Assembly: GCA_965267345.1 (NCBI GenBank)
Contig: OZ253947.1
Span: 330,814 to 394,813, forward strand
DNA: 64,000 nucleotides
Direction of reading: 5' to 3'
From: Minisyncoccota bacterium
Lineage (GTDB): Bacteria; Patescibacteriota; Minisyncoccia; Phycocordibacterales; UBA2100
Part shown: in pieces, positions 1-64,000 of the stretch
Layout: each line of letters opens with the position of its first letter
How positions within the stretch are numbered: the first letter of the stretch is position 1
Position numbers and translations under genes: made by a program
Notes under the pieces: generated by a model
Databases searched by the model: none
Told to the model about the DNA's origin: nothing
What the model saw: only the letters and a program-made list of their open reading frames with translations

Positions 1-87
1 TTGGTAAGGATTATGACGACATTTTTAGCGAAGATGTCGAGCCACTCGATCTGCTTCAAAATTTTCTTATTTTTCAATCAGTAAGGA
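1..87 (+). CDS. possible 3' end of an upstream ORF entering the window (AT-rich segment)
   Basis: Frame 1 reads through to TAA at 85-87 (..LVRIMTTFLAKMSSHSICFKIFLFFNQ*). Composition is AT-rich, unlike the bulk of the window. Confidence 0.15.
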
Positions 88-98
88 CATTAAACAAA

Positions 99-368
99 AT
101 GGATGTGCATAAGCAAAAATACCACTTTTTGAATGACGCATCACTTCATCTTGCAGCGCTTATCTATCGAATGGGGGGTGCTAGTATAGCAATAGACGAT
201 ATACATACAGACAACAAAAACTTTATCAAACTTTATCAAAAAAGTGTTAAAGCAACACAGAGACTTGTCAACGAACGAGCTAAAAAGGAAGGAGAGAAAT
301 ACGAGAACCGGAGAACTTTCATTGATCCTGAGACTTATGGGAGATTAGTTGAATTAGTTAGAGGTTAG
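99..368 (+). CDS. hypothetical protein, AT-rich and foreign-looking
   Basis: An 89-aa ORF in a roughly 35% GC segment. It contains an exact 10-nt tandem duplication (221-240). No family recognised. Confidence 0.35.
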   Translation: MDVHKQKYHFLNDASLHLAALIYRMGGASIAIDDIHTDNKNFIKLYQKSVKATQRLVNERAKKEGEKYENRRTFIDPETYGRLVELVRG

Positions 369-425
369 TACTATCCACTGCCAACTGCAAACTGCTCACT
401 CGTCTGGCATGTATAATCAGTACCA

Positions 426-1253
426 ATGAGCGTACTCATCACCAAAATGAACGGCGAGCAGGAACCCTTCGTCGCGGAAAAACTCGACCGCTCGCTGAAG
501 CGTGCGGGGGCGCACCAAGAGGTGCGCGACGAGATCGTGCAGCATATCGAGGAGGAGCTCCGCGAGGGAATGACCACACAGGAAATTTACGAACACGCAT
601 TTGATTTGTTGCGCAGCCACGAGCAAAAACCTGTCGCTGCACGCTACTCGGTTAAACGCGCCGTACTGGACCTCGGGCCATCGGGATTTCCGTTCGAGCG
701 CTTTGTCGGACGTATTTTCGACGCCATTGGCTACACTGACGTGCAAACAGGTGTTGCTGCGCAGGGAAGTTGCGCACCCCACGAAGTAGACCTTATTGCC
801 AAGCACAACGGCAAGACAGTTGCTGCGGAAGTGAAATTCCATAATAGCCTCGGGATTAAAACCGATCTGAAAGTCGCGCTCTACGTCAAGGCACGCTTCG
901 ACGACCTTGCACATAAGAACATGGACATCGGTGAGCAATGGCTTATCACCAATACGCGCTTTACCCGCAACGCAGCGCGCTATGGACAGTGTGCGGGACT
1001 CCAGCTTCTCGGCTGGGACTACCCACGCGACCGCGGGCTGGAAGTACTCATTGACGAAGCAGGCGTCCACCCGCTGACCGCACTCACCACACTCTCAGAT
1101 CATGAAAAGCGCCGCTTGCTTGATGACAGCGTCGTCCTGTGCCGCGAAATTGATACTGAGCGTGATGCACTACGTCGCTACGACATTCACGACAACAAGC
1201 ATGAAGCCGTCCGCGACGAAGTGCAACGTTTGTGCAAAGTAGCACGAGCCTAG
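426..1253 (+). CDS. ATP-cone domain fused to Mrr/PD-(D/E)xK restriction-endonuclease-like domain
   Basis: The N-terminal 90 aa resemble the NrdR-type ATP-cone (ITKMNGEQEPFVAEKLDRSLKRAG...VAARYSVKRAV). The middle part has a Mrr_cat-like nuclease core (EVDLIAKHNGKTVAAEVKFH). A TATAAT -10 lies upstream at about 404. The antisense 217-aa ORF 417-1070 is rejected. Confidence 0.6.
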   Translation: MSVLITKMNGEQEPFVAEKLDRSLKRAGAHQEVRDEIVQHIEEELREGMTTQEIYEHAFDLLRSHEQKPVAARYSVKRAVLDLGPSGFPFERFVGRIFDAIGYTDVQTGVAAQGSCAPHEVDLIAKHNGKTVAAEVKFHNSLGIKTDLKVALYVKARFDDLAHKNMDIGEQWLITNTRFTRNAARYGQCAGLQLLGWDYPRDRGLEVLIDEAGVHPLTALTTLSDHEKRRLLDDSVVLCREIDTERDALRRYDIHDNKHEAVRDEVQRLCKVARA

Positions 1254-1276
1254 CATTTTTTGTATTATTAGAAAGT

Positions 1277-1819
1277 ATGAACGATTACACAAAAATGGCA
1301 CTCGGATTTGCCGCAGGATTTATTATCGGTATTGCCCTTATTTGGATTTTTAACCTCTCGCAGGATGCCACGTCCGATGACATCATTACGGGTGAATCAA
1401 CCACACCCGACATTGTTGTCGATGCTGACACCACTGACAGCACCACGGGCGGCGACACCGGCTCGGTGCTCACCGAGGAGATCACTGAGACCAGCACTGA
1501 CACTGCCTCGGTTATCGCCGGCGACCAGCCTGCCGGTGCATCGGTACGCATTACCTCAGCACAGCTGCCTGCCGACGGCTGGATCGTCGTCCACGAAGAG
1601 CGTGACGGCTTTGTCGGTAACGCGCTTGGCGCCGTGCGTCGCGACAGCGGTACCTACACCGACGTCGCAGTACCACTGCTGCGTGACACTGTCAGCGGCG
1701 CACGCTACTGGGTGGTACTCTACACAGATGACGGCGACCGCACGTTCTCACTTGAAAACGACTTTCCCGTACGCACCGGCGGCGGCGAGCCCGTCACCAC
1801 GTCATTTACGACAAACTAA
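1277..1819 (+). CDS. membrane-anchored hypothetical protein with Thr/Asp/Gly-rich linker
   Basis: N-terminal TM helix (MALGFAAGFIIGIALIWIF) followed by a low-complexity T/D/S linker and a C-terminal globular domain. The start is uncertain (1277 or 1295); the ORF overlaps the previous stop. Confidence 0.45.
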   Translation: MNDYTKMALGFAAGFIIGIALIWIFNLSQDATSDDIITGESTTPDIVVDADTTDSTTGGDTGSVLTEEITETSTDTASVIAGDQPAGASVRITSAQLPADGWIVVHEERDGFVGNALGAVRRDSGTYTDVAVPLLRDTVSGARYWVVLYTDDGDRTFSLENDFPVRTGGGEPVTTSFTTN

Positions 1820-1821
1820 GT

Positions 1822-2328
1822 ATGCTACTTGAGCTCGAGCCACACGTTACGACACTATTCATCCAACTGAGCGTTGCCACGATGCTCGGGCTCGTTATCG
1901 GCGCTGAGCGTTCTGTCGCAGGGAAAGTTGCCGGCATGCGCACCTTTGCGCTGGTGGCACTGGGTTCAACACTCTTTACCATCATCTCCATTGTGATCAC
2001 GACCCAATACCTAGGCAAGGTGAACTTCGACCCAATGCGCACCACCGCCGCGATCATCACGGGTGTCGGCTTCATCGGCGCCGGCCTCATTGTCTTTCGT
2101 CAAGACCTGCTGCGCGGCCTTACCACCGCTGCGGGGTTGTGGGTCTCTGCGGGCGTTGGTATCGCCGTTGGCTTTGGTTTGTATTCAATTGCTGTCTTCA
2201 CCACATTGATGACACTTTTCGTCTTCACTGCAGTGTGGTTTGTTGAAACGCACCTCAAACGTCGCTTTGGTCGTCGCGTGACACCACCGGCAGCAGAGCA
2301 CGACTTGTTAGTTGCTGACGACGGCTAG
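1822..2328 (+). CDS. mgtC: MgtC/SapB family membrane protein
   Basis: MgtC signature LGLVIGAERSVAGKVAGMRTFALVALGSTLF with multiple TM helices. Confidence 0.6.
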   Translation: MLLELEPHVTTLFIQLSVATMLGLVIGAERSVAGKVAGMRTFALVALGSTLFTIISIVITTQYLGKVNFDPMRTTAAIITGVGFIGAGLIVFRQDLLRGLTTAAGLWVSAGVGIAVGFGLYSIAVFTTLMTLFVFTAVWFVETHLKRRFGRRVTPPAAEHDLLVADDG

Positions 2329-2329
2329 T

Positions 2330-3163
2330 ATGTCGCAGTTCTACAAACCACACCGCAACCCGAACTGGAATTACGGCGGCGCCAACTTTCGCCTGTCACG
2401 ATCGAAAATTGACCTGTTTATCGACTGTCCGCGCTGTTTCTACGTCGACAACAAACTCGGTGTCGCCCGACCACCCGGATACCCGTTCAACCTCAACAGT
2501 GCCGTTGACGAGCTGCTCAAGCGTGAGTTCGATGTGCACCGCGCCGACGAGACGCCGCACCCGCTCATGGAAACGTACGGCATTGATGCTATACCGTTCC
2601 ACCACGTGCAGCTCGACGCGTGGCGCGACTCACTACGCCACGGCGTGCAGTATCTACATGAACCTACGCAGCTCCTCGTACGCGGCGGCATCGACGACGT
2701 CTGGAAAGATCGCACAGGCAAGCTCATTGTCGTTGACTACAAAGCAACGAGCAAAAAAGGGGAGGTGAATCTCGATGCACCGTGGCAAGACGGCTACAAG
2801 CGACAGGTGGAAGTCTACCAGTGGCTCTTCCGCAAAAACGAATTCGAGGTGAGCGATACCGCCTACTTTGTCTACGCAAATGCAGACGCCGACCGCGAAG
2901 CATTCGATGGCAAACTTGAATTTGATGTAAAAATTATTCCCTACGTCGGTGACGACGCGTGGGTTGAACCAACACTTTTCGAAATTAAAAAATGTCTTGA
3001 TGATCCACGGGTACCAAAGGCGTCACCCGAGTGCGACTATTGCCGGTACCGCGAAGCGGCTGGTACCGTACTGCTCAAGAACAAAGAAGAGCGACAAGCG
3101 GCAAAAGCACCGGCAGCACACAAAGACACCCCGCCACAGAAGAAAACCGATTCACTGTTTTAA
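2330..3163 (+). CDS. PD-(D/E)xK nuclease with 4-Cys (Fe-S) cluster, Cas4/RecB-nuclease-like
   Basis: N-terminal CPRCFY and C-terminal CDYCRY cysteine pairs flank an IVVDYKAT..QVEVYQ core typical of the Cas4/AddB nuclease domain. Start taken at MSQFYKP (2330), one nt after the mgtC stop. Confidence 0.55.
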   Translation: MSQFYKPHRNPNWNYGGANFRLSRSKIDLFIDCPRCFYVDNKLGVARPPGYPFNLNSAVDELLKREFDVHRADETPHPLMETYGIDAIPFHHVQLDAWRDSLRHGVQYLHEPTQLLVRGGIDDVWKDRTGKLIVVDYKATSKKGEVNLDAPWQDGYKRQVEVYQWLFRKNEFEVSDTAYFVYANADADREAFDGKLEFDVKIIPYVGDDAWVEPTLFEIKKCLDDPRVPKASPECDYCRYREAAGTVLLKNKEERQAAKAPAAHKDTPPQKKTDSLF

Positions 3164-3167
3164 GTGT

Positions 3168-3425
3168 ATGCGTACTTTTACTGAAAACGTGCTTGATGTT
3201 GTCCGCGCCATTCCTAAAGGCCAGACGCGTACCTACGCGCAGGTTGCCGCCGCAGCGGGTTCGCCCAATGCAGCGCGCGCTGTCGGCTCGATTATGAAGA
3301 AAAACTACTTGCCTGATGTACCGTGCCATCGGGTGATCACCAGCTCTGGTGCCGTGGGCAACTACAATCGTGGTGGTGCTGTGCAGAAGCGTGCATTGCT
3401 TCGCAAAGAAGGTGCGGTACGCTAG
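3168..3425 (+). CDS. ogt: methylated-DNA--protein-cysteine methyltransferase, C-terminal domain only
   Basis: Active-site motif PCHRV plus the HTH region (TYAQVAAAAGSPNAARAVG). The longer ORF 2949-3425 is an upstream in-frame extension overlapping the nuclease gene. Confidence 0.6.
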   Translation: MRTFTENVLDVVRAIPKGQTRTYAQVAAAAGSPNAARAVGSIMKKNYLPDVPCHRVITSSGAVGNYNRGGAVQKRALLRKEGAVR

Positions 3426-3429
3426 TGGT

Positions 3430-3840
3430 ATGCCACTGATGGTACAGCGACTTCTCGTTGCCCTTGCCGCCGGCGCCGCACTCGCATTGCTGGATATTTA
3501 CCTGACATCCGGCAGCTTACAGGACGCGTGGGATGTGGGGAGTCCCGCATTCTGGACGGTATTCATCAGTCGCCTGTCAATTGGCTTTTTTGTCGCTATT
3601 GCGGGCGTCATTACCATTCATCCACTGTTTAAATTCCGTATGTACCTGCTGCGTGGTGCTGTCATCGGCATCTGGGTGTCGCTGCCGCTGGCCACTGCAG
3701 TTTTTGTTGATCCGCTCGCCACATGGTTTGCCTTCGGTATCGTTATTGCTGCCGGTGCTATCTACGGCATCCTCATTGACTTTGTTGCGACGACCGTTGC
3801 CGGTCATGGCACGAAGCTCCTCGCGCCGGAAAACGACTAG
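3430..3840 (+). CDS. hypothetical polytopic membrane protein
   Basis: 136 aa with 4 predicted TM segments. Start taken at MPLMVQ within ORF 3349-3840. Confidence 0.45.
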   Translation: MPLMVQRLLVALAAGAALALLDIYLTSGSLQDAWDVGSPAFWTVFISRLSIGFFVAIAGVITIHPLFKFRMYLLRGAVIGIWVSLPLATAVFVDPLATWFAFGIVIAAGAIYGILIDFVATTVAGHGTKLLAPEND

Positions 3841-5111
3841 ACGTGCAGTAGACTGCGCAATGTCTTTTCTTTTCCTTTGTGCGGACCAATGACCATCAAG
3901 TTCAGGTGGTCGGTGCGGAATAGCTCCTTGGCGACACGCTTAATGTCTGCGGCTGTTACGGCGTCTATTTTTGTGTTAAATGCAGTCAATGGCTCGAGTG
4001 TGCCACGCACCAGTGTGGCGTGGCCAATGTAGTGTGCCAGTTCATTACTTGCCTCAAGTGAGAGCGCTGTCGTGCCCTTTACATATTCCTGTGCTTTTTT
4101 GAGCTCTTCAGCAGTGATAGTCGTGCGCGTAAGCTTTTTCAATTCGGCAAGTATCACGGTAACTGCATCAGCAAGCTTGCCATTCGTCACACCCGCGCGC
4201 ATGTAGAAGTTGCCGATCCCGTCGTACTGTGCAACGTCGGCTTTCACGTAGTAGGCAAGGCCGCGACGCTCACGTACCTCGCTAAAGAGCCGGCTCGACA
4301 TACCGCCACCGAGCACTGCTGCGAGCACTTCTGCAGCAACTTCGTCGACGTGATGGTGTCCGTATGAGGGCACGCCGAGTACAAAGTGTGTCTGATCAGT
4401 TTTTTTCTGCTTAATGCGTACTTGCGGCTCATGTTGCGTGTGACTATACGATTCGGCCTCCGGTACCGCACCATCTCGCATATCCGAGAAGCGATCTCGG
4501 ATTGCCGAGATGGCCTGCTGTGGCGAAAAGTTACCTGCAATACACACTGCTGAATTACCCGCAATGTAGTTGCGTTCAAAGTAGTGCTTGAATTGTGCAC
4601 GGGTAAAGCTGCGAATATTTTCTTTTGGACCGAGAATACTGCGACCGAGCGGGTGATCAGTGCCAAACATGAGTTGATCAAACTCGTCAAGCACATTTGC
4701 CATCGGCATGTCTTCATAGAGGTTGATCTCTTCAAGGACCGCACCACGCTCACGCTCGATTTCTTTTGCAGGCAGTGTTGCATTGAGGAAAATATCACTT
4801 ACAACATCAAGTGCGGTTGCAAAGTGGCGTGCATCAACTTTGGCGAAGTAGGCGGTGTGGTCACGGTCAGTAAATGCATTTGACACGCCCCCAATACCGT
4901 CGAGCTCCTCGGCGATACGCTTGGCGGTCGGCCGCTGCTTGGTGCCCTTGAAGAACATGTGCTCAAGAAAGTGCGCCATGCCGTTTTCTGCTTTCGTTTC
5001 AAAGCGCGAGCCCGTACCCGACATAATCATCACCGTCACGCTCTGTGCATCTTTTTGTGGCGCCAGCACGATGCGTAAGCCATTTGGTAGTGTGTATGTT
5101 TCGTATTTCAT
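3837..5111 (-). CDS. M16 family zinc metallopeptidase (insulinase-like)
   Basis: HFLEHMFFKGT inverted zinc-binding motif (HxxEH). About 424 aa, with start at MKYETYTLPNGLRIV. Confidence 0.75.
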   Translation of the reverse strand: MKYETYTLPNGLRIVLAPQKDAQSVTVMIMSGTGSRFETKAENGMAHFLEHMFFKGTKQRPTAKRIAEELDGIGGVSNAFTDRDHTAYFAKVDARHFATALDVVSDIFLNATLPAKEIERERGAVLEEINLYEDMPMANVLDEFDQLMFGTDHPLGRSILGPKENIRSFTRAQFKHYFERNYIAGNSAVCIAGNFSPQQAISAIRDRFSDMRDGAVPEAESYSHTQHEPQVRIKQKKTDQTHFVLGVPSYGHHHVDEVAAEVLAAVLGGGMSSRLFSEVRERRGLAYYVKADVAQYDGIGNFYMRAGVTNGKLADAVTVILAELKKLTRTTITAEELKKAQEYVKGTTALSLEASNELAHYIGHATLVRGTLEPLTAFNTKIDAVTAADIKRVAKELFRTDHLNLMVIGPHKGKEKTLRSLLHV

Positions 5112-5177
5112 CGCGGCATCATAGCGCACACTCGGCACGCAACACAACTACGCACACTGAAGGCGCGTTGCTGTGCT

Positions 5178-5411
5178 ATGCTAGAGGCAATGCTTTTTTG
5201 GGGCCTGACATTAAGTTTTGTGGGCAAAGCGCTGCTGGCCGCAGCGGTGGTGCTCGTGCACAACAAAATCACAAAGGAAAAACGCATCGACGGCATCGTG
5301 CTAATGGAAATGCGCCACGAACGTACGGTTGCTATTATCGGTCTCGTCTGTATCACTGTCGGCTACGCACTTGAGATTGCACACTTTGGCTTTCAAGGCG
5401 CATTGTGGTAA
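5178..5411 (+). CDS. small hypothetical membrane protein
   Basis: 77 aa with two hydrophobic segments. No homology recognised. Confidence 0.3.
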   Translation: MLEAMLFWGLTLSFVGKALLAAAVVLVHNKITKEKRIDGIVLMEMRHERTVAIIGLVCITVGYALEIAHFGFQGALW

Positions 5412-5422
5412 GACAAAGGGCA

Positions 5423-7324
5423 ATGGACACGCAAACCATACGAAAAAAGTATCTCGATTTTTTTGCTGCACGCGAGCATGCCATCGTGCCGTCGGCGTCA
5501 CTCGTACCGGCCAATGACCCTACAACACTCTTCACCGGCAGCGGCATGCAGCCGATGCTGCCGTACTTATTGGGTGAGTCGCACCCGAAAGGCACCCGCA
5601 TCGCCGACTCGCAAAAGTGCTTTCGTGCCGAAGATATTGATGATATCGGCGACAATCGCCACACGACCTTTTTTGAAATGCTGGGGAACTGGTCGCTCGG
5701 TGACTACTTTAAAGACGAGCAGATCGAATGGCTCTTTACCTTCTTAACCAACGAGGTCGGTATCGACCCGAGCAAGCTCTGTGTCTCGGTGTTTATCGGC
5801 GATGAGCGCAACGGTATTCCGCGCGACGAGTACACACCGCAACTCTGGCAGAAACTGTTTGCCGACGCCGGTATTGATGCACCTATTGTGGAAATGGGCT
5901 CACAGGCCGACGGCAGTGCGCGCGGCATGCAGGGCGGCCGCATTTTCTACTACGATGCAAAGGAAAATTGGTGGAGTCGGGCAGGGGTGCCGGAGAACAT
6001 GCCGGCAGGCGAACCGGGTGGACCTGACTCGGAAGTCTTCTTTGATTTTGGCATTCCGCATAACCCCGACTTTGGCGAACACTGCCATCCCGCCTGCGAT
6101 TGCGGCCGCTTTATGGAAATTGCCAACTCGGTGTTTATGGAGTACGTCAAGAATGCTGACGGTTCATTCGGGAAGCTCGCACAGAAAAATGTGGACTTCG
6201 GCGGCGGGCTTGAACGCATTGCGGCCGCGGCAAATAACAACGCTGATGTCTTCTCAGTTGACTCACTCGCCCGCATTATTGCGCACCTCGAAGCGGCAAG
6301 CGGCAAAGTCTACAGCGATCCGGCGTACACGGTGAGCTTTCGTGTTATTGCTGACCACCTCCGCGGCGCCACCTTCATGATGGCCGACGGCGTGCAACCC
6401 GGTAACACTGAACAGGCCTACTTCGTACGACGCCTCATTCGACGCAGCGTGCAGTATGCTGACACGCTCGGCATCAGTGAGGGCACCCTCCCTGAGGCTG
6501 TGGCGATTGTCGCCGAAGCTTACCGCGAACACTACCCTGAACTCACCGAGCAGCAAGAAGCAATTACAACACTCATTGCCGCCGAAGAAGCCAAGTTTCG
6601 TCGTACGCTCGAGAAGGGTATGCGCGAATTTGAAAAGTATGCCGCACGTGGTTCGCTCTCCGGTCACGACGCATTTGTACTCTTCACGAGCTACGGATTT
6701 CCCGTCGAGCTCACCCAAGAACTTGCCCAGCGACAGGGGCTGACTGTCGACACTGATGCCTTTCGTGCCGAAATGGAAGAACACCGTGCACAGAGTCGCG
6801 CCGGTGCCGAACAGCGCTTCAAGGGCGGGCTCGCTGATCACTCGGAAAAAACCGTGCAGTACCACACCACGCACCATATTTTACTGCGCGCACTGCAGGA
6901 CGTACTCGGCCCGCACGTCAAACAGCGGGGGAGTAACATCACCAGCGAGCGACTCCGTTTTGATTTTGTCCATGGTGAAAAACTGACTGACGAGCAAAAA
7001 GCAGAGGTGGAGCGACTTGTGAATGAGCGCATCGCCGCTGAATTGCCGGTGCTCAAAACCGTGATGCCAAAAACCGAAGCAGAACAGCTCGGTGCCGAAC
7101 AGGAATTTGGCTTGAAGTACGGCGATATGGTCAATGTCTACTCCGTCGGTCCAAAAACCGCAACACCTGAAGACCCGCAGTTTGCTGACGCCGTCTCACT
7201 GGAGTTTTGTGGCGGGCCGCACGTTGAGAACACGCGCGACATTCACGGCACATTCACTATTGTGAAAGAACAGTCGAGCGCCGCCGGTATTCGTCGCATC
7301 CGCGCGGTGCTTAAAGAAGACTAG
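5423..7324 (+). CDS. alaS: alanine--tRNA ligase (short form, about 634 aa)
   Basis: Class II AlaRS catalytic core plus the editing-domain motif HHILLRALQDVLGPHVKQRGSNITSERLRFDF. The C-terminal C-Ala domain is missing. Confidence 0.85.
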   Translation: MDTQTIRKKYLDFFAAREHAIVPSASLVPANDPTTLFTGSGMQPMLPYLLGESHPKGTRIADSQKCFRAEDIDDIGDNRHTTFFEMLGNWSLGDYFKDEQIEWLFTFLTNEVGIDPSKLCVSVFIGDERNGIPRDEYTPQLWQKLFADAGIDAPIVEMGSQADGSARGMQGGRIFYYDAKENWWSRAGVPENMPAGEPGGPDSEVFFDFGIPHNPDFGEHCHPACDCGRFMEIANSVFMEYVKNADGSFGKLAQKNVDFGGGLERIAAAANNNADVFSVDSLARIIAHLEAASGKVYSDPAYTVSFRVIADHLRGATFMMADGVQPGNTEQAYFVRRLIRRSVQYADTLGISEGTLPEAVAIVAEAYREHYPELTEQQEAITTLIAAEEAKFRRTLEKGMREFEKYAARGSLSGHDAFVLFTSYGFPVELTQELAQRQGLTVDTDAFRAEMEEHRAQSRAGAEQRFKGGLADHSEKTVQYHTTHHILLRALQDVLGPHVKQRGSNITSERLRFDFVHGEKLTDEQKAEVERLVNERIAAELPVLKTVMPKTEAEQLGAEQEFGLKYGDMVNVYSVGPKTATPEDPQFADAVSLEFCGGPHVENTRDIHGTFTIVKEQSSAAGIRRIRAVLKED

Positions 7325-7376
7325 TCCACACACACGCCCGCTCGGCGACGCACGATCGTTGCTATACTAAACGAGT

Positions 7377-8531
7377 ATGGGCGCTCTTTCTTGGCTTAGT
7401 TCGCGCGGGGAACCGGAGTACACGGTCGTATTTGATATCGCCAGCGGCAGCATTGGCACAGCACTCGTGCACCAGCAAAACCAGCGCGCGCGGATTCTCT
7501 TTGCCAAACGCCTCCCACTTCAATTTGTACAGGAGCATACTGCGGACGAATTTGCCGCGCTGATTGCCCGCACCATTGCCACGGCCGCGGAACTCGTGCG
7601 TCGTGAAATCGCCACGCATGACCTCAAACCTGCCGACTACACTGTGCAGGCACTACTGCACACGCCATGGGCCTTTTCACACTCAGTGGCAATCGACACC
7701 CATTTGGAAAACGAAACACCGATCACCCGTGAGCTACTGCGCAGCTTTGTTGCCGACACGCTCAAGCCCGACGTGCCGTCGGGACACACAATTTTCAATC
7801 AGCACATCACTCGTATTGAGCTCAACGGGTACAGTACGACTGATCCATACCGCAAAAAAGCATCACACCTAGCTGCGAGCGTGTTGGTCAGCACCACACC
7901 GACGGCACTCCACACCCGCGTTACCACGGCACTTGAAGAAGCCTTTCCTGCGCACACGCCCTCGCTCGATGCGTACCTCTACGCGGCACTGCAGTTGCCC
8001 GAGCTGCGCGACGCGCCGGACGACATTACGTTTATTGATATTGGTGGCGAGTATATGTCCGTGGCGATTATTCGTGACGCTGCCGTTATTGCCAGTGCGC
8101 AGAGCTCGTTTGGCACAACACACCTCATTCGCGCTGTTGCCGATGAGAATCCCGATGCGCATGCATCTGCACTGTCGCTGGTGACGATGTACCTCGCAAA
8201 TACCTGCACGCCGTCGCAGTGTCGCCAAGTTGAGCAGGCACTCACCAGCGTCGATACGCAGTGGAGTGAGGCATTTGGTACAACCGCCGCAACACTCAAC
8301 AAGAGCAATCGACTGCCGACGCACACCTACGTGAGTGTCGATCAACGATTTGCGCCGTGGTTTACCCACGCACTCGGCAAAATTGATTTTGCCCAATTTA
8401 CCGTAACGGCGCGGCCGCTTGAACCGGAACTCATTGATATGGCCCGCGCCACGCACGCAGTCCAGCTTGCCGACGGTGTGCCACGCGACGCAGCATTGAT
8501 ACTTGCGGCGCATTTTATTGTGGATAAATAG
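7377..8531 (+). CDS. actin-fold (ASKHA) ATPase, FtsA/PilM-like
   Basis: Phosphate-1-like VVFDIASGSIGTALV and phosphate-2-like FIDIGGEYMSVAII motifs. A TATACT -10 lies upstream at about 7352. Confidence 0.5.
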   Translation: MGALSWLSSRGEPEYTVVFDIASGSIGTALVHQQNQRARILFAKRLPLQFVQEHTADEFAALIARTIATAAELVRREIATHDLKPADYTVQALLHTPWAFSHSVAIDTHLENETPITRELLRSFVADTLKPDVPSGHTIFNQHITRIELNGYSTTDPYRKKASHLAASVLVSTTPTALHTRVTTALEEAFPAHTPSLDAYLYAALQLPELRDAPDDITFIDIGGEYMSVAIIRDAAVIASAQSSFGTTHLIRAVADENPDAHASALSLVTMYLANTCTPSQCRQVEQALTSVDTQWSEAFGTTAATLNKSNRLPTHTYVSVDQRFAPWFTHALGKIDFAQFTVTARPLEPELIDMARATHAVQLADGVPRDAALILAAHFIVDK

Positions 8532-8580
8532 GCCGTGGGTATCTGTCCATAGGGCATATTCCTCTGGTATACTTGTAGCT

Positions 8581-9975
8581 ATGGCACGACCATCATTTGA
8601 CGACATTACACCGCCAGCTCGCGGAAATGATACCGAGACTCCGTCCACTGCACCGCACGCACAGGACGACACACCCACTGCGGAAGAATCGAGTGCGACA
8701 TCTGAGCCTGCATCGATTCGTAACGTTGCGGCGCCGGAGACAAAAGCACGTGTCGAACGACGCGCACGACGAGCTGAGCGTCGCACGCTCGGCGGCAGCG
8801 ACGGCCCAACTGGCCGCTCACACAAAGGAATGACACGCATGGCCATGTGGGGCGGTGCAATCGTGGTGCTGCTCATTGCACTCACGGGAGTTGGGTTTCT
8901 CTTCATTGGCAAAACAACCCTGACCGTTGAGCCACTATCTGAGCGCATCACGCTCGGCGAAAATGTCGTCCACACTGCCTACACTGAGCCGGAAATCGGC
9001 GAATTGGGCTACACCGTGGTATCAGCAACACAGGAAGCGTCGGAAACGATCACCGCAACCGGTAGTGAGTATGTTGAGGAGCGCGCATCAGGGCGCATCG
9101 CTGTGTACAATAACTACAGCTCGGCAAGTCAGCGCCTCATCAAAAACACGCGCTTTGAAGCACCTGACGGCCGCATTTACCGTGTGACAAACTCATTCGT
9201 CGTACCCGGAATGCCCGACGAGGATACCGCAGGGCGCATTGAGGTCACGGTGCACGCTGATGTTCCCGGCTCTGATCAGAATCTCACCGCACTGGGTACA
9301 CGCCTGACCATTCCCGGCCTTGAAGGCGACCCGCGCTACAATGCATTCCACGCTGAGTTGATCACGCCAATTACAGGCGGCTTTGAGGGTGAACGTCCTG
9401 TCGTTGACGAAGCAACCCGTGAGGCAACCCGCACGGCATTGCAGGACCAGTTGCGCCGGCAAGCAGCGGATGCAGCACACGCGGCAGCCGGTGATCTGTA
9501 CGTATTCGACACCGCACTCCAAGTGCAGTTTGAATCACTTCCCATGACCACTGATACCGAGGGCAACGCAACCGTACGTGAACGCGCGCTCATTTCAGCA
9601 GTCGGCTTTACCATGCACGAACTCGCACGTACGCTCGCGCAGAGCGCACTGGCAACGCCGGCTGACGGCACCATCCGCATCGCAAATCCTAACGAGCTTA
9701 CCTTCCGCTTTGTGGGCGACGATGTATCAGTTGCCAATGATGCACTCATTCAGTTCACCCTCAGCGGCACCAGCGTGCTCGTGTGGGATATTGATGTTGA
9801 CGCACTCAAGCAAGACCTCGTCGGTAAGCACAGCACTGTCTTAAATTCGGTCATGAGCGGCTATCCGGGTATTGAGAGCGCCCAAGCAACCATTCGGCCG
9901 TTTTGGAAGAGTGAGTTCCCGAGTGACACTGATAATATTTCGGTCGAAATTACTGATCCCGTACAGAGCCAGTAG
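8581..9975 (+). CDS. hypothetical membrane-anchored protein (charged N-tail, one TM, large extracytoplasmic domain)
   Basis: Start at MARPSFDD. TM helix AMWGGAIVVLLIALTGVGFLFIG. No family recognised. Possibly a partner of the upstream ATPase. Confidence 0.45.
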   Translation: MARPSFDDITPPARGNDTETPSTAPHAQDDTPTAEESSATSEPASIRNVAAPETKARVERRARRAERRTLGGSDGPTGRSHKGMTRMAMWGGAIVVLLIALTGVGFLFIGKTTLTVEPLSERITLGENVVHTAYTEPEIGELGYTVVSATQEASETITATGSEYVEERASGRIAVYNNYSSASQRLIKNTRFEAPDGRIYRVTNSFVVPGMPDEDTAGRIEVTVHADVPGSDQNLTALGTRLTIPGLEGDPRYNAFHAELITPITGGFEGERPVVDEATREATRTALQDQLRRQAADAAHAAAGDLYVFDTALQVQFESLPMTTDTEGNATVRERALISAVGFTMHELARTLAQSALATPADGTIRIANPNELTFRFVGDDVSVANDALIQFTLSGTSVLVWDIDVDALKQDLVGKHSTVLNSVMSGYPGIESAQATIRPFWKSEFPSDTDNISVEITDPVQSQ

Positions 9976-10044
9976 CGCCACTCCGGCGATACGCACACAA
10001 GGGCTTGTCAATACGGCATCAGTCTGGTACGATACGCGCGCACT

Positions 10045-10272
10045 GTGAGTGAAGAGAAGAAGAGCAATACCAACGACAACGTACAGGGCGTTGTCACCGA
10101 GGCGCTGCCAAATGCGCTTTTTCGCGTTGAGCTCGACGACAGTGGCGAAGAGATCCTTTGTTATCTTGCGGGAAAGATGCGATTGCATCGCATCAAAGTG
10201 CTGATCGGTGACACGGTAACCGTGACAGTGGACCCGTACGGCGGCAAAGGGCGCATTGTACGACGCGGCTAA
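10045..10272 (+). CDS. infA: translation initiation factor IF-1
   Basis: S1-like fold with [46 protein letters not shown]. Confidence 0.85.
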
Positions 10273-10291
10273 GGCTGCGCAGCATGTATCT

Positions 10292-10405
10292 ATGAAAGTT
10301 AAAAGTTCAGTAAAAGCTTTGTGTAAGGATTGCAAAACGGTGCGACGACAGGGCCGTGTCTTCATCGTGTGCCGTAATCCACGCCATAAGCAACGCCAAG
10401 GATAA
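10292..10405 (+). CDS. rpmJ: 50S ribosomal protein L36
   Basis: 37 aa, [37 protein letters not shown]. Absent from the ORF track because it is shorter than 60 aa. Confidence 0.8.
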
Positions 10406-10407
10406 CT

Positions 10408-10788
10408 ATGCGTATTGCAGGTATTACAATTCCCGAGTCGAAGCGACTCGAGATCGGACTCACCGCCATTTATGGCATTGGACGTGAACGAGCGAAAGAC
10501 ATCCTCGCGCAGGCGAAGGTTGATGCAGGTAAAAAGCCTGCTGACCTCACCAGCGAAGAGGAGAGTACGCTCAGTAAAGTGGTCAACGAATTTCGTATTG
10601 AAGGTGAGCTCCGCCGCGAAGTATCAGGTAATGTTAAGCGCCTGAAAGATATTCAGTGTTACCGTGGTAGCCGTCACTCACGACTCCTCCCTGCACGCGG
10701 CCAGCGCACCAAGACAAACTCACGCACCGTACGTGGTAACGTGCGCAAGACGATGACCAGTGGACGCCGTAAAGTTGAGAAGAAGTAG
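10408..10788 (+). CDS. rpsM: 30S ribosomal protein S13
   Basis: MRIAGITIPESKRLEIGLTAIYGIGRERAKDIL. Confidence 0.9.
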   Translation: MRIAGITIPESKRLEIGLTAIYGIGRERAKDILAQAKVDAGKKPADLTSEEESTLSKVVNEFRIEGELRREVSGNVKRLKDIQCYRGSRHSRLLPARGQRTKTNSRTVRGNVRKTMTSGRRKVEKK

Positions 10789-10791
10789 CCT

Positions 10792-11226
10792 ATGGGTAAA
10801 AAACGCATTGTTAAAAAGAGTGGTGGTTCGGTTAATAAGGGACTTAAGTCGCGCGCATTGAACCGTGCACCAAAACGCAAGCTGCAAACAGGTGTCCTGT
10901 ACGTACACGCAACCTACAACAACACCAAGGTACTACTTGCCGACACCGAAGGAAACACGGTGATGTGGTCATCAAGCGGCAGCCTCGGTTTTGCGGGCGC
11001 AAAGAAGGGAACACCATTTGCCGCCGCAAAGGTAGGTGAGCTTATTGCAGAAAAGGCACAGATGATCGGCCTGCAGTCAGTACGCGCGGTTATCAAGGGT
11101 GTTGGTGCCGGACGTGAGTCTGCACTGCGCGCATTTGCCGCACGTGGCATCGAAGTAACCGGCATTGCAGACGTAACGCCGATTCCATTTAATGGTCCAC
11201 GACAGCGTCGTCCGCGACGTGTTTAA
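10792..11226 (+). CDS. rpsK: 30S ribosomal protein S11
   Basis: GVLYVHATYNNTKVLLADTEGN..GSLGFAGAKKGTPFAA. Confidence 0.9.
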   Translation: MGKKRIVKKSGGSVNKGLKSRALNRAPKRKLQTGVLYVHATYNNTKVLLADTEGNTVMWSSSGSLGFAGAKKGTPFAAAKVGELIAEKAQMIGLQSVRAVIKGVGAGRESALRAFAARGIEVTGIADVTPIPFNGPRQRRPRRV

Positions 11227-11246
11227 ACACAGAGCGTTATTTTTAT

Positions 11247-11849
11247 ATGTTGAGCAAACCAAAATATAAAGTGTGTAAGCGCCTCGGCAGCGGCGTCTAC
11301 GAGAAGTGTCAGACGCAGAAGTTTGCGCTCTCGGAAGCACGTGCCAAAAAAACCTTTAAGCGTCGTCGCAACGTCAGCGACTTCGGCCGCCAGCTTCTAG
11401 AGAAGCAGAAAGTGCGCTACGCCTACGGCATTACCGAGCGCCAGCTCCGTCGCTACGTTGATTTCGCCAACAAGGCAAAGGACCCTGCGGCAACACTCTT
11501 CCAGCAGCTTGAAATGCGTCTCGACAATGCGGTGTACCGTTTTGGCCTCGCGGCAACACGTCGCGCTGCACGTCAGCTCGTCAGCCATGGTCACATCACC
11601 GTGAACGGCCGCAAGATGAACATCCCGTCACACCACGTTGCCGTTGGAGATGTGATCGCCGTACGTGACGGCAGTAAAGACAAGCCGGTATTTGCCGAAG
11701 CGCCAACACAGGTGAGTGACCACACGGCACCCGCATGGCTCAAGAGCGAGCCAAAGAAACTTGCGGCAACCGTACAGGGCACGCCTGAATTTACCGTTGG
11801 CGACGGGCTCTTTGACCTGCCGGCCGTATTCGAATTTTACAGTCGATAA
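11247..11849 (+). CDS. rpsD: 30S ribosomal protein S4
   Basis: MLSKPKYKVCKRLG...LEMRLDNAVYRFGLA. Confidence 0.9.
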   Translation: MLSKPKYKVCKRLGSGVYEKCQTQKFALSEARAKKTFKRRRNVSDFGRQLLEKQKVRYAYGITERQLRRYVDFANKAKDPAATLFQQLEMRLDNAVYRFGLAATRRAARQLVSHGHITVNGRKMNIPSHHVAVGDVIAVRDGSKDKPVFAEAPTQVSDHTAPAWLKSEPKKLAATVQGTPEFTVGDGLFDLPAVFEFYSR

Positions 11850-11892
11850 TATTACTAGCAGCACTGTTTATTAGTCGTTTTCACCATTACGT

Positions 11893-12879
11893 ATGTCAGA
11901 CTACCAAGTAACACTTCCGTCAAAGCCACGCGCGATTACCGAAAAGGAATTCGCGGGCACGTACGAGATTGACGGCCTCTATCCAGGATACGGACACACA
12001 CTCGGCAATTCGCTGCGTCGTATCATTTTGTCGTCACTCCCTGGTGCTGCGATTACGCAAGTCAGCATTGACGGCGTACCGCATGAATTCACAACGATTG
12101 ACGGAGTCGTGGAGGACACCATCGTGCTGCTCCTCAATATTAAAAAGGTGCGTATCAAAATGCTCACGGATGAGCCACAGACGCTGAAGCTCAACATCAA
12201 GGGCCCAGGTACCGTGACTGCAGCAGATATTGATGCACTCGGACAGGTTGAAATTTTGAATCCTGAACAGCACATCGCTGAGGTCACCGGCAAGGTGACA
12301 CTCGAAATCGAGATGCAGGCAGAGCGTGGCTTGGGCTACGTAGCAAAGGAAACGCTCCACAAAGACCGTGTTGAGATCGGTGCCATTGCACTTGACGCCG
12401 TATTTTCACCAATTAAGCGCGTCAACTACGAAGTTGAAAACATGCGTGTCGGCGACCGTACCGACTTTAACCGCCTGCGTATGTTCATCGAAACTGACGG
12501 CACCATGACGCCACGTGAAGCGCTGGAGAGCGCTATCGAGACGATGATTCACCAATTGAAGGCTGTGGTCGGCTTCCAAGAGGAGAGCGAGCACGGTGAC
12601 ACTGACACGACACCTGCAGCTGATACCGTTAGCGCACCTGAAGAGCGCGCGGTTGCGGCAACAAAGGAAGCAGACAAAGAAGTCTTCAAGACTCGCGTTG
12701 CTGAACTTGAGCTGTCAGCGCGTGTTGAGGCATCGCTCGACGAGGCGGGTATTCGCACCGTCGGTGGACTTGCCCGCAAGCGAGAAGAGGACATTCTTGG
12801 TATTGAGGGACTCGGACAGAAAGGCTTGCAGGAAATTAAGCGTGCACTGTCGAATCTTGGTATTACACTTCGCGTATAA
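11893..12879 (+). CDS. rpoA: DNA-directed RNA polymerase subunit alpha
   Basis: N-terminal dimerisation domain plus C-terminal alpha-CTD (ELELSARVEASLDEAGIRTVGGL). Confidence 0.9.
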   Translation: MSDYQVTLPSKPRAITEKEFAGTYEIDGLYPGYGHTLGNSLRRIILSSLPGAAITQVSIDGVPHEFTTIDGVVEDTIVLLLNIKKVRIKMLTDEPQTLKLNIKGPGTVTAADIDALGQVEILNPEQHIAEVTGKVTLEIEMQAERGLGYVAKETLHKDRVEIGAIALDAVFSPIKRVNYEVENMRVGDRTDFNRLRMFIETDGTMTPREALESAIETMIHQLKAVVGFQEESEHGDTDTTPAADTVSAPEERAVAATKEADKEVFKTRVAELELSARVEASLDEAGIRTVGGLARKREEDILGIEGLGQKGLQEIKRALSNLGITLRV

Positions 12880-12901
12880 TCTGTGGTAGGGTACTGTCGC
12901 T

Positions 12902-13258
12902 ATGAAGCATCACAAAGCACAACGAAAACTGGGACGCGTACGCAAAGTGCGCGTGTCGCTGCTGCGCAGCCTCGTGCGTTCGCTCGTGATGCATGGCCGT
13001 ATTGAAACCACAATCGCTAAGGCAAAAGAGCTTCGTCCGCAGATTGAAAAGCTCATCACGCTCGCAAAGAAAGACACCTTAGCATCGCGTCGCCTCCTTG
13101 CGGCACGTCTGGGCAATGATCGTGACGTCTCAGCAAAACTGCACGATGAGATCGCCCCACGTTTTAAGGATCGAGCGGGCGGCTACACACGTATTGTGAA
13201 GCTCGGCGCATTTGCTGACACCGCACGTGATAAAGTCATTATCGAATTTGTTGACTAG
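12902..13258 (+). CDS. rplQ: 50S ribosomal protein L17
   Basis: MKHHKAQRKLGRVRKVRVSLLRSLVRSLVMHGRIETT. Confidence 0.9.
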   Translation: MKHHKAQRKLGRVRKVRVSLLRSLVRSLVMHGRIETTIAKAKELRPQIEKLITLAKKDTLASRRLLAARLGNDRDVSAKLHDEIAPRFKDRAGGYTRIVKLGAFADTARDKVIIEFVD

Positions 13259-13259
13259 T

Positions 13260-13613
13260 ATGGGAACGGCTCGCACACATACCTTCGATGCTCATGGAAA
13301 GCGCCTCGGGCGCCTTGCGTCTGATATCGCACACATCCTGCTTGGTAAAGATGCACCTGACACGGCAAAGCACGTCGTTGCACCCGTGCGCGTCACTGTT
13401 GAGAATGTCGCACAGCTCGACATTCCTGAGGAAAAGCGCACCACAAAAGTGTACACACGATACTCAGGACACCCGGGCGGATTGAAAAAGGAAACGCTCG
13501 AAGACGTTATTGCCCGCAAAGGGGAGGCAGAGGCACTGCGACGCGCCGTGTATAACATGCTCCCTGCAAACCGCCTGCGTAAAGCACGCATGAAAAATTT
13601 GATCATTTCATAA
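13260..13613 (+). CDS. rplM: 50S ribosomal protein L13
   Basis: MGTARTHTFDAHGKRLGRLASDIAHILLGK. Start chosen at the internal Met of ORF 13212-13613. Confidence 0.85.
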   Translation: MGTARTHTFDAHGKRLGRLASDIAHILLGKDAPDTAKHVVAPVRVTVENVAQLDIPEEKRTTKVYTRYSGHPGGLKKETLEDVIARKGEAEALRRAVYNMLPANRLRKARMKNLIIS

Positions 13614-13615
13614 TT

Positions 13616-14017
13616 ATGGCCACCAAGGAACAGACATACATTGAAACAGTAGGGCGCCGCAAAACGGCAACGGCACGTGTGCGATTGCACCCTGCGCAAA
13701 AGAGCACCTACAGCATCAACGACCGTAAGCTTGATGAGTACTTTCCGACTGCCGATCTACAGCGCACGGTAAAAGCGGCACTCGATGCACTCTCAGGAAC
13801 ATCATTTAAGGTAACGGCAAAGGTTACCGGTGGCGGACTCCCCGCACAGGCTGAAGCAATTCGCCACGGTATTGCACGCGCACTCGTCAAAGACGACGAA
13901 ACACGCCGCAAGGAGCTCAAAGGACGCGGCTACCTCAAGCGCGACCCACGTACCAAAGAGCGCAAGAAATTCGGATTGCGTTCGGCACGCCGCGCACCAC
14001 AGTGGTCGAAGCGATAG
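13616..14017 (+). CDS. rpsI: 30S ribosomal protein S9
   Basis: ETVGRRKTATARVRL...C-terminal GLRSARRAPQWSKR. Confidence 0.9.
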   Translation: MATKEQTYIETVGRRKTATARVRLHPAQKSTYSINDRKLDEYFPTADLQRTVKAALDALSGTSFKVTAKVTGGGLPAQAEAIRHGIARALVKDDETRRKELKGRGYLKRDPRTKERKKFGLRSARRAPQWSKR

Positions 14018-14095
14018 TCGCTTCAATACGTACGCAGTGCTCACCGGCGCTGCGTACTGCGTGATGCATAGTCACAACCGTAGTACACTGCACGT

Positions 14096-14629
14096 ATGAC
14101 TGATACGCACAACGAACACGACGACATTGATGAGATCGAATACGACGAGGACGCTGGGGCTGCGCAGCTGCAAAAACTGCGTGCAAAGCTCAAGGCGTGT
14201 GAGCAAGAGAAGCGCGATAACCTCGACGGGTGGAAGCGGACACAGGCTGACCTCGTCAACGCGCGCACCAAGCACGCGCAGGCACTCACTGACGCGCGCA
14301 CTCGTGCTACGGAAGACGTATTAGTCGATGTCATTACGGCACTTGATAGCTTTGATGTAGCGTTCCGCGGTGACGCGTGGGAGTCCGTCGATGCCAACTG
14401 GCGCACGGGCATTGAGTACATTTACACACAACTCCAGTCGGCACTTGAGCGGCACGGCGTTGCGGCCTATGGAGCGGAAGGGGAGCCATTCGACCCGCAA
14501 CTGCACGAAGCGGTCGGTCAACAACCTACCGATGACGATGCGACTGATACCATCGTACGTGTTGAACGTCGCGGCTACAAAAGTGCCTCACGCATTCTTC
14601 GCCCCGCACAAGTCGTCGTTAGTGCCTAA
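14096..14629 (+). CDS. grpE: nucleotide exchange factor GrpE
   Basis: Coiled-coil N-terminus followed by the GrpE fold. Lies directly upstream of dnaK/dnaJ. Confidence 0.85.
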   Translation: MTDTHNEHDDIDEIEYDEDAGAAQLQKLRAKLKACEQEKRDNLDGWKRTQADLVNARTKHAQALTDARTRATEDVLVDVITALDSFDVAFRGDAWESVDANWRTGIEYIYTQLQSALERHGVAAYGAEGEPFDPQLHEAVGQQPTDDDATDTIVRVERRGYKSASRILRPAQVVVSA

Positions 14630-14654
14630 GTGCACAATACTTTTTTTGAGTGTC

Positions 14655-14690
14655 AATATTGTTGTGTGGAACACATTTTTTATAATGTGG
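14655..14690 (+). promoter_or_regulatory. putative sigma70-like promoter TTGTTG-16-TATAAT with overlapping palindrome TGTGTGGAACACA
   Basis: The -35-like element is at 14659-14664, the -10 TATAAT at 14681-14686, and the palindrome at 14664-14676. They sit in a 145-nt AT-rich gap between grpE and the RHH gene/dnaK. Confidence 0.3.
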
Positions 14691-14774
14691 CCACACATGA
14701 CGTTTCGGAAACATTACATTATCATTGGCAACCGACGTCACGGGTACACACTGCGTCCCGCGCGTGGTGTCACC

Positions 14775-15029
14775 ATGCTCATTTGCGAAAGCGCCAATAT
14801 TAACGACCGCTTTCCGAATGATGAGATCCCGCGCATGCTCGCCGAATTGCCGCGTCTGATCGCTGAGCGGCACGCTGCGCAGCGCGACGCGGCACAGAGC
14901 GAAGTGCTGCGCTTCCGCGTCACCCCTGAGGAGAAGCAGCGCATTGAGCGCAATGCATTCGACGCAGGGTTTGATACGGTATCAGCATACTTGCGGCAGG
15001 TGGCGCTTGGTGACGAAGCAGATACATAA
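14775..15029 (+). CDS. ribbon-helix-helix (MobC/CopG-like) small DNA-binding protein
   Basis: 84 aa. The C-terminal segment LRFRVTPEEKQRIERNAFDAGFDTVSAYLRQVALG matches the MobC/RHH pattern (LRVRLTPEE...SEYLR..AL). There are 37 nt to the dnaK start. Confidence 0.5.
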   Translation: MLICESANINDRFPNDEIPRMLAELPRLIAERHAAQRDAAQSEVLRFRVTPEEKQRIERNAFDAGFDTVSAYLRQVALGDEADT

Positions 15030-15066
15030 GTGATTACACAGCGTTATAAATCATAGCTATTCGTAT

Positions 15067-16968
15067 ATGGGAAAAATATTAGGTATTGACCTCGGTACAA
15101 CAAACTCAGCAATGGCCATCGTCGAAGGCGGTGAGCCAGAAATTATTGAAAATAACGAAGGAAATCGCACCACACCGTCGATTGTCGGTATTTCAAAAAA
15201 CAAGGAGCGCCTCGTTGGTGTCCTCGCAAAACGACAGGCGGTGACCAATCCGCAGAACACCATTTTTGGCGTCAAGCGTTTCGTCGGCCACAAGTTTGGC
15301 GACGCATCGGTACAGCGCGACAAAGACCTCGTGCCGTACGAACTCAAGGAAGGCACTGACAAAGGTGTCCTCATCCACCTCGGCGAGCAAGACTATCGCC
15401 CCGAGGAAATTTCCGCAATGATCCTCCAGAAAATGAAGCGCGACGCAGAGGAGCGCATCGGTGAAGAAATTACCGAAGCGGTAATCACCGTACCCGCCTA
15501 CTTTGACGACGCGCAGCGAAGCGCCACCAAGGCAGCCGGAAAAATTGCCGGTCTCGAGGTGAAGCGCATCATTAATGAGCCAACGGCTGCAGCACTGGCG
15601 TACGGCTTCAACAAGAAAAAGGACGAGCAGATTGTCGTATTTGACTTCGGTGGTGGTACTTTTGACGTATCGGTGCTCGAGGTTGGTGACGATGTGATTG
15701 AAGTGAAGGCAACCGACGGTGACTCACACATGGGTGGCCGTGACATTGATCAGAAAATTATCCAGTGGATTATTGCTGAATTCAAAAAAGAGTCCGGTAT
15801 TGATGTCAGCAAAGACCCGCTCGCACTGCAACGCTTGGATGAAGCAGCCGAGAAGGCAAAAATTGAGCTCTCAAATGCGAGCGAAACAGAAATCAACATC
15901 CCATTCATCACCTCGGATGACTCAGGACCAAAGCACCTCTTGCTCACCCTGACACGCGCAAAGCTGCAGGAACTGGCACAAGAGTACATTGATCGCGCAA
16001 TTGAAATCACTAAGCGTGCTGTTGACGCGAGCCCATTTGAGACAGGTGACATCGACGAAATTATTCTCGTTGGTGGACAGACGCGCATGCCGGCAATTGC
16101 AGAGGCGGTGAAGACACTCTTTGGTAAGGAGCCGAACAAAAGCATCAACCCCGACGAAGTGGTTGCACTCGGTGCCGCCATTCAGGGTGGCATCATGCAA
16201 GGCGACGTGAAGGACGTGCTGTTGCTCGACGTGATTCCGCTGTCACTGGGTATTGAAACCATGGGCGGCATTGCGACAAAACTTATTGAGCGCAACACTA
16301 CCATTCCGACCAGCAAGTCACAGGTATTCTCAACTGCAGCTGATAACCAGCCGTCAGTTGAGATTGTGGTCACGCAAGGGGAGCGCGAGATGGCTGCTGA
16401 CAACAAGACACTGGGCCGATTCGTACTCGACGGCATTGCGCCCGCGCCGCGTGGTGTACCGCAGATTGAGGTAAGCTTCGACATCGATGCCAACGGAATT
16501 CTCAACGTAAAAGCAGTCGACAAGGGCACCAATAAGGAACAGTCCATTCGTATTGAGGGAAGTGCCGGCCTGTCAGAAGAAGAGATCGAGAAGATGAAGG
16601 CTGATGCGGAACAGCACGCAGAAAGCGACAAAAAGAAACGTGAACTCATTGAGGCAAAGAATGCGGCCGAACAGCTTATCTACGCGGCTGAAAAGGCGGT
16701 GAAAGAGCACGGCGACAAGGTTGGCGAGGATGTCACCACGCAGATCACCGAGAAGGTGACCGCACTGAAAACAGCACGCGACGGTGACGACGTTGCGGCA
16801 ATAACCGCAGCATTTGAAGAGCTCAGCAGTGCCATGAGTAAAATCGGTGAGGCAATGCAGCAGCAAGCATCTGAAAGCGACGTGGCTGATGCGACACAGA
16901 ACACTGATACTACAGAAAACGACGACGCACGCGATGCTGAGTTTGACGAGAAAGACGAGAACAAGTAG
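15067..16968 (+). CDS. dnaK: molecular chaperone DnaK (Hsp70)
   Basis: [30 protein letters not shown] and the full Hsp70 architecture. Confidence 0.95.
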
Positions 16969-16974
16969 TCTTGA

Positions 16975-18045
16975 GTGGTCATGAAAGACTACTATGACAT
17001 CCTCGGCGTTGCGCGTGACGCGAGCGATACTGACATAAAAAAGGCCTTTCGCACACTTGCGCAAAAGTACCACCCTGACAAAAAAAGTGGCGACGAGGCA
17101 AAGTTCAAAGAAATTAGCGAGGCCTATGCGGTACTCGGTGATAAAAAGAAGCGCTCTGAGTATGATGCGTACGGCCGCACCTTTGCGGGCGGCGCACAGG
17201 GCGGTGGCTTTAACGGCTTTGATTTCTCACAGTTTCAGCAAGGCTTCGGGAACGGTGTGGAGTTTGACCTTGGTGACATCTTTAACGAGATGTTTAGCGG
17301 TGGTGGCGGGCGGCGCAACCAAAAGCGCGGCCGCGATATCTCAATTGATGTCGAGCTCGAATTTACCGACGCGGCATTCGGCGTCACCCGCACGGTACTC
17401 CTGACGAAAACGAGCACCTGCAGCACGTGTAAGGGCTCAGGCGCAGCAAAGGGGAGTGAACTCGTCACCTGTAGCACCTGTAACGGACGCGGTGCGGTGC
17501 ACGAGACGCGCCGCTCGCTTCTGGGGACCTTCACGAGCACGCGGCAGTGTCAGGAGTGCGCCGGAGTGGGGAAGATGCCCAAAAAGAAATGTAAAGACTG
17601 CGCCGGCACCGGTGTTCGCTCGCAACAGGAGGAAATTAAACTCGCCATTCCGGCGGGTATCGACAATGGAGAGATGATTCGCATGCCCGGCAAGGGTGAG
17701 GCGGTTCGCGGTGGCGTTGCGGGTGATCTGTACATCAAGGTCCACGTGAAGCCACATAAACACTTTACGCGCCACGGTAACGACATTCGCATGCCACTGC
17801 AGATTAAGCTCAGTGATGCCCTCCTTGGTGCAACGTACAGCGTGCCGACACTCGAAAAGGAGATCGAGCTCAAGATTCCTACTGGGATCACGCACGGCGA
17901 AATTCTGCGGGTAAAAGGGAAAGGTATTCCGACCCCACAGGGCGGCCGCGGCGACTTGCTCGTCACGATTACCATCGATCTACCCAAGCGTCTCAGTCGC
18001 AAGGCAAAAAAACTCGTCGAAGAGCTCAAAGAGGAAGGTATCTAA
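16975..18045 (+). CDS. dnaJ: molecular chaperone DnaJ
   Basis: J-domain ([23 protein letters not shown]), G/F region, and four CxxCxGxG zinc-finger repeats. Confidence 0.9.
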
Positions 18046-18096
18046 ACTGGACAAGTAGGGCTGTCCCTTGCCCACCAATGACGCTACAATTGCGGC

Positions 18097-18564
18097 ATGG
18101 ATTTTGTGCTGACCAATGCGAGCGACCTTGCTATTGTCGGCATGCTCTGTGCCGTCTTGATTCTCGTGGCCGTCACGCGCGGCGGCACGGGACTGCTGGT
18201 CCTTGGCGGCATTGCACTCGTCCTTGGCGGGTTTATCACGAGCATCTTTCCATACACCGACACACTTGCAACGACACTTGGTATACCGGCAGTCTGGGGC
18301 GGCATGTTGGTGCTCCTCCTTGCGACACTCGGTAGTGTCTTGCTCCTGCGCAACACCGTTGGATACGGATTGGGGAGCAGTAGCCCTCGCGCGATCATCG
18401 GCACCGCAGTTGCACTAACCGCACTGGTCATTGCATTTTCGTACCATATTGTGCCACTTGATGTCGTGTACAATTTCGGTGCGCCATTTGACGCAGTATT
18501 CGCACCTGCAGCGCACTTCTTTTGGATTGTGATCGCAGCGCTGGTACTCTTTTTTATACTCTAA
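18097..18564 (+). CDS. hypothetical polytopic membrane protein
   Basis: 155 aa with 4-5 TM helices. A TACAAT -10-like element lies upstream. Confidence 0.45.
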   Translation: MDFVLTNASDLAIVGMLCAVLILVAVTRGGTGLLVLGGIALVLGGFITSIFPYTDTLATTLGIPAVWGGMLVLLLATLGSVLLLRNTVGYGLGSSSPRAIIGTAVALTALVIAFSYHIVPLDVVYNFGAPFDAVFAPAAHFFWIVIAALVLFFIL

Positions 18565-18566
18565 GT

Positions 18567-19286
18567 ATGCGCGTACCACTTTTTATTCCAACACTGCTTC
18601 AGGCACTTGCATGGGGACCGACCAATCTACTCCTCCGATTTTTTTGCCACTTTACGGTCGTCGGGCGGACACATGCACTCGTTCCGAGCGGCACGCCATT
18701 GGTACTTGCGGCAAATCACCGCTCTGAGTTCGACCCGATCGCCGTTCGTGCAGCACTGCCGCTATTCTGGCGTCAGGCACCACTGCTGTACGTCACCGCA
18801 CCACTATCGAACTTCAAAAAGGAGAAAATGAATTGGCGCTTTCGTCTCTACAGCTCACGCTGGTTCTTTGCCGCGTGGGGTGCCTATCCCGCACTGACCA
18901 AAACAGGTGACTACGCGACGGCGCTGGCAACACACGAGGCATTTTTAACGCAGTGCCGTCGGTGCGTCCTTATTTTCCCCGAGGGAAAAATTGTGCGCGC
19001 GGGTGATGAGCCACGTATCCGCGGCGGCGTCGGCTACTTGGCGCTCCTTCCTGATACCATCACGGTGCCGGTGGCCATCAGCGGATTTGAAGGTATGAGC
19101 GTGAAAAGTTTTTTGCGTCGCTCCCACCACGTGCGCGTCGTATTCGGTGAATCGTACACTTCGCGTACACTGCGCGCACTCCGTCCCGCCACAGCCGAAG
19201 ACACCGTCTACCTTGCCGTGGCCCGTCAGTTGATGGGCGACATTACGCGCGTTAATAAGTCGCCCGCTACGCCGTCGGAGATGTAG
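18567..19286 (+). CDS. plsC: 1-acyl-sn-glycerol-3-phosphate acyltransferase family (PlsC-like)
   Basis: HxxxxD acyltransferase motif (ANHRSEFD) and FPEG motif (IFPEGKIVRAGDE). Confidence 0.7.
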   Translation: MRVPLFIPTLLQALAWGPTNLLLRFFCHFTVVGRTHALVPSGTPLVLAANHRSEFDPIAVRAALPLFWRQAPLLYVTAPLSNFKKEKMNWRFRLYSSRWFFAAWGAYPALTKTGDYATALATHEAFLTQCRRCVLIFPEGKIVRAGDEPRIRGGVGYLALLPDTITVPVAISGFEGMSVKSFLRRSHHVRVVFGESYTSRTLRALRPATAEDTVYLAVARQLMGDITRVNKSPATPSEM

Positions 19287-19298
19287 TACTATAGACAC

Positions 19299-20450
19299 AT
19301 GAAGCTCTTCTGGGGAATCCTTATGGACATTGTGGTGCTCTGGCGTCCACGGCTATTCACACCACGGGCGTATGGATACGCATTCCTCGTGCATCCGCGA
19401 AACCATCGCGACATCTTTCGCAAATTCCCGTTTTTGCGCTTCCTGCCGGCATGGGGCATGCGGCTATTCGAACGCTACTGGTTTCCGACAACGGTATCCC
19501 GTATTACGGGACTGACTGACACCGAGACCGGTGAGCCGGTGCGCGGGTTTGTCATCTCAATTCCAATGACCGCACAGAGTATGCTCGATGATCGCACACA
19601 CGCACTGGCACAAATTCGCCGCGCCACCCGACTGGCCCGTAACAAGGGTGCAAAAATAATCGGACTTGGTGCACTCACGGCATCGCTCTCGGCGGGCGGG
19701 CGGGCCCTGACCGACATAGACGGCATCGTTATCACCACCGGCCATGCCTATACGGGACACACGGTGAGCAACACACTGCTGCGCACGTACGAAGATATGG
19801 GCGTCGACCCGACACAGGTCACCGTGGCCATTGTCGGCGCGGCCGGTTCCATCGGGTCAACATCAGCACGCCTGCTTGCCCAATCGGGTGTGCCGCACAT
19901 TATTTTGATTGACCTGCAGCGAAAACTCGACACGGTCGTGCGTTTGCGCGATGAGCTGCAGCGGCAGTATCCACGCGGCACCTTTGCCGTGACAGACGAC
20001 CTGAGCAGCATTCGAAAGGCAACCGGAGTCATCACCGCTACTAATGCACCCGACGCACTCGTACGATCCGATCATGTCGCTGACGGTACGATCATTGTCG
20101 ATGATGCACAGCCAACTGACGTCGCCGAAGAGCTCTTTGACCGCCAGGCAGTGTTGGTGCTGGAAGCCGGCGCGGTGCGCACACCCGGTATCAGTGCGCA
20201 CTTCAAGATGGGGCTCGCACACCCCGAGGATAACTTTTGCTGCATGGCCGAGGTACTCATTCTCGCGGCACATCGCTGGAATACGAGTACTGTGGGCGAC
20301 GTGCAGATTGACACCGTGACGCACATCGCTGCACTTGGTGATGCACTCGGCTTCACACTGGCACCGCGCCAGAATGAGCGCGGTCTTATTACCGATGCAC
20401 ACTTTGCTGCAGTCGCCACGGCGGTCCGTGCGCGCATGCTACCCGCTTAG
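19299..20450 (+). CDS. NAD(P)-binding reductase resembling long-chain acyl-[ACP] reductase (AAR family)
   Basis: Rossmann motif VTVAIVGAAGSIGSTSARLL. The C-terminal block FCCMAEVLILAAHRWNTSTVGDVQIDTVTHIAALGDAL parallels the cyanobacterial AAR block [39 protein letters not shown]. Confidence 0.55.
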   Translation: MKLFWGILMDIVVLWRPRLFTPRAYGYAFLVHPRNHRDIFRKFPFLRFLPAWGMRLFERYWFPTTVSRITGLTDTETGEPVRGFVISIPMTAQSMLDDRTHALAQIRRATRLARNKGAKIIGLGALTASLSAGGRALTDIDGIVITTGHAYTGHTVSNTLLRTYEDMGVDPTQVTVAIVGAAGSIGSTSARLLAQSGVPHIILIDLQRKLDTVVRLRDELQRQYPRGTFAVTDDLSSIRKATGVITATNAPDALVRSDHVADGTIIVDDAQPTDVAEELFDRQAVLVLEAGAVRTPGISAHFKMGLAHPEDNFCCMAEVLILAAHRWNTSTVGDVQIDTVTHIAALGDALGFTLAPRQNERGLITDAHFAAVATAVRARMLPA

Positions 20451-20464
20451 ATTTACGTACTCCG

Positions 20465-22108
20465 ATGGATATTGCGTTTGACGCCATAAATATTCTGATC
20501 ATTTTTGCCTCAATCGGCAGCCTGATTTACGGCTGGCTCGTGTATTCGCGCCACCATGGCTCATACAGCAATATCCTCTTCTTCTTGCTCACCATTTCGG
20601 TCGCGCTGTGGGGATTTTTCATGGTGCTCTACCGCAGCACCGATGATATCGCGGCGACGATCGTATTTGCGCGATTACTCTACGCCGCAGCTGCGGCAAT
20701 TCCGATTTTATTCTTTCTCTTTGCCTCAGTATTTCCGGCAGAGCGACGAAAGCTCTCGGCACTGGTGCGCTTTGGCGCACCGTCGGTGCTGGTGATCATG
20801 CTCGCCGTTGCACTGCTCCCCGACGCGCTTATCCGCGACGTACTTCTGCGCGCACCGGACGAGCCGTTTATTGTATTTAATCACGGCATGCATTTGGCCT
20901 ACGCGCTGTTTATCGTGTCATTTTTCCTCCTCGGCTACGTGCAGCTTATCCGCACCTATCTGCGCGAGCAGCGCATCATTCGCACACAGGTGATCTACAT
21001 ATTCCTCGGCACGCTCGTGCCCACATCACTGAGCCTCATTACCAACTTGCTGCTGCCTATCTATGGCATCTTCGATTGGAACTGGTTCGGGCAAATTAGC
21101 ACCGTCATTATGTCGAGCTTGATTACGTACGGTATCTTTAAGCACCGTATTTTCAACGTTCGCATCATCGTCACGGAGGTACTCATTTTCTTCGTGTGGC
21201 TCACCGCATTCCTGCGCATCGTCTTTGCTGAAACAACCGCTGCGGTGATATTCAACACCATTGCATTTAGCATTCTCGTTATCATCGGTTACTGGCTGGT
21301 GCGCAGCGTTACCCGTGAAGTGGAGACACGCGAAAAGCTCGAAGAACTCACCGTGAAGCTGCGTTCGACCAATGCACGACTGCGCGAACTGGATCGCCAA
21401 AAGTCGGAATTCCTCTCAATTGCCACACACCAGCTACGCGGCCCGCTGGCAGCAATTCGTGGCCACCTCTCGCTCATACTCGAGGGAAACTACGGGGCGG
21501 TATCTGACAAGACACACGAGGTCGTGAGCCAAATGTATCGCACAAGTGGCCTAATGGCGCAGACGATTACCGACTTTCTCAATGTCTCCCGCATTGAGCA
21601 GGGGCGCATGCAGTATGAAAAAACGGTCTTCGATTGTCGCGAACTGACGGCAGAAATTGTCGACGAGCTCGCGGCAAGTGCCACGGCCAAAGGGCTCTCG
21701 CTTACGCTGCAGGAACACAAAGATGCACGACCGGCGTACGTCTACGCTGATTACCCGAAAATTCGCCATATTGTGTTTAACCTTGTCGACAATGCAATTA
21801 AGTACACACCTGAAGGATGGGTGCACATTAGCGTCATGCGCACCGATGCACGGCGCACCGTGCGCATTATTGTTGCCGACACCGGTATCGGTATTTCGGC
21901 GCAGGAACTTCCGGGGCTCTTCGAAAAGTTTGTGCGTGCGCGAAAAGCCTCAGGCATCAATATCAACGGCACGGGACTCGGCCTCTACGTCGCGCGCGAA
22001 ATGGTGCGCGCACACGACGGACGCATCTGGGCTGAGTCAGAGGGAGAAGGGAAGGGGTCACGCTTTGTGGTTGAATTACCGCTCACGACAAAAGAGCCTG
22101 ATGCCTAG
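20465..22108 (+). CDS. sensor histidine kinase with N-terminal 7-TM sensor domain
   Basis: About 7 TM helices, then HisKA (SEFLSIATHQLRGPL) and HATPase_c (DTGIGI..GTGLGLYV). No adjacent response regulator. Confidence 0.75.
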   Translation: MDIAFDAINILIIFASIGSLIYGWLVYSRHHGSYSNILFFLLTISVALWGFFMVLYRSTDDIAATIVFARLLYAAAAAIPILFFLFASVFPAERRKLSALVRFGAPSVLVIMLAVALLPDALIRDVLLRAPDEPFIVFNHGMHLAYALFIVSFFLLGYVQLIRTYLREQRIIRTQVIYIFLGTLVPTSLSLITNLLLPIYGIFDWNWFGQISTVIMSSLITYGIFKHRIFNVRIIVTEVLIFFVWLTAFLRIVFAETTAAVIFNTIAFSILVIIGYWLVRSVTREVETREKLEELTVKLRSTNARLRELDRQKSEFLSIATHQLRGPLAAIRGHLSLILEGNYGAVSDKTHEVVSQMYRTSGLMAQTITDFLNVSRIEQGRMQYEKTVFDCRELTAEIVDELAASATAKGLSLTLQEHKDARPAYVYADYPKIRHIVFNLVDNAIKYTPEGWVHISVMRTDARRTVRIIVADTGIGISAQELPGLFEKFVRARKASGININGTGLGLYVAREMVRAHDGRIWAESEGEGKGSRFVVELPLTTKEPDA

Positions 22109-22152
22109 CCGTACAATTCGCTTTTTCAGCACGTTTTGGTACCATTGCTGCA

Positions 22153-23103
22153 ATGACAACAGACGGAACACAGCGATTACTCACCGGATTGCAGCCATCG
22201 GGCACCCTCCACCTCGGCAACTATTTTGGCTCACTTAAGCCATTTGTTGACACTTACCGCGACTACGACAGTTTTTTGCTTGTGGTTGACTACCACGCAC
22301 TGACAACACTGCGCGACGGCGCTGCACTGCGTCAGCACACAATCGACATCGTGAAGGACTACCTCGCCGCCGGCGTTGACCCTGCGCACGCACTGGTATT
22401 CAAGCAGTCTGACGTGCCGCAGCACACAGAGCTGGCGTGGATCTTGGAGTGCTTGGTCAGTGTCCCGTTCCTACAACAGGCGCATGCGTACAAAGACAAA
22501 GTGGCCAAAGGTCTTGAGGCAAATGCCGGGCTCTTTAACTATCCGATGCTCATGGCAGCTGACATCTTACTCTACGACGTTGACGTGGTCCCCGTTGGTA
22601 AAGACCAACAGCAGCACATTGAGTACGCTCGCGAAGCAGCAGGGAAATTCAACAATGCGTACGGCGAAACGTTTACCGCACCACAGGAACGCATTACTGA
22701 CGGCGTTGGCACGGTTGTCGGTACCGACGGACAAAAGATGAGTAAAAGCTACAATAATACGATTCCGCTCTTCGGCAGCACTGATGACATTCATGCCGCG
22801 GTGATGGGTATCGTGACCGACTCAACCGGCGATCGTCCCGAACACGTGTACGCACTCCACCGTCTCCTGAAGTCTGAAGACGAGCTGAAACCACTGTACG
22901 AACAGCACGCAGGACAGTACAAGGCACTCAAGGAGGCACTGGCCGCAGATATCGATGCGCTCGTGGCACCGATGCGCGAGGCGCGAGCGCAGATAACCGA
23001 TGCCGATGTGCGCGCACTCCTTACCGAGCACGGTACGCGCGCGCGCGAATGCGCAGAGGCGAAAATGGCTGATGTGCGAGCAAAAATTGGCGTAACGATA
23101 TAA
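22153..23103 (+). CDS. trpS: tryptophan--tRNA ligase
   Basis: GLQPSGTLHLGNYFG (HIGH-like) and KMSKS (QKMSKS). Confidence 0.9.
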   Translation: MTTDGTQRLLTGLQPSGTLHLGNYFGSLKPFVDTYRDYDSFLLVVDYHALTTLRDGAALRQHTIDIVKDYLAAGVDPAHALVFKQSDVPQHTELAWILECLVSVPFLQQAHAYKDKVAKGLEANAGLFNYPMLMAADILLYDVDVVPVGKDQQQHIEYAREAAGKFNNAYGETFTAPQERITDGVGTVVGTDGQKMSKSYNNTIPLFGSTDDIHAAVMGIVTDSTGDRPEHVYALHRLLKSEDELKPLYEQHAGQYKALKEALAADIDALVAPMREARAQITDADVRALLTEHGTRARECAEAKMADVRAKIGVTI

Positions 23104-23109
23104 TAGTGT

Positions 23110-24438
23110 ATGGAACGAACGCGCATAGCAGCATTAGGAGAGCATATCGGCGAGACGAGATCCATCTCGGGATCCATCTCGGTACGCCGAGATCACGGCA
23201 AATTGATGTTTCTGGTCGTCCGCGACCGCAGCGGCAGTGTTCAAGCCGTCATCAAGAGCGATGCACCCGCGTTTGAACAGGCGGAACAACTACGTGAAGA
23301 GTGGGTCGTGCGCATGGAGGGCGAGGTGAAGGCGCGTCCCGAGAACATGCGTAAGGACGAACAAAATGGTGATATTGAATTTGTCATCACGGCGATCACG
23401 ATACTGAGCTCGGCCCGTGAGTTGCCGTTTGCCATTGACGCTGAATTGAATTTGGATACCTACCTTGACCATCTGCCGCTTACGCTCCGCACCCAGCGGT
23501 CGCGCGATGTCTTTGCGGTGCAAGAAACCATTATCGCCACCTTCCGTGATGCGCTGCGTGAGCAGGACTTTACTGAGTATCAGGCACCCGCACTCGTTGG
23601 CGGTGACGCTGAAGGCGGTGCCGCGGCGTTCTCCGTGAACTACTACAACGACAAAGCGGCGTACTTGGCGACGAGTCCGCAGCTCTACAAGCAAATACTG
23701 GTTGGCGTATTCGAGCGCGTGTTTAGCACCTCAAAAGTCTTCCGCGGTGAGAAATCAGCAACGACGCGGCATCTTGCTGAATACACTTCACTTGACTTTG
23801 AAATGGGGTTCATCACTGACCACACTGACATCATGCGCATGACCGAACACGTGTACCGGCGCATTGTGGCAGCTGTTGCAGAGCGTCACGCTGACGTTTT
23901 TGCACGGTTCGGCATCGATGCACCCCGCGCGCCGGAGAACTTTCCCGTGCTCACGCTAGCGCAGGCACAGGAATTGCTTGAGCGCGACTACGGCGCAACC
24001 GACGTTGTCGGTGAACCTGATCTTGAGCCCGAGCACGAGCGCCAGCTCAGCGCATGGGCCCGCGAGCACCACGATTCAGACTTTGTCTTTGTCACGCACT
24101 ATCCGGTTGCAAAGCGCCCGTTCTACACCCAGGAAGATCCGGAACAGCCAGGCTTTACGAAGAGCTTTGACCTGCTCTTCCGCGGCCTTGAGGTGACAAC
24201 CGGCGGGCAACGCGTCCATGAGTACGATGCACTGGTCGCCAAGATGGAAGCGCGCGGGCTCAACCCTGATACGTTCGCGTTTTACCTTGAGGCATTCAAA
24301 TACGGCCTGCCGCCACACGGCGGTGTCGGGAATGGTCTCGAGCGCATCACCGAGTGCATGCTCGGCTTGCACAACATCCGCGAGGCAACACTGTTCCCGC
24401 GTGACATGAACCGCATTGACCGCCGCTTATCCGAGTAA
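23110..24438 (+). CDS. aspS: aspartate--tRNA ligase, archaeal/type-2 (AspRS/AsnRS-like, 442 aa)
   Basis: OB-fold anticodon-binding N-terminus plus class II motifs (FRGE, GLPPHGGVGNGLER). Confidence 0.85.
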   Translation: MERTRIAALGEHIGETRSISGSISVRRDHGKLMFLVVRDRSGSVQAVIKSDAPAFEQAEQLREEWVVRMEGEVKARPENMRKDEQNGDIEFVITAITILSSARELPFAIDAELNLDTYLDHLPLTLRTQRSRDVFAVQETIIATFRDALREQDFTEYQAPALVGGDAEGGAAAFSVNYYNDKAAYLATSPQLYKQILVGVFERVFSTSKVFRGEKSATTRHLAEYTSLDFEMGFITDHTDIMRMTEHVYRRIVAAVAERHADVFARFGIDAPRAPENFPVLTLAQAQELLERDYGATDVVGEPDLEPEHERQLSAWAREHHDSDFVFVTHYPVAKRPFYTQEDPEQPGFTKSFDLLFRGLEVTTGGQRVHEYDALVAKMEARGLNPDTFAFYLEAFKYGLPPHGGVGNGLERITECMLGLHNIREATLFPRDMNRIDRRLSE

Positions 24439-24450
24439 TACATCCAGCAC

Positions 24451-25842
24451 ATGAACATTACCATCGGCACCGCCACAAAAAAGCACGTTCGTATTGTCTG
24501 CGATGAGCAGAAGACGCTCCGCAGCACCGAAGGGGAACTGACGTTTGGCGTCAAGAAGTATAAAACCGTATCGCGCCGCGACGTACTCCGTTTGTTTCGT
24601 AAAATGATCCGCACGGCGCGCACGCACGAGCACACCCACCTTGCGCTCGATTGGCGCACATTCGACGCATTTCCCGCGCTTGCTGATGAGACTCCCGCAC
24701 GGCGCGCTGAGCTACTCAGCATCGAAATGACACTCGCGAATTACGCATTCGTCCAGTACAAGACAAAGCCAAAAGGAGGGTGGCGCGCGGTACAGGAGGT
24801 AGTGCTCACACACGTACCCCAGCGCAACAACGCAAAGGTACGCGCCGGCCTCAAGCGCGGTCGCATTATCGCTGAAGAAATGAATGCGGCACGCACGCTG
24901 GCAAATATCCCCGGCAGCGACATGTCGCCAAAGCAATTGGCTGCGGCCATCAAAAAGGCGGCCCGTGGTGTCAAAGGGCTCCGCGTACGTGTACTGGGTC
25001 GGGCAGAAATGAAAAAGCGCGGAATGGGTGCCATTCTCGGTGTCGGACAGGGTTCGGCGCATGAGCCACAACTGATTGTCGTTGAGTATACGGGTGCTGC
25101 CAAAACGCAAAAGCCAATTTGCCTCGTCGGCAAAGGGATCACGTACGACACCGGTGGGTTGAGCCTTAAACCGAGCGACTACATGCTCGGTATGCAGATG
25201 GATATGACAGGCGGGGCACTGGTGCTGCACAGTGTCATTGCCGCAGCAAAACTCGGTATGAAGAAAAATGTTGTGGCCGTTGTCGGTGCAGCGGAAAATG
25301 CCATCGGTAAAGACAGTTACAAACCGGGTGACGTCCTCAAGAGCCTCTCGGGTAAAATGATTGAGGTAAAAAACACCGACGCGGAAGGACGTCTCGTACT
25401 TGCTGACGCACTTACCTACGCACAAAAAACCTACACGCCACGCCTGATCGTTGACGTGGCGACGCTGACGGGCGCGTCGCTCGTTGCCGTCGGGCAGGTT
25501 GCCTCAGTGGTGATGTCACGTGATGAGGATTTTGCATGGCGTCTGCGCCACATGGGCGAGACTGAAGGGGAGTACATGTGGCCACTGCCGCTCTGGGACG
25601 ACTATCGCGCCGAACTCGTGGAGAGCCATATTGCCGACGTTGCCAATATCGGCAAAACGCGATGGGCGGGCACCATTGAAGCAGGTATGTTCCTTGCTGA
25701 ATTCGTCGACAAAAAGCAGCCGTGGATTCACATTGATATTGCACCGCGCATGGAAGCAGTGGCACGCGACTGCCTCGCCGAAGGCTCGACGGGTGAACCG
25801 CTTCGCACACTGCTTTCATTAACACAGGAGTACCGCGGATAG
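24451..25842 (+). CDS. pepA: leucyl aminopeptidase (M17)
   Basis: NTDAEGRL motif and the conserved VGKGITYDTGG. Confidence 0.85.
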   Translation: MNITIGTATKKHVRIVCDEQKTLRSTEGELTFGVKKYKTVSRRDVLRLFRKMIRTARTHEHTHLALDWRTFDAFPALADETPARRAELLSIEMTLANYAFVQYKTKPKGGWRAVQEVVLTHVPQRNNAKVRAGLKRGRIIAEEMNAARTLANIPGSDMSPKQLAAAIKKAARGVKGLRVRVLGRAEMKKRGMGAILGVGQGSAHEPQLIVVEYTGAAKTQKPICLVGKGITYDTGGLSLKPSDYMLGMQMDMTGGALVLHSVIAAAKLGMKKNVVAVVGAAENAIGKDSYKPGDVLKSLSGKMIEVKNTDAEGRLVLADALTYAQKTYTPRLIVDVATLTGASLVAVGQVASVVMSRDEDFAWRLRHMGETEGEYMWPLPLWDDYRAELVESHIADVANIGKTRWAGTIEAGMFLAEFVDKKQPWIHIDIAPRMEAVARDCLAEGSTGEPLRTLLSLTQEYRG

Positions 25843-25868
25843 CTGCCCAGATACGGTATACTGGGGGT

Positions 25869-26588
25869 ATGGCGCACGCGCATTTTACCGTTGCAGTAGG
25901 GGATTTTCGGGGACCATTGGAGGTGCTGCTTGACTTAATCGAAAAGCGGCAGCTTTTTGTAAACGATATCCCGCTGGCTGAAGTTGCGGACGACTACATC
26001 CGCTACATTCAGGAAACACCCGACGTGCCGCTGACGGAAACAGCACAGTTTGTCCTCGTCGCGGCAACACTGCTCCTCATTAAGTCGCGCTCGCTTCTGC
26101 CACGCATTGCACTCACCAGCGAGGAGGAAGAGGACATACGGGATTTGGAGCACCGCTTGGCACTGTACGCCCGCATTCGCGACGCACAACGCACGCTTAA
26201 AAAGCAGTGGGGTCATGGCTACCTGCGCACCACCGCGCACCGGCGTGAGCCGATACCCACATTTGCACCGGCGTCTGACATCACCCGCAATGCGCTACAC
26301 ACCACTGCGACACAGCTCATTGCCGCGCTCCCGAGCGCCCAGCGCACACCGACGGCACGAGTCACGCGCACCATTAATCTCGATGACGTTATTGCGTCGC
26401 TGCATGATCGCATACAGCAGGCGTGCGACGACACCTTCCGCACCATGACGGCGCATGCCGATCGCATCGAGACGATTGTGCACTTCCTCGCACTGCTTGA
26501 ACTCGTCAAGCGCGAATCAATTACTGCTCAGCAAGATGTACACTTTGCTGATATACAGCTCGCACGACGCGACACCGCACACGTATGA
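25869..26588 (+). CDS. scpA: segregation and condensation protein A
   Basis: N-terminal FRGPLEVLLDLIEKRQLFVNDIPLAEVADDYIRYI. Overlaps scpB by 4 nt. Confidence 0.75.
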   Translation: MAHAHFTVAVGDFRGPLEVLLDLIEKRQLFVNDIPLAEVADDYIRYIQETPDVPLTETAQFVLVAATLLLIKSRSLLPRIALTSEEEEDIRDLEHRLALYARIRDAQRTLKKQWGHGYLRTTAHRREPIPTFAPASDITRNALHTTATQLIAALPSAQRTPTARVTRTINLDDVIASLHDRIQQACDDTFRTMTAHADRIETIVHFLALLELVKRESITAQQDVHFADIQLARRDTAHV

Positions 26589-27157
26589 ATACAACTGAAC
26601 GAAATATCGAAGCGCTGCTCTACGCCAATGGCGGTGAAATGAAAAAGACTGCTCTTGCCCACGCGCTCTCACTTTCAGACACAGCCCTTGATGAAGCGCT
26701 TGCGCATCTCAACGAAGCGCTGGACGGCCACGCACTCGTACTGATTGTCACTGACACGACCGTCTCGCTTCGCACTGCTGCTGAGCAGGATACGTTCTTA
26801 CGTGAGCACGAGCGCGCGACGCTGCTGCGCGACGTGGGGCAAGCCGGGCTTGAGGTGCTCACCATCGCACTGTACAAGGGTCGTGTCGCGCGCAGTGACA
26901 TTGACTACATACGTGGTGTAAACTCTGCACAGACGCTCCGCCACCTCGTTATGCGTGGACTGCTTGAGCGTCTCCCACATCCCGATGATAGCCGCCAGTG
27001 GCTATATGCGGTCACGCCGGAGTTGTTAGCACATCTTGGTATCACTGACGTCGCTGCACTGCCTGACTATGAACACATCGTGAGCGCTCTGGCTGCTCCC
27101 CAGGAGGAAGCAGCGACCGAGCGTGCCAAGGATGGCGATACGCAGTTACCTACATGA
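26585..27157 (+). CDS. scpB: segregation and condensation protein B
   Basis: Tandem winged-helix pattern (EALLYANGGEM..; LEVLTIALYKGRVARSDIDYIRGVNSAQTLRHLVMRGLL). Confidence 0.75.
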   Translation: MNTTERNIEALLYANGGEMKKTALAHALSLSDTALDEALAHLNEALDGHALVLIVTDTTVSLRTAAEQDTFLREHERATLLRDVGQAGLEVLTIALYKGRVARSDIDYIRGVNSAQTLRHLVMRGLLERLPHPDDSRQWLYAVTPELLAHLGITDVAALPDYEHIVSALAAPQEEAATERAKDGDTQLPT

Positions 27158-28098
27158 ACAATTGTATGCACGACACATCAACATCACACGATTCGCAACT
27201 AGTGCTGACCTACGCAGCGCTGCTTTCTGCATGCGGGTTGTTGCTGCTTGTTGTGCTGGCGGCGCGCACACCGCTCATAACACCGCAACAGCCACACGTA
27301 GCTGCAGTGAGTGCTGCCGTACCGACACCAACGCATGCATTTGACGACGTGCGTATTGTCGGCGATGCGGCCTACGTATACGATGTGTACAACGACCGAC
27401 CGCACTACGCGCAAAATGAACACGCACAGCTCCCCTTGGCATCACTGACAAAGATTATGCTCGCACTGATTGTTGCGGAGGAACTTGATCTGAACAGCGT
27501 CATTCGTATTACCGCCGACGACCTCACGCCCGAGGGTGAATCGGGGTTTGTTGCCGGTGAACGCTGGCGCGTGCGCGAACTGCTCGATTTCACACTGATG
27601 ACATCGTCAAATGACGGGGCGACCGCACTGGCACGAGTCGTGGAGCGCGAAACGGGGCGCGACATCGCAACACTCATGAATGCCCGTGCACGTGAACTAG
27701 GTCTCGCCCAAACGTACTTTTTAAATGAAACCGGCCTCGACAACAGCGTACTCTCAAGTGGTGCGTACGGCTCTGCTGCCGACATCGGAGCACTGTTTTC
27801 GTATGCGTACACCCACGTGCCGGAAGTGCTTGCAGCCACCGCGCACGAAGCGCATACATTCAGCAACTTTGACGGCAAGGCGTATGAGGCGACGAATACC
27901 AATGTCGCGCTGCATGAGCTTCCGGGAATTGTGTTTGGTAAGACCGGCTTTACCGATCTTGCAGGCGGTAATCTCGCGGTCGTCATCGAGCCTGAACCAC
28001 AGCACGCACTCGTTGTGGTGGTACTCGGCTCAACGATCGACCAACGCTTTACTGACGTACTCACCCTAGCGCGCACGGCGCGATCACCCGCACACTAA
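27154..28098 (+). CDS. D-alanyl-D-alanine carboxypeptidase (serine-type, PBP5-like)
   Basis: SxxK (SLTKIM), SxN (SSND) and KTG (KTGFT) motifs, with an N-terminal TM anchor. Confidence 0.75.
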   Translation: MNNCMHDTSTSHDSQLVLTYAALLSACGLLLLVVLAARTPLITPQQPHVAAVSAAVPTPTHAFDDVRIVGDAAYVYDVYNDRPHYAQNEHAQLPLASLTKIMLALIVAEELDLNSVIRITADDLTPEGESGFVAGERWRVRELLDFTLMTSSNDGATALARVVERETGRDIATLMNARARELGLAQTYFLNETGLDNSVLSSGAYGSAADIGALFSYAYTHVPEVLAATAHEAHTFSNFDGKAYEATNTNVALHELPGIVFGKTGFTDLAGGNLAVVIEPEPQHALVVVVLGSTIDQRFTDVLTLARTARSPAH

Positions 28099-28110
28099 TA
28101 CGCTACTGGT

Positions 28111-29181
28111 ATGGATATTGAACTTCTCAACCTCATCAAAGTAATTACACCGGCCGTTGTTGCCTTTGCCGTTGGTATTGCCATTACGCCGCTCATTACG
28201 CACTACCTCTACCATTACCGCGCGTGGAAGAAAACGCCGGGGAAACAGGCGCTCGACGGCAGTGAAGCCGTGGAATTTAATCGACTGCACAAGGAGCGCG
28301 AGCGGCACGTGCCGCGTATGGGCGGCGTAGTGATCTGGGGGAGCGCACTCATTACCATCTTGAGCATCTGGCTACTGTCGCTGCTCTGGCCAACCGCCGG
28401 TACCGTAAAAATGGACTTTTTGAGTCGTGCGCAAACATGGATTCCGCTCTTTGCACTGAGTATCGGTGCACTGGTCGGACTGGCGAATGACCTTCTTGAC
28501 GTATACGGAAAGGGGAGCGGCCTGCCGCTTCGCGGCCGCCTGAGCGTGGTGATTGCGCTGGCACTGTTTATCGGATGGTGGTTCTTCGCACGGCTGGACA
28601 TCACTGCCATCGGCATTCCCTTTGCAGCGCAGCCACTTGAGGTCGGCTGGCTTATCATTCCATTTTTCGTGATTGTGTCGCTGGCAGTGTACGCCAGTGG
28701 TGTTATTGACGGCCTCGACGGGCTTTCGGGTGGTGTCTTTGCAAGTATCTTTGCAGCCTACGCAGCAATTGCGCTGGCACAGAATCAGATCGACCTCGCT
28801 GCATTTTGTGCCATGCTTGTCGGCGCGATTCTTGCGTTCCTCTGGTTTAACATTCCACCTGCTCGCTTTTTTATGACCGAAACGGGGAGCATGGCACTTA
28901 CGCTCGCCCTTGCCTCGGTGGTATTCATGACCGACACACTCGGAGACGGCGTCGGCATCGCAGTGCTCCCGATTATCGGCGCACTCCTCGTCGTCACCGT
29001 CGCCAGCTCGATCGTACAAATGCTCACGAAGCGCTACTTCGGACGTAAACTCTTCCGTATTGCACCGCTCCACCACCACTTTGAAGCTATCGGATGGCCG
29101 ACGAGTAAAGTAGTGATGCGCTACTGGGTGCTGAGCGCAATTTTTGCATTTGTCGGCATTATTATTGCCTTGATCGGCTAG
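28111..29181 (+). CDS. mraY: phospho-N-acetylmuramoyl-pentapeptide transferase
   Basis: Polytopic membrane protein with the MraY motifs (DD..DGLDGL, HHHFE). Confidence 0.9.
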   Translation: MDIELLNLIKVITPAVVAFAVGIAITPLITHYLYHYRAWKKTPGKQALDGSEAVEFNRLHKERERHVPRMGGVVIWGSALITILSIWLLSLLWPTAGTVKMDFLSRAQTWIPLFALSIGALVGLANDLLDVYGKGSGLPLRGRLSVVIALALFIGWWFFARLDITAIGIPFAAQPLEVGWLIIPFFVIVSLAVYASGVIDGLDGLSGGVFASIFAAYAAIALAQNQIDLAAFCAMLVGAILAFLWFNIPPARFFMTETGSMALTLALASVVFMTDTLGDGVGIAVLPIIGALLVVTVASSIVQMLTKRYFGRKLFRIAPLHHHFEAIGWPTSKVVMRYWVLSAIFAFVGIIIALIG

Positions 29182-29194
29182 GGGACACGAGGCT

Positions 29195-30292
29195 ATGCGA
29201 ACAAAGAAGACCATCGACCGGCCACTGCTATTTATTGTATTGGCACTCGTCACGGTCGGATTTTTCCTCTTTTCCTCCGCATCACTCGGGCTACTCGCCC
29301 GTGAAGGTGCGCGCTTTTCCTCAGTCGCCTTTAACCAGTTAGTGCTGGGTATTGGCCTTGGCGTTACGGCACTTTTCTTTGTCAGTCGCATTCACTACCG
29401 CATTTGGAAAGAGTACGCGCTCTACCTCTTTATCGCCGCTGCAGTTGCCACAGCGCTCGTTTTTATTCCATTTTTCGGCTTTTCTTCAGGCGGTGCCACA
29501 CGTTGGATTGCACTGGGCCCGCTGACACTGCAGCCCGCTGAGTTACTCAAAATTGGCGTGGTGCTGTACTTGGCAGCATATTTATCCAATGTACGCAGTG
29601 CAATTGCCGATCCGCGGCAGGGCATTATTCCGTTTTTACTTATTTTACTCGTACCGGCAGTACTCCTGCTGCTGCAGCCTGATACCAGCACGCTCGTTGT
29701 CATCGCAACAGCGGCAGCCGGCATGTTTTTTGTGACCGGCTGCCGCTGGCGCGACGTGGGAATTTTAGTGCTCGTCGGCTTTATCGCACTCTCGGCACTC
29801 GTTGCAGCCCGCCCGTACATTCTCGATCGCGTGGTGACATTCATCAGCCCAGCTGCCGATCAGCTCGACTCGGGCTACCAGATTAAGCAGTCGCTCATTG
29901 CGGTTGGCTCCGGTGGCGTATTCGGCCGTGGATTCGGGCAGAGTGTGCAAAAATTTGGCTACTTACCGGAGCCGATCGGCGACTCGATTTTTGCCGTTGC
30001 TGCTGAGGAGTTTGGCTTTCTCGGGGCAACACTCATTGTCGGGCTCTTTATTGCATTTGTGGTCCGCGCGTTTTGGGTTGCCGCCCGCGCCCCCGACTAC
30101 TTCGGTGCACTGGTGGTGGTTGGTATTACACTACTCGTTGCCACACAAGCACTGATTAACATTGCATCGATGCTCGGTATTATTCCACTGACCGGCCTGC
30201 CGTTGCCGTTTATCAGCCATGGCGGCACGGCGATGCTCGTCATGCTCAGTGCCATGGGTATCGTGCTGAGCGTGTCAAAATATGCAAAATAG
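29195..30292 (+). CDS. ftsW: FtsW/RodA (SEDS) family peptidoglycan polymerase
   Basis: 10-TM SEDS architecture with PEPIGDSIFAV..EEFGF. Confidence 0.85.
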   Translation: MRTKKTIDRPLLFIVLALVTVGFFLFSSASLGLLAREGARFSSVAFNQLVLGIGLGVTALFFVSRIHYRIWKEYALYLFIAAAVATALVFIPFFGFSSGGATRWIALGPLTLQPAELLKIGVVLYLAAYLSNVRSAIADPRQGIIPFLLILLVPAVLLLLQPDTSTLVVIATAAAGMFFVTGCRWRDVGILVLVGFIALSALVAARPYILDRVVTFISPAADQLDSGYQIKQSLIAVGSGGVFGRGFGQSVQKFGYLPEPIGDSIFAVAAEEFGFLGATLIVGLFIAFVVRAFWVAARAPDYFGALVVVGITLLVATQALINIASMLGIIPLTGLPLPFISHGGTAMLVMLSAMGIVLSVSKYAK

Positions 30293-30331
30293 CAGCTGCT
30301 GCCGCTAGGGTTATACGGTATACTGTGCGGT

Positions 30332-31471
30332 ATGAGGATTGTATTTACAGGTGGCGGTACGGGTGGGCACTTCTACCCGATAATCTCAGTCGCTGAAGAA
30401 CTCCACGAAATTGTTCAGGAAGAAAAACTGATTGAACCTGAGCTCTACTACATTGGTCCCGACGTACTCGATCCGCAGGCGCTCGCCGAGCAAAATATCA
30501 CCTTCAAACGCAGTAGTGCCGGGAAGATGCGCCGCTACCTCGCCATCGAAAACGTCTTTGATCTTTTCAAAACCATTTGGGGTATCATTCAAACAACCGT
30601 ACAGCTTTTCTTCCTCTATCCTGATGTGGTCTTTAGTAAAGGCGGATACGCAAGCTTTCCCACAACGTGCGCTGCACGACTGCTCAATATCCCTGTCATC
30701 GTACACGAGTCTGATGCCCACCCGGGGCGTGCCAACGTGATCACGGCAAAGTGGGCGCAGTCGGTTGCCATCTCATTCTCAGGCGTCGCGAAGTATTTCC
30801 CTGAGAGCGTCAAAGAAAAGATGGCGCTGGTGGGCAACCCGATCCGCCGCGTACTCTTTAAGCCGGCGCGTGAAGGTGCACACACATACCTGAACCTTGA
30901 TCCTGAAGTGCCGACACTGCTTATTCTCGGTGGCTCGCAAGGGGCACAGGCGATCAACAGTGTCGTACTGAATGCGCTGCCGACACTGCTTGAGAAGTAT
31001 CAGGTGATTCATCAAACAGGGAAGGACAACATCGAATCAGTGCGAAATGTGGCGCGCGTTGCCCTGAAAGATCACCCGAACAAAGAACGCTATCGTGCAT
31101 TCGGTTTTCTCAACACATTGGCAATGCGTATGGCGGCCGGTATTGCATCGCTCGTAGTGACCCGTGCCGGCGCAGGATCAATTTTTGAAGTTGCCGCGTG
31201 GCACCTGCCGGCCATCGTCATTCCGCTTCCTGAGGAAATTTCACACGATCAGACCGAAAATGCTTTTGCCTACGCACGTGGCGGCGGTGCCGTCGTGCTC
31301 AAGCAGCAAAACCTGACCGAAAACATACTGGTCGCGGAGATCGATCGCATCATGAGCGACAGCACAGTGCGCGAGCGTATGGTCACCGCCGCAGAAGAGT
31401 TTGCACGCCCCGACGCCGCACGTAAAATTGCACGCATGATTATTACCACGGCACTCACGCACGAAGCATGA
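30332..31471 (+). CDS. murG: UDP-N-acetylglucosamine--N-acetylmuramyl-(pentapeptide) pyrophosphoryl-undecaprenol N-acetylglucosamine transferase
   Basis: N-terminal GGGTGGHFYP G-loop and the C-terminal GT-B domain. Overlaps gltX by 4 nt. Confidence 0.85.
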   Translation: MRIVFTGGGTGGHFYPIISVAEELHEIVQEEKLIEPELYYIGPDVLDPQALAEQNITFKRSSAGKMRRYLAIENVFDLFKTIWGIIQTTVQLFFLYPDVVFSKGGYASFPTTCAARLLNIPVIVHESDAHPGRANVITAKWAQSVAISFSGVAKYFPESVKEKMALVGNPIRRVLFKPAREGAHTYLNLDPEVPTLLILGGSQGAQAINSVVLNALPTLLEKYQVIHQTGKDNIESVRNVARVALKDHPNKERYRAFGFLNTLAMRMAAGIASLVVTRAGAGSIFEVAAWHLPAIVIPLPEEISHDQTENAFAYARGGGAVVLKQQNLTENILVAEIDRIMSDSTVRERMVTAAEEFARPDAARKIARMIITTALTHEA

Positions 31472-32826
31472 TGACGACAAATGCCGCAGCATCAGTGGTA
31501 ACTCGCTTTCCGCCGTCACCAACGGGGCGTTTACACATCGGCAACATCCGTACGATGCTGTTTAACTACCTCTTCACGCGCAAACATGGCGGCGAGATTG
31601 TCATGCGCTTTGAGGACACTGATCGCGAGCGCAGCGATCAGGCACATGAGGCTGATGCACTCGAGGCACTTGCTGAGTTAGGGCTTTCGTTTGATCACGG
31701 ACCGTTCCGGCAATCCGAGCGCACCGACCGCTACATTGCTGCGCTTGAACAATTACTTGCATCAGGACATGCCTACGAGGCCGAGGAATCAAAAGGGGAG
31801 GAGGGCGCACGCGTCATCCGCTTCAAAAACCCGAATACCACACTGTCGTTTAGTGACACGGTCCGTGGCGAGGTGCGCATCGACACAACGGACTTTGGCG
31901 ATTTTGTCATCGCCCGATCGCGTACGAACCCAATCTATCACTTATCGGTTGTTGTTGATGATATGGATATGGGAGTCACCCACGTGATCCGTGGGGAAGA
32001 TCACATCACCTCAACACCACGGCAGATGCTTCTGATTCAAGCGCTCGGCGGTAGCGTGCCGACGTACGCGCACCTCCCGCTCATCATCGGCCCTGACAAA
32101 AAGAAGCTGAGCAAACGACACGGCGCGGTAACCTACCAGGAGTTCAAACGTCTTGGCTATATACCGGCAGCAATCGTGAATTACCTTGCGCTGCTCGGCT
32201 GGAACCCAGGAACTGATCAGGAATTCTTCACCATGGATGAGCTTATTGACACCTTCAGCCTCGAGCGCGTGAACAGTGCTCCCGCCATGTTTTCGTACGA
32301 GAAACTTGCATCGATCAATCGCCACCACATCATGCAATTGTCAGATATCGCGTACCAGAACTATATCCGCGATTTTGTTGGTGATAGTGCGGCTGCTGAG
32401 GCACTCGTAGCACACCCACGATTTGCAGCGATTGTCGATCTGGTGTTCAAAGATCGTGTCTACGCATTTGACGACGCGCGGGCAATGATTGAAGGGGGAG
32501 AGCTCGACTGGTTAGCTGCGCTGCCGGAGTATGATGCGGCGACACTCTGCTGGAAAGATAGTGCCCCTGAGCGCATTCGTGAGCATCTCACGCATACGCG
32601 TACGGTCTTCGCCGACATGCCGGATGACCAGTGGCACCACGAACAGCTCAAAGCGGCGCTCTGGGAGTACGCAACCGACGCAGGCCGTGGTGAAGTGCTC
32701 TGGCCGCTCCGTTTTGCACTCACCGCACAGGAGAAATCGCCTGATCCTTTTACCGTTGCGGATATACTCGGCAGGGAAACTACCGTGGCACGGATTGACT
32801 ACGCGCTTACACAGCTCGCTACGTAA
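31468..32826 (+). CDS. gltX: glutamate--tRNA ligase
   Basis: RFPPSPTGRLHIGNIRT (HIGH) and KLSKR (KMSKS-like). Confidence 0.9.
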   Translation: MMTTNAAASVVTRFPPSPTGRLHIGNIRTMLFNYLFTRKHGGEIVMRFEDTDRERSDQAHEADALEALAELGLSFDHGPFRQSERTDRYIAALEQLLASGHAYEAEESKGEEGARVIRFKNPNTTLSFSDTVRGEVRIDTTDFGDFVIARSRTNPIYHLSVVVDDMDMGVTHVIRGEDHITSTPRQMLLIQALGGSVPTYAHLPLIIGPDKKKLSKRHGAVTYQEFKRLGYIPAAIVNYLALLGWNPGTDQEFFTMDELIDTFSLERVNSAPAMFSYEKLASINRHHIMQLSDIAYQNYIRDFVGDSAAAEALVAHPRFAAIVDLVFKDRVYAFDDARAMIEGGELDWLAALPEYDAATLCWKDSAPERIREHLTHTRTVFADMPDDQWHHEQLKAALWEYATDAGRGEVLWPLRFALTAQEKSPDPFTVADILGRETTVARIDYALTQLAT

Positions 32827-32827
32827 T

Positions 32828-34111
32828 ATGAAGCTATTCACGCGACAGAGCAGTGCATTTTTCATCGGCATGGCCGTTGCAATGCTACCGGCAACGGGTG
32901 TATTCGCGCAGAGCGTAGATGAACTTCGCGGAAAAATTGATGAGCAGCAGAGCGAAATTCAGGAGCTCGAAGCGGAGATTGCACAGTATGAACAGGAACT
33001 CCAATCGATTGGACGCGAGAAGCAAACGCTCGAGAGTGCGGTGCGCGAGCTTGATGTCGCTCGTCAACAAGTTAATGCGAAAATAGCGCTCGCCCAACGC
33101 CAGATTAATCAAACAAGCGAACGCATTGATGAGCTCAGCGGCGACATTAATGAAAAAGAGGCTAGAATTGAACGAAACTCGGAAGCGCTTGCCGAAGCGA
33201 TTCGTCGCATGCACGAATCAGAGTCAGAATCGATGGTGGAAGTGGTACTCGGCAGCGACAACATCTCGACGCTTTGGACTGACTTAGAGACGCTACGTCA
33301 GTTCCAGACAGTCGTGCGTAGCGAAGTGGACGAGCTCATAGTACAAAAGCGTGATCTTGAGGATGTGCGCGTTGAGTCACAAGAAAAACAGGAGCAACTA
33401 GTTGCGCAAAAGCAAGAGCTTGCCACACAACAGCGCGCACTCAATATTAACCGCGCCGCAAAGAACGAGCTTCTCGAACAGACAGAGAACGAAGAATCAA
33501 ACTACCAGCAACTCCTTGCCGAAAAACGCCAAGCAAGAGATGAGTTTGAGGCACAGCTGCGTGAGTTTGAGGCACAGCTACAGTATCAACTCGACCCAAC
33601 TTCGATCCCACCTCCAGGGAAGGGAGTATTTCGCTGGCCACTTGATAACGTCACCATCACCCAGTACTTTGGCAATACGCAATTTGCACAATCGGGGGCC
33701 TATAATGGCCGCGGCCACAACGGCATCGATCTGCGCGCCGCAATCGGTACACCCGTCAAAGCGGCGCTCTCCGGAAATGTTTTGGCGACAGGGAACACGG
33801 ATGCCATTCGCGGTTGCTACTCATACGGAAAGTGGGTTGTCGTTGAACACGTGAACGGCCTTGCGACACTCTACGCACACCTTTCAGAAATTCGCGTATC
33901 AGAAGGCCAAGCAGTTGGCACCGGAAGCGTCCTCGGGTACTCCGGCAACACCGGTTACTCAACCGGTCCGCATTTGCACTTTACGGTCTACGCAGCAGAT
34001 GCAGTCGAAATTGTGCGCTTGGGTGATATTAAGGCACGCACTAACTGTGCTGACGCCTACATACCCGTCGCACCGTACGAAGGTTACCTCAACCCACTCA
34101 ATTACCTGTAG
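32828..34111 (+). CDS. M23 (LytM) family peptidase with coiled-coil N-terminal region
   Basis: Signal peptide (MKLFTRQSSAFFIGMAVAMLPATGVFAQ), a long coiled coil, and a C-terminal M23 domain (HNGIDLRAAIGTPVKAALSGNV..GYSGNTGYSTGPHLHF). The in-frame upstream extension overlapping gltX is rejected. Confidence 0.8.
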   Translation: MKLFTRQSSAFFIGMAVAMLPATGVFAQSVDELRGKIDEQQSEIQELEAEIAQYEQELQSIGREKQTLESAVRELDVARQQVNAKIALAQRQINQTSERIDELSGDINEKEARIERNSEALAEAIRRMHESESESMVEVVLGSDNISTLWTDLETLRQFQTVVRSEVDELIVQKRDLEDVRVESQEKQEQLVAQKQELATQQRALNINRAAKNELLEQTENEESNYQQLLAEKRQARDEFEAQLREFEAQLQYQLDPTSIPPPGKGVFRWPLDNVTITQYFGNTQFAQSGAYNGRGHNGIDLRAAIGTPVKAALSGNVLATGNTDAIRGCYSYGKWVVVEHVNGLATLYAHLSEIRVSEGQAVGTGSVLGYSGNTGYSTGPHLHFTVYAADAVEIVRLGDIKARTNCADAYIPVAPYEGYLNPLNYL

Positions 34112-34374
34112 TGTGTATCGCGCATGCTAAACGTCGCACAATTTTAAGAGTGCTGAAACAGTGGTAGAGGAGCGAGAGGTTTCATTAGCGACGAAAACGA
34201 CACTGGAAATCGATACGATAGGATAAGAATGGATACTCACTCATGCGCGCGGATCTTTTTTTATGCACCAAATACATGTATAGCGCAGCGAGATCACGGA
34301 ACGAAGCCACATCGCGCCCAGCGGCTGTAGCGCGGTGTAGTGCGCTATGCACATATATATACGTCGCAAAAGAT

Positions 34375-34390
34375 ATATTGTACGACACAT
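34375..34390. repeat. 16-nt exact repeat ATATTGTACGACACAT, copy 1 (copy 2 at 36429-36444)
   Basis: The two copies are identical. Copy 1 lies in the AT-rich non-coding stretch, amid several TGTACGAC-like motifs. Confidence 0.6.
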
Positions 34391-35097
34391 ACATATATTC
34401 TAATACGTCCGCTCTATAATGCAACCTCTCACTTCCCTGTGGTTCTTGTGCGACGTGGTGTGTGGATGTTCTTTTGCGATGCACATGTTGTTTCTTGTAC
34501 GACGCTCGCCCTACCGTGGCTGTGTTGTGTTGAATGCTTCGCAAAAGAATGGATACAAGGTCGTGGTGTAAACCTTTTCGGAAGGTCCCCTTCCCTCTAG
34601 GTATACGACACGTTCTTTGAAAGCTTGGTGGAAACAAAAAGAGCCACACAGTGTGTGACTCTTCAGTTGTGTAATTCACTCAGTGGTACATAGTACCAAC
34701 ATCGGCCGGGATAACACCCGCTACGATTCTCGTGAGGACAACGGTTCTGCTCGAATACCATCAGGTCAGAGACGTACTAGTGTAAAAGAAGACGTACGTA
34801 CTTCCCCGCACTACAATGACCCTATGGTTTACAGATCGTCCCCGTGTTTCACTTTGCCGTTTACGCGAGACCAATAGCTACCGCGGCCACTATAAAAATG
34901 CGCCAGTCCGGTAGGTACTACTATGCACCACTCAATGAACTACTTATTCAATTACGTAGAGCTTGCGCACTCACACAACTGAATGCCTAAAGTATAACAT
35001 ATTCCCTTCCACCCAGCTTTCAGTGATGAAAGCAAACCACAAGACACTCACCTACGACAGTGATACAATTACCACGAATCTTTATGGTGATCATGAT

Positions 35098-35499
35098 ATG
35101 AAATGTAAGCTTGAGTACGCCCTGGTGGCAGAGAATGCAATTATCGACTCCGATTCAAATAAACTCACTGTCGTAGGCCTTTTCAGTAAAATACGAATAC
35201 CGACTGATGGTGGGTCTGTAAGAGTTAATTTTGTTGTTGCAGGAAAAATATCATTGGAAGACATCGCCGGCGAAGATCCTCGGGAACTCACGGTGAAGAT
35301 CGTCAAACCGAACGGAAAGGTTCTCGCTCAAGAAAGTATGAGAGGGCCGCTTGATACCGACGTCACGTTTAGAGCATTTTTCACGCTGATTGAGTTTAAG
35401 GAGGTAGGTTCCTACCATGTGAAGGTTGAGTTTGGTGGCGAAGAGCTCGAGATTAGCAATACTATTGGTTCTTTCAAGGTTGTTGAACGCGAAGCGTGA
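35098..35499 (+). CDS. hypothetical beta-rich protein (island ORFan)
   Basis: 133 aa. A GGTGA ribosome-binding site sits 7 nt upstream of ATG 35098. Low-GC codon usage. A 4-nt gap separates it from the next gene. Confidence 0.45.
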   Translation: MKCKLEYALVAENAIIDSDSNKLTVVGLFSKIRIPTDGGSVRVNFVVAGKISLEDIAGEDPRELTVKIVKPNGKVLAQESMRGPLDTDVTFRAFFTLIEFKEVGSYHVKVEFGGEELEISNTIGSFKVVEREA

Positions 35500-35503
35500 G
35501 CCT

Positions 35504-35884
35504 ATGGAACGAATACAGAATCCGTGGAGCACTTCTCAAGATGACGGAACGGGACATAATCGGCCGAGGATAATTACTTTGGGCAAAAGCCAGTCAGATG
35601 CCATTGACGAACTACGTGACCTTTACAGCAAAACAAGTAAAGACCTAGAGAGAACTCAGGAAGATGTATCGGAGCTGAGAGGACTAAAAACTATAGTAGA
35701 TAAGTACAGCAACCTTCTTATTCTTGGGTTCGCCATTTTGCTTGTAATGGTTGTAAGTATTCTAATGATCACTTTCCAATCCTTTATGGAAACGTATCGC
35801 TACAAAGAAGCGAAGTACAATGAGTACGTAAAGGCTGTTGAGTCACTGGATTCAAAAATAGAAGCCTTACAGACTGAAAAATGA
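35504..35884 (+). CDS. hypothetical protein with coiled-coil segments and a C-terminal TM helix (island ORFan)
   Basis: 126 aa (MERIQNPWSTSQDDG...LLILGFAILLVMVVSILMITF..). Co-directional with, and 4 nt after, 35098-35499. Confidence 0.45.
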   Translation: MERIQNPWSTSQDDGTGHNRPRIITLGKSQSDAIDELRDLYSKTSKDLERTQEDVSELRGLKTIVDKYSNLLILGFAILLVMVVSILMITFQSFMETYRYKEAKYNEYVKAVESLDSKIEALQTEK

Positions 35885-35887
35885 AAA

Positions 35888-35907
35888 ACACCACCCTACT
35901 CTCTTGG
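35888..35907. repeat. about 20-nt direct repeat ACACCACCCTACTCTCTTGG, copy 1 (copy 2 at 36392-36412, ACCACCGCCCTACTCTCTTGC)
   Basis: Two near-identical copies bracket the minus-strand gene 35915-36388 almost exactly. Confidence 0.55.
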
Positions 35908-35914
35908 GGTGTCT

Positions 35915-36388
35915 CTAGTGTGCCTTTCTAAGGAGTGTACTTGGTTTGTACCCAACGACCGTGAACTTCACAGCAACATTCGGCGCACCACCGGATGTGT
36001 AATACGCCAAAGGAGTTCCTACAAAACGAAATAGATCAGCTGATGGAATCTGTTCGTCCTTTAACTTCCCAAAGTCCACATGGACACTTGGAATAACAGG
36101 TAAGTATACGAAAGTATAGTCGTCTATGGGTTGCACTTGATAGTACCATTGTGTAGCTTCTTTACCTTTTACTGGGACCACGTTGACCACAATATCTTTA
36201 TCCCCTTCTGCACGAGTTCCATCTGGATTAAAAAGTGCTTTCTTAACGTTGAGTTCCTCAGCGTGTTTATCAAGGTATTCAAGCAGCGCCAGAACATCTG
36301 CAATAACCATGTCGTGAATAATAGCATCAAACTCCTCCTGAGTTATCTTCGAGGGGTCTATCTCTAAGGTGTGTTGCTCTTCGAGCAC
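35915..36388 (-). CDS. hypothetical protein (island ORFan)
   Basis: 157 aa, acidic N-terminus (MLEEQHTLEIDPSKITQEEFDAIIHDM..). Convergent with the upstream two-gene operon. Flanked by the 20-nt direct repeats. Confidence 0.5.
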   Translation of the reverse strand: MLEEQHTLEIDPSKITQEEFDAIIHDMVIADVLALLEYLDKHAEELNVKKALFNPDGTRAEGDKDIVVNVVPVKGKEATQWYYQVQPIDDYTFVYLPVIPSVHVDFGKLKDEQIPSADLFRFVGTPLAYYTSGGAPNVAVKFTVVGYKPSTLLRKAH

Positions 36389-36391
36389 ATG

Positions 36392-36412
36392 ACCACCGCC
36401 CTACTCTCTTGC
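36392..36412. repeat. direct-repeat copy 2 (ACCACCGCCCTACTCTCTTGC)
   Basis: See 35888-35907. Confidence 0.55.
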
Positions 36413-36428
36413 GACCAGCGCAGAGGTC

Positions 36429-36444
36429 ATATTGTACGACACAT
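36429..36444. repeat. 16-nt exact repeat ATATTGTACGACACAT, copy 2
   Basis: Identical to 34375-34390. Immediately followed by TATAAT (36445-36450). Confidence 0.6.
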
Positions 36445-36510
36445 TATAATACCTGCTTTACCGCTACCCTATAAGTACCGAGGCTCTGCGGGGCGAATTG
36501 ATGATAGTAT

Positions 36511-36759
36511 GTGTTTATGTCCTCCGGCATCAAGGTACAGCGAGGCAGAGAGAGTTGGGACTACATTTACACTACACTCGGCTTTACCCTAACCATAGAG
36601 GGTGTCTTGGTGAGCTATGTTCCCTTTCCCCACTGGCAGGCAAATATTTTTATTGCCGGTTCTCTGTTTATACTCACCATTAAATGCTTCCTAGAAAGCG
36701 AGTGGCTGCACAATGAACTGATCGGGATTAAGGAACGTTATGAAAACGAGTGGCGATAG
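36511..36759 (+). CDS. small hypothetical membrane protein
   Basis: 82 aa with two hydrophobic segments. Weak ribosome-binding site. Confidence 0.3.
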   Translation: MFMSSGIKVQRGRESWDYIYTTLGFTLTIEGVLVSYVPFPHWQANIFIAGSLFILTIKCFLESEWLHNELIGIKERYENEWR

Positions 36760-36861
36760 TCTCCCCTTTTTAGTGCAAGCACGTACGGAACATGTTCTAT
36801 TGACACAATATATATTTTATGTGATAGTTTTATTCCTCGAACTACAGCATGGAGAAATGGT

Positions 36862-36963
36862 ATGGATCGGCAGAATGCGCAGCAATTCGGATTGGGACTA
36901 GGAAAATACGTCCTGGTTCCGATGCTCATCTTCATCATTGCGGCTCTTGCCATTTGGGGCTAG
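36862..36963 (+). CDS. 33-aa single-TM peptide (MDRQNAQQFGLGLGKYVLVPMLIFIIAALAIWG)
   Basis: Upstream TTGACA (36800-36805), 17-nt spacer, TGtGATAGT extended -10, and GGAGA ribosome-binding site. Followed by a hairpin plus T-run terminator. Confidence 0.45.
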   Translation: MDRQNAQQFGLGLGKYVLVPMLIFIIAALAIWG

Positions 36964-36975
36964 GACGTCCGTGGG

Positions 36976-37014
36976 GGCTCGGCTAAACGATTCTGAGGCC
37001 GAGCCCTTTTCGTT
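36976..37014 (+). terminator. intrinsic terminator (GGCTCGGC...GCCGAGCC + CTTTTCGTT)
   Basis: 8-bp GC-rich stem followed by a T-run, directly after the 33-aa ORF. Confidence 0.5.
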
Positions 37015-37136
37015 GCCACCATGCGTCGCTTTCGGGCAGCCTAACCAAAGGGGTGCTCTAAGCGCCCCGCCTCACTCTTTTTACTCTTTTTGTTACGAGT
37101 CACTACCCTACACTATTTCGTATAGGTAAAGTAAAA

Positions 37137-37174
37137 CGCTCGGACCCCGAGGGACAGGGAAAAGGGTCCGAGCG
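37137..37174. repeat. strong hairpin (CGCTCGGACCC...GGGTCCGAGCG, 11-bp stem) in a non-coding hairpin cluster
   Basis: One of four consecutive stem-loops in the non-coding stretch 36964-37345. No flanking T-run on either strand. Confidence 0.4.
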
Positions 37175-37291
37175 CTACCGGCTATGTCTTTGGGGTTCCG
37201 AGACCTTTTCGGGTTTGGGGGGGAAGGTCTCAAAAAAGACACACCGGCACTTCTAGTGTGCCCCTATTAGCAGCATGAGTCAAATGTACAA

Positions 37292-37319
37292 GCGGCCTGT
37301 CGTCGAAACGACAGGCCGC
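37292..37319 (-). terminator. hairpin (GCGGCCTGTCG-TCGAAA-CGACAGGCCGC), probable terminator of minus-strand gene 37346-37591
   Basis: 11-bp stem immediately downstream (minus sense) of the stop at 37346, followed by a U-rich stretch in minus sense. Confidence 0.4.
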
Positions 37320-37345
37320 CCCTTCGTGAACGATCGCCGAGGATG

Positions 37346-37591
37346 TCACCATGACTCGAGAAATAGTGGCTGTAGCCGAGCTTGGTATACTCCCGCGAAA
37401 GCAGTCTCGTAAGAACTCACTACATAGAAACCGTTCGCTCCGTCCACGGACAGGACAGTTTTGCAACACACTGGGAACAGTTGCGTATGTGCCTCATCGT
37501 CAGCATACATGGGCGTCGTAATTTCACTACCCACTGGAAAACCGACTCCGGGGCAACCAACCTGCGTAACGTTCTCATAATCTGAGCTCAT
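37346..37591 (-). CDS. hypothetical 81-aa Cys-containing protein (island ORFan)
   Basis: An AAAGGGGA ribosome-binding site lies 5 nt upstream of ATG (MSSDYENVTQVGCPGVGFPV...). A TATACT -10 lies upstream in minus sense. Confidence 0.45.
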   Translation of the reverse strand: MSSDYENVTQVGCPGVGFPVGSEITTPMYADDEAHTQLFPVCCKTVLSVDGANGFYVVSSYETAFAGVYQARLQPLFLESW

Positions 37592-37852
37592 CGCTTTCCC
37601 CTTTCTTCTTATATGCTGTCTTGTCTGCAGCTGAGTATATGCGCAAATAGCACGAAAAGAAAGACGCACCGCGCAATAGAAGTAAGGCGAGGCGCTCCAA
37701 GCGGCCCCGCCGCGTTGGTATCTCCTGGTACCCCACTGCTTTGACGAGAGAGACGGTCGATAGCTGTTTCCACGTATCCAAATCAAATACCGGTATACAT
37801 GAAAAGAGTGCGTTTAGGGGGTCTCGGAGACAGCGAGAAATGAGAGCACTCG

Positions 37853-38215
37853 TTAGTAGTGACGCCGCCCACGCAAGTGGTGCATCCGTGGATGCAGATA
37901 GATGTAAGCAATGTGTTTGAGTGAATCTGTTATGTGAGCATATGCGTAGCTCCCTACTTCCCTGATCTGAGACGCCGCATAGACACCTATATCGGCGAGT
38001 GCTTCATAGAGCCCGCGAACAAACAAACGGCGTATTGCGTAGCTTCGTCCAAACCCAATGGCGATCTGAATGACGGCCAATATGCCGAAATTGGTGACAT
38101 TGTAAGGCATACCAAACAGTGGTAGCAAAATGAGATTGACCCCAAACATGAGGGCAACCCCGACGGTGACATTAAGTGCGCTTTCAGTAAGCGATTTTCT
38201 ACACGTATCTCGCAT
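37853..38215 (-). CDS. hypothetical membrane protein (2 TM plus basic C-tail)
   Basis: 120 aa. TM segments VTVGVALMFGVNLILLPLFG and NFGILAVIQIAIGFG. No clear ribosome-binding site. Confidence 0.35.
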   Translation of the reverse strand: MRDTCRKSLTESALNVTVGVALMFGVNLILLPLFGMPYNVTNFGILAVIQIAIGFGRSYAIRRLFVRGLYEALADIGVYAASQIREVGSYAYAHITDSLKHIAYIYLHPRMHHLRGRRHY

Positions 38216-38351
38216 ATATGCTTGCGGTGCTTACTAACCCCATAGTTACACTACCACAGACCAATGCAATGGCGTCGTGTTTATAACCCGTTGACGTACA
38301 GTAAAAATCGCTGCACTATGTGAAGGGCTGGTAACGTAGAGGAGGTATCCA

Positions 38352-38477
38352 ATGCGTAGTAAGCCAAGTACCGTGGGAACTGAAGAGGAGCATATGGGCG
38401 TTAAGGATGCTCTCGTGCTGGTCATCCTGGCGAGCATCGCGTTCGTCTTCGTCTCATATATCTTTTTTGGCCCATAA
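38352..38477 (+). CDS. 41-aa single-TM peptide (MRSKPSTVGTEEEHMGVKDALVLVILASIAFVFVSYIFFGP)
   Basis: GGAGG ribosome-binding site 6 nt upstream. Upstream TTGACG-17-CACTAT. Terminator at 38486-38520. Absent from the ORF track (shorter than 60 aa). Confidence 0.5.
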   Translation: MRSKPSTVGTEEEHMGVKDALVLVILASIAFVFVSYIFFGP

Positions 38478-38485
38478 GACCTTTT

Positions 38486-38520
38486 GCGCTGCCTCGCCAT
38501 CACGAGGCAGCGCATTCTCT
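38486..38520 (+). terminator. intrinsic terminator (GCGCTGCCTCG...CGAGGCAGCGC + T-rich)
   Basis: 11-bp stem followed by ATTCTCTTTT. Confidence 0.5.
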
Positions 38521-38688
38521 TTTAACAAACGACCATGGTACCAGCTAGGACTTGAATATGCAGTGCTGAGTACCAAACGGGTCGTGAGAGCCCTCCTTTT
38601 TCAGTGAGAAGTAGGGGCCATGTTATTTTTTGACAATTCACTTTTACGGGTACATCATTACCGTCCAACATGTAAAGGAGGTCAACGA

Positions 38689-38829
38689 ATGACGATACTG
38701 GGATCTCGGCCCAACGAGCTGACTCGGTTTCAGAAGGAGCATCCACGACTTTGGGCGTTCCTGTGCTTCAGTTTGCCGGCACTCGTCTTGGGCATGGGCA
38801 TCGGCCTTGCCCTGCACGGTCATTTCTGA
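38689..38829 (+). CDS. 46-aa single-TM peptide (MTILGSRPNELTRFQKEHPRLWAFLCFSLPALVLGMGIGLALHGHF)
   Basis: AAAGGAGG ribosome-binding site 6 nt upstream. Upstream TTGACA-17-CATCAT. Terminator at 38852-38882. The ORF-track entry 38620-38829 is an upstream extension. Confidence 0.5.
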   Translation: MTILGSRPNELTRFQKEHPRLWAFLCFSLPALVLGMGIGLALHGHF

Positions 38830-38851
38830 CCTATTTTTTCACTCTGTTGGA

Positions 38852-38882
38852 GCCCCGCTGCGTACCAGCGGGGCTTTTGTTT
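38852..38882 (+). terminator. intrinsic terminator (GCCCCGCTG-CGTAC-CAGCGGGGC + TTTTGTTTT)
   Basis: 9-bp GC stem plus T-run. Confidence 0.55.
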
Positions 38883-38954
38883 TATAGGTTTATTGACAGC
38901 TCAGTGAAATGAGCGTATCGTCACAGGTCCAACCAATGAAAGGAGGGTTGCACA

Positions 38955-39158
38955 ATGTCTGACGTTGCAGAACACACCGTCGTCGATGATGGACCGGAAG
39001 AACACGAGCACGACGAGAACTGCGGCCACGACGAGGGGGTATCCGAGGATACTACTCCTGCGGGATTCCCTCGTTGGGCACGCATCCTGATCGTCCTTGC
39101 TATGATCATCCTGATCATGTTCGGCGGCGGCGAGTTGCTCAACACGTTCATGCGCTAA
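38955..39158 (+). CDS. 67-aa single-TM protein with acidic His/Cys-rich N-terminus (…EEHEHDENCGHDEG…FPRWARILIVLAMIILIMFGGG…)
   Basis: AAAGGAGGG ribosome-binding site. Upstream TTGACA-17-TATCGT. Terminator hairpin at 39181-39218. Confidence 0.55.
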   Translation: MSDVAEHTVVDDGPEEHEHDENCGHDEGVSEDTTPAGFPRWARILIVLAMIILIMFGGGELLNTFMR

Positions 39159-39180
39159 CCGCACCGAGTACCTGAGTTGG

Positions 39181-39218
39181 GAGAGCCCTGCTCTTCTTGA
39201 ATGAGGAGCTGGGCTCTC
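39181..39218 (+). terminator. terminator-like hairpin GAGAGCCCTGCTCTTC-TTGAAT-GAGGAGCTGGGCTCTC
   Basis: Imperfect long stem with a TTGAAT loop, directly after the 67-aa ORF. Related to the hairpin at 39458-39494. Confidence 0.45.
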
Positions 39219-39301
39219 TTCATACCTGCGTCATTTGACATTACCCTGTTTCCTATGGCACGGTACACCTCCACCCACTGAGAACGGAAAGGAGGATTCA
39301 T

Positions 39302-39436
39302 CATGGAAAAAGAAGAAGCACCACGCAAGGTTAAAGATCTCGGGGCGACGATGCACAAGTGGGCATTCGTCCTCGTCAGTCTCGCTATCATTATCTGGGT
39401 TGCGTGGGATCAGCTGATCGGCCCCATGGTCAACTA
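39302..39436 (+). CDS. 44-aa single-TM peptide (MEKEEAPRKVKDLGATMHKWAFVLVSLAIIIWVAWDQLIGPMVN)
   Basis: AAAGGAGG ribosome-binding site 7 nt upstream. Upstream TTGACA-like promoter. Shares the H-x-(K/R)-WAF motif with the 46-aa peptide. Terminator at 39458-39494. Confidence 0.55.
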
Positions 39437-39457
39437 ACGAGTACAAGTATCACGGTG

Positions 39458-39494
39458 GAGAGCCTAGCTCTCTTGAATGAGAGCTAGGCTCTTT
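39458..39494 (+). terminator. intrinsic terminator AGAGCCTAGCTCTC-TTGAAT-GAGAGCTAGGCTCT + TTT
   Basis: Perfect 14-bp stem, the same TTGAAT loop as the hairpin at 39181-39218, and a T-run. Confidence 0.6.
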
Positions 39495-39512
39495 TACTGT
39501 CCGCCGCGTTTT

Positions 39513-39947
39513 CTACTCGCTCAATTCTAAGTCGTGTATCTCGAGCTCCCCGCTGGTGGCGTCGAGCCACCGTGCTTTTGTCGGCACGATTTTGAACATA
39601 ACAAAGTCGTCATGATCTTTGACGTAGTACTTCGCAGGGTTTTTTGCCGTAAACCATGCCAAGCGCTCCTGTGTCTCTTCAGATGACACGCGCTCGGCAA
39701 CACCCTGCATGTCGAACACCCGCAGCGGATCAATCCCCTCCTCCACTACCGCAAGGGCCACGTGGTTGTTTGCGGTAACCGCCTTATATTTACCAAAACA
39801 CTCACAGGTCCCGAAATAGATAGTGAGGTCGTCATCGGCTGCGTAGAGCATCAGTGACGAATTCGGGTGGCCGTTTTCATCAAGCACCGTCAGTACCATT
39901 TTGCGGTGATCGTTAAGAAATGCACGTGCTTCCTGTAGGTAGTGCAT
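39513..39947 (-). CDS. pyridoxamine 5'-phosphate oxidase-like FMN-binding protein (general stress protein 26 family)
   Basis: MHYLQEARAFLNDHRKMVLTVLDENGHP... shows the split-barrel PNPOx-like pattern. Start taken at the internal Met to avoid overlap with the downstream gene. Confidence 0.65.
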   Translation of the reverse strand: MHYLQEARAFLNDHRKMVLTVLDENGHPNSSLMLYAADDDLTIYFGTCECFGKYKAVTANNHVALAVVEEGIDPLRVFDMQGVAERVSSEETQERLAWFTAKNPAKYYVKDHDDFVMFKIVPTKARWLDATSGELEIHDLELSE

Positions 39948-39957
39948 GGGGATGTGA

Positions 39958-41670
39958 TTAATTTGTTGTACGAATTGCCTCAATGATAGCAAATTTTGGA
40001 TTCACTTTCTTGCCGGGATTAAATCGATCATGCGGGTCAAACGCGCATTCAAGATCACGGAAAAGTGACAGCATCTGTTTGCTAAACATTTGTTTTGTGT
40101 ACGATGTTCGAATGATGCCGTCATTGTGCTCACCACAGATGTCACCTTCATATTTCTCCGCAAGCGCAAAGACGTCCTCGGCCATGCGCATGATGATGTC
40201 TGGTGTTTCAGGGTTAGTGAAATCAAGCAGTGGATAGAAATGAAAGTGGCCGTTTCCGCCGTGACCGTGCATGGCGTACTCTGCCTTGTAGGTTTTGAGT
40301 ACTGCGGTGAGCTCTTTCAGGAATGCACCCATGTGCTTTGGCGGTACCACAATATCCTCCAGAAATGCCGCCGGTCGGCGGTTATCCTTACCGAGTTTTG
40401 CCAGTGAGTAGCTTGCGAAGCGGATATTCCACAGCATCTCTTTCGCGCGTGCATTAGTGATACGATGCACCGCGAACCCTTTTTTCTCTAGCGTCTCGCG
40501 CGTTGGTATAATCGCCGCATTCGCTGCTTCAACAGTCGGCGCGTCAAACGTAATGAGGACAGTAAACGCGGGTGTTGTGCGATTAAATACGGTGACGTAG
40601 GCACGCGCGAACTGCCAAAGAAAGCTCACAAATGCGCGCCAGCTCTCGGGATAAAAACGGTGTTTAAAAAAGAGTGGGTGTCGCTTGGCCAACTCGTATG
40701 TTCGATTATCAAAAATCTCAACGTTGCAGGGATGTGCTTCGAGTGTCGTTTCAATGAGTGCCCCGATGTGTTTTACCTTTGCAACCGGCACCACCAGCAA
40801 ATCTGACACTACCGTAACGGGTATCACGCGGCACTCAGCGCGCACGATGATGCCCAGCGTCCCTTGCGAGCCGACACACAATGGTACGAGCGAGAAAGTC
40901 CCCTCTCCGTTTTTGAATGCGTCCAGTGAGTCAGCCTGCAGTACACTCCAGAGTGCATATCCTGACGAATTTTTTGACGCTTTTGGTTTCCCTGCTGTAA
41001 TTGCCGCATACTCTTCCTCGAGCATACGCCATACAGCGCGGTACGCATCGCCGGCGACATCTTTTCGTTTGAGCTCAGCCTTGAGCTCATCATATGTGAG
41101 ATCGGTGAACGTGTAGGTATGTGCATCGTGCAGCACCACGTCAAGCGAGCAAATGTACTGCGCGGTGTGACCGTATTTCAACGAGTACGGACCGGCGGCA
41201 TTGTTGGCAATCATTCCCCCAATGGTGCAAATGTCGCGTGATGAAGGATACGACGGAAGGAAGTAGCCGTGGCGTTTGGTGTATGCATCAAGGTCGCGAA
41301 ACATAACGCCAACCTGTGTACGCGCACACGCCGTGCCGTCGCTACGCGTTTCAAGTGCACCAAGTTCGGTGAAGTGGCGGCACATGTCGATGATAACCGA
41401 GTCATTCAGTGATCCGCCCGCAAGGCCGGTGCCGGCAGCGCGCGCGGTTAACGATAACGTCGTGCCCTCGGGATCAATCTCATTGGCACACGCTACAATG
41501 TGCTCAACCTCTGCAGCCGTACGCGGAAATACGACGAGCTTTGGCATAACGGCAAACACGCTCTCATCAGTCGCATAGCGCGTCAGTGTTTCTGGTGCGT
41601 CATCGCACGTAATGTGTCGCTCACGCAGCGCAGCGCGAAACTGTGCGTATATGTCACCGGCGTCCGCCAC
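39958..41670 (-). CDS. FAD-linked oxidase (GlcD / D-lactate dehydrogenase-like, PCMH-type FAD-binding plus FAD-oxidase C domain)
   Basis: FAD-binding 4 domain (VVFPRTAAEVEHIVACANE..ARAAGTGLAGGS) and C-terminal oxidase domain. Confidence 0.8.
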   Translation of the reverse strand: MADAGDIYAQFRAALRERHITCDDAPETLTRYATDESVFAVMPKLVVFPRTAAEVEHIVACANEIDPEGTTLSLTARAAGTGLAGGSLNDSVIIDMCRHFTELGALETRSDGTACARTQVGVMFRDLDAYTKRHGYFLPSYPSSRDICTIGGMIANNAAGPYSLKYGHTAQYICSLDVVLHDAHTYTFTDLTYDELKAELKRKDVAGDAYRAVWRMLEEEYAAITAGKPKASKNSSGYALWSVLQADSLDAFKNGEGTFSLVPLCVGSQGTLGIIVRAECRVIPVTVVSDLLVVPVAKVKHIGALIETTLEAHPCNVEIFDNRTYELAKRHPLFFKHRFYPESWRAFVSFLWQFARAYVTVFNRTTPAFTVLITFDAPTVEAANAAIIPTRETLEKKGFAVHRITNARAKEMLWNIRFASYSLAKLGKDNRRPAAFLEDIVVPPKHMGAFLKELTAVLKTYKAEYAMHGHGGNGHFHFYPLLDFTNPETPDIIMRMAEDVFALAEKYEGDICGEHNDGIIRTSYTKQMFSKQMLSLFRDLECAFDPHDRFNPGKKVNPKFAIIEAIRTTN

Positions 41671-41672
41671 GG

Positions 41673-42416
41673 CTATTTGGTGCTAAAGTTCTCAAATGCG
41701 CGCAGCACCTCAATTGGTGTGGCAAAGACAACCGTATTACTCTGGTCTGAGCTTAGGTCGTTGAGTGACTGTAGAGTGCGCAGGTGGAGTGCTCCTGTCG
41801 CACCCGAGAGAATGCCGGCGGCTTTTGCCATGTTCTCGGCTGCCATAACCTCTCCCTCGGCCTTGATGATGACCGCACGTTTTTCGCGCTCAGCCTCAGC
41901 CTGTTTTGCAATAGTACGCTCCATTTCGCCCGGCAAAATTACGTCTTTGAGCTCTACGTTGTCTACCTTGATACCCCACTCGTCACTTGCCTCATCAACG
42001 ATCGAACGGATGCGTTCCGAGATACGATCGCGACCGGCGAGCAACTCATCGAGCTCAACCTCACCGACAACATTGCGCATAGTTGTCTGCGCAAGCTGAC
42101 TCATCGCAAAGAAGTAGTCTTCGACGTTCAGCACTGCCTTGTCAGCATCGGTTACTTTGTAGTAAATAACGGCATTAACACCAACGGCGATGTTGTCTTT
42201 GGTAATTGCCTGTTGCTGCGGCACGTCGACTGCTTTCACTCGCATATCCACCTTCTCCATACGCTGAAAGACGGGAATGACAATGCGCCATCCTGCCTCA
42301 CGCAGGCCGGTGTAACGCCCCATGGTGAACATCACCCCGCGCTCATACTGGTTAACCTGTCGCAAGATTGCCACCGCGATAGCAATGGCGAGAATAACAA
42401 TAAGTACAAATTCCAT
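41673..42416 (-). CDS. SPFH/band-7 (stomatin/prohibitin-like) membrane protein
   Basis: N-terminal TM followed by the SPFH domain (YERGVMFTMGRYTGLREAGW..). Confidence 0.8.
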   Translation of the reverse strand: MEFVLIVILAIAIAVAILRQVNQYERGVMFTMGRYTGLREAGWRIVIPVFQRMEKVDMRVKAVDVPQQQAITKDNIAVGVNAVIYYKVTDADKAVLNVEDYFFAMSQLAQTTMRNVVGEVELDELLAGRDRISERIRSIVDEASDEWGIKVDNVELKDVILPGEMERTIAKQAEAEREKRAVIIKAEGEVMAAENMAKAAGILSGATGALHLRTLQSLNDLSSDQSNTVVFATPIEVLRAFENFSTK

Positions 42417-42452
42417 ATGAATATAATGCTACTGATTAGTCTGTATTGTACC

Positions 42453-43046
42453 TTACTGCCATGGGATATCGTACTGCTCAAATTCGGGGAGTAACTTCTT
42501 GTCGTAAAGCAGGCGCGAGATGACTTCAGCGTGACTGAGTGCCCCCGTGAGAGCGTTGTGCGGCTCGGGCTCGTTCGGGATGCCGGTATAATTCAACACG
42601 GCGTCTAAATTCAGTGCGCTACGGTGATGCTCTGCATCAATAGGTGGTGTCATACCCCGCTTGATCATGTGCATCCACGCAAGTGAATGGCTATCAATGG
42701 TGCGATAGGCAAACGTGTAGTTGAGACCGGCACGCTGACACGCTGCTTTGACGAAGTCGCGGTCGAATGAAACATTTTGGCCGGCAAAGGTACGGTCGGC
42801 GAGCTCGCCAGCCCATGCGACGAACTTCTCAATCAATTCCTGTTCGCTCTGCTTACTGGGATCAATGATCTGTTCTTGGGTAAAGCCGTTTACTTCAAGC
42901 GCCTCGTCCATGACATGCGCACCATTCCAGATGCGACACTCCTCATAAAAACGGTTCTCGGGGTTGTTGAGGTCGAGCGCACCAAGACTCACGATGGAGT
43001 GTTTCTGATACTCGGTACCTGACGCTTCAATATCTAATACCAACAT
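42453..43046 (-). CDS. DnaQ-like 3'-5' exonuclease (DEDDh family)
   Basis: Exo I (LVLDIEASG), Exo II (AGQNVSFDRDF) and Exo III (H..ALTGALSHAEV) motifs. Confidence 0.75.
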   Translation of the reverse strand: MLVLDIEASGTEYQKHSIVSLGALDLNNPENRFYEECRIWNGAHVMDEALEVNGFTQEQIIDPSKQSEQELIEKFVAWAGELADRTFAGQNVSFDRDFVKAACQRAGLNYTFAYRTIDSHSLAWMHMIKRGMTPPIDAEHHRSALNLDAVLNYTGIPNEPEPHNALTGALSHAEVISRLLYDKKLLPEFEQYDIPWQ

Positions 43047-43082
43047 AACCTAACTATAAACTACCCGTCGCTAACCACCAAC

Positions 43083-43430
43083 TCACTGCAACCCGCTGCA
43101 ATTACCTGCCGGCGTATAGCCGGCGGCACGTGCTGCGTCGATCGTTTTAAACCATCGTTTGTTTTCCTCATTCATTGCCTGCGCGCCGGCACACCACGGA
43201 TAGTGGTATTTCGTGCCATGTTGCGAGGCAACCACCATGCCGCCGATGCGCAGTGGCTCAGCATCTGTCGTTGCGGCGCTGTGTATCCGCACCGGCGGTT
43301 GCGCTTGTTCGTATGCCGAGAGACGCCCGAGCCCGAATGCGCTCACGCCCACCAGCACAATGAGCGCCACTGCCAGCACATCGCCGTGCAGTGGGGCGCT
43401 ATATGCCTTGATTTGCTCGCTTTTCTCGCG
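43083..43430 (-). CDS. hypothetical membrane-anchored protein with C-terminal Cys/His motif (YHYPWC…AGYTPAGNC)
   Basis: TM helix VLAVALIVLVGVSAFGLG. C-terminal motif resembles Ada-type Zn-binding (…AAGYxPC..C). The start is uncertain. The ORF-track extension to 43754 runs antisense through rpmA and is rejected. Confidence 0.35.
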   Translation of the reverse strand, partial: REKSEQIKAYSAPLHGDVLAVALIVLVGVSAFGLGRLSAYEQAQPPVRIHSAATTDAEPLRIGGMVVASQHGTKYHYPWCAGAQAMNEENKRWFKTIDAARAAGYTPAGNCSGLQ

Positions 43431-43512
43431 TATACTTCCCCACCAGTTATTCACGGGACCATTGTATCGTCTTACGGGAATAGCGCATAATTCATTTTGA
43501 TACAAAGCGTAT

Positions 43513-43788
43513 ATGGCACATAGAAAAGCTGGAGGTTCAGCAAAAAACCTACGCGATTCAAACCCAAAATATTTGGGTACAAAACTCGGTGACGGCCAAG
43601 CGGCAAAAACGGGGTCTATTATTGTGCGCCAGCGGGGTACCCGCATTCTTCCCGGCAAAAATGTCGGCCTGGGTAAAGACCACACGCTCTTTGCACTCGC
43701 AAACGGCATTGTGAAGTTCCGCAGCGCACGTCGCACCCGCTTTAACGGCACCACCGTTCAAAAGCGCATCGTTGACGTTATCGCCTAG
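43513..43788 (+). CDS. rpmA: 50S ribosomal protein L27
   Basis: [29 protein letters not shown]. Confidence 0.9.
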
Positions 43789-43820
43789 CGCCACCCGAAA
43801 TACTCTCAAAACCTCAAAAC

Positions 43821-43845
43821 AAAAACGCGCCCCCGGCGCGTTTTT
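43821..43845. terminator. bidirectional intrinsic terminator AAAAACGCGCC-CCCG-GCGCGTTTTT
   Basis: GC stem flanked by an A-run and a T-run, between convergent rpmA and rplI. Confidence 0.6.
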
Positions 43846-43870
43846 GTGTGTGGATCAGGAAATTGGTTTG

Positions 43871-44314
43871 TTACTCACTCGCGACAACCACCACAGTAAC
43901 CTTGAGTGATTCAGTACCAACTTTCACTGCGGCGGTGTGTTCTCCTACTTCTTTAATGGCGGCGTCGAGTACAATGCTGCCTGCGTTCACCGCCACATTC
44001 ATGTTCTTGCTAAGCGCGTCGGCGATGTCATCTTCATGCACGCCTTCAAAAAGGTGACCCTGTTCATTTGCTTTTGCGGTAATGGTCACCCCGTCTTTGA
44101 GAGACGCAATACCACTCTTAAGGGCCTCAGTGGTTGCTTCTTTTTCCTGCGCGGTGTGCTCGGCCGAACGCTGTGCTTTGGCAATACGCTCAGGCGTGGC
44201 CACATCGGCAAGTCCGCGACGAATCAAAAAATTCTGCGCGTAGCCATCAGACACGTCTTTGATGTCATGTTTGCTGCCGACATTCGGTACATTCTTTCGT
44301 AAAATCACTTTCAT
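43871..44314 (-). CDS. rplI: 50S ribosomal protein L9
   Basis: MKVILRKNVPNVGSKHDIKDVSDGYAQNFLI. Confidence 0.85.
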   Translation of the reverse strand: MKVILRKNVPNVGSKHDIKDVSDGYAQNFLIRRGLADVATPERIAKAQRSAEHTAQEKEATTEALKSGIASLKDGVTITAKANEQGHLFEGVHEDDIADALSKNMNVAVNAGSIVLDAAIKEVGEHTAAVKVGTESLKVTVVVVASE

Positions 44315-44356
44315 GGTGCTGTGTTGATTACAGTAACGCTCTTATACTACGCAAAC

Positions 44357-45613
44357 CTAAGAGTTCTGCAAGAATTCCACCGCCGCGTCGAGTATGTAGT
44401 CGGTGTCGGGGTCTGCGTCATCGGGAATAGTAACGACAATGTCAGGTTCGATGCCTTCGCGCGTGATAAATACATCGCCTGCCAAAAGCCATCGGGCGAC
44501 CGTGAGTTTCAGTGATGTGTCGGGGGTAATATCAACGAGCTCCTGCACTGAACCTTTCCCAAAGCTGTTCGTACCCACCAGTGTTGCCACGCCATGCTCC
44601 TGCAGCGAGCCGGCAAGAATCTCTGAGGCACTCGCTGAACCACCGTCAATGAGGATGACCAACTCCAGATTTTCGTTGAACACATCATAGCCACGACTTC
44701 GGTGGATGCTGGTGTCCTGATCGGTGCCGTAGTCCTCAGTGACGACAATTTTGCCGCTCGGTAGGAACCAACTTGCCATATCAACAGCTGCTTCGAGGTA
44801 GCCTCCCGGATTACCGCGCAGATCAACAACGAGCTTGTCGCTACCGCTGTCGATAAACTCACGCAATGCCTGACGGAACAAGTCGGGCGATTTTGCCGAG
44901 AAGTTAAGCAGTTCAACGACGAAAATGCCGTTGTCGAGTTGCGTCGTTTCAATCGTCGGAATTTCAATAACGTCACGGGTCACTGTGATGGTGCGGAGTT
45001 CGGAAGCGCCATCGCGAAGAATCGTAAACGTGACATCGGTTCCTTTTGGTCCTCGAATGCGCTGTACTGCCGCGTCAATGCTGATGCCCTTTGTTGCTTT
45101 GCCGTCAATTTCCAGAATGCGGTCACCGCTTTTAATGCCCGATTCCGACGCCGGTGTCCCCTTCAGTGGTGAAACAACCGTGAGTGTGTTGTCGCGAATC
45201 GAAATTTCCATACCGACACCTTCAAAGCTGCCGCTGATGTCATCGTTAAACACTTCAGCCTCAGATGGTGGCAGGAAAACCGTATACGGGTCGTTGAGGG
45301 ACCCAGCGAGCCCCTGAATCATACCCCAGATGCGGTCTTGCGCTTCCTCAGGCGTCGTTGTTGCTATTGCGTCAGTTGACGTCGCGTATGCATCAACAAA
45401 ACGCTCATCAATAACATTCCATGCTTTCCATACAGGTGAAAAGTCTGCCTGTGGCTGCGCATCAGAAATGGCGCCTGCTGCAAATGCTGAAAAACCGTAT
45501 GCAGAAAGTGTCTGGGCGAATACCCCGCGATGGCCCGCAATGAGTCCCGCGCTGAAGGCAAATACAATAATGACACCGCTAGTGAGGAGTGCGCGCATTG
45601 AGTACAATCTCAT
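44357..45613 (-). CDS. ctpA: carboxyl-terminal processing protease (S41, PDZ-containing)
   Basis: PDZ domain plus the S41 catalytic region (GGSASASEILAGSLQ). Confidence 0.8.
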   Translation of the reverse strand: MRLYSMRALLTSGVIIVFAFSAGLIAGHRGVFAQTLSAYGFSAFAAGAISDAQPQADFSPVWKAWNVIDERFVDAYATSTDAIATTTPEEAQDRIWGMIQGLAGSLNDPYTVFLPPSEAEVFNDDISGSFEGVGMEISIRDNTLTVVSPLKGTPASESGIKSGDRILEIDGKATKGISIDAAVQRIRGPKGTDVTFTILRDGASELRTITVTRDVIEIPTIETTQLDNGIFVVELLNFSAKSPDLFRQALREFIDSGSDKLVVDLRGNPGGYLEAAVDMASWFLPSGKIVVTEDYGTDQDTSIHRSRGYDVFNENLELVILIDGGSASASEILAGSLQEHGVATLVGTNSFGKGSVQELVDITPDTSLKLTVARWLLAGDVFITREGIEPDIVVTIPDDADPDTDYILDAAVEFLQNS

Positions 45614-45715
45614 CGCCCTATTATGCCACCGTGCGAGTAATTTTCAAAAACACAGGTGTGTTATACACCCAGTAGTGCTGGTCGCCACAGGAAACAGGCG
45701 GTACGCTATAGCTAC

Positions 45716-46627
45716 ATGCTCCATCGCCACGAATACAAAGATCTTGTGTGGGTTGACCTTGAGTCGCCAAGCCTTGATGAGATAAATAGCATTGCCGGCG
45801 AGTTTGGTATTAACTCACTCGTCGCCGATGAACTGCTCGCGTCGACATTAAAGCCACGCACCGAGCGGTACGCTCACTTTTTGTATCTCATACTACACTT
45901 CCCCAACCTTCACCACACACACTCAGGACCTGAGCAGGAAGTTGATTTCCTTATCGGGCACGATTTCGTTATTACCGTGCGCTACGAACCTATCGAGGCA
46001 TTCGTTGAGTTCCGAAAAATTTTCGAAGTAAATGCGACACTCGGCGAGAATACCTTCACGGAAAACCCGTTTGATATCTTTTTACTGCTCACAAAACGCC
46101 TCTATCGTTCGGTTGAAGTGGAGATAGATGAGGTAAACGACTCTCTCGAACATATTGAACGCGGCATTTTTGCAGGCAAAGAAAAAGAGATGGTTGTTGC
46201 GCTCTCGCGTGCCGGTCGAGAAATCCTGACACTCAAGCAAGCACTTGATCCACATCAAGATGTGTTGAATTCGCTGCAAAACCACGTGAGTGACTTTGCC
46301 GGCGAGGACTACGTCGCGCGGGTGCGTGCCGTGCAAAACATGTACTTCCGGGCCCGCAAACACATTACGCGCATCTGGCAAAACATGACTGAATTACGTG
46401 AAACAAATAACTCGCTGCTCACCACAAAGCAAAACGAGGTAATGAAAATTTTTACTATTTTGGCATTCGTCACCTTCCCACTCTCGCTGTTTGCCTCCAT
46501 TTTCGGCATGAATACGCTGTACACGCCGTTTGTCGGTGATCCGTATGACTTCTGGTACGTCATCGGTATTATGGGAACGGCGACACTCATCATGTTCTTC
46601 TTCTTTAGACATAAAAAGTGGCTCTAG
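45716..46627 (+). CDS. corA: CorA family magnesium transporter
   Basis: GMN motif (FGMNTLYTPF) and two C-terminal TM helices. Confidence 0.8.
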   Translation: MLHRHEYKDLVWVDLESPSLDEINSIAGEFGINSLVADELLASTLKPRTERYAHFLYLILHFPNLHHTHSGPEQEVDFLIGHDFVITVRYEPIEAFVEFRKIFEVNATLGENTFTENPFDIFLLLTKRLYRSVEVEIDEVNDSLEHIERGIFAGKEKEMVVALSRAGREILTLKQALDPHQDVLNSLQNHVSDFAGEDYVARVRAVQNMYFRARKHITRIWQNMTELRETNNSLLTTKQNEVMKIFTILAFVTFPLSLFASIFGMNTLYTPFVGDPYDFWYVIGIMGTATLIMFFFFRHKKWL

Positions 46628-46667
46628 GGTTGCTCGTGCCACTTCGCTCACGCATACTGAACGCTAC

Positions 46668-48113
46668 ATGAAAGACGCTGAGTTGCACTTCTTCAACACG
46701 CTCACCCGCACGACGGATGTGTTCACGCCGCGCGCCGGCACCACGGTGCGTATGTATAACTGTGGACCGACGGTCTACGGCCGCTCAACAATTGGCAACC
46801 TACGCTCGTACGTTTTTGCCGATCTGATCCGTCGCACACTTGAGTACAGTGGCTACACCGTTGCTCAAGTGATCAACATCACCGATGTCGGCCACTTAAC
46901 GAGCGACGCTGATGAGGGCGAGGATAAAATGACACTCGGTCTTCAGCGCGAAGGCATGGAGCTGACACTCGAAAATATGCGCGCGCTCGGTGAACGCTAT
47001 GCTCAGAGCTTCTTCCATGATCTTGCAGCGCTCAATATTGAAACCACCGACACGCAATTTCCGCGTGCCAGTGACTACATCGATGCACAAATTGCGCTGA
47101 TTAAGACACTCGAAGAAAAAGGCTACGCGTACACCACCTCTGATGGTGTCTACTTTGAAGTGGCGCGCTTCCCGAACTACGGCGCGCTCGGCGGTATCGC
47201 CGCGTCAGACCAGCAAAGCGGCGCACGTGTGTCCGTAAATGAAGAAAAGCGCGACCCGCGCGACTTTGCACTCTGGAAACTCAATGCCGATCTTGGCTGG
47301 GACTCACCGTGGGGCACCGGCTTTCCCGGTTGGCACATTGAGTGCAGCAGCATGATTCTCAGTACGCTCGGCAAACAAATCGATATCCATACGGGTGGCA
47401 TCGACCACATTTCAATCCACCACAATAACGAGATCGCGCAATCAGAAGCGGCAACCGGTAAGTCACCGCTCGCACGTTTCTGGCTGCACAATGCATTCAT
47501 CACCATCGAAGGACGGCGCATCGGTAAATCGGTTGGCAACATGGTGTACCTCGACCAACTCGTCGATCGCGGGTACGCGCCACTCGCTTACCGCTATTGG
47601 CTATTAACTGCCCACTACGCAACACCTGCCAACTTTACGTGGGGCGCACTCGCCGGTGCACACACGAGCCTCAAACGCCTGCACCGCTACTTCGTTGACG
47701 TACTCGGCGTAACACGCACGGACGCCGCTCCTGACGCCGTATACACAAAGCGTTTCGCTGCTGCCATACGCGACAATCTCGACACTCCGAAGGCGCTCTC
47801 ACTACTCTGGGAGCTCGTCAAAGACGAGTCAATTGAACCGGCCGTTACGCGCGCCACTATCCTCGATATGGATCGTGTCTTAGGCCTCGGATTTGCACAG
47901 TCACACGACACCTTGGCGCAATTGCGGGCCGGCGACGGCACCCATCTTGCCATCTCGGATACCCCAGATGCTGTTCAGGCGCTCGTGCGCCAACGGGAAG
48001 ACGCACGCGCCGCCGGTGATTACGCACACGCCGACACGCTTCGCGAGGAAATTACCGCACACGGATTCCACGTCGACGACACCTCTAACGGCCCACAACT
48101 GAGCCGTCTGTAG
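46668..48113 (+). CDS. cysS: cysteine--tRNA ligase
   Basis: MYNCGPTVYGRSTIGNLRSY and KSVGN (KMSKS-like). The upstream in-frame extension overlapping corA is rejected. Confidence 0.9.
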   Translation: MKDAELHFFNTLTRTTDVFTPRAGTTVRMYNCGPTVYGRSTIGNLRSYVFADLIRRTLEYSGYTVAQVINITDVGHLTSDADEGEDKMTLGLQREGMELTLENMRALGERYAQSFFHDLAALNIETTDTQFPRASDYIDAQIALIKTLEEKGYAYTTSDGVYFEVARFPNYGALGGIAASDQQSGARVSVNEEKRDPRDFALWKLNADLGWDSPWGTGFPGWHIECSSMILSTLGKQIDIHTGGIDHISIHHNNEIAQSEAATGKSPLARFWLHNAFITIEGRRIGKSVGNMVYLDQLVDRGYAPLAYRYWLLTAHYATPANFTWGALAGAHTSLKRLHRYFVDVLGVTRTDAAPDAVYTKRFAAAIRDNLDTPKALSLLWELVKDESIEPAVTRATILDMDRVLGLGFAQSHDTLAQLRAGDGTHLAISDTPDAVQALVRQREDARAAGDYAHADTLREEITAHGFHVDDTSNGPQLSRL

Positions 48114-48188
48114 GTATCCCCACACAGCCCACATACTCACAGACCTGTCTACCGACCCCGTGCACGCGCTCGTGGTAGAATAGCCGCT

Positions 48189-49565
48189 ATGGCAGAAAGT
48201 CGTATACCGCCACAGGATCTGGAAGCGGAGCGCGCACTCCTTGGTGCCATCATGCTCAAGAGTAACGCCATGTACGACGTTGCTGACATCATTACGCCTG
48301 AGTCGTTCTACGCGCGTAAGCACGGTGACATATTCGAAGTCATGCTCGCGCTCTTCAACAAAGGCGAGCCGATCGACCTCGTCACCCTCTCCGGCCGACT
48401 CGAATCGCAAAAACGCCTTGAACAGATCGGCGGACGGAGCTACTTAGCTGAGCTTGCCAACGCAGCGCCGGCAGCCACCAATGCGGTCCACTATGCAAAC
48501 GTCGTTAAAGCAAAGCACATCCACCGCGAGCTTATCGATGCGGCGAATCACATCGGTGAGCTCGGCTACCAAGAAGACTCGGAAATTGAAGCGCTGCTCG
48601 ACGAGGCACAGTCGACCGTCTTTCGGATCGCCAACACCTCGACCCTCCAGAAGTTCTCGTCTATCGGTGACGAGTTGAAAGATGCATGGAAGCGCCTCGA
48701 AGCACTGCAGGAAAACAAAGATGAGCTGCGCGGTATTCATACGGGATTCAAAGAGCTCGATAGCCTCCTCGCCGGTTTGCAGAAATCTGACCTCATTATT
48801 CTTGCGGCACGTCCGTCGTTTGGTAAAACCTCGCTCGCACTTGATATCGCGCGAAAAACCGCCATTGAGCACGGTAATGCGGTCGGTCTCTTTTCTCTTG
48901 AAATGAGTGCGCAGCAGCTCACTGACCGCATGCTTGCCGCTGAAGCCGGCGTCGATTCGTGGCGCCTGCGTACTGGTAAACTCTCTTCCGACAACGAGTA
49001 CGACCAGATTCGCAACGCTATGGATCACCTCTCGACCGCGCCAATTTATATTGATGACAAAGCTGAACGAACCGTACTACAGATGCGTTCGATTGCCCGA
49101 CGCCTGAAGGCAGAGAAAGGATTGTCGCTCGTTATTGTCGACTACCTGCAACTCATTATGCCCGGCTCAACACGCAACAGCGACTCAATGGTGCAGCAGG
49201 TCACCGAAATCTCCCGCTCACTCAAAGCGATGGCCCGCGAGCTCGATGTGCCCGTTATTGCCCTATCACAGCTCTCCCGTGCAGTGGAACAGCGGCGCGA
49301 TCGCCCGCGCTTGTCGGACCTTCGTGATTCAGGTTCGATTGAACAGGACGCCGACGTAGTGATGTTTATTCATCGCGAAGACAAGATGCGCGAAGATTCC
49401 GACCGACCGAACATTGCCGACATCCTTATCGAAAAACACCGTAATGGTCCCGTTGGTAAAGTCGAATTGTACTTTGATGACAAAAAGGCCACTTTCGTTT
49501 CCGTCGAACGCAGTGACTTTGGCGATTTTGCGGCGACCACGGCTGACGCTGACGACGAATTCTAG
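48189..49565 (+). CDS. dnaB: replicative DNA helicase DnaB
   Basis: N-terminal DnaB domain plus RecA-like core (Walker A ARPSFGKTS, DYLQLI). Confidence 0.9.
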   Translation: MAESRIPPQDLEAERALLGAIMLKSNAMYDVADIITPESFYARKHGDIFEVMLALFNKGEPIDLVTLSGRLESQKRLEQIGGRSYLAELANAAPAATNAVHYANVVKAKHIHRELIDAANHIGELGYQEDSEIEALLDEAQSTVFRIANTSTLQKFSSIGDELKDAWKRLEALQENKDELRGIHTGFKELDSLLAGLQKSDLIILAARPSFGKTSLALDIARKTAIEHGNAVGLFSLEMSAQQLTDRMLAAEAGVDSWRLRTGKLSSDNEYDQIRNAMDHLSTAPIYIDDKAERTVLQMRSIARRLKAEKGLSLVIVDYLQLIMPGSTRNSDSMVQQVTEISRSLKAMARELDVPVIALSQLSRAVEQRRDRPRLSDLRDSGSIEQDADVVMFIHREDKMREDSDRPNIADILIEKHRNGPVGKVELYFDDKKATFVSVERSDFGDFAATTADADDEF

Positions 49566-49567
49566 GT

Positions 49568-50179
49568 ATGTCTGAAATTGATAAGCTGACTGAACTTTTT
49601 GTACGCTTTCCCGGTATCGGACCACGACAGGCGCGGCGCTTTGTATACTTTCTCTTGCGACAAGACGAGCGCTACCGAAGTGCTCTCACCCGCGCCATCA
49701 GCGATGTCGTCGCAGCAATACATCAGTGCGCACAGTGTATGCGCTACGCGGCACTCGACGGCACAGTCTGCGCCATTTGCGCTGATCCGAACCGTGACCG
49801 CACCCAGCTGCTTATTGTGGAGAAAGATACCGATGTTGATTCTATTGAAAAAAGCGGTTCCTACCATGGGCAGTACTTTGTGTTAGGTGGTGCGCTGTCG
49901 CTGACACAAACACGCACACAACCCGTGATCCGCGAGCGCGAACTGCTACAGCAGTGCACCACCCACGCTACTGAGTTGCAGGAAATCATTCTGGCGCTAT
50001 CAGCAACCCCTAACGGTGAACACACAACCGAACACCTCAGTGGCGTGCTTGGTGCCCAATCTGAACTTGCGAACGTATCGCTGACGGTACTCGGACGCGG
50101 CCTCTCCACCGGCTCGGAACTTGAGTACGCAGATCCGCGCACGCTCTCAAGCGCCCTCACGAATCGTACGCGCACGTAA
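49568..50179 (+). CDS. recR: recombination protein RecR
   Basis: HhH, C4 zinc finger (CAQCMRYAALDGTVCAIC) and Toprim. Confidence 0.9.
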   Translation: MSEIDKLTELFVRFPGIGPRQARRFVYFLLRQDERYRSALTRAISDVVAAIHQCAQCMRYAALDGTVCAICADPNRDRTQLLIVEKDTDVDSIEKSGSYHGQYFVLGGALSLTQTRTQPVIRERELLQQCTTHATELQEIILALSATPNGEHTTEHLSGVLGAQSELANVSLTVLGRGLSTGSELEYADPRTLSSALTNRTRT

Positions 50180-50182
50180 AAA

Positions 50183-50210
50183 CCCTCGGTGTCTCCGAGG
50201 GTGTTTTTTT
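50183..50210. terminator. intrinsic terminator CCCTCGG-TGTCT-CCGAGGG + T7 (serves recR, and likely rplU on the opposite strand)
   Basis: 7-bp GC stem followed by a T-run. Confidence 0.6.
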
Positions 50211-50211
50211 G

Positions 50212-50652
50212 CTAGGCAATCGCGGTGATGCGCACGCGTGTGTACGGCTGTCGATGCCCGCGATTTTTGAAGTAGCGACTCTTCGCACGGAAGCGAATCA
50301 CTGACACCTTTTTGCCGCGACCCTCTTCCACACACTCAGCTGACACTTTTGCGCCGGCAACAGTTGGTGTGCCGACTTTCGTGGTCGTGCCGTCGTCAAC
50401 GAGCAGTACCTCCTTGAATTCGATTTTTGCGCCCTCTTTTCGCTCTCCTGCAAGCTTTTCAATGTTGATGGTGTCCCCCTCGCGGACAATGTACTGCTTA
50501 CCACCTGTAGCAATAATGGCAAGCGCACCGCTTTTCTTTTCAGCCGTTTTCTTTGACGGTGTTTTTTTAGCAGCACTCTTCTTCGCCGGCGCCTTTTTTG
50601 CCGCTGTTTTCGGTGTTGCCTTTTTCGCTGTGGCCTTCTTTGCTTCTGCCAT
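50212..50652 (-). CDS. rplU: 50S ribosomal protein L21 with N-terminal Lys/Ala-rich (histone H1-like) extension
   Basis: The C-terminal 100 aa are the L21 fold (YAIIATGGKQYIV...). The N-terminal 45 aa are AKKA/TPKK repeats. Confidence 0.8.
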   Translation of the reverse strand: MAEAKKATAKKATPKTAAKKAPAKKSAAKKTPSKKTAEKKSGALAIIATGGKQYIVREGDTINIEKLAGERKEGAKIEFKEVLLVDDGTTTKVGTPTVAGAKVSAECVEEGRGKKVSVIRFRAKSRYFKNRGHRQPYTRVRITAIA

Positions 50653-50690
50653 AGTTGGGAAATAGTAGCAAAAAAGCCCTAAAACGCAAG

Positions 50691-51788
50691 TTATTCGTCG
50701 TCCCTCACGGGTCGCTCGAGCTCCAGTGGCGCGATATCGGCACTTTCACCGGTAATGCGCACCACGTCTTTATCGATCTTTTTCAACTCGCCTTGCGCCG
50801 CATTATAGTGCCCAACCGTCACGCCGAGCGAATTACCCAACTTTTTGAAGTACTCATCGTACGCTGACATGTGCCGCCGCAAGTCTTCGATGCGCTTTCC
50901 AATCAATTTTGCCGACTCTTCAATTTTAAAGGCGTTAAAGCCGTACAAGACCGACTGCAGGTATGCAGCAAACGTTGTCGGCGACACGATGATGACATTC
51001 TTGTCTTTGTAGGCATAGTCGATGAGCGAACGCGTATTCACTTTGACCGAGCCGACTTCGTTTACCAGCAGGTCGTAGTAAATCGCTTCGGCAGGAATGT
51101 ACATAAAGGCAAAGGGTAGAGTGTTTTCCTTCGGGCGAATATACTTCGCCGTCTCATCAATGCGCTTTTTAAGATCGTTTTTAAACTCTTTCTCGAGATC
51201 AGCGCGCTCCTCGTCCGGTGCATCAACCAGCCGGCGGTAGTTATCGAGCGAGAACTTTGCATCAACGGGGATAATACCGTCGCGCGTGATGATAGCAGCA
51301 TCAACAGCGTTGCCATCTTCGAAACGATACTGGAGTTTGTACGCCGTTGCCGGCAGCATATTCTCCAAAGCGAGCTGCAGTGATGCCTCGCCGAGGTTAC
51401 CGCGCTGCTTTTGGTGCTTGAGTACCTTTTCGAGATTTTGCAGCTGCTCGGCAACGGTAAATACCTGTTTCGATGATTCAGAGACTTCACTCACCCCTTT
51501 CACCACATTCTGCAATTGCTCATTGACGGAGCGGTTAATTTCGTTGATTAGCTTTTGCGATTCGCTAAATTGCGTCTTCACTGACTCATGCATTGAATGC
51601 GTGGTCTCCCCCATACGCTTATCAAGCGTTGCGCGTAGCTCTTGAATCTCGCGTTGCATCAGCAGCATACTCTGCGAGTCGCCACTCTCGCTGCCACGGC
51701 GCCATATCAGCACCAACATCGCGAGAATAGCTGCAAAAAGTGCGACAATAATGCCGATACCAACGGTCATTGTATCCATAGCGGTCAT
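50691..51788 (-). CDS. rmuC: DNA recombination protein RmuC
   Basis: N-terminal TM, coiled coil, and C-terminal RmuC nuclease-like domain. Confidence 0.75.
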   Translation of the reverse strand: MTAMDTMTVGIGIIVALFAAILAMLVLIWRRGSESGDSQSMLLMQREIQELRATLDKRMGETTHSMHESVKTQFSESQKLINEINRSVNEQLQNVVKGVSEVSESSKQVFTVAEQLQNLEKVLKHQKQRGNLGEASLQLALENMLPATAYKLQYRFEDGNAVDAAIITRDGIIPVDAKFSLDNYRRLVDAPDEERADLEKEFKNDLKKRIDETAKYIRPKENTLPFAFMYIPAEAIYYDLLVNEVGSVKVNTRSLIDYAYKDKNVIIVSPTTFAAYLQSVLYGFNAFKIEESAKLIGKRIEDLRRHMSAYDEYFKKLGNSLGVTVGHYNAAQGELKKIDKDVVRITGESADIAPLELERPVRDDE

Positions 51789-51792
51789 TGTA

Positions 51793-54459
51793 TCACGACT
51801 GCAGGCGGCGGCGATTAACGAGGAATTTTACCGTTTCGACGAGGGTGAGATTTACTATACCAAAAATCACCAGTAGGCCGACTTCGCCCCAGGTCATCGG
51901 CTCAAGCGACAAGAGTGTTACCAGCGGCGCAAAAGTCAACGCAGCAAGGAGAAGCGCAAAGCTGGCCACAAGCGCGGCGAGGAGGTAGCGGTTTGAAAAG
52001 AGTTGAATGCGCCATATGGGTTCGTGTAGATTCTTGAATGAAAAGGCGAAGAACATCGAGCCGATTGACAGGGCGACAAACATCACCGTGCGTATCTCTT
52101 CGATGGGGGTGTGCGCCCATGAGAGCAGTAAAAAGAGGCCGAACAGTAGTAATCCCGTAATACCGCTGACGATGAGGATCAACCAGCGTACGCTGCTGGT
52201 CATAATGCGATTAATGCCGCTGCGTTGCGGCTGTGTTGTCATGGCGTCTTTCTCACGTGGCTCAAATGCAAATGGAAAACTCATAAAACCTTCTTGTACA
52301 AGGTTCGCCCAGAGAATCTGTGTGGGAAGCAACGGCACAGGCGAGCCAATTGCCAGCGCACCACTAATGACGACAATTTCGCTAAAACCCGTCGAGAGTA
52401 AGAATGCAACAATTTTACGCAGGTTTGCAATGATGCGACGTCCCTCGGCAATAGCGGTAGTAATAACGGAAAAGCTATTCTCAATGAGAATCACGTCGGC
52501 TGCTGCCTTGGCGACATCAGTACCACTGCCAACAGCAACGCCAATGTCTGCAGCGGCAAGTGCCGGCGCGTCGTTCACCCCATCACCCGTCATCGCCACT
52601 ACTTCCCCGCTGTTACGCAACACATGCGCCATGCGCAGCTTTTGTTCCGGCAGTACACGTGCAACAATGCTGTGTTTCTGGAGTGCTTTGAGAAGCTGCT
52701 CGTCATCATACTGCGAAATATCCGCGCCAGTGAGAATTGGTGCGTCCTGCTTAGTGACAATACCAACTTCGTACGCAATCGCCCGCGCCGTTTCGGGATA
52801 GTCGCCGGTTGCCATAATCACACGTGCACCCGCCTGCTGTGTTACCGCAATGGATTCGGCAACATCGGGACGAACAGCGTCGGCAAATGCCAACAGCCCG
52901 ACAAAGACAAATTCCTGTGCCCCTTCCGCCTCCTTGAGCTTCTCAGGGACTGCCGCTTCAGTCGTGCGCATGTACGCAATAGCAGTAAAGCGCATGCCTT
53001 CAGCTGAGATATCCTTTTGTGTTTTGGCAATGCGCTCACGCATCTCGTCGGTGAGTTTGCGCTCACGTCCGTCATAAAAAAATTTCTGTGACCGTGCAAG
53101 AAGGTACTCGGGTGAGCCAGAAAAGTATAGTCGATTCCCTCGTTGGGGCGACTCATTAAGTGAGATCGCAAAACGACGACGCGTTTCAAACTGCACGAGC
53201 TGCAACCGCTCATTGCCGTTTGCAAAAAGCTCCTTTTGCGATAGGCCGGCTTCAAGGCCGGCTTCGATAATCGCCTTTTCGAGCGGTCGCCCCTGCACAA
53301 TAAGCGTGCCAGTTTCTTTCGGATCTTCCTCAATAAATGCATCTGATGCCAGCACGGCCATTTTAAGCAGTTCGCGGTTATCGCCTTCCGGTTCAGTCTG
53401 TTCATTCTCAATGCCTTGCGCCGTATAAAAATTGCTCAATATCATGCGCCCTTGGGTGAGCGTTCCGGTTTTGTCGGTAAGCACCACCGTCGTCGAGCCG
53501 AGTGTCTCGGCTGCGAGGAGACTCTTCACCAGACCGCCTTTGCGGAGAATGGCTTCCATTCCTAGCGCCAAGACCACGGTGACAGCTGCCGGTAGCCCTC
53601 CAGGCATTGCCGCAACGGCAACGGCAATCGCCAGCAGCAGCATTGCTGCCAATGACTCACCGCGAAGTATGCCAAAGACCACAATCACGACAATGGCAAT
53701 GAAAATGACACCGATGAGGAAATGAGCGAGTCGCCGAATACTCTTCTGCAGTGGCGTCAGGGCGTCGAGTTCCCGATTCGTTTTTTCGGCGATTTGCCCA
53801 AAGCGCGCCTCTTGTCCAACCGCAGTGACCACCGCCGTTCCTGTCCCTTCCGCAACGAGCGTTCCCATCCAGACCATGTTCGTCTGCTCCGATGCCGGCA
53901 GCGCGCGACCAAGCGCTTTCGCTTCTTTTTTCACCGGCAACCACTCACCGGTGAGTGCCGCTTCATTGTTACTGAGCTCGTCTGCGGTCAGTACCCGTGC
54001 GTCAGCCGGCACCACACCGCCGGTTGTTAGCACAATAATGTCGCCGACCACGACTTCATCAGTGGGAATCATCTGTCGCTTACCGTCACGAAGCACGGTT
54101 GCAAACTCTTCCTGCGACTGTGCGAGTACATCGAAAATGCGGGCCGCTTTTCCCTCCTGCAGCACACCAACGACAACGTTTATTACCAGCGCGATGGCAA
54201 TAACGACGGCATCAAGGTATTCGTGCAGGAAGAGCGTAGCAACACCTGCACCAATGAAGACAATCGAAAGCGGGCTTTTGAGTTGCCCGTAAATCGAGCG
54301 TAGAATGCGAAATCGCTCTTCTTTCGGCAATGCATTGCGGCCGTACTGTGTCCGCTTTTTTTCAACGCGCGCCGACGAGAGACCGCTACGGCCGTCCGTC
54401 CCCAGTACGGCAAGTGCTTTCTCGGCTGGGTAGCTATGCCACGGATGTGTGTCTGTCAT
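51793..54459 (-). CDS. P-type cation-transporting ATPase (P2-type, Ca2+/Mg2+-like)
   Basis: DKTGTLT phosphorylation site, TGDGVNDAPAL hinge motif, and about 10 TM helices. Confidence 0.85.
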   Translation of the reverse strand: MTDTHPWHSYPAEKALAVLGTDGRSGLSSARVEKKRTQYGRNALPKEERFRILRSIYGQLKSPLSIVFIGAGVATLFLHEYLDAVVIAIALVINVVVGVLQEGKAARIFDVLAQSQEEFATVLRDGKRQMIPTDEVVVGDIIVLTTGGVVPADARVLTADELSNNEAALTGEWLPVKKEAKALGRALPASEQTNMVWMGTLVAEGTGTAVVTAVGQEARFGQIAEKTNRELDALTPLQKSIRRLAHFLIGVIFIAIVVIVVFGILRGESLAAMLLLAIAVAVAAMPGGLPAAVTVVLALGMEAILRKGGLVKSLLAAETLGSTTVVLTDKTGTLTQGRMILSNFYTAQGIENEQTEPEGDNRELLKMAVLASDAFIEEDPKETGTLIVQGRPLEKAIIEAGLEAGLSQKELFANGNERLQLVQFETRRRFAISLNESPQRGNRLYFSGSPEYLLARSQKFFYDGRERKLTDEMRERIAKTQKDISAEGMRFTAIAYMRTTEAAVPEKLKEAEGAQEFVFVGLLAFADAVRPDVAESIAVTQQAGARVIMATGDYPETARAIAYEVGIVTKQDAPILTGADISQYDDEQLLKALQKHSIVARVLPEQKLRMAHVLRNSGEVVAMTGDGVNDAPALAAADIGVAVGSGTDVAKAAADVILIENSFSVITTAIAEGRRIIANLRKIVAFLLSTGFSEIVVISGALAIGSPVPLLPTQILWANLVQEGFMSFPFAFEPREKDAMTTQPQRSGINRIMTSSVRWLILIVSGITGLLLFGLFLLLSWAHTPIEEIRTVMFVALSIGSMFFAFSFKNLHEPIWRIQLFSNRYLLAALVASFALLLAALTFAPLVTLLSLEPMTWGEVGLLVIFGIVNLTLVETVKFLVNRRRLQS

Positions 54460-54514
54460 TGCTCTGTATTGTACCGCATTACGCAGTCACACCGAGATGC
54501 TATAATGCACACCT

Positions 54515-54967
54515 ATGCTTCATACGACCATTAAAGACGATATGCGTACAGCACTGAAAGCACGCGACGAGGTGCGCCTCACCACACTGCGCAGCCTCCT
54601 GTCAGCGTTTACTAATGAACTGGTGGCGAATAAACACAAACCCGACGAAGTGCTCGATGACGACGCAGCGACGGCGGTGATTAAACGAGCGGTTAAGCAG
54701 CGACGTGACTCAATTGAGCAATTTGAATCAGGCGGCCGTGCAGATTTAGCAGAGAGAGAAAAAGCCGAGCTCGCCGTACTTGAAGACTACCTGCCTGCCC
54801 AAGCCTCACGTGAAGACATCGTGCGTGTCGCGCGCACGAAAATGGATGAACTGGGCACTATTGACCCGAGCAAGAAAGGGATCCTCGTTGGTGCGGTCAT
54901 GAAGGAGCTCCACGGAGATGCAGACGGAGCGCTTGTAAAAGCAGTGGTGGACGAGATGGTGCAGTAG
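54515..54967 (+). CDS. yqeY: GatB/YqeY domain protein
   Basis: Small helical protein with the YqeY pattern (MRTALKARDEVRLTTLRSLLSAF). Confidence 0.7.
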   Translation: MLHTTIKDDMRTALKARDEVRLTTLRSLLSAFTNELVANKHKPDEVLDDDAATAVIKRAVKQRRDSIEQFESGGRADLAEREKAELAVLEDYLPAQASREDIVRVARTKMDELGTIDPSKKGILVGAVMKELHGDADGALVKAVVDEMVQ

Positions 54968-55034
54968 CTACTTGACGCACCCCAAATGTCGGCGTACTCT
55001 CCACTATGTCGTTAACCCCACACAAGGAGGAACA

Positions 55035-55251
55035 CGTGGGTAAGAAGAGCGGGAAAGGTAGCCGGCAACGCGCACGAGCGCAGTTGAAACAGCGCGTGAG
55101 GAGTAACAACATCACTCGCCTCATCGACGGCGACGTTGCGACGCATGCCGTTTCTTCTGGGTGCTACCCTGGGGAGACCGAGCATCGTATGGCAAACGTC
55201 ATCGTCGAGCGCAAAAGACGCCACGCCGGCAAGCCGCATCACGCACAATGA
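55035..55251 (+). CDS. hypothetical small basic protein (72 aa, GTG start)
   Basis: AAGGAGG ribosome-binding site 5 nt upstream of GTG. Followed by the GGGGCGGAAG...CTTCCGCCC+TTTT terminator at 55257-55295. Confidence 0.35.
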
Positions 55252-55305
55252 CGACAGGGGCGGAAGTACTGCACACGCAGAGCTTCCGCCCTTTTCATAT
55301 GGTAG

Positions 55306-56481
55306 CTAGTAGAGCGACACTTTCTTATTCAAAACGAGCATAAACAGTGCAACTGTTGCCGCAATGACGAAAACGATGCGAATATCAACGAGTGATGCAA
55401 GGGCAAAAATGACTAAGAGCATCGCCACTCGTCCGAGTGAGAGCGCCATCTCTTTGAGGGCTGTGTACTCATCAACATAGCGCCCGTTGTCTGCAGACTG
55501 CTCATACGTCACCGCATCAAATGAAAGTGTATTCACGGTCCGGCCGGCGTTATGATAGCTGTCGGCGGCCATCACCTGAAATGGTGTCTGCACAAATATT
55601 TTACTGATCCACCCCGTCGTTGCCATGAGCACACCAACCATGAGCACGCGTTCGTGGCTCCACCGGTCAAAGAGCTCTCCGATGAGCCAGCGCAGCGCAA
55701 CAACCACCACAATTGTCAGTGACGCAATCAATCCCAGTACTGTGTAGCGCTCATCAAGCAACATGAAGACGTACACCGGCCAGAAGAACAGTGTCACAGC
55801 CCCTTGCGCGCCATTTGAGGCGTGCGCTAAAAACAATGCGCGGTTGCGTCGTGCAAACAAGTGCTTGAAGGTTTCAATGTAGCGCCAACTATATTGTTCA
55901 AACGTGGTGTTGAGAAACCACAATGGCGCCATCGAAATGAGCATAATGCAGATTGAGATAAGAAAGACGGTGCTGAAGCCAAAGGCGGTGATGATGACGC
56001 CGCCAGCCAGCGGAACGAGCACCAAGATCACGCTGGCAATGTTCCCCAAAATAGCCAATTGCCGCCCGCGCATGGTCTTGTCGAGAGCATGCGAGAGATC
56101 AACGTGGTACGGTACCCAGTAGAGAGTGCGGTGAATTGCATTCGTAATGACGTAGGCCACTGCCGCAATTGCGGGGTGAAGCGGGAAAAAGTACAATGCC
56201 ATAATTGAAACGAGCCCAAAACACATACCGAGCATGATCATTTTTCGTGTCCCGATGCGTGAGAGAATTTGCACACCGACGGGGATAAAAAGCATGTAGA
56301 GCGCGTACAGTGCAATGAAAATTGCCAGTACGACTTCGAGATCGTAGTTAAACTCCTTGTAGAAAAAAATGGGAAGAAAGACACCAAGCACACCGAGTGA
56401 AATGCGCATGAGTGTGCGGTTACCAAAGAGCGCGATGAGATCGCGAGAAAAATGGGTCTTTACGTATGCCGCATTGACCAT
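55306..56481 (-). CDS. MFS-type transporter (about 12 TM)
   Basis: Polytopic membrane protein. Start uncertain (56481 or 56511). Lies divergent to miaA. Confidence 0.6.
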   Translation of the reverse strand: MVNAAYVKTHFSRDLIALFGNRTLMRISLGVLGVFLPIFFYKEFNYDLEVVLAIFIALYALYMLFIPVGVQILSRIGTRKMIMLGMCFGLVSIMALYFFPLHPAIAAVAYVITNAIHRTLYWVPYHVDLSHALDKTMRGRQLAILGNIASVILVLVPLAGGVIITAFGFSTVFLISICIMLISMAPLWFLNTTFEQYSWRYIETFKHLFARRNRALFLAHASNGAQGAVTLFFWPVYVFMLLDERYTVLGLIASLTIVVVVALRWLIGELFDRWSHERVLMVGVLMATTGWISKIFVQTPFQVMAADSYHNAGRTVNTLSFDAVTYEQSADNGRYVDEYTALKEMALSLGRVAMLLVIFALASLVDIRIVFVIAATVALFMLVLNKKVSLY

Positions 56482-56601
56482 TTTTTCAACATTCTCCTCC
56501 AAGGTACGCATACGTTGCTCAATTATACGCGACAAGCGGCTGTGACGCCCGCGCGGCAATACACACTTGCACTTGCGAGCGCACGTGCGCATGATGTGCA
56601 C

Positions 56602-57504
56602 ATGAAGTCAAAAGTTGTCGCACTTGTAGGCACCAACGCATCGGGGAAAAGCGCATTGGCGCTTGATCTTGCACAGACATACAGCGGAGAGATTATCTCG
56701 GCCGACTCGCGTCATGTATACCGCGGTCTTGATATTGCCACGGGTAAAGTAACGTCCGATGAACAACGTCGTATACCACATCACTGCATCGACATTGCTG
56801 ACCCGCGTGAGCGTTACACTGCGGCTGACTTTGTGCGCGACGGGCGAAATGCCCTGCGCGGCATTTGGCAACGAGATCACCTTCCCTTTGTCGTCGGCGG
56901 CACAGGATTCTATATCGATGCCCTATTGGGTCGCGTCGCACTCGGTGCCGTGCCACCCAATGAGGCGCTCCGCGATGAGCTGGACGCTGTTCCCGCGCAC
57001 GGGCTATTTGAGCGTCTGAACACTATCGATCCCGCACGCGCTGCTGATTTGGCGCGCAAGGGCGAACATACACTGCACCGACGTATTGTGCGTGCACTTG
57101 AAATTGCAACTGCGCCGCAGACGAGCGAAGCCGCACTGCACCTCCCTGCTGGTGTATCCATACTCTGGATTGGCATCGCACTCACCGATGCTGAACTGAA
57201 GGCGCGCATTCGACAACGCACTACCGAACGGCTCTCTCGCGGCATGATTGATGAGGCACGGCATCTGCATGTGCACGGTCTTTCCTATGCGCGCATGGAA
57301 GAGCTTGGTCTTGAGTACAAACATCTGGCGCACTTTTTGCGTGGCGAAATTGATGAACAGGAATTGCGCGAGTGTATTGAGCGAGATGATTGGAAGTATG
57401 CGAAACGCCAGCGTACTTGGTTTAAACGAAATGAAGCTATTGAGTGGTTTACACCTGCACAGATACAAGAGATTGATGCACGAATACGCGAGTTTTTGGC
57501 ATAA
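56602..57504 (+). CDS. miaA: tRNA dimethylallyltransferase
   Basis: P-loop GTNASGKSALA. Start taken at MKSKVV; the upstream extension is rejected. Confidence 0.85.
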   Translation: MKSKVVALVGTNASGKSALALDLAQTYSGEIISADSRHVYRGLDIATGKVTSDEQRRIPHHCIDIADPRERYTAADFVRDGRNALRGIWQRDHLPFVVGGTGFYIDALLGRVALGAVPPNEALRDELDAVPAHGLFERLNTIDPARAADLARKGEHTLHRRIVRALEIATAPQTSEAALHLPAGVSILWIGIALTDAELKARIRQRTTERLSRGMIDEARHLHVHGLSYARMEELGLEYKHLAHFLRGEIDEQELRECIERDDWKYAKRQRTWFKRNEAIEWFTPAQIQEIDARIREFLA

Positions 57505-57533
57505 ATCACTCATATGACGTCATATGAGTGATT
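57505..57533 (+). terminator. perfect palindrome/hairpin AATCACTCATATGACG|TCATATGAGTGATT after miaA
   Basis: 14-bp stem immediately after the TAA stop, followed by a T-rich stretch. Confidence 0.55.
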
Positions 57534-57693
57534 TAGTCCTCTTTTCGATTCCCACACTACTGGTGACTTGAGGGAATCGGTCACCTTTGCTAAGTATTTT
57601 ACATCACTATCGCTCGTAAAATACTAAGCGACGCGACCCCGACGTCGCTGACAAGCCGCTGCCACAGGCAGCTCTTGTATACCAGCGACTCTT

Positions 57694-57711
57694 TTCGATT
57701 CCCTCATCGCC
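57694..57711. repeat. inverted copy of the tRNA-Trp 3' end (TTCGATTCCCTCATCGCC)
   Basis: Exact reverse complement of 57761-57778. The 15-nt CTCTTTTCGATTCCC occurs at 57539-57553 and again at 57689-57703. CCCCGACGTCG occurs at 57637-57647 and again at 57780-57790. Confidence 0.6.
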
Positions 57712-57768
57712 GTGAAATGTAAAAGACCGAAGACATGCTTCGGTCGTAACGTTTCAGGCGGGCGATGA

Positions 57769-57839
57769 GGGAATCGAACCCCCGACGTCGGTTTTGGAGA
57801 CCGAAGTTATACCACTTAACTAATCGCCCGTGAAAAAGA
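57769..57839 (-). tRNA. tRNA-Trp (anticodon CCA)
   Basis: Cloverleaf on the minus strand: GGGCGAT-TA-GTTA..TAAC-TCGGT-CTCCAAA-ACCGA-CGTC-GGGGGTTCGATTCCCTC-ATCGCCC-G. Downstream hairpin terminator at 57725-57745. Confidence 0.85.
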
Positions 57840-57887
57840 GCTCCGTGGTGGAGCTCTCACACTATATCAAACTCTGCTTACTTCTTC

Positions 57888-58049
57888 AGCTCTTTGTGCG
57901 GGCTTTTCTTGCGGCACCACTTACAGAACTTGTTGAGCTCTAGCTTCTCGAGATTTTCACCCTTAATACGACGTGACGTCCAGTAATTAATGCGCTTACA
58001 GTCGCTGCACGCCAGCTTTTTCAATTTATCCTGTGACATAGTTGCCCTA
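57888..58049 (-). CDS. rpmG: 50S ribosomal protein L33
   Basis: 53 aa, MSQDKLKKLACSDCKRINYWTSRRIKGENLEKLELNKFCKWCRKKSPHKELKK, with the CxxC…CxxC zinc ribbon. Confidence 0.8.
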
Positions 58050-58051
58050 CA

Positions 58052-58453
58052 TTACCCAATCCGCCGCGCAGTGTCAACGCTCTGTGGAAACTGGTCTTGG
58101 CGATCATCAAGACCCTCTCCCGTAAACACTTCGAGAATGGTGTTAACGATAAGCCACGCAACCAAAATGATGATGATACCAATCGCCACGGCGGCAAAAA
58201 TGCCGTGTGCTTTTTTGACCTTTTCGGTATTGCCACCTGCCGACAGATAGAGCCAGCCGGCATACGCAAACATCACGGCGGCGATGGGAATCGAAATGAG
58301 AATGAGAAAGTTCAGGATATTGTCAAACAGTGTGATGAGCGCTGCAAAGTCACACTTTGTGTTGACGCCATCACACGGCACGAGTTGCGCAAATGCAATC
58401 GTCGGCAGACTCAGCGCTACACTCATGGCAAGTGTCAGAAGGGCTATTCGCAT
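58052..58453 (-). CDS. small secreted membrane protein (signal peptide plus 2 TM; TrbC/VirB2-pilin-like topology)
   Basis: 133 aa. MRIALLTLAMSVALSLPTIAFA|QLVPCDG… followed by two hydrophobic helices. Its stop lies 2 nt before rpmG. Confidence 0.5.
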   Translation of the reverse strand: MRIALLTLAMSVALSLPTIAFAQLVPCDGVNTKCDFAALITLFDNILNFLILISIPIAAVMFAYAGWLYLSAGGNTEKVKKAHGIFAAVAIGIIIILVAWLIVNTILEVFTGEGLDDRQDQFPQSVDTARRIG

Positions 58454-58543
58454 GCCTGTATAGTAGCACTTTCGCAGTGGTGACACAGTGGCTGTGTGGG
58501 TAGTTATGAAAAGCGCTAGCAAGAGCTGCTAGCGCTTTTCATA

Positions 58544-58629
58544 TGGTGCGCCGGGAGGGATTCGAACCCCCGTAGACCGAAGTCGCGAGGTTTACAGCCT
58601 CGTGCATTTGACCACTCTGCCACCGACGC
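58544..58629 (-). tRNA. tRNA-Tyr (anticodon GTA), long variable arm
   Basis: Minus-strand cloverleaf GCGTCGG…CTGTAAA…GACTTCGGTCTAC-GGGGGTTCGAATCCCTC-CCGGCGC-A-CCA with an encoded CCA. Palindromic hairpin at 58508-58538 downstream. Confidence 0.85.
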
Positions 58630-58692
58630 ATTTCGCGCGCATCTCGAACGCGCATGCTCCGTAATGAGTAGCCGCCCAAGTGTACCAAACTC

Positions 58693-61380
58693 CTAACGCG
58701 AGGCAACTGCCTGCGGCGTTCGCTTTTTGTGAGCACGTTTGCGCGTTGTATTTTTCTTGGCGTTAAATGTAAATTCGTCACCCTTAACACCAACCTTCAC
58801 TACCCCGCCAGCGAGCATGCCCTCAGACACCATCATGGTTGCGATCGGTGTGAGGATTTTACTCTGAATGAGGCGCTTGAGTGGACGGGCACCATAGTGT
58901 GGATCGTATCCGCGCTTTGCCAAATACTCGAGCGCCGGAGCAGAAAGCTGCAACGTGATGTTCTTCTCGGCAAGGCGCTTGGCGACAATGTCTACCTGCA
59001 TTTTGACAATATTCTTAACGGCCGCTTCCGAAAGAATGTCGAAGAGGATGATTTCATCAAGGCGATTGAGGAATTCCGGACGGAAAAAGTCACGCAGTGT
59101 CTTCATCACTTTGTCCTTCGAGTGTGCATACTGCGCCTGCTCGCCCTGATCGGCCGCAAATCCGAGCTGCGACATCTTGTCGATATGCTCAGCACCAAGG
59201 TTGCTCGTCATAATGATAATCGTGTTTTTGAAGTTCACGGTGCGCCCCTTCGCATCGGTCAGGCGGCCGTTATCCAGAACTTGGAGCAGAATGTTAAACA
59301 CCTCTGGGTGTGCTTTTTCAATTTCGTCGAAGAGCAGCACAGAGTACGGTCGGTGGCGCACCTGTTCAGTCAGCGATCCGCCTTCATCGTGGCCGACGTA
59401 GCCTGGTGGTGAGCCGATCATTTTCGACACCGAATGTTTCTCCATGAATTCAGACATGTCCACGCGAATGAGTGCCTGCTCATCGTCGAACATAAACTCT
59501 GCCAAGCCTTTCGTGAGTTCGGTCTTACCGACACCCGTCGGCCCCAAGAATAGGAATGAGCCGATTGGGCGATTCGGGTCGGCAATACCAACACGCGAAC
59601 GCTTAACCGCATCGGCAACACGCTGCACCGCATCATCCTGACCCACAATGCGCTTCTTGAGTGCGTCTTCCATGCGCGCCAGCTTACTGATCTCTTCTTC
59701 GAGCATGCGTGATACGGGAATGCCCGTCCATCGTGATACGACATCCGCCACATCCTCATCGGTAATTTCTTCGCGCAGAATGCGGCGCGAGCTCTGCAAC
59801 TTAGCCAGACGCTTCATTTTTGTCTTGAGCTCCTTCTCCAGTTCGGGAACACGACCGTACCTGATTTCAGCAGCACGTGAAAGATCGGCAACTGCCTCAG
59901 CGCCGTCAGCTTCAATGCGCAGCTCTTCCAGTTCGCGCTTGATCTCTTTAATTGCCGTTAGGGTTTCTTTTTCGTTTTTCCACTTCACCTCAAGCTCGTG
60001 GGTATCTTCTTTCAGATCGGCAATCTCTTTTTCAACTGTTTTGATGCGCGTTTTGGCACCCTTCTCCCCTTCTTCGATGTCTTTGCGCAGTGCCTCACGT
60101 TCAATTTCGAGGCGCATAATTTTGCGATGTGCCTCTTCAAGTTTTGGTGGCTTGTTTTCGAGCGAAATGCGAAGTGCACTTGCCGCCTCGTCAATGAGGT
60201 CAACTGCTTTGTCGGGTAGGTACCGCTCCGTAAGGTAGCGGCTTGAGAGTTCAACAGATGCAACAATTGCGTCATCGGTAATGCGCACGCCGTGGTAGAG
60301 CTCGTACTTCTCTTTAAGCCCGCGCATAATGGCAATCGCGTCTTCAATTGAGGGCTCATTAACGTGGACGGGCTGGAAGCGTCGGGTCAGTGCCGCATCG
60401 CGCTCGATGTGCTTTTGGTACTCATTGAGCGTGGTGGCACCGATCACGCGCAACTCCCCGCGTGCCAGTGCAGGTTTGAGCATGTTTGCGGCATCCTGTG
60501 CCCCTTCGGCAGCGCCGGCGCCCACGATGGTGTGGATTTCATCAATAAACAGAATGATGTCGCCTTCGGCGCGTTCAACTTCTTTCATGATGGACTTGAG
60601 CCGCTCTTCAAATTCGCCGCGAAACTTCGTGCCGGCAATGAGCAGCCCGAGATCAAGTGATACGAGCTCTTTCTCTTTGAGTGATTCGGGTACATCGCCG
60701 CTTGCCATGCGCTGCGCAAGCCCTTCGGCAATTGCCGTTTTACCGACACCCGCCTCCCCGATAAGTATCGGATTGTTCTTGGTGCGACGCGACAAAATTT
60801 GAATGACGCGGGTAATTTCCCGATCGCGGCCGATAACCGGATCAAGCTTATTGTTGCGCGCCAAATCAGTCAGACTGCGCGTGAAGCGCGCCAGTGCACG
60901 ATTTTGCTTTGGCTGCTCCATGTCGGTAATTTTGCCCTCTTTGATATCCGTATAGATGTGCGCAACATCATCGCGGTTAATCTGAAATTGTGCGAGTACG
61001 TCTGCTGCAGTTCCCGGATTATCGAGAATCGCCAACAGGAGGTGCTCAGTAGATACAAACTGATCGTCAAACGAGGAGGCAATGCGCGGCGCACCATCTT
61101 GCAGCACCTGCGCAAGCTCCGGCGTCAGGTAGAGCTGGAATGATGGCGACATCGTTGCACCGCCCTCTCCCCCGTCGAGCGATTCAAGAATAGCATCGGT
61201 GAGGTGGATCGTGTCAATTTCCAGACGCTCCAAAATGGAGATCGTCATACTCTCATCTTGCAGCAAAAGTGCCGCAAGCAAGTGCAGTGGGTTCACGTGG
61301 CTCTGTCCACGCTCAATCGCGAGCTGGTGTGCCCGATGAATTGCTTCCTTGGCTTTTGTGGTGAAATTTTGAAATGGCAT
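58693..61380 (-). CDS. clpB: ATP-dependent chaperone ClpB
   Basis: Two AAA+ modules (Walker A GEAGVGKT and GPTGVGKT) plus the middle coiled-coil domain. Confidence 0.9.
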
Positions 61381-61434
61381 ACAAAAATAGTGTGTGATGA
61401 CTGCACCAATGGCACGTGTGTGCGCTTTCGGCAC

Positions 61435-62286
61435 TTACCGTGCCTGTGCAGCTGTGGTGGTTGCGCCACCGGTGTCTGCCGGTGTATCGCCCTCTGCGCC
61501 GGTGGCAGTCAAGAGCGCGACAACGGCGCGAATGGGAACGAATGCTGCGGGGGCATGCTCTCGTGATGCATGAGTGCTAATGCCGATTGCTTCGCCGTCA
61601 ACATTGATTAACACCGTTCCCGATACAATGTACTTCGGATCAATATCTGTTTCAACATATCCGCCATCACCCAGCGCCGAGACCAAACCGGTGGCAATAG
61701 TTTCCCCGCCGACAAGCGCAACCACCGTTTGACCGAGCTGTAGTGGTATCTCCGATGGCGTTACCGCTTCCTGCGGCAATGTCTCGTCTTGTGGTGGTGC
61801 GAGCAATGCAACGCCGCGTGCGCCACCGTCAGCAACAACAGAGAGCGGCACACGTGTTTCCTCTTCCGCAGCGACGTAGTATGCACCGGATGCTACCAGC
61901 GCGCCGGCGTCTGTGGCGATCGTGCCCGACGCATCAATGCGCACGCCGTACGTAACAACTGCACCCGTACTTCCACTGCGTATTGCAATAATGCGTGACT
62001 TATTTTGTGCCACTGCTGCGGCAATGAGGTCTGCCTCCCGTACAATCACCGTTTTTTCTTTCGTAATCACGGTTGCCTGTTGGTCTGCGGGCGCCACCTG
62101 TTCAACGGTCCGCTCAACCACACGCTGCACCACGCGCGTCACATCAGTTGGCGCTTTTTCAACCAGTGACACCGTAACAATGCCGGTGGCAATAGAGGTA
62201 ACAAACGAGACGAGCAGCGTCAGGAGTACGATTTGTGACTTGTTGAGCTGCTCGAGATTCATATCAGTATAGTACCGCGAAGGCAC
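61435..62286 (-). CDS. membrane-anchored trypsin-like (HtrA/S1C-like) protease domain protein
   Basis: N-terminal TM. C-terminal GTVLINVDGEAIGIST resembles the HtrA GGPLVNLDGEVIGINT. The catalytic triad was not verified. Confidence 0.5.
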   Translation of the reverse strand: MPSRYYTDMNLEQLNKSQIVLLTLLVSFVTSIATGIVTVSLVEKAPTDVTRVVQRVVERTVEQVAPADQQATVITKEKTVIVREADLIAAAVAQNKSRIIAIRSGSTGAVVTYGVRIDASGTIATDAGALVASGAYYVAAEEETRVPLSVVADGGARGVALLAPPQDETLPQEAVTPSEIPLQLGQTVVALVGGETIATGLVSALGDGGYVETDIDPKYIVSGTVLINVDGEAIGISTHASREHAPAAFVPIRAVVALLTATGAEGDTPADTGGATTTAAQAR

Positions 62287-62339
62287 GGCTGCGCCAAATG
62301 CGTGCCCGTACAGACGTATAGTGCCTGCACTCCTTACCG

Positions 62340-63554
62340 TTACCGCGTTGCAAAGGAGCGATACGTCTTGACACCCTCAGCAATACAGTCGAGTGCACGT
62401 TCAATTTCCGTCGTCATCGTCGCACGTCCGAATGAAAGACGTAGTGCGGTCTGCGCGCGCCATGCATCATCAGTACCGGTCAGCGCAGCCACGACGTGTG
62501 ACGCTTTCTGATCGGCACGCTCTAGGCAGGCGCTCTTTGTAGAGAGTGCCACACCGCGCTGATCAACATACAGCGCGATGTACTCTGCGTCGATATCAGG
62601 AATTGACACGTTGACGATATGCGGTGACTGCTTTGCGGCAGTGCCGTTAATGACAGCATCAGAAAATCGCTCACGAATGCCCTGCAGGCACGCTACGCGC
62701 AGTTCACTGTAGTGTGCCGCCTGCTCGGTACGCGTTGTGGTGACTTCATCAAACGCAGCGGCAAAGCCGGCAATAAGTGCGGTATTTTCAGTTCCGGGTC
62801 GCAGCCCATTCTCCTGACTGCCTCCGCGAATCACCGGCTCAAGTGTAACGTCGGGTGCTGCATACAACACCCCCACCCCGCGCGGGCCATAGCATTTGCC
62901 CGAGTCGAGTGTCATCAAGTCAACATTGAGACCGTGTGGCACGAGCGACACGAGTGCTGCCTGACAGGCGTCCGTGTGCACCATCGTGCGCGGGAGTGGC
63001 ACGCCCGCACTGCGTGGTGTGTGCTGATGCACAACCTGCCCAATTGCATGGAGTGGCTGTATGGTGCCGATCTCGCTGTTAACCAACGCAACTGAGACGA
63101 GCACGGTATTTGGCTTGAGTGCCGCAGCAACTGCCTCAGGGCGAATAGTGCCGTCTGCCGACGGCGCGACATAGTCAACAGCAAGCCCGCGCCGCACAAA
63201 TGGCGTCACCACGTCGGCTACTGACGGATGCTCAATGCTGCTGAGCACCACATGACACGCCGACAGTGCAGCTCCCTGCGCTTCAAGTGCCAACAGGAAC
63301 CCTGCAATGGCGAGGTTGTTACCCTCAGTACCGCCGGAGGTAAAGGTGAGTTCGCGAGACTTGACCGCCATGTGCTGCGCAATGCTGCGTCGCGCGTCAT
63401 CGCGAATGCGTGCAGCTGCAAGCCCTTCAGCATACAGTGCCTGCGGGTTTGCAAAAGCCTCTTGCGTCTGCGCGTACGCCTCGCGCGCCACCGCGCTCAC
63501 CGGCGTCGCTGCGGCGTAATCAAGAAAAATGCGTGGCTGTGTATCACTCGACAT
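62340..63554 (-). CDS. cysteine desulfurase (aminotransferase class V; IscS/NifS/SufS-like)
   Basis: PLP-dependent fold with the catalytic Cys region (…SACLERADQKASHV…) and the SGGTEGNNLAI motif. Confidence 0.85.
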   Translation of the reverse strand: MSSDTQPRIFLDYAAATPVSAVAREAYAQTQEAFANPQALYAEGLAAARIRDDARRSIAQHMAVKSRELTFTSGGTEGNNLAIAGFLLALEAQGAALSACHVVLSSIEHPSVADVVTPFVRRGLAVDYVAPSADGTIRPEAVAAALKPNTVLVSVALVNSEIGTIQPLHAIGQVVHQHTPRSAGVPLPRTMVHTDACQAALVSLVPHGLNVDLMTLDSGKCYGPRGVGVLYAAPDVTLEPVIRGGSQENGLRPGTENTALIAGFAAAFDEVTTTRTEQAAHYSELRVACLQGIRERFSDAVINGTAAKQSPHIVNVSIPDIDAEYIALYVDQRGVALSTKSACLERADQKASHVVAALTGTDDAWRAQTALRLSFGRATMTTEIERALDCIAEGVKTYRSFATR

Positions 63555-63600
63555 ATGTGCTCACCATTGTAAGCAGCAAAGCGGTAATGTCCATGCTACA

Positions 63601-64000
63601 ATGCCGCGCATGGACAGCATGGTATCAGCAGACATCTGGACGCAGCTCACTGACTTACTGCCCCTCATTGCCCTTGGTGGAGTCGTCCTGCTGCTTATCT
63701 GGAACGGACTACTTGAATGGCGCCTCCGTCGCGCAACGCGTGGTAGCAAAGGAGAAAACCTCGAACAGCATATTGCGCGCATCGCGCGTGACTACGAAGA
63801 ATTCGTGGCATTTCGCGATGCGACACGCGGCACTCTCGCAACGCTCGACACCCGCATGCGCGGGAGTATCAGCGGCGTGGGATTGGTAAAATTTAACCCC
63901 TTTGCGGGTCACGGTGCGAGCAAACCAAGCTTCGCAGCTGCATTTGTAAGCGAAGACGGTAGCGGCGTGATTATTTCAACACTCCACGCACGCGAGAGCG
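63601..64000 (+). CDS. DUF4446-like membrane-anchored protein (partial, runs off the window end)
   Basis: Open frame with no stop to the window end. N-terminal TM (LLPLIALGGVVLLLIWN) and the conserved GVGLVKFNPFAG…VIISTLHARES. Absent from the ORF track because it is incomplete. Confidence 0.5.
   Translation, partial: MPRMDSMVSADIWTQLTDLLPLIALGGVVLLLIWNGLLEWRLRRATRGSKGENLEQHIARIARDYEEFVAFRDATRGTLATLDTRMRGSISGVGLVKFNPFAGHGASKPSFAAAFVSEDGSGVIISTLHARES

Follow-up and report, generated by a model that had tools for sequence, protein, structure and literature searches.

The locus and its surroundings

The stretch of DNA analyzed here (the window) covers 64 kb of a Minisyncoccota contig. Close to its start, a complete ORF (positions 426..1253, + strand, from the ATG start through the stop codon) encodes a 275-aa protein of the AF1548 family that combines an ATP-cone with an Mrr-like nuclease, and it was confirmed as a real gene. 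Searches of the 64-kb window with the family HMMs found neither a second ATP-cone gene nor a paralog of this one.

The gene is preceded by an AT-rich segment (1..400) with a GC content of about 0.37 (0.36-0.39, against a window mean of 0.536). The ORF that it carries (99-368) had no Pfam or PHROG match, no homolog among 5.8 billion proteins and no similarity to the loci fetched for comparison. The segment occupies the place of MnmA, which is found upstream of the gene in 64 of the 75 related loci. This orphan sequence lies where synteny breaks off and has no visible link to the function of the neighboring gene. The low GC content on which the initial annotation had remarked is therefore real, but no sign of a connection with the nuclease gene was seen.

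A TATAAT hexamer resembling a -10 element is located at 412..417 (+ strand) and ends 8 nt before the ATG, which is not preceded by a Shine-Dalgarno sequence. A generic two-hexamer scan found no -35/-10 pair. Similar hexamers, matching TATAAT in at least five of six positions and ending 5-10 nt before the start, were present in 23 of 44 related loci, compared with 1.7 +/- 1.3 in shuffled sequences. The upstream sequence suggests that the gene has its own promoter and that its mRNA is leaderless or nearly so.

Four genes follow on the + strand. The first encodes a DUF7282 membrane-anchored protein (1277..1819), found at the same position in 17/75 related loci, and the second an MgtC-family membrane protein (1822..2328), found near the gene in 44/75. 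These are followed by a PDDEXK_1/Cas4-like nuclease with a CxxC...CxxC pattern (2312..3163; near the gene in 61/75 loci), which scores 46 bits with PDDEXK_1 and 34.8 bits with the NCBIfam cas4 model, under the cut-off of 65 of the latter. The last is an Ogt-like protein of 85 aa (3168..3425) that has the DNA_binding_1 domain only, with a PCHRV motif. The Cas4-like and Ogt neighbors described initially are indeed present, but they are not strictly adjacent to the gene, since the DUF7282 and MgtC genes intervene. No beta-CASP, phosphorylase, reductase, Usp or ZIP gene was found in the window. A P-type ATPase is encoded at 51,793-54,459, distant from the gene.

Domains and fold of the encoded protein

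Three domains were recognized. The ATP-cone (438..659, + strand; aa 5-78 in Pfam, with the final helix reaching to about aa 82) matches PF03477 with 38.1 bits (gathering score 25.8, E=2.3e-9). The Mrr_cat PD-(D/E)xK core (684..1007, + strand; aa 87-194) matches PF04471 with 22.8 bits against a gathering score of 21 (E=1e-4), a marginal match; the close relatives of the protein score 26-35 bits with the same Pfam family. The third domain is helical, with a putative SAM/HhH-like fold, and corresponds to AF1548-like_C (1011..1241, + strand; aa 196-272). The junction between cone and nuclease (636..698, + strand; aa 71-91, AARYSVKRAVLDLGPSGFPFE) is the most conserved stretch of the protein. In NCBIfam, the only matches were weak ones to cone-containing models (2-phosphoglycerate kinase, NrdR and NrdD), all far under their cut-offs.

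The structure of AF1548 from Archaeoglobus fulgidus (PDB 1Y88) aligns with aa 92-263 (E=5.8e-29), an alignment that extends beyond the nuclease core into the C-terminal domain. An AlphaFold model, computed with an alignment of 27 relatives as input, reached a pLDDT of 86.6 and a pTM of 0.78. In this model a beta-hairpin and four helices are followed by an alpha-beta-beta-beta-alpha-beta core and by a small helical domain. The top Foldseek match in the PDB was again 1Y88 (E=5e-15, TM 0.79 on the query), and the other matches included the PD-(D/E)xK nucleases NucS/EndoMS and MspJI and the nuclease domains of Can2, Card1 and Cdn1. The initial annotation had proposed an N-terminal ATP-cone fused to a restriction-endonuclease-like (Mrr) core and had named these two Pfam profiles as its check. 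Both matches are significant and above their gathering scores, NrdR cones superpose on the N-terminus, and the core is recovered by 1Y88 and by other PD-(D/E)xK folds. The proposed two-domain architecture is thus right as far as it goes; the third domain, AF1548-like_C, had been missed, as had the membership in a large family that is on record and for which a truncated structure has been solved.

The modeled cone consists of strands 4-6 and 12-14 and of helices 17-27, 31-44, 51-65 and 68-82. Foldseek matched it to the cones of NrdR and of ribonucleotide reductases, with rmsd values of 1.8-2.1 A over 82-84 residues for the NrdR cones, and a profile built from the N-termini of the family retrieved the cones of both groups from the PDB. 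Among 383 full-length members, K7 (97%), E13 (83-97%), F15 (94%) and K19 (97-98%) are conserved, and K7, G10, F15, K19, T51 and Y74 all fall within 93-100%. In the register of the profile alignment, I5, K7, E13, F15 and K19 correspond to V48, K50, E56, F58 and K62 of the Streptomyces coelicolor NrdR. Mutating V48, K50, E56 or K62 abolished nucleotide binding by that protein, in which E56 reads the adenine amino group (N6) and F58 lines the adenine pocket (PMC9110341). Of the contact positions, the two Lys belong to the hairpin and to the first helix of the cone, and the Phe to the loop. By analogy with the cones of NrdR and ribonucleotide reductases, we infer that the cone described here binds ATP and/or dATP. 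At the position after the cone Lys, where the S. coelicolor protein has an Arg (R51), most CPR and DPANN members carry M, A, S or N. The E. coli NrdR likewise has no Arg there, and carries a Ser.

The core elements of the nuclease were assigned to a helix at 90-100, strands at 104-113, 118-127 and 130-137, a helix at 148-162 and a strand at 168-175 of the AlphaFold model. The candidate catalytic residues E91 (696-698), D122 (789-791), E135 (828-830) and K137 (834-836) are 100% conserved in the 383 full-length members, as are G84, G87, F90, R157 and P216. A D/E/K catalytic triad was already predicted for AF1548 in the 2007 GOS paper (PMC1821046). With its E-D-ExK set on a PD-(D/E)xK core, the protein shows a predicted nuclease active site that is intact.

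The junction (aa 71-91) links the last cone helix with nuclease helix alpha-1, which bears the invariant E91. It is also the lowest-confidence region of the model (pLDDT 65-69). Because this stretch is the most conserved of the protein yet the least confidently modeled, it may serve as a flexible coupling element. Close relatives keep four cysteines (C116, C189, C239 and C270) with few or no exceptions, and a four-cysteine metal or Fe-S cluster was considered as a family feature. It was rejected, as C239 is kept in 55% and C270 in 31% of the archaeal set; family-wide, only C116 and C189 of the four hold (97%).

The C-terminal domain is modeled as helical, with a pLDDT of 80. Its profile retrieves residues 122-197 of 1Y88 from the PDB with E=3e-23. 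The Pfam family PF22357 (AF1548-like_C) remains under the reporting level in the protein itself and passes in three relatives (P0039, P0116 and P0137). Similarity to the N-terminal domains of Rad51/RadA is weak by profile (E=0.39 and 1) and non-significant by Foldseek (E>1), with rmsd values of 1.8-2.2 A over 55-60 residues; the resemblance to SAM-like domains is likewise below significance. One homolog carries a precomputed PF14520 match. This domain is probably a nucleic-acid-binding or oligomerization module, and DNA binding by it is plausible.

Family distribution and previous knowledge

The protein is matched by 4550 clusters (90% identity) at E<=1e-5. A profile search of 1.84 billion representatives gave 1704 clusters (50% identity) at E<=1e-3, 570 of them at E<=1e-30. 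The best 150 of these 570 clusters are 266-403 aa in length, mostly 270-300, and match nearly the whole profile. The nearest members come from Kaiserbacteria and other Paceibacteria-type Patescibacteria, while a search with the AF1548 sequence recovered the three-domain architecture in Archaeoglobus, Geoglobus, Ferroglobus, Hadesarchaea, Aenigmarchaeota and Nanoarchaeota. Orthologs of the same architecture are found in DPANN archaea, in Archaeoglobi and in scattered bacteria.

The family is already on record in Pfam (three families), in the PDB (one entry) and under names assigned by NCBI, and the protein in the window is an ordinary ortholog. AF1548 itself (1Y88, PF22357) is a member of the same family and shares the nuclease core and the C-terminal domain, although no function has ever been assigned to it and the deposited chain lacks the cone. 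Indeed, a 265-aa protein 99% identical to AF1548 (P0271) contains the ATP-cone, Mrr_cat and AF1548-like_C, whereas the crystallized chain begins just past the conserved GFxFE motif, without the ATP-cone and without the invariant Glu of helix alpha-1. As a consequence, the only solved structure of the family shows two of its three domains and gives no view of regulation.

In the searchable literature, no experimental work on any ATP-cone/Mrr or AF1548-type protein was found beyond the 2007 GOS note. Members are named 'ATP cone domain-containing protein', 'restriction endonuclease' or 'Holliday junction resolvase' in the databases; the last two names are not backed by genomic context.

Gene order in Patescibacteria

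To describe the context within the lineage, 75 Patescibacteria loci were taken from GTDB species genomes, their ORFs were called and clustered, and the clusters were named with Pfam. The typical order is (LeuRS or DnaB), an HTH protein, a membrane protein, MltG, MnmA, (a small secreted protein) and the ATP-cone nuclease, followed by (DUF7282), MgtC, the PDDEXK_1 nuclease, the Ogt-like protein and UDG, with AlaRS farther on. The genes of this array are all co-directional in the 75 loci. The initial annotation had suggested looking for conserved defense islands around homologs, and what was found instead is a fixed housekeeping array. It should be noted that synteny conserved within one lineage can be inertia and need not mean function.

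The mean pairwise identity of the ATP-cone nuclease is 59%, compared with 55.5% for MgtC, 49.5% for MnmA and 49% for MltG. Pairwise identities correlate with those of MnmA (Spearman 0.70) and MltG (0.87), the range across MnmA, MltG and MgtC being 0.64-0.87. This higher identity, together with the correlation with the neighbors, points to vertical inheritance under strong constraint. The gene is therefore best described as part of the vertically inherited core of Paceibacteria-type Patescibacteria, with the appearance of a housekeeping gene tied to nucleotide turnover. As genes for the PDDEXK_1 nuclease, Ogt and UDG follow it in the CPR array, a role in DNA-damage regulation, which had also been raised initially, may be an alternative.

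Gene context in other lineages

Outside this group, 79 metagenome loci, ranked on an archaeal query, were inspected. No neighbor was common to all 79. In divergent members (30-50% identity), two neighbor themes recur, one of nucleotide metabolism and the other of stress and metals.

Within the first theme, three loci (L105, L106 and L125) encode immediately downstream a class II ribonucleotide reductase, itself equipped with an ATP-cone, and two more (L102 and L107) encode one nearby. The reductase adjoins the gene in 5/79 of these loci and in 0/75 CPR loci, so that embedding in ribonucleotide-reductase operons, which the initial annotation would have taken as evidence against its reading, is not a consistent feature of the family. 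An archaeal-type gene of the thymidine/AMP-phosphorylase family was found in L133 (overlapping), L120, L137, L160 and L143; in L133, L120 and L143 it adjoins archaeal-type members. In addition, a beta-CASP nuclease is encoded near the homolog in L137, L160, L166, L164, L143 and L122, and this partner carries an RNA-specificity domain.

Plasmid-borne homologs, both named 'ATP cone domain-containing protein', were found in Pontibacter actiniarum and Criblamydia sequanensis. There the gene heads a cassette in which it is followed by a beta-CASP MBL hydrolase, a thymidine-phosphorylase family protein and a ribose-phosphate diphosphokinase, an arrangement repeated in L137 and L160. The phosphorylase of the cassette scores 679 bits with NF003338 (against 434) and the diphosphokinase 401 bits with NF005537 (against 322). 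As there are two plasmid copies, the family can move horizontally. Both plasmid homologs are located near an IS element or an integrase.

In the second theme, CorA and DUF389 genes overlap the Ferroglobus homolog, a ZIP gene is found near homologs in L122, L147 and L148, and a P-type ATPase in L112, in L164 and on the Criblamydia plasmid. Moreover, genes for Usp and for a CsoR-like repressor recur near homologs outside the CPR. The low-oxygen lxa locus of Burkholderia, with Usp, a class II reductase, a cation ATPase and acetate kinase, was considered as a parallel; no ATP-cone nuclease is listed there, and it was set aside as an analogy only.

Proposed function and alternatives

To our knowledge, ATP-cones have been studied almost solely in ribonucleotide reductases and in their repressor NrdR, which they turn on or off. 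In the AF1548 family, such a switch is joined to a nuclease with a predicted intact active site. The coupling of a nucleotide sensor to a nuclease, as first proposed from the sequence, seems reasonable in view of the conserved catalytic and cone contact residues, but the defense role that was attached to it is unsupported. We give about even chances to the reading that we prefer, in which the protein is an adenine-nucleotide-gated nuclease, gated in activity or in assembly, that serves the turnover of nucleic acids, salvage or repair. How sensor and nuclease are coupled, what is cleaved and which physiological role is served are all inferred.

The protein would be a cytoplasmic enzyme of three domains, with the N-terminal ATP-cone, the central Mrr-type PD-(D/E)xK nuclease and the C-terminal SAM/HhH-like domain. 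The cone would be occupied by ATP and/or dATP, and its occupancy would shift either the oligomeric state or the position of the junction (aa 71-91) that carries E91. This shift would switch nucleic-acid cleavage on or off, and cleavage would in this manner be matched to the adenylate/dNTP state of the cell, with a role in turnover, salvage or repair rather than in phage restriction. In ribonucleotide reductases and in NrdR, cones set activity or assembly by adenine-nucleotide occupancy (PMC9110341).

If ATP or dATP gates the nuclease, the family would tie nucleotide and energy status directly to nucleic-acid cleavage, and it would offer a testable entry into the way in which ultra-small symbionts manage their nucleotide supply. 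In one of the largest bacterial lineages without cultivated members, the conservation of the family exceeds that of MnmA; it is also present in DPANN archaea and Archaeoglobi.

A more specific version of this reading, which we hold as a tentative possibility, is that the AF1548 family represents a previously unrecognized class of ATP-cone proteins, the third by function besides ribonucleotide reductases and NrdR. Under the control of adenylate or dATP, this endonuclease would initiate the breakdown of nucleic acids for nucleotide salvage or for energy. Some bacteria would use it for the first step of a cassette that also includes a beta-CASP nuclease and enzymes of the AMP-phosphorylase and PRPP-synthase types, and CPR bacteria and DPANN archaea would have retained it among their core genes. 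Both groups are dependent on salvaged nucleotides, according to previous reports. The link with salvage is imported from other lineages, because the neighbors in the CPR are repair and membrane genes and not salvage genes.

Among known systems that join nucleotide sensing to an action on nucleic acids, NrdR is the closest at the level of the cone. The cone fold and the nucleotide-contact residues Lys, Glu, Phe and Lys are shared, and in NrdR nucleotide occupancy controls both assembly and the action on nucleic acids, a logic that is likely to apply here as well. The protein could be a regulator of the NrdR kind, with the nuclease fold and the C-terminal domain reading DNA and with binding to promoters of nucleotide metabolism set by ATP or dATP in the cone. 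The closest structural matches of the cone are those of NrdR (rmsd 1.9 A over 83 residues), one source names a homolog 'transcriptional regulator NrdR family protein', and class II reductase genes accompany the homolog in L105 and the four other loci discussed above. However, NrdR consists of a Zn-ribbon and an ATP-cone, and the Zn-ribbon is missing here: the NrdR model TIGR00244 scores 15.4 bits against a cut-off of 124.65 and matches in its cone part alone (model positions 49-98). The output domain is instead a nuclease whose four catalytic residues are shared by all 383 members, which would be unexpected for a fold retained for binding alone, and the reductase is adjacent in few of the non-CPR loci and in none of the CPR loci. 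We therefore do not count the protein among the NrdR family and regard a regulatory function of this type as unlikely.

A defense nuclease, acting in type IV restriction or abortive infection, is quite improbable as well. The cone would in this case sense a nucleotide pool disturbed by a phage and release the Mrr-like nuclease, much as the initial annotation had imagined for nucleotide-pool-sensing defense. Type IV restriction enzymes cleave with an Mrr_cat domain, and they share with the protein the PD-(D/E)xK core, the D...ExK motif and the TNTxFT strand. They differ in having an N-terminal winged-helix reader of modified DNA where the protein has an ATP-cone, and they do not have its extra C-terminal helical domain; with its housekeeping context and no sign of a defense role, it does not belong with them. 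Fusions of a sensor with a PD-(D/E)xK nuclease are typical of defense effectors, and Can2, Card1 and Cdn1, all found among the fold matches, are likewise nucleotide-ligand sensors fused to such a nuclease, which is switched on by the ligand. In those proteins, however, the sensor is a CARF domain, the ligand a cyclic oligoadenylate and the setting type III CRISPR defense, whereas the present protein has an ATP-cone for which ATP or dATP is the expected ligand, and it forms a separate family. Further points for defense are a weak match of the Criblamydia homolog to the PADLOC family CARF_PDDEXK (E=1.4e-4), the IS element or integrase near the two plasmid homologs and the AT-rich orphan segment just upstream of the gene.

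Against this, the protein itself had no match in PADLOC-DB 2.0 at E<=0.1 and the partners in the plasmid cassette had no PADLOC match either. No methyltransferase or recognizable defense gene was seen among the recurrent neighbors. Carriage by viruses or phages was rejected, as neither two scans of IMG/VR (2.9 M viral contigs) nor a tblastn search of INPHARED (50,697 phage records) turned up a relative. The gene order is fixed among MnmA, MltG, MgtC and AlaRS in the 75 loci, and the co-divergence with MnmA and MltG, with a conservation above that of MnmA, is the opposite of the patchy and fast-evolving pattern of defense genes. On both plasmids, moreover, the homolog heads a metabolic cassette. 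The negative results from PADLOC, from the viral collections and from the neighbors, together with the vertical and highly conserved pattern, thus make a restriction or abortive-infection role unlikely, and the proposal of nucleotide-pool-sensing defense is left without support.

NucS/EndoMS ranked second among the fold matches (E=1.8e-4), with an rmsd of 2.8 A over 111 columns. It is a housekeeping mismatch-repair PD-(D/E)xK nuclease of archaea and of bacteria without MutS/MutL. The core fold alone is shared; the N-terminal domain differs, and no relationship is seen at the sequence level.

Finally, it is very improbable that the protein senses Mg-ATP and assists or regulates divalent-metal transport, or a stress or dormancy program, working alongside the adjoining transporters. 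Transporter genes do adjoin and often overlap the gene in unrelated lineages (CorA/DUF389 in Ferroglobus, MgtC in the CPR), with the ZIP, P-type ATPase, CsoR-like and Usp genes listed above nearby. This adjacency concerns a minority of loci, however, its enrichment over chance was estimated only roughly, and every genome is rich in transporter genes. Nor is it obvious what the conserved nuclease site and a C-terminal domain of nucleic-acid-binding type would do in transport.

Genomic neighbourhoods of the AF1548 family

A conserved co-directional cassette joins the ATP-cone nuclease gene to genes for a beta-CASP MBL nuclease, a protein of the archaeal-type thymidine/AMP-phosphorylase family and a member of a ribose-phosphate diphosphokinase subfamily. 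We mapped it to two plasmids, at positions 1972-6597 of the Pontibacter locus (L167, NZ_CP021236) and 6995-11602 of the Criblamydia locus (L168, NZ_LK031773), as well as to positions 5989-11004 and 5989-10952 of two other family loci (L137 and L160, respectively). Usp and a 2-hydroxyacid dehydrogenase are often encoded ahead of the cassette, and in Criblamydia its flanking genes encode phosphoketolase, glycogen phosphorylase and acetate kinase. The four genes resemble a catabolic or salvage module leading from nucleic acid to ribose-phosphate; this gene combination is not known to have been described.

In addition, genes for divalent-metal transport (CorA, P-type ATPase, ZIP and MgtC) and CsoR-like repressors repeatedly adjoin family members in unrelated lineages, and the stop and start codons of the metal-transport neighbours and the family genes often overlap. 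Such neighbourhoods were found in Ferroglobus placidus with CorA (L081, 5958-8721), at loci with a P-type ATPase (L112 and L164) or a ZIP transporter (L122, L147 and L148), and in the window itself, where MgtC lies at 1822-2328.

Synteny and start of the target gene

The segment directly upstream of the target gene (window 1-425) occupies the place held by MnmA in 64/75 related Patescibacteria loci. The window contains neither MnmA nor MltG, nor either of the two genes preceding them. Synteny is broken at this segment, which may be the edge of an insertion. No other part of the window has a GC content as low (0.37 versus 0.536 overall). The segment contains an orphan ORF of 89 aa (99-368), for which no homologue was found among 5.8 billion proteins and no match in Pfam or PHROG. 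A second, milder low-GC stretch (34,800-36,400, GC 0.42-0.44) lies among short ORFs. Further evidence of genome rearrangement comes from DnaB (48,189-49,565), which is located about 48 kb from the target gene here but five genes upstream of the family gene in several relatives.

A TATAAT-like hexamer is present at window 412-417, and at the equivalent position in 23 of the 44 related loci scanned, its end lying 5-10 nt ahead of the start codon. The proximity of this hexamer, together with the absence of a Shine-Dalgarno sequence ahead of the target start codon, suggests leaderless transcription of the gene in Paceibacteria.

Sequence features of family members

The N-terminal ~90 residues, with the ATP-cone and the conserved Glu of the GFxFE motif, are missing from the crystallized AF1548 chain (PDB 1Y88). 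Both the cone and this Glu are present in a 265-aa A. fulgidus protein (P0271) that is 99% identical to AF1548, so the AF1548 gene start was probably first annotated too far downstream.

Five homologs (P0137, P0212, P0217, P0230 and P0236; 295-403 aa in total) carry insertions of ~15-130 aa in the variable loop preceding nuclease-core strand 4, after the position that corresponds to target residue ~164. Cysteines C116 (window 771-773) and C189 (990-992) show 95-97% conservation in bacteria and archaea alike, and may form a disulfide, a metal site or a buried pair; conservation of C239 and C270 is limited to some lineages.

Other genes and RNAs of the window

On the minus strand, tRNA-Trp (CCA) and tRNA-Tyr (GTA) were mapped to 57,757-57,829 and 58,544-58,629, respectively; no other Rfam family reached the gathering score anywhere in the window. 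The 85-aa 'Ogt' (3168-3425) has no N-terminal domain and consists only of a C-terminal domain, DNA_binding_1, that carries the PCHRV active-site motif. In 28 related loci, an Ogt-like protein of similarly short length (about 86 aa) is conserved.

Follow-up and report, generated by a model that had tools for sequence, protein, structure and literature searches.

Gene content and composition of the locus

The DNA analysed here is a 64-kb stretch (hereafter the window) from a Kaiserbacteria-like Patescibacterium, in which a coiled-coil M23 peptidase gene upstream and genes for a PNPOx-like protein and an FAD-linked oxidase downstream enclose a low-GC island at 34112-39512; the original prediction had named these flanking genes correctly. 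It had also set the island as AT-rich against a backbone of 55-60% GC, and windowed GC and tetranucleotide profiles bore out the dip (48.1% GC versus 54.2 ± 1.3% in same-size windows elsewhere, z = −4.7), although the backbone lies at 53-55% and the dip is not uniform. The deficit is concentrated in 34363-36823 (44.5% GC versus a 54% backbone, z = −5.6), where the tetranucleotide L1 distance to the backbone reaches 0.46 (controls 0.20 ± 0.02, maximum 0.25). The 2.7-kb right part (36824-39512; 51.4% GC, z = −1.7) falls within the backbone range, and its tetranucleotide distance is still high (0.34) despite the near-backbone GC.

Directly past the M23 stop codon lies a lone half-site, GTCGCACAAT (34133-34142; read as TTGTGCGAC on the − strand), which resembles one arm of a dif-like site and is aligned and conserved in the window and the related loci L002-L006. 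The low-GC core starts with a conserved 24-bp near-palindrome, GTCGCAAAAGATATATTGTRCGAC; this dif-like site, S1 (34363-34386, +), comprises the 24-bp core GTCGCAAAAGATATATTGTACGAC within a 28-bp near-palindrome (34361-34388). A 164-aa ORF (34185-34679, −) spans S1, lacks any homologue and was judged spurious.

Between S1 and its degenerate copy S2 lies a segment of 44.6% GC (34387-36416), a putative Xer-inserted cassette, whose first ~570 nt are non-coding and hold four bottom-strand clusters of KOPS-like motifs and several scattered half-sites. There follow a 157-aa DUF6941-family protein (35026-35499, +, start possibly at 35098; Pfam PF22091, E = 3e-8, 34.5 bits versus a cutoff of 27), which AF2 modelled as an all-beta, generic beta-sandwich (pLDDT 60) with no significant match in the PDB; a 126-aa protein (35504-35884, +) with one predicted membrane-spanning segment and charged, probably helical flanks; and a 157-aa orphan protein (35915-36388, −), for which the AF2 model was not usable (pLDDT 41) and which is bracketed by the 18-nt direct repeat D1 (35889-35906 and 36394-36411; 17/18 identical, two copies versus 0.04 expected). 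S2 itself (36417-36440, +) forms with S1 the direct repeat D2 (22/26 identity, 2,054 nt apart): its left arm is decayed, and over the central-right 16 nt, ATATTGTACGACACAT, it is identical to S1, non-consensus positions included. Its score against the position weight matrix (PWM) of the site is just 6.7 bits, which 11.5% of shuffled windows equal or exceed at some position, and its right flank aligns with the sequence right of dif in L005 (82% identity over 45 nt, E = 0.001). Beyond S2 are a hydrophobic, probably membrane-embedded protein of 82 aa (36511-36759, +) and a possible third dif-like site, S3 (36800-36823, −), inverted and degenerate, for which the evidence is weak: its 9.1 bits are reached by 3% of shuffled windows, and it overlaps the −35/−10 promoter (TTGACA-17-GATAGT with TG) of the next ORF.

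That ORF, which opens the right part, encodes a single-TM micro-protein of 33 aa (MDRQNAQQFGLGLGKYVLVPMLIFIIAALAIWG; 36862-36963, +) and has its own promoter and terminator. It is followed by a non-coding hairpin cluster (36965-37345) with five or six strong stem-loops (z of folding −4.1 for the + strand and −5.6 for the − strand), which we read as terminators and/or a structured 3' UTR or sRNA and which has no Rfam match and is not conserved in relatives; by an 81-aa ORF (37346-37591, −) with the ribosome-binding site AAAGGGGAAAG; and by a 120-aa DUF7220-family membrane protein (37853-38215, −; Pfam PF23858, E = 3.6e-13), which also matches phrog_4276 (function unknown) in PHROGs (E = 3.1e-12). 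Further single-TM micro-ORFs, all on the + strand, encode proteins of 41 aa (38352-38477; ribosome-binding site GGAGG, terminator 38485-38514), 46 aa (38689-38829; promoter TTGACA at 38630, terminator 38849-38877), 67 aa with an acidic N-terminus (38955-39158; promoter at 38893) and 44 aa (39303-39437; perfect 14-bp terminator stem 39459-39492). Each of the five micro-ORF units runs from TTGAC(A/G) through a GGAG-type ribosome-binding site (AAAGGAGG-like in three units) and a single-TM ORF of 33-67 aa to a terminator-like hairpin, and the island holds 12 terminator-like sites versus 5.1 ± 2.6 expected; the repeats, the hairpin cluster and the independently signalled micro-ORFs named in the original prediction are all present.

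Just two island ORFs, those of DUF6941 and DUF7220, have a Pfam match, both to families of unknown function, and every other one, including the 126-aa, 82-aa and 81-aa proteins, had no match in Pfam, NCBIfam, PHROGs or PADLOC, so that the earlier statement that no gene could be assigned to a family was off by these two. No defence, phage or housekeeping family was detected among the island ORFs, nor any recombinase gene. Three island proteins are near-orphans in a collection of 5.8 billion proteins, in which the DUF6941 protein and the 157-aa orphan each matched only themselves and the DUF7220 protein had one relative of 73 aa.

Comparison with related loci

The island ORFs are absent from all 160 related loci, though the flanks are syntenic (gltX-M23 ... 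(PNPOx)-SPFH), so the locus is a true variable slot. In the closest relatives, at about 68-69% M23 identity the nearest in the collections, M23 is followed by 338 nt, the site, ~490 nt and SPFH, and the island is entirely missing; compared with every relative examined, the region is an indel. Across the clade the interval from dif to SPFH spans 0.5 to 8 kb, mostly without obvious mobile genes.

Of the island DNA, nothing but the 24-bp site has a match in relatives. About 75% of these carry it as a single copy, just past M23 and on the same strand: 63 of 80 genome loci have it 0.03-7 kb downstream of M23 with at most 3 mismatches across an 18-nt core, although the M23 proteins are just 45-67% identical. 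The result was replicated in metagenome loci, 47 of 80 of which have the site after M23, most of the others having <1.5 kb of downstream sequence. Conservation is confined to the 24-bp core and does not extend into the flanks. S1 scores 41.8 of 45.3 bits and is single-copy within the 64 kb (0.05 matches expected).

The dif-like site and the replication terminus

Two replichores meet at 34363-34386, where gene orientation and GC skew invert and KOPS-like polar motifs (AGGGAAG and relatives) converge. Among relatives, GC skew is +0.033 upstream of the site and −0.067 downstream, the upstream value being the higher in 46 of 48 loci, and the + strand carries 95% of ORF bases upstream and 33% downstream. 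Within the window, the + strand holds 30 of the 32 long ORFs that lie left of S1, and the − strand 20 of the 27 to its right; the window's own GC skew is weak (−0.014 left, −0.037 right), which counts against a dif reading. Among 7-mers AGGGAAG shows the strongest skew (238 copies toward the site, 15 away), and its skew tracks the replichore, not the gene strand: the polar motif lies 12 times on the top versus 64 on the bottom strand in + genes right of the site, and 31 versus 10 in − genes left of it. The window has 39 motifs on the top and 2 on the bottom strand left of S1, versus 2 and 35 right of it, with the switch between 33618 and 34432, and a CTTCCCT lies 45 nt right of S1, the usual spacing in native dif flanks of relatives.

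Like the XerCD/dif sites of E. coli and B. subtilis, S1 is short, consists of two arms in inverted orientation about an AT-rich centre and stands at a switch of gene strand and GC skew. It is identical in register to both proven sites (PMC3025954) at 17 of 28 positions (shuffle P ~6e-4), and known dif sites of different phyla have 17-19 of 28 positions in common. As in FtsK-KOPS, the motifs that converge on it are polar, G-rich and purine, AGGGAAG here versus GGGNAGGG in E. coli (PMC3325230). Its sequence is nevertheless distinct, and its symmetry (24/28) is stronger than that of canonical dif and resides in the outer arms (GTCGCA...TGCGAC), not in the inner ATAA/TTAT. We found no published description of such a site for Patescibacteria.

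Xer and FtsK genes were not found within the 64-kb window, part of a 644-kb contig, which also counts against a dif reading. XerC/D-family recombinases are present in the clade. Seven relatives that have no standard site carry a variant, TTCGYTTTACATATATTGTGCGAA, at the equivalent place, where polarity likewise switches (108:10 left, 5:77 right), 40-200 nt upstream of a XerC/D-family gene (NCBIfam XerD, 1e-62; PDB XerD 1a0p, 7.8e-33); in L081 such a gene adjoins the standard site. This adjacency recalls XerS/difSL of streptococci and lactococci and XerH/difH of Helicobacter and Campylobacter, and the highly symmetric arms would be compatible with a homodimeric recombinase. Unlike in those systems, the window and most relatives have no adjacent xer gene, the recombinases next to the variant score best against XerC/XerD models and not against those of XerS or XerH, and the site measures 24-28 bp where theirs measure 31 or 40 bp. 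Two inovirus-like contigs that encode Zot have a perfect copy of the site directly to their left, and all their KOPS-like motifs are in the permissive orientation; inovirus-like elements are classical Xer exploiters.

We propose from these comparisons that S1 is the chromosomal dif site at the replication terminus and a candidate chromosome dimer resolution site, a known kind of feature and not a novel system. By analogy with Xer/dif systems, a XerC/D-family recombinase encoded elsewhere in the genome would bind both arms and resolve chromosome dimers at S1, to which AGGGAAG-type motifs would steer an FtsK-type translocase. Alternatively, the palindrome could be a transcription-factor operator or a Ter-type fork-arrest site that sits at the terminus by chance: its near-perfect symmetry is typical of sites for dimeric DNA-binding proteins, and additional half-sites lie nearby. 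We regard this as highly improbable, given the in-register match to proven dif sites, the converging motifs, the adjacent XerC/D-family genes and the inovirus-like elements that carry the site; moreover, the neighbouring genes vary between relatives, so that there is no conserved regulated partner. With dif at S1, the island is, with good probability, variable DNA immediately right of the chromosomal dif site at the replication terminus. That it is accessory DNA had been recognised in the original prediction, which missed the conserved dif-like site that organises it.

Origin of the low-GC core

The replication terminus and dif are a classical hot spot for variable DNA and for insertions that exploit Xer. 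We lean, with some reserve, towards the low-GC core (34387-36416, possibly to 36823) having been placed into dif by Xer recombination, like integrative mobile elements that exploit Xer (IMEXs) or dif modules, together with its orphan genes. The insertion would have left an intact S1 on the left and a hybrid, half-decayed S2 on the right, and its cargo, which includes no integrase, would comprise the DUF6941 beta-protein, the membrane protein with charged flanks, the 157-aa orphan and the 82-aa membrane protein. Such an arrangement resembles the IMEXs CTXphi, VGJphi, TLCphi and the gonococcal genetic island in that a cassette of foreign composition lies directly at dif, has an intact site on one side and on the other a direct copy, one arm of which is degenerate, and lacks its own integrase; Zot-encoding filamentous-phage-like elements also occupy the equivalent site in other contigs. 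Unlike IMEXs, this 2-kb stretch lacks genes for replication, morphogenesis or transfer and is far smaller, and neither a circular form nor an empty site was found in the collections (nearest relative at about 68-69% M23 identity), so we can only infer that the cassette is mobile. Also speaking against an insertion, the cassette carries no phage genes and does not resemble the inovirus-like contigs. The pdif modules of Acinetobacter match it in size (0.4-2 kb), in having one to three genes and no recombinase, and in being bounded by dif-like sites, as the 82-aa gene is by S2 and the inverted S3. They reside on plasmids, however, whereas this segment is chromosomal and at the main dif; S1 and S2 stand in direct rather than inverted orientation; S3, a weak site, overlaps a promoter; and the cargo has no recognisable function.

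Alternatively, the whole island may be native, fast-evolving terminus DNA with an AT bias, little constraint and many de novo or orphan genes, in which S2, S3 and the half-sites would be decayed local duplications of dif and not scars of recombination. All polar motifs of the core (0 top, 12 bottom) have the native, permissive orientation, which, together with the native spacing of CTTCCCT, makes a long residence or a native origin of the core possible; S2 and S3 have low scores under the site model, the searches returned no donor, empty site or homologue, and the variable interval in the clade is mostly free of obvious mobile genes. The integrated inovirus-like elements are also fully permissive, so motif polarity is no proof of native origin. 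The 10-point drop in GC, a tetranucleotide distance twice that of the largest control, the 16 nt common to S1 and S2 and the rarity of secondary dif-like sites (7 in 1.1 Mb of relatives) all argue against a native origin, which we consider doubtful for the island as a whole.

A decayed prophage, filamentous or other, integrated at dif would account for the position of the island, for its many tiny single-TM genes, as in inovirus genomes (here leftover coat- or morphogenesis-type proteins), and for the phage family matched by DUF7220, and inovirus-like prophages do occur at the equivalent site in other contigs. That match is the sole one to PHROGs, however, and the island lacks genes for Zot, Rep, an ssDNA-binding protein or a pIII-like protein. 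A tblastn search against 38 viral-collection loci (29 inovirus-like) gave nothing at E ≤ 0.01, the single listed match having E = 0.047, and there was no DNA match among 50,697 phage records. With the near-native GC of the micro-ORF part, these results make a prophage unlikely. Returning to Xer-mediated insertion, the horizontal acquisition suggested earlier is plausible only for the core (34363-36823), with its deviant composition and dif-like repeats at both ends; the right half is near-native in GC. The accessory, variable nature of the island, suggested as an alternative, is supported.

The right part of the island

The original prediction saw in the island the most likely location for a novel system, a view that is not supported. 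Such a system might be one of defence, or a set of membrane peptides resembling type I toxins, together with antisense or structured RNAs. In keeping with this, the island has five hydrophobic micro-ORFs transcribed independently of one another and a non-coding stretch that is unusually structured, and none of its genes has a known function. The profile searches, PADLOC among them, recovered no defence family, the island ORFs have no enzymatic or nucleic-acid-binding domain, no antisense promoters were identified, and no contents or gene neighbourhood are conserved; the components lie on both strands, are mutually unrelated and straddle compositionally different DNA. Nothing points to a coordinated multi-gene system, and we hold a novel functional system here to be highly improbable. 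We infer instead that the 2.7-kb right part is lineage-specific terminus DNA with small membrane-protein genes, which would comprise DUF7220, the 81-aa protein and the tandemly duplicated, independently transcribed single-pass membrane micro-proteins, most likely envelope or membrane accessory proteins. The 67-aa and 44-aa micro-ORFs are paralogues: in both the TM segment begins with RWAxxL, and their terminators, with the loop CTTGAATGAG, are homologous.

Island composition and chromosomal context

Windowed GC and tetranucleotide statistics upheld the predicted AT-rich island at 34112-39512, with refinements. GC content over this interval was 48.1%, against 54.2 ± 1.3% in equal-sized windows of the rest of the 64 kb (z = −4.7), and the dip was uneven, falling mainly in 34363-36823. 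These left 2.46 kb had a GC content of 44.5% (z = −5.6) and a tetranucleotide usage at twice the distance to the backbone of any control window; GC content in the right 2.69 kb (36824-39512) was 51.4% (z = −1.7). The flanking genes were also as originally named: upstream stands the coiled-coil M23 peptidase (EnvC/DipM-like), and downstream come a PNPOx-like protein and an FAD-linked oxidase.

By its M23 protein, the window belongs with Candidatus Kaiserbacteria / Paceibacterota. Comparison was made with 80 genome and 80 metagenome loci related by the M23 gene (loci and contigs carry L numbers), the closest of which shared 67-69% M23 protein identity. The gene order gltX-M23-[gap]-(PNPOx)-(FAD oxidase)-SPFH repeats in the relatives, with gaps that range from 0.7 to 8.4 kb and have unrelated contents; in the closest relatives (L122 and L123), M23 is followed by 338 nt, the dif-like site described below, about 490 nt, and SPFH. 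By tblastn, the island ORFs were absent from 80 of 80 genome loci and 80 of 80 metagenome loci. The island thus behaves as the original prediction supposed, as an indel between conserved flanks, the flanks being syntenic and the island ORFs occurring in 0 of 160 related loci, and the whole interval from the site to SPFH is variable throughout the clade, the PNPOx and FAD oxidase genes included. An ORF whose GFTDGEGCF-type motif is LAGLIDADG-like lies in this interval in L006 (11557-12105, minus strand), a further sign of a slot that gathers selfish DNA. Between M23 and the site, at least 16 relatives carry a conserved minus-strand protein of 210-235 aa that is not in the window and has no Pfam match (e.g., L007:11242-11946, L012, L014, L026, L055, and L073).

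A dif-like site downstream of the M23 peptidase gene

Identical peptide strings in spurious gap ORFs of the relatives were traced to one DNA motif, an 18-mer (AAAGATATATTGTRCGAC) that is single-copy in the window (34369-34386; 0.05 expected) and is found shortly 3′ of M23, on the same strand, in 63 of the 80 genome loci and 47 of the 80 metagenome loci; site-less loci of the metagenome set mostly had <1.5 kb of sequence downstream. The conserved unit is 24 bp long (GTCGCAAAAGATATATTGTGCGAC; 34363-34386, plus strand, hereafter S1), has flanks that are not conserved, and is the sole island DNA similar to the relatives. Full copies number one per related locus (~21 kb), and the 64-kb window likewise has one. 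Such conservation of 24 bp, set against 45-67% protein identity in the neighboring gene, argues for a protein-binding or recombination site and not for an RNA gene. In the island, tRNA scans and Rfam searches at gathering and permissive thresholds returned no RNA gene. Among other identities considered for the motif, that of a promoter or of a non-coding RNA's 5′ end was dropped, given 24 conserved bp with no conservation downstream, and a general promoter motif was rejected on its one occurrence in 64 kb.

Sites of the dif type span about 28 bp and consist of two inverted arms of about 11 bp around an AT-rich center of 6-8 bp. S1 has the same build: its 24 bp lie within a 28-bp near-palindrome (24 of 28 positions self-complementary) with inverted arms and the center GATATAT. 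The 28-mer is also related in sequence to proven dif sites: with the sequences that PMC3025954 gives for E. coli and for B. subtilis dif it agrees, in register, at 17 of 28 positions each (P ~6e-4), where these reference sites agree among themselves at 17-19 of 28; the match to the predicted Frankia site was 12 of 28.

The surroundings of the site are those of a replication terminus, with a shift in GC skew and a switch in gene orientation. GC skew was +0.033 upstream versus −0.067 downstream, the upstream value being the greater in 46 of 48 loci, and 95% of ORFs in the related loci were on the plus strand upstream of the site versus 33% downstream. In the window, 30 of 32 ORFs to the left of the site are on the plus strand and 20 of 27 to its right on the minus strand. 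OZ244961.1, a complete chromosome, has the site 49.5% of the way along its length, which would be antipodal to the origin provided that the record starts at dnaA.

Seven relatives without the standard site (L001, L009, L045, L046, L070, L071, and L080) have at the same position a variant, TTCGYTTTACATATATTGTGCGAA, which is followed 40-200 nt downstream by a conserved gene for a XerC/D-family recombinase (e.g., L001:12257-13315), an arrangement that recalls xerS/difSL (PMC5357621). In L081, the standard site adjoins another tyrosine recombinase. No Xer-family gene was found in the 64-kb window, and Pfam searches of ten large window ORFs returned neither FtsK nor Xer.

An unbiased k-mer screen gave AGGGAAG as the most polarized 7-mer, with 238 copies directed toward the site and 15 away, and related G-rich purine words (AGGGGAG, GGGAAGG, and others) were likewise polarized toward it. 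Polarity that is bound to the replichore and independent of gene strand is the defining behavior of FtsK-orienting (KOPS/AIMS-type) sequences, and these motifs, compared in more than 60 related loci, followed the replichore in polarity even in oppositely oriented genes (12:64 and 31:10). In the window, top:bottom counts of the motif family were 39:2 to the left of the site and 2:35 to its right, with the switch falling within 33618-34432 and so bracketing S1. The motifs converge in this way on the standard site and in the same way on the variant sites (108:10 on the left, 5:77 on the right). The CTTCCCT to the right of S1, for which a ribosome-binding site on the minus strand or a piece of a terminator had been considered, is instead the polar-motif copy nearest the site.

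From these sequence patterns, we read 34363-34386, with high confidence, as a replication-terminus dif site, and we put forward the AGGGAAG family as candidate KOPS-like sequences that would orient FtsK in Paceibacterota. As read from the sequence, the locus would resemble XerCD/dif with KOPS guidance, but it differs in having its own site sequence, a much stronger symmetry of the outer arms, and an xer-linked variant in the same clade. It is a feature of a known kind, useful as a genomic landmark, and not a categorically new system. Our search of the literature on dif, Xer, or chromosome dimer resolution in Patescibacteria/CPR found no description, and the analysis yields, for a phylum that is large and uncultured, a dif motif concrete enough to test together with a candidate KOPS-like motif, by which Patescibacteria assemblies could be checked and oriented as to terminus position and replichore polarity.

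Mobile elements and the origin of the low-GC core

Use by mobile elements adds to the case for dif. Exact copies of the site were present in four "viral" contigs, two of which (L082 and L084) have inovirus-like genes, among them one for a Zot-type assembly ATPase. In both, an inovirus-like element lies directly to the right of a perfect site (L082:272-295 and L084:236-259), with all polar motifs on the permissive strand and the genes on the opposite strand; filamentous phages are the classical exploiters of Xer (PMC5357621). A further 25 related contigs of 4.4-5.8 kb (L086-L110) look circular, with terminal overlaps of 121 nt in 24 and 25 nt in one, and these are mostly without the site (half-sites occur in L093 and L086), so that they do not alone prove its use as attP. 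An exact copy lies 277 nt from the end of a tailed-phage contig with terminase, portal, and capsid genes (L083:9086-9109), in which polar-motif orientation follows the contig's own genes; this contig may represent a free phage whose attP is dif-like.

The most deviant DNA of the window is bounded by S1 and a degenerate direct copy at 36417-36440 (S2), and this interval (34387-36416, the low-GC core) holds orphan genes alone. S1 and S2 form a direct repeat 2,054 nt apart with 22 of 26 positions identical. The central-right 16 nt of S2, among them a non-consensus A and four bases of flank, are exact to S1, the left arm is decayed, and the position-weight model scores S2 weakly; its right flank aligns with the dif right flank in the relative L005 (82% over 45 nt). 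An intact S1 paired with a hybrid S2 is the geometry that would be expected of Xer-mediated integration into dif, and we lean toward reading the core as an Xer-type insertion into dif. Under such a reading, excision would leave an empty-site junction of ...ACGTCGCAAAAGATATATTGTACGACACATTATAATACCTGC... and would yield a circle junction of ...CCAGCGCAGAGGTCATATTGTACGACACATACATATATTC....

The core segment was absent from 160 of 160 related loci, and neither an empty site nor a circle nor a second copy of the core was found in the collections, because these hold no close relative: a protein-based metagenome scan returned no relative above 69% identity, so that no empty-site comparison is possible. 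The window's exact site variant had no match in metagenome contigs.

The core could instead be native, fast-evolving terminus DNA, a reading that we consider possible though rather improbable. Its polar motifs are in native orientation (0:12, top:bottom) and the right flank of S1 has CTTCCCT at the usual distance, as native DNA would, but integrated inovirus-like elements have the same permissive polarity, so the orientation of the motifs does not exclude insertion. Since FtsK must cross any DNA between a replichore and the functional site, such DNA would presumably be under selection for permissive polarity.

An Xer-type insertion would place the core beside IMEXs (mobile elements that integrate by making use of Xer) and dif modules. 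It is bounded by dif and a dif-like copy, and no recombinase domain was found in any island ORF, as would suit elements that lack an integrase and use the host's Xer. Filamentous-phage IMEXs carry Rep, Zot, and coat genes; none of these domains was found in the island, and the core showed no similarity to the site-carrying Zot-encoding contigs. The cassette thus has the geometry of IMEXs and dif modules without their element functions, and because those functions are missing we do not file it as a member of either. A weak inverted site, S3 (36800-36823, minus strand), would bound an 82-aa gene in the manner of an Acinetobacter-type dif module, but it overlaps a promoter and scores 9.1 bits, a value reached somewhere in 3% of shuffled windows; S3 may be coincidental.

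Arm-like half-sites surround S1. A lone one (GTCGCACAAT) lies at 34133-34142, directly 3′ of the M23 stop codon; the six closest genomes (the window and L002-L006) conserve it, 200-400 nt to the left of the full site. Others of 9-12 nt, in both orientations, lie up to 200 nt to the right of the site (34446-34454, 34470-34480, 34495-34503, and 34536-34548). TTGTRCGAC has six matches in 64 kb, four within 34133-34503 and a fifth in S2. These extra half-sites may be scars of earlier recombination. A CTX-type folded attP, in which the left arm of S1 would pair with 34470-34486 at a distance of 96 nt, was rejected, as the pairing involves the left arm and outside flank alone, without the center and right arm.

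Through Xer-dependent insertion, inovirus-like elements, and possibly integrase-less cassettes, would bring genes into very small genomes. The dif reading of the locus accounts for orphan AT-rich DNA amid housekeeping genes without a new system. More speculatively, and with considerable doubt on our part, Paceibacterota (Kaiserbacteria and relatives) might share a distinct two-flavor, almost perfectly palindromic dif, an AGGGAAG-type code, a gate for foreign DNA, and envelope-shaping cargo. Were this true, one dif flavor would be physically coupled to its Xer gene and the AGGGAAG-type code would orient FtsK; the site would be a main foreign-DNA gate of minimal genomes, used by filamentous phages and by mini-cassettes without an integrase, of which the 2-kb segment would be one, and the tiny membrane-protein cargo would shape an obligate epibiont's envelope.

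Gene content of the island

The larger island genes encode a DUF6941 protein (35026-35499, +), a 126-aa single-TM protein with charged flanks (35504-35884, +), a 157-aa orphan (orf157; 35915-36388, −), the 82-aa membrane protein (36511-36759, +), an 81-aa protein of no family that has a good ribosome-binding site and lies inside a longer spurious 146-aa ORF (37346-37591, −), and a DUF7220 protein (37853-38215, −). Five micro-ORFs of 33-67 aa (36862-36963, 38352-38477, 38689-38829, 38955-39158, and 39303-39437, all +) each have their own TTGAC(A/G) promoter element, one TM segment, and a terminator-like hairpin; their ribosome-binding sites are GGAG-type in five of five and AAAGGAGG-like in three of five. 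The last two (67 aa, unit 38955-39225; 44 aa, unit 39303-39500) are tandem paralogues; in both, the TM segment starts with (R/K)WAxxL, and their terminators are homologous and have the loop CTTGAATGAG.

The original prediction held that no island gene could be assigned a family, which HMM searches overturned for the DUF6941 and DUF7220 proteins and left standing for the other ORFs. PADLOC, NCBIfam, and PHROGs gave nothing informative beyond a match of the DUF7220 protein to a PHROGs phage family without known function, and PADLOC had 0 matches to known anti-phage defence among ten island proteins (the 33-aa micro-ORF left out). Searches for homologues of orf157, DUF6941, and DUF7220 in 5.8 billion proteins returned essentially the query alone, exact-protein look-ups of island proteins in contigs and BLAST searches of phage and plasmid collections with the island gave no match, and no mention of DUF6941 or DUF7220 was found in the literature. 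Single-sequence AlphaFold models of island proteins were poor (pLDDT 60 and 41), and a PDB fold search gave generic beta-sandwich matches alone, all with E > 1e-3.

The right half (36824-39512), which has near-native GC and nothing conserved, comprises small membrane proteins and a hairpin-rich spacer and gave no sign of a coordinated system. Its most economical reading is one of lineage-specific accessory envelope or membrane genes gathering in the terminus region, and the expectation that the island would be a likely location for a novel system gives way to a feature of known kind.

Terminator-like hairpins in the island number 12, versus 5.1 ± 2.6 expected. The non-coding stretch 36965-37345 (380 nt) contains five or six strong hairpins (folding z = −4.1 and −5.6), with no Rfam match and no conservation in relatives; these may form an sRNA, a structured 3′ UTR that belongs to the 81-aa gene, or a stack of terminators. 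An 18-nt direct repeat (CACCRCCCTACTCTCTTG; 17 of 18 identical) at 35889-35906 and 36394-36411 exactly brackets orf157. Its second copy abuts S2, and a weak third copy lies at 37101-37118.

Follow-up and report, generated by a model that had tools for sequence, protein, structure and literature searches.

Three small genes between two dif-like sites in a Patescibacteria genome: a candidate Xer-exploiting insertion carrying a probably terminator-derived repeat

The window analysed here, a 64,000-nucleotide stretch of the 644-kb genome of a Minisyncoccota bacterium (contig OZ253947.1), contains three small genes, ORF1, ORF2 and ORF3, the last of which is flanked by two copies (R1 and R2) of an 18–20-nt direct repeat. 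The locus raises the question of how these genes arrived and what the repeat is. A preliminary description regarded the three products as unrecognisable ORFans and the repeat as a cassette or recombination site, or else as a duplicated regulatory or terminator element. The reading preferred here, with a probability of roughly 0.6, is that ORF1–ORF3 are the cargo or remnant of a foreign Xer-exploiting insertion of about 2 kb at a dif-type site, and that the repeat is part of a terminator. This is mostly a correction of the earlier picture, in which the repeat is now read as probably half of a terminator, and families have been assigned to two of the three ORFans. The features of the locus are listed in Table 1.

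Table 1. Features of the ORF1–ORF3 locus, in window coordinates.
Feature	Position	Strand	Description
Inverted dif-like half-site	34131..34158	-	just after the M23 peptidase stop; right arm TTGTGCGACGT conserved, left arm degenerate
E, full dif-like site (proposed attL)	34361..34388	+	ACGTCGCAAAA GATATA TTGTACGACAC (11-6-11); 13/18 to E. coli dif core
dif-proximal insert end	34389..34424	+	resembles the same position in the L001 module
Terminator-like hairpin	34638..34664	-	strong, 12 bp plus T-run; within the left, non-coding 640 nt of the insert
Backbone hairpin/palindrome	35006..35034	+	TTCCACCCAGCTTTCAGTGATGAAAGCA; upstream of ORF1, contains annotated ATG 35026
ORF1	35098..35499	+	133 aa, beta-rich, DUF6941 protein; alternative annotated start 35026
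ORF2	35504..35884	+	126-aa bitopic membrane protein; alternative start TTG 35579
R1, repeat copy 1	35887..35912		probably a decayed terminator hairpin, between the convergent ORF2 and ORF3
ORF3	35915..36388	-	157 aa, pI 4.9; unnamed ~130-aa family; conserved core from ATG 36310
Leader hairpin	36387..36432	-	R2 plus degenerate left arm of E2; covers the annotated ORF3 GTG start
R2, repeat copy 2	36394..36411		terminator 5' arm and loop only; 3 nt from E2
E2, hybrid dif-like site (proposed attR)	36415..36442	+	CCAGCGCAGAG GTCATA TTGTACGACAC; right arm identical to that of E, left arm degenerate
Right flank of E2	36443..36478	+	resembles the right flank of the apparently unoccupied L004 site

The three reading frames are present at the sizes first described, with the start of ORF2 lying 4 nt past the stop codon of ORF1 and the acidic ORF3 converging on ORF2 across a 30-nt gap between their stop codons. 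The transmembrane helix of ORF2, originally placed at the C-terminus, is instead central (approximately residues 63–91), with helical or coiled segments on both sides. The starts of all three genes are uncertain. Public annotation makes ORF1 157 aa from ATG 35026 and ORF2 101 aa from TTG 35579, and alignment of ORF3 with its homologues shows that most of them start at ORF3 Met27 (ATG 36310) and not at the annotated GTG. Should ATG 36310 be the true start, the distance from the second repeat copy to the gene downstream of it would be about 80 nt instead of 4 nt.

Two of the three proteins proved to be recognisable. ORF1 matches nearly the whole of Pfam DUF6941 (PF22091), a family without assigned function, from residue 6 onwards over profile positions 1–117 of 125, and its score of 35.2 bits is above the curated cut-off (gathering threshold) of 27; no mention of DUF6941 was found in a full-text literature search, and comparison of ORF1 with PDB sequences returned nothing. 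ORF3 has 81 relatives at E ≤ 1e-3, which form an unnamed family of about 130 aa with an N-terminal helix and a beta-sandwich. This family is visible only by exhaustive HMMER search and not by word-index search, in which ORF1, ORF2 and ORF3 each retrieved only themselves. At 90% identity all three proteins are singletons, and ORF2, for which no homologues were found, stays so. Searches of ORF1 and ORF3 by tblastn against 50,697 phage genomes gave nothing, and neither did a profile search of the ORF3 alignment against Pfam, PHROGs and PDB. The AF2 model of ORF3 had a pLDDT of 40 from the single sequence and 90.4 with an alignment of 32 sequences; a fold match of significance was nevertheless missing, since the best Foldseek hit in PDB had an E-value of 0.49, and the hits in BFVD (best E 1.9e-3, TM 0.36), to uncharacterised and tail-fibre-like beta-sandwiches, were too weak for a functional assignment. 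Conserved catalytic residues are absent from the ORF3 family alignment, and none of the three products, all small, has a conserved catalytic motif. The cargo most likely consists of structural, binding or envelope-associated accessory proteins.

To the left of ORF1 lies a 28-bp element, designated E, with 11-bp arms around a 6-bp centre. This layout, together with palindromic inner arms, has been used to define dif sites (PMC3025954; PMC6449649), and E has exactly this geometry, while its palindrome, with 4 of 6 inner pairs complementary (positions 7–12 against 17–22) and 4 outer ones, is at the published threshold and not above it. A TGCGAC variant of E found in relatives makes the palindrome nearly perfect. 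E agrees with E. coli dif at 13 of 18 positions (5–22; 14 of 18 for the TGCGAC variant) and with B. subtilis dif at 12–13 of 18. The window contains one full copy, and one good copy was likewise found per locus in six relatives (L001, L002, L004, L005, L006 and L010), among which the element is near-invariant. Of the 28 positions, 27–28 are kept in L004, although protein identity between L004 and the window is only about 60%. By comparison, 1.03 Mb of unrelated loci yielded a single, weak match of this type. In the six relatives the site is always 0.3–4 kb downstream of an M23 peptidase gene, and it sits where a block of plus-strand genes meets a block of minus-strand genes. GC skew flattens at E with its sign unchanged. 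An inverted half-site that does not bound ORF1–ORF3 lies left of E, and L001, L002 and L004 have equivalents on the same side of the main site, at a distance of 230–290 nt. On these sequence features E is proposed to be the chromosomal Xer/dif site, on which Xer recombinases would act; no gene for a tyrosine recombinase or Xer protein was present among the ten window ORFs scanned.

To the right of ORF3 a second element, E2, shares an exact 16-mer with E, has the same orientation and is located 2054 nt away. The enclosed 2026 nt, which hold ORF1–ORF3, have a GC content of 44.7% against 53–55% in the core genome, and the genes are part of a low-GC island at a conserved hotspot. The flanks also have counterparts in relatives: by blastn, 34353–34424 is 81% identical to L001 14329–14399, and 36429–36473 is 82% identical to L004 9932–9975, the flank similarities behind the attL/attR assignment being modest, with scores of 10–13 against a background of 2–9. 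The backbone hairpin upstream of ORF1 has an 81% match at L001 15188–15226 and folds at -8.9 kcal/mol (z -4.3). No recombinase domain was detected in ORF1–ORF3, and the module between E and E2 contains no replication or mobilisation gene. Rfam searches of the island and of L002 and L004 gave no family above threshold. A partial TGTAC match beside R1, considered as a third dif-like relic, was rejected, as it is part of the ORF3 coding sequence, in the conserved GYKP..LL motif.

The same two-site pattern recurs in related DNA. In L001 a module of 1.2 kb lies between a full site and a hybrid one (15576–15603), the degenerate left arms of the two hybrids are alike (CAGAGG in the window, CAGAAGG in L001), and the two modules have three non-coding pieces in common, namely the dif-proximal flank, a GCTTTC-N6-GAAAGC hairpin and a terminator. 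L004 has only a single site, whose right flank is like that of E2, and this site is apparently empty. Four further Patescibacteria contigs (L120, L123, L125 and L126) carry integrated elements of about 5.1–5.9 kb, measured site to site, between a full site and one whose left arm is degenerate. In L123, the only one of these prophages whose ORFs were scanned, a Zot-like ATPase and a rolling-circle Rep were found with no integrase match, and the prophage host flank carries a homologue of the window gene at 30332–31471. Apart from the site itself, no protein similarity was detected between the island and these inovirus-like contigs. Given this and the lack of replication or mobilisation genes, the module is perhaps not a mobile unit but a passive remnant.

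The repeat is separate from these sites. Both copies lie where they were first reported, and their best alignment is ungapped with 17 of 18 positions identical, CACCACCCTACTCTCTTG (35889–35906) against CACCGCCCTACTCTCTTG (36394–36411), with an exact 13-mer core, CCCTACTCTCTTG. The counterpart of the motif in L001 is an intrinsic terminator (15253–15285), perfect and bidirectional, whose A-tract, 5' arm and loop align with it: AAAAACCACCC-TACTCC-GGGTGGTTTTT. The L001 sequence folds at -17.4 kcal/mol (z -5.5). R1 and this terminator have the 12-mer ACCACCCTACTC and the preceding A-tract in common. R1 itself, located between the convergent stop codons, folds no better than shuffled sequences (z -0.15 on the minus strand and -0.25 on the plus strand); it has a weak 5-bp stem and a U-run on the minus strand only, with no T-run on the plus strand, and a consensus terminator scan made no call. 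The hairpin in the ORF3 leader, to which R2 and the left arm of E2 contribute, is strong on the minus strand, at -30.4 kcal/mol (z -3.5) against -15.5 kcal/mol on the plus strand, and may affect ORF3 expression. Among the readings offered in the preliminary description, that of a duplicated terminator element is the best supported.

It may be asked whether the two copies share an origin at all, or are a coincidence of two pyrimidine-rich intergenic stretches. The match is just 17 of 18 over 18 nt, the 13-mer with two mismatches allowed reached two matches in 12 of 100 shuffles, and with up to four mismatches about 2.6 matches to the motif are expected in the 324 kb scanned, where two extra ones were seen. 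First-order Markov simulations nevertheless give an expectation of only 0.067 per window for pairs that match at 17/18 or better and lie within 1 kb. Since the window contains four, the pair is probably not due to chance, yet it is not extraordinary, two of the other three pairs being traceable to the T-arms of two tRNAs and to a tandem duplication in the M23 gene. Both copies, moreover, have 12–13 nt in common with the terminator at the equivalent place in the L001 module, which argues further against coincidence, and a chance origin is considered improbable.

Slightly less probable still is a single-gene cassette with the repeat at its ends, as a target-site or att duplication left by insertion of ORF3. 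The rarity of so close a pair is in keeping with this, as is the finding that with the annotated GTG start the copies are 8 and 5 nt from the ends of ORF3, and that the related L001 module has a single terminator copy and lacks an ORF3 homologue. The conserved core of ORF3, however, begins 80 nt further in, and no comparable repeats flank the ORF3 homologues in L081, L084, L085, L086 and L087. A search for the motif elsewhere gave only 13 single, unrelated matches (12 metagenome contigs and one viral contig), never a pair; the motif is neither dispersed nor a mobile-element end, and it is better accounted for as a terminator half-site. Integron cassettes, in which short recombination sequences delimit one promoter-less gene, are comparable in concept, but here the repeat is direct and probably terminator-derived, its flanks lack GTTRRRY/RYYYAAC cores of the inverted attC type and other attC-like features, and there is no recombinase gene or integron integrase nearby. 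What survives of the recombination-site proposal is that the locus is apparently bounded by recombination; the insert is larger, with all three genes inside, and its boundaries are E and E2 instead of the 20-mer.

Alternatively, E and E2 could be operators of a dimeric transcription factor, or promoter elements, and ORF1–ORF3 would then be ordinary genes of the island with shared control. The palindrome of E is almost perfect, with an AT centre, and may bear some resemblance to NrdR-type boxes. Directly next to E2 is a ATTATAAT box, which on either strand can be read as a TATAAT -10 hexamer; another TATAAT occurs about 27 nt right of E, and inverted half-sites recur left of E in four genomes. 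Against this, the genes around the L004 site converge on it and none is an obvious candidate for control by it, and in integrase-less prophages the site is present at both ends as a full and a hybrid direct repeat. E also matches the dif core and has the 11-6-11 geometry. Second copies retain the right arm only, as expected for att hybrids and not for operators. Regulation is considered an unlikely explanation of the sites.

Least likely of all is the toxin/immunity or anti-phage defence module about which the preliminary description speculated: the genes are small, their context is mobile and low in GC, small membrane or coiled-coil proteins are frequent neighbours of ORF3-family genes, and Xer-flanked Acinetobacter modules often carry toxin-antitoxin pairs (PMC6449649), but PADLOC, Pfam, NCBIfam and PHROG gave no match to toxin, antitoxin or defence families for any of the three proteins (none below E = 0.03), the ORF3 family lacks conserved catalytic residues, and ORF1, ORF2 and ORF3 co-occur in no other locus examined. 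There is no homology among the neighbouring membrane proteins, and the idea of a conserved ORF3 partner was rejected, as the recurrence of such neighbours could be chance.

An insertion by way of the dif-type site would account for these observations as follows. The intact site E would be the left boundary and the hybrid E2, which keeps the right arm and has acquired a foreign, degenerate left arm, the right one. Such a pair is the attL/attR signature that an integrase-less circular element would leave on recombining with dif via the host Xer proteins, and the module may well have entered by this route. The repeat would then be the 5' arm and loop of an intrinsic terminator belonging to the non-coding backbone of the module, and not a recombination site: R1 would be a decayed terminator between the convergent ORF2 and ORF3, and R2 a partial duplicate in the ORF3 leader, where a stable hairpin is predicted between it and the left arm of E2.

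Integration of this kind is known from integrative mobile elements exploiting Xer (IMEX; PMC6744903; bioRxiv 10.64898/2026.06.12.731946), which include CTXphi, TLCphi and VGJphi of Vibrio and the gonococcal genetic island. As in these, the proposed insert in the window is at a dif-type site, between a functional-looking dif (E) and a dif/attP hybrid (E2) in direct orientation; it has no recombinase gene of its own and has a foreign base composition, and relatives of site E host inovirus-like prophages with Zot and a rolling-circle Rep, as in Vibrio. It differs in being only about 2 kb in size, with three small cargo genes and no genes for replication or morphogenesis, and in its host, a Patescibacteria/CPR bacterium, in which it would presumably depend on Xer. 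The hybrid site is also divergent in its centre, where 2 of 6 positions differ from E, so that present-day excision may be impossible and the insert may be fixed. As regards mobility, the L004 site looks empty and L001 combines a related backbone with other cargo; neither an identical module nor a circular junction was detected, and no E-like sites occurred near other ORF3 homologues in 82 kb.

A second comparison is with the dif modules of Acinetobacter (pdif-flanked), small units in which one to few accessory genes lie between 28-bp XerC/XerD-like sites (PMC6449649). The window and L001 modules resemble them in combining the same backbone with different cargo across genomes. In the window, however, E and E2 are in direct orientation, at odds with the orientation expected of such modules, and at what is presumed to be the main chromosomal site.

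The accessory-gene gain of CPR/Patescibacteria, which have tiny, streamlined genomes, is little known, and in a full-text literature search the terms "Candidate Phyla Radiation", XerD and dif occurred together in no paper. If the 28-bp element is dif, it would provide a sequence marker for the replication terminus in uncultured lineages, as well as a predictable landing pad for strain-specific genes and small filamentous phages, and Xer-integrating viral contigs could be linked to Patescibacteria hosts by their att sequence. A broader and considerably more tentative suggestion is that the dif-type site beside the M23 gene is the main accessory hotspot of Patescibacteria, where tiny non-autonomous modules move via the host Xer proteins, with a common backbone (att arm, GCTTTC-N6-GAAAGC hairpin and terminator) and interchangeable cargo such as DUF6941 proteins, small membrane proteins and the ORF3 family. 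Were this true, it would amount to a dif-based cassette system in the smallest bacterial genomes.

The window is a segment of a Patescibacteria (CPR) chromosome, and in public records the proteins encoded by ORF1, ORF2 and ORF3 all lie on one 644,490-bp contig. The closest match of the neighbouring GltX in the species-representative genome collection searched was from a Patescibacteria MAG (64% identity). The flanks of the region (Table) are both syntenic at the loci of four relatives, L001, L002, L004 and L005, while the DNA between them measures from 1.1 to about 7 kb in these relatives and has no genes in common with the window. In the window this gap (34112-39512) contains few convincing genes and is of reduced GC content, with a minimum of 44-45% around ORF1-3 versus 53-55% outside.

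Comparison of the island against the relatives using blastn revealed one conserved non-coding element, 34353-34424, the core of which is a 28-bp site, E (ACGTCGCAAAAGATATATTGTACGACAC), with 27 of 28 positions identical in L004. This site occurs as a single copy with 1-6 mismatches in L001, L002, L005, L006 and L010, and in the relatives it always falls within the variable gap following the M23 peptidase gene; across 1.03 Mb of unrelated loci only one match, with 8 mismatches, was found. Positions 5-22 of E. coli dif match E at 13 of 18 positions and the variant of the relatives at 14 of 18. The 11-6-11 arrangement and the inner palindrome of E are defining features of Xer/dif sites (PMC3025954; PMC6449649). 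A second, identically oriented copy, E2, is located 2054 nt further right; its right arm and part of its centre are identical to E (16-nt exact match), its left arm is degenerate, and the interval between the two holds exactly ORF1, ORF2 and ORF3 plus about 640 nt of non-coding DNA. Four genomes also carry, inverted and immediately behind the stop codon of the M23 peptidase gene, a conserved dif-like half-site that consists of the right arm only and lies 230-290 nt to the left of the main one; it may represent an old scar, serve as an accessory site or mark an end of an invertible segment.

The 19-nt core of E was found in 17 IMG/VR contigs. Four of these (L120, L123, L125 and L126; 10-11 kb, low-GC and Patescibacteria-like) each contain a full E-type site and, about 5.1-5.9 kb away, a hybrid with a degenerate left arm, and a homologue of the window gene 30332-31471 lies outside the site pair. 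Among the ORFs between the two sites of L123, the sole contig scanned, are those for a Zot-like ATPase and a rolling-circle replication initiator; no integrase match was obtained for any of them. Integrative mobile elements exploiting Xer (IMEX), CTXphi among them, are arranged in this way (PMC6744903; bioRxiv 10.64898/2026.06.12.731946). Related 4-5-kb contigs (L110-L113, L118) have one site apiece.

A smaller module of 1.2 kb is present in L001, where a hybrid site lies 1240 nt right of the full site and the pair encloses one minus-strand gene for a 182-aa membrane/coiled-coil protein. The degenerate left arms are alike (CAGAAGG in L001, CAGAGG in E2), and three backbone pieces are common to both inserts: the dif-proximal flank, a GCTTTC-N6-GAAAGC hairpin and a terminator. 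The site in L004 appears unoccupied; the sequence to its right is closer to the right flank of E2 than to that of E, the difference being modest. In the non-coding left part of the window module, a 16-nt inverted repeat (15/16 complementary) spans 373 nt; its left arm abuts a minus-strand terminator, and its right arm overlaps the hairpin conserved upstream of ORF1.

Our favoured reading, with a probability of roughly 0.6, is that ORF1-3 are cargo or a remnant of an IMEX-like module integrated at the chromosomal dif site, and that the repeat flanking ORF3 is an internal, terminator-derived duplication. E would be bound by Xer and represent attL, with E2 as attR; it is presumed to be the single-copy chromosomal dif at the terminus, and GC skew gives no clear terminus signal there. 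The main alternative, that E is an operator, fits poorly with the pattern of sites flanking the prophages.

The preliminary description had noted 20-nt direct repeats on both sides of ORF3 and likened them to a cassette or recombination site, or to a duplicated regulatory or terminator element. The three ORFs and both repeat copies (R1 and R2) are present as described, and the best alignment of the copies is ungapped with 17 of 18 positions identical. Pairs as good as this within 1 kb numbered 0.067 per window in Markov simulations and four in the real one. The other three are a 21-nt tandem duplication (17/18 identical) in the part of the M23 peptidase gene that encodes coiled coils, the T-arms of two tRNAs, and an unexplained 17/18 repeat (CTCTTTTCGATTCCCACA and a copy ending in CTCA) 150 nt apart beside tRNA-Trp; the R1/R2 pair is thus probably not due to chance, but it is not extreme. 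L001 contains a perfect bidirectional intrinsic terminator, AAAAACCACCC-TACTCC-GGGTGGTTTTT (-17.4 kcal/mol, z -5.5); R1 and R2 can be aligned to its A-tract, 5' arm and loop, with the 12-mer ACCACCCTACTC in common. R1 sits in the 30-nt gap between convergent stop codons and keeps a weak stem and U-run on the strand of ORF3, its fold being no better than shuffles. R2 retains the 5' arm and loop alone, and on the strand of ORF3 forms with downstream sequence a strong hairpin (-30.4 kcal/mol, z -3.5) covering the annotated GTG start. Duplication of a terminator half-site is therefore the best reading of the repeat, one that the preliminary description named among its alternatives and also as a refuting outcome. 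ORF3 and R2 are missing from the related module of L001, so a separate insertion of ORF3 associated with the 18-mer is possible, though unlikely. A repeat-bounded cassette finds no support: R1 and R2 are the only copies of the motif in the window, metagenome and viral collections yielded only 13 single matches on unrelated contigs without homologues of the window proteins, and the loci of five ORF3 homologues showed no flanking repeats. The finding as first framed is largely explained away.

Coordinates of the features discussed (window positions unless another locus is named)
Feature	Locus	Position	Strand	Remark
GltX gene	window	31468-32826	+	end of long left-flank gene run
M23 peptidase gene	window	32531-34111	+	last gene of left-flank run
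Tandem duplication in M23 gene	window	33540-33578
Inverted half-site	window; L001; L002; L004	34131-34158; 14096-14107; 12742-12753; 9677-9688
E	window	34361-34388		proposed attL
16-nt inverted repeat	window	34618-34633 / 35007-35022
Terminator	window	34638-34664	-
Conserved hairpin	window	35016-35033
ORF1	window	35098-35499	+	133 aa
ORF2	window	35504-35884	+	126 aa
R1	window	35889-35906
ORF3	window	35915-36388	-	157 aa
Hairpin including R2	window	36387-36432	-
R2	window	36394-36411
E2	window	36415-36442		proposed attR
Small membrane protein gene	window	37853-38215		matches DUF7220 and phrog_4276
Terminator hairpins	window	38485-38514; 38849-38877	+	12 bp, strong
Right-flank gene run	window		-	PPOX-like protein, FAD oxidase, SPFH/Band 7 protein, others
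Unexplained direct repeat	window	57539-57556 / 57689-57706
Small module	L001	14336-15603
Bidirectional terminator	L001	15253-15285
Hybrid site	L001	15576-15603
Prophage site pair	L120; L123; L125; L126	2193-7633; 2059-7518; 2620-8499; 3548-8667
IS1595 context of ORF3 family	L085; L105; L106; L107	98-943; 8883-9740; 4462-5319; 2529-3386
Transmembrane/helical neighbours	L081; L086; L105; L085	315-1267; 2463-3259; 6427-7217; 1031-2431

In the right part of the island (36445-39512) the small membrane protein gene is the sole recognisable one. No obvious gene lies upstream of the two terminator hairpins, which may reflect small RNAs, short ORFs or the decayed remains of phage DNA.

None of the three proteins had been considered recognisable, yet ORF1 scores above the curated cut-off of Pfam DUF6941, with profile position 1 at residue 6, which favours the 133-aa start over the 157 aa (ATG 35026) of the public annotation. 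ORF2 is a singleton whose transmembrane helix is central and flanked by helical segments; the 4-nt gap between the two genes holds if it starts at ATG 35504, but not under the annotated TTG 35579 (101 aa). With PADLOC, none of the three proteins was identified as a component of a defence system; a toxin/immunity or defence role had been raised as speculation.

ORF3 appeared orphan in a word-indexed search, but an exhaustive phmmer search recovered 81 relatives at E<=1e-3, 27 of them at E<=1e-10 and most about 130 aa long, so that it is no ORFan; one is annotated from a Saccharimonadales MAG. The N-terminus of 20 of 31 aligned homologues, MI(S/G/A)D..AL, lies opposite Met27, and a few have N-terminal extensions faintly similar to residues 1-26; the true start is thus ATG 36310 or else the GTG 36388 of the annotation. 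No match to the family was obtained in Pfam, PHROG or PDB sequences. In the confident AF2 model built with the alignment (pLDDT 90.4), a helix at each end, the C-terminal one short, flanks an eight-stranded beta-sandwich. Foldseek gave no significant match to this model in PDB, and its matches among viral models were weak beta-sandwich resemblances only. The conserved residues, mostly aromatic or hydrophobic with one Arg and one Asn, suggest a structural or binding role rather than enzymatic activity.

The homologues occupy varied chromosomal contexts, several beside IS1595 transposases and small membrane/coiled-coil proteins, and they share no conserved partner. The IS1595-family genes are 0.1-1.7 kb away in two independent contexts, and in L085 phage-like genes, including an SU10-type adaptor, are also near; such neighbours would fit a role of the family as accessory or mobile cargo. 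Small transmembrane and helical proteins that often adjoin the homologues are not mutually homologous, and in two cases start and stop codons overlap by 4 nt; they echo ORF2 of the window, an association that could be due to chance.

IMEX and dif modules are already known kinds of elements, and the literature searched contained no report of a dif-type site, IMEX prophages or mini-modules in Patescibacteria. Present-day mobility of the window module is putative; replication genes are absent from it, its proteins show no similarity to those of the inovirus-like contigs and the centre of E2 is divergent, which suggests that the module may be a fixed fossil.
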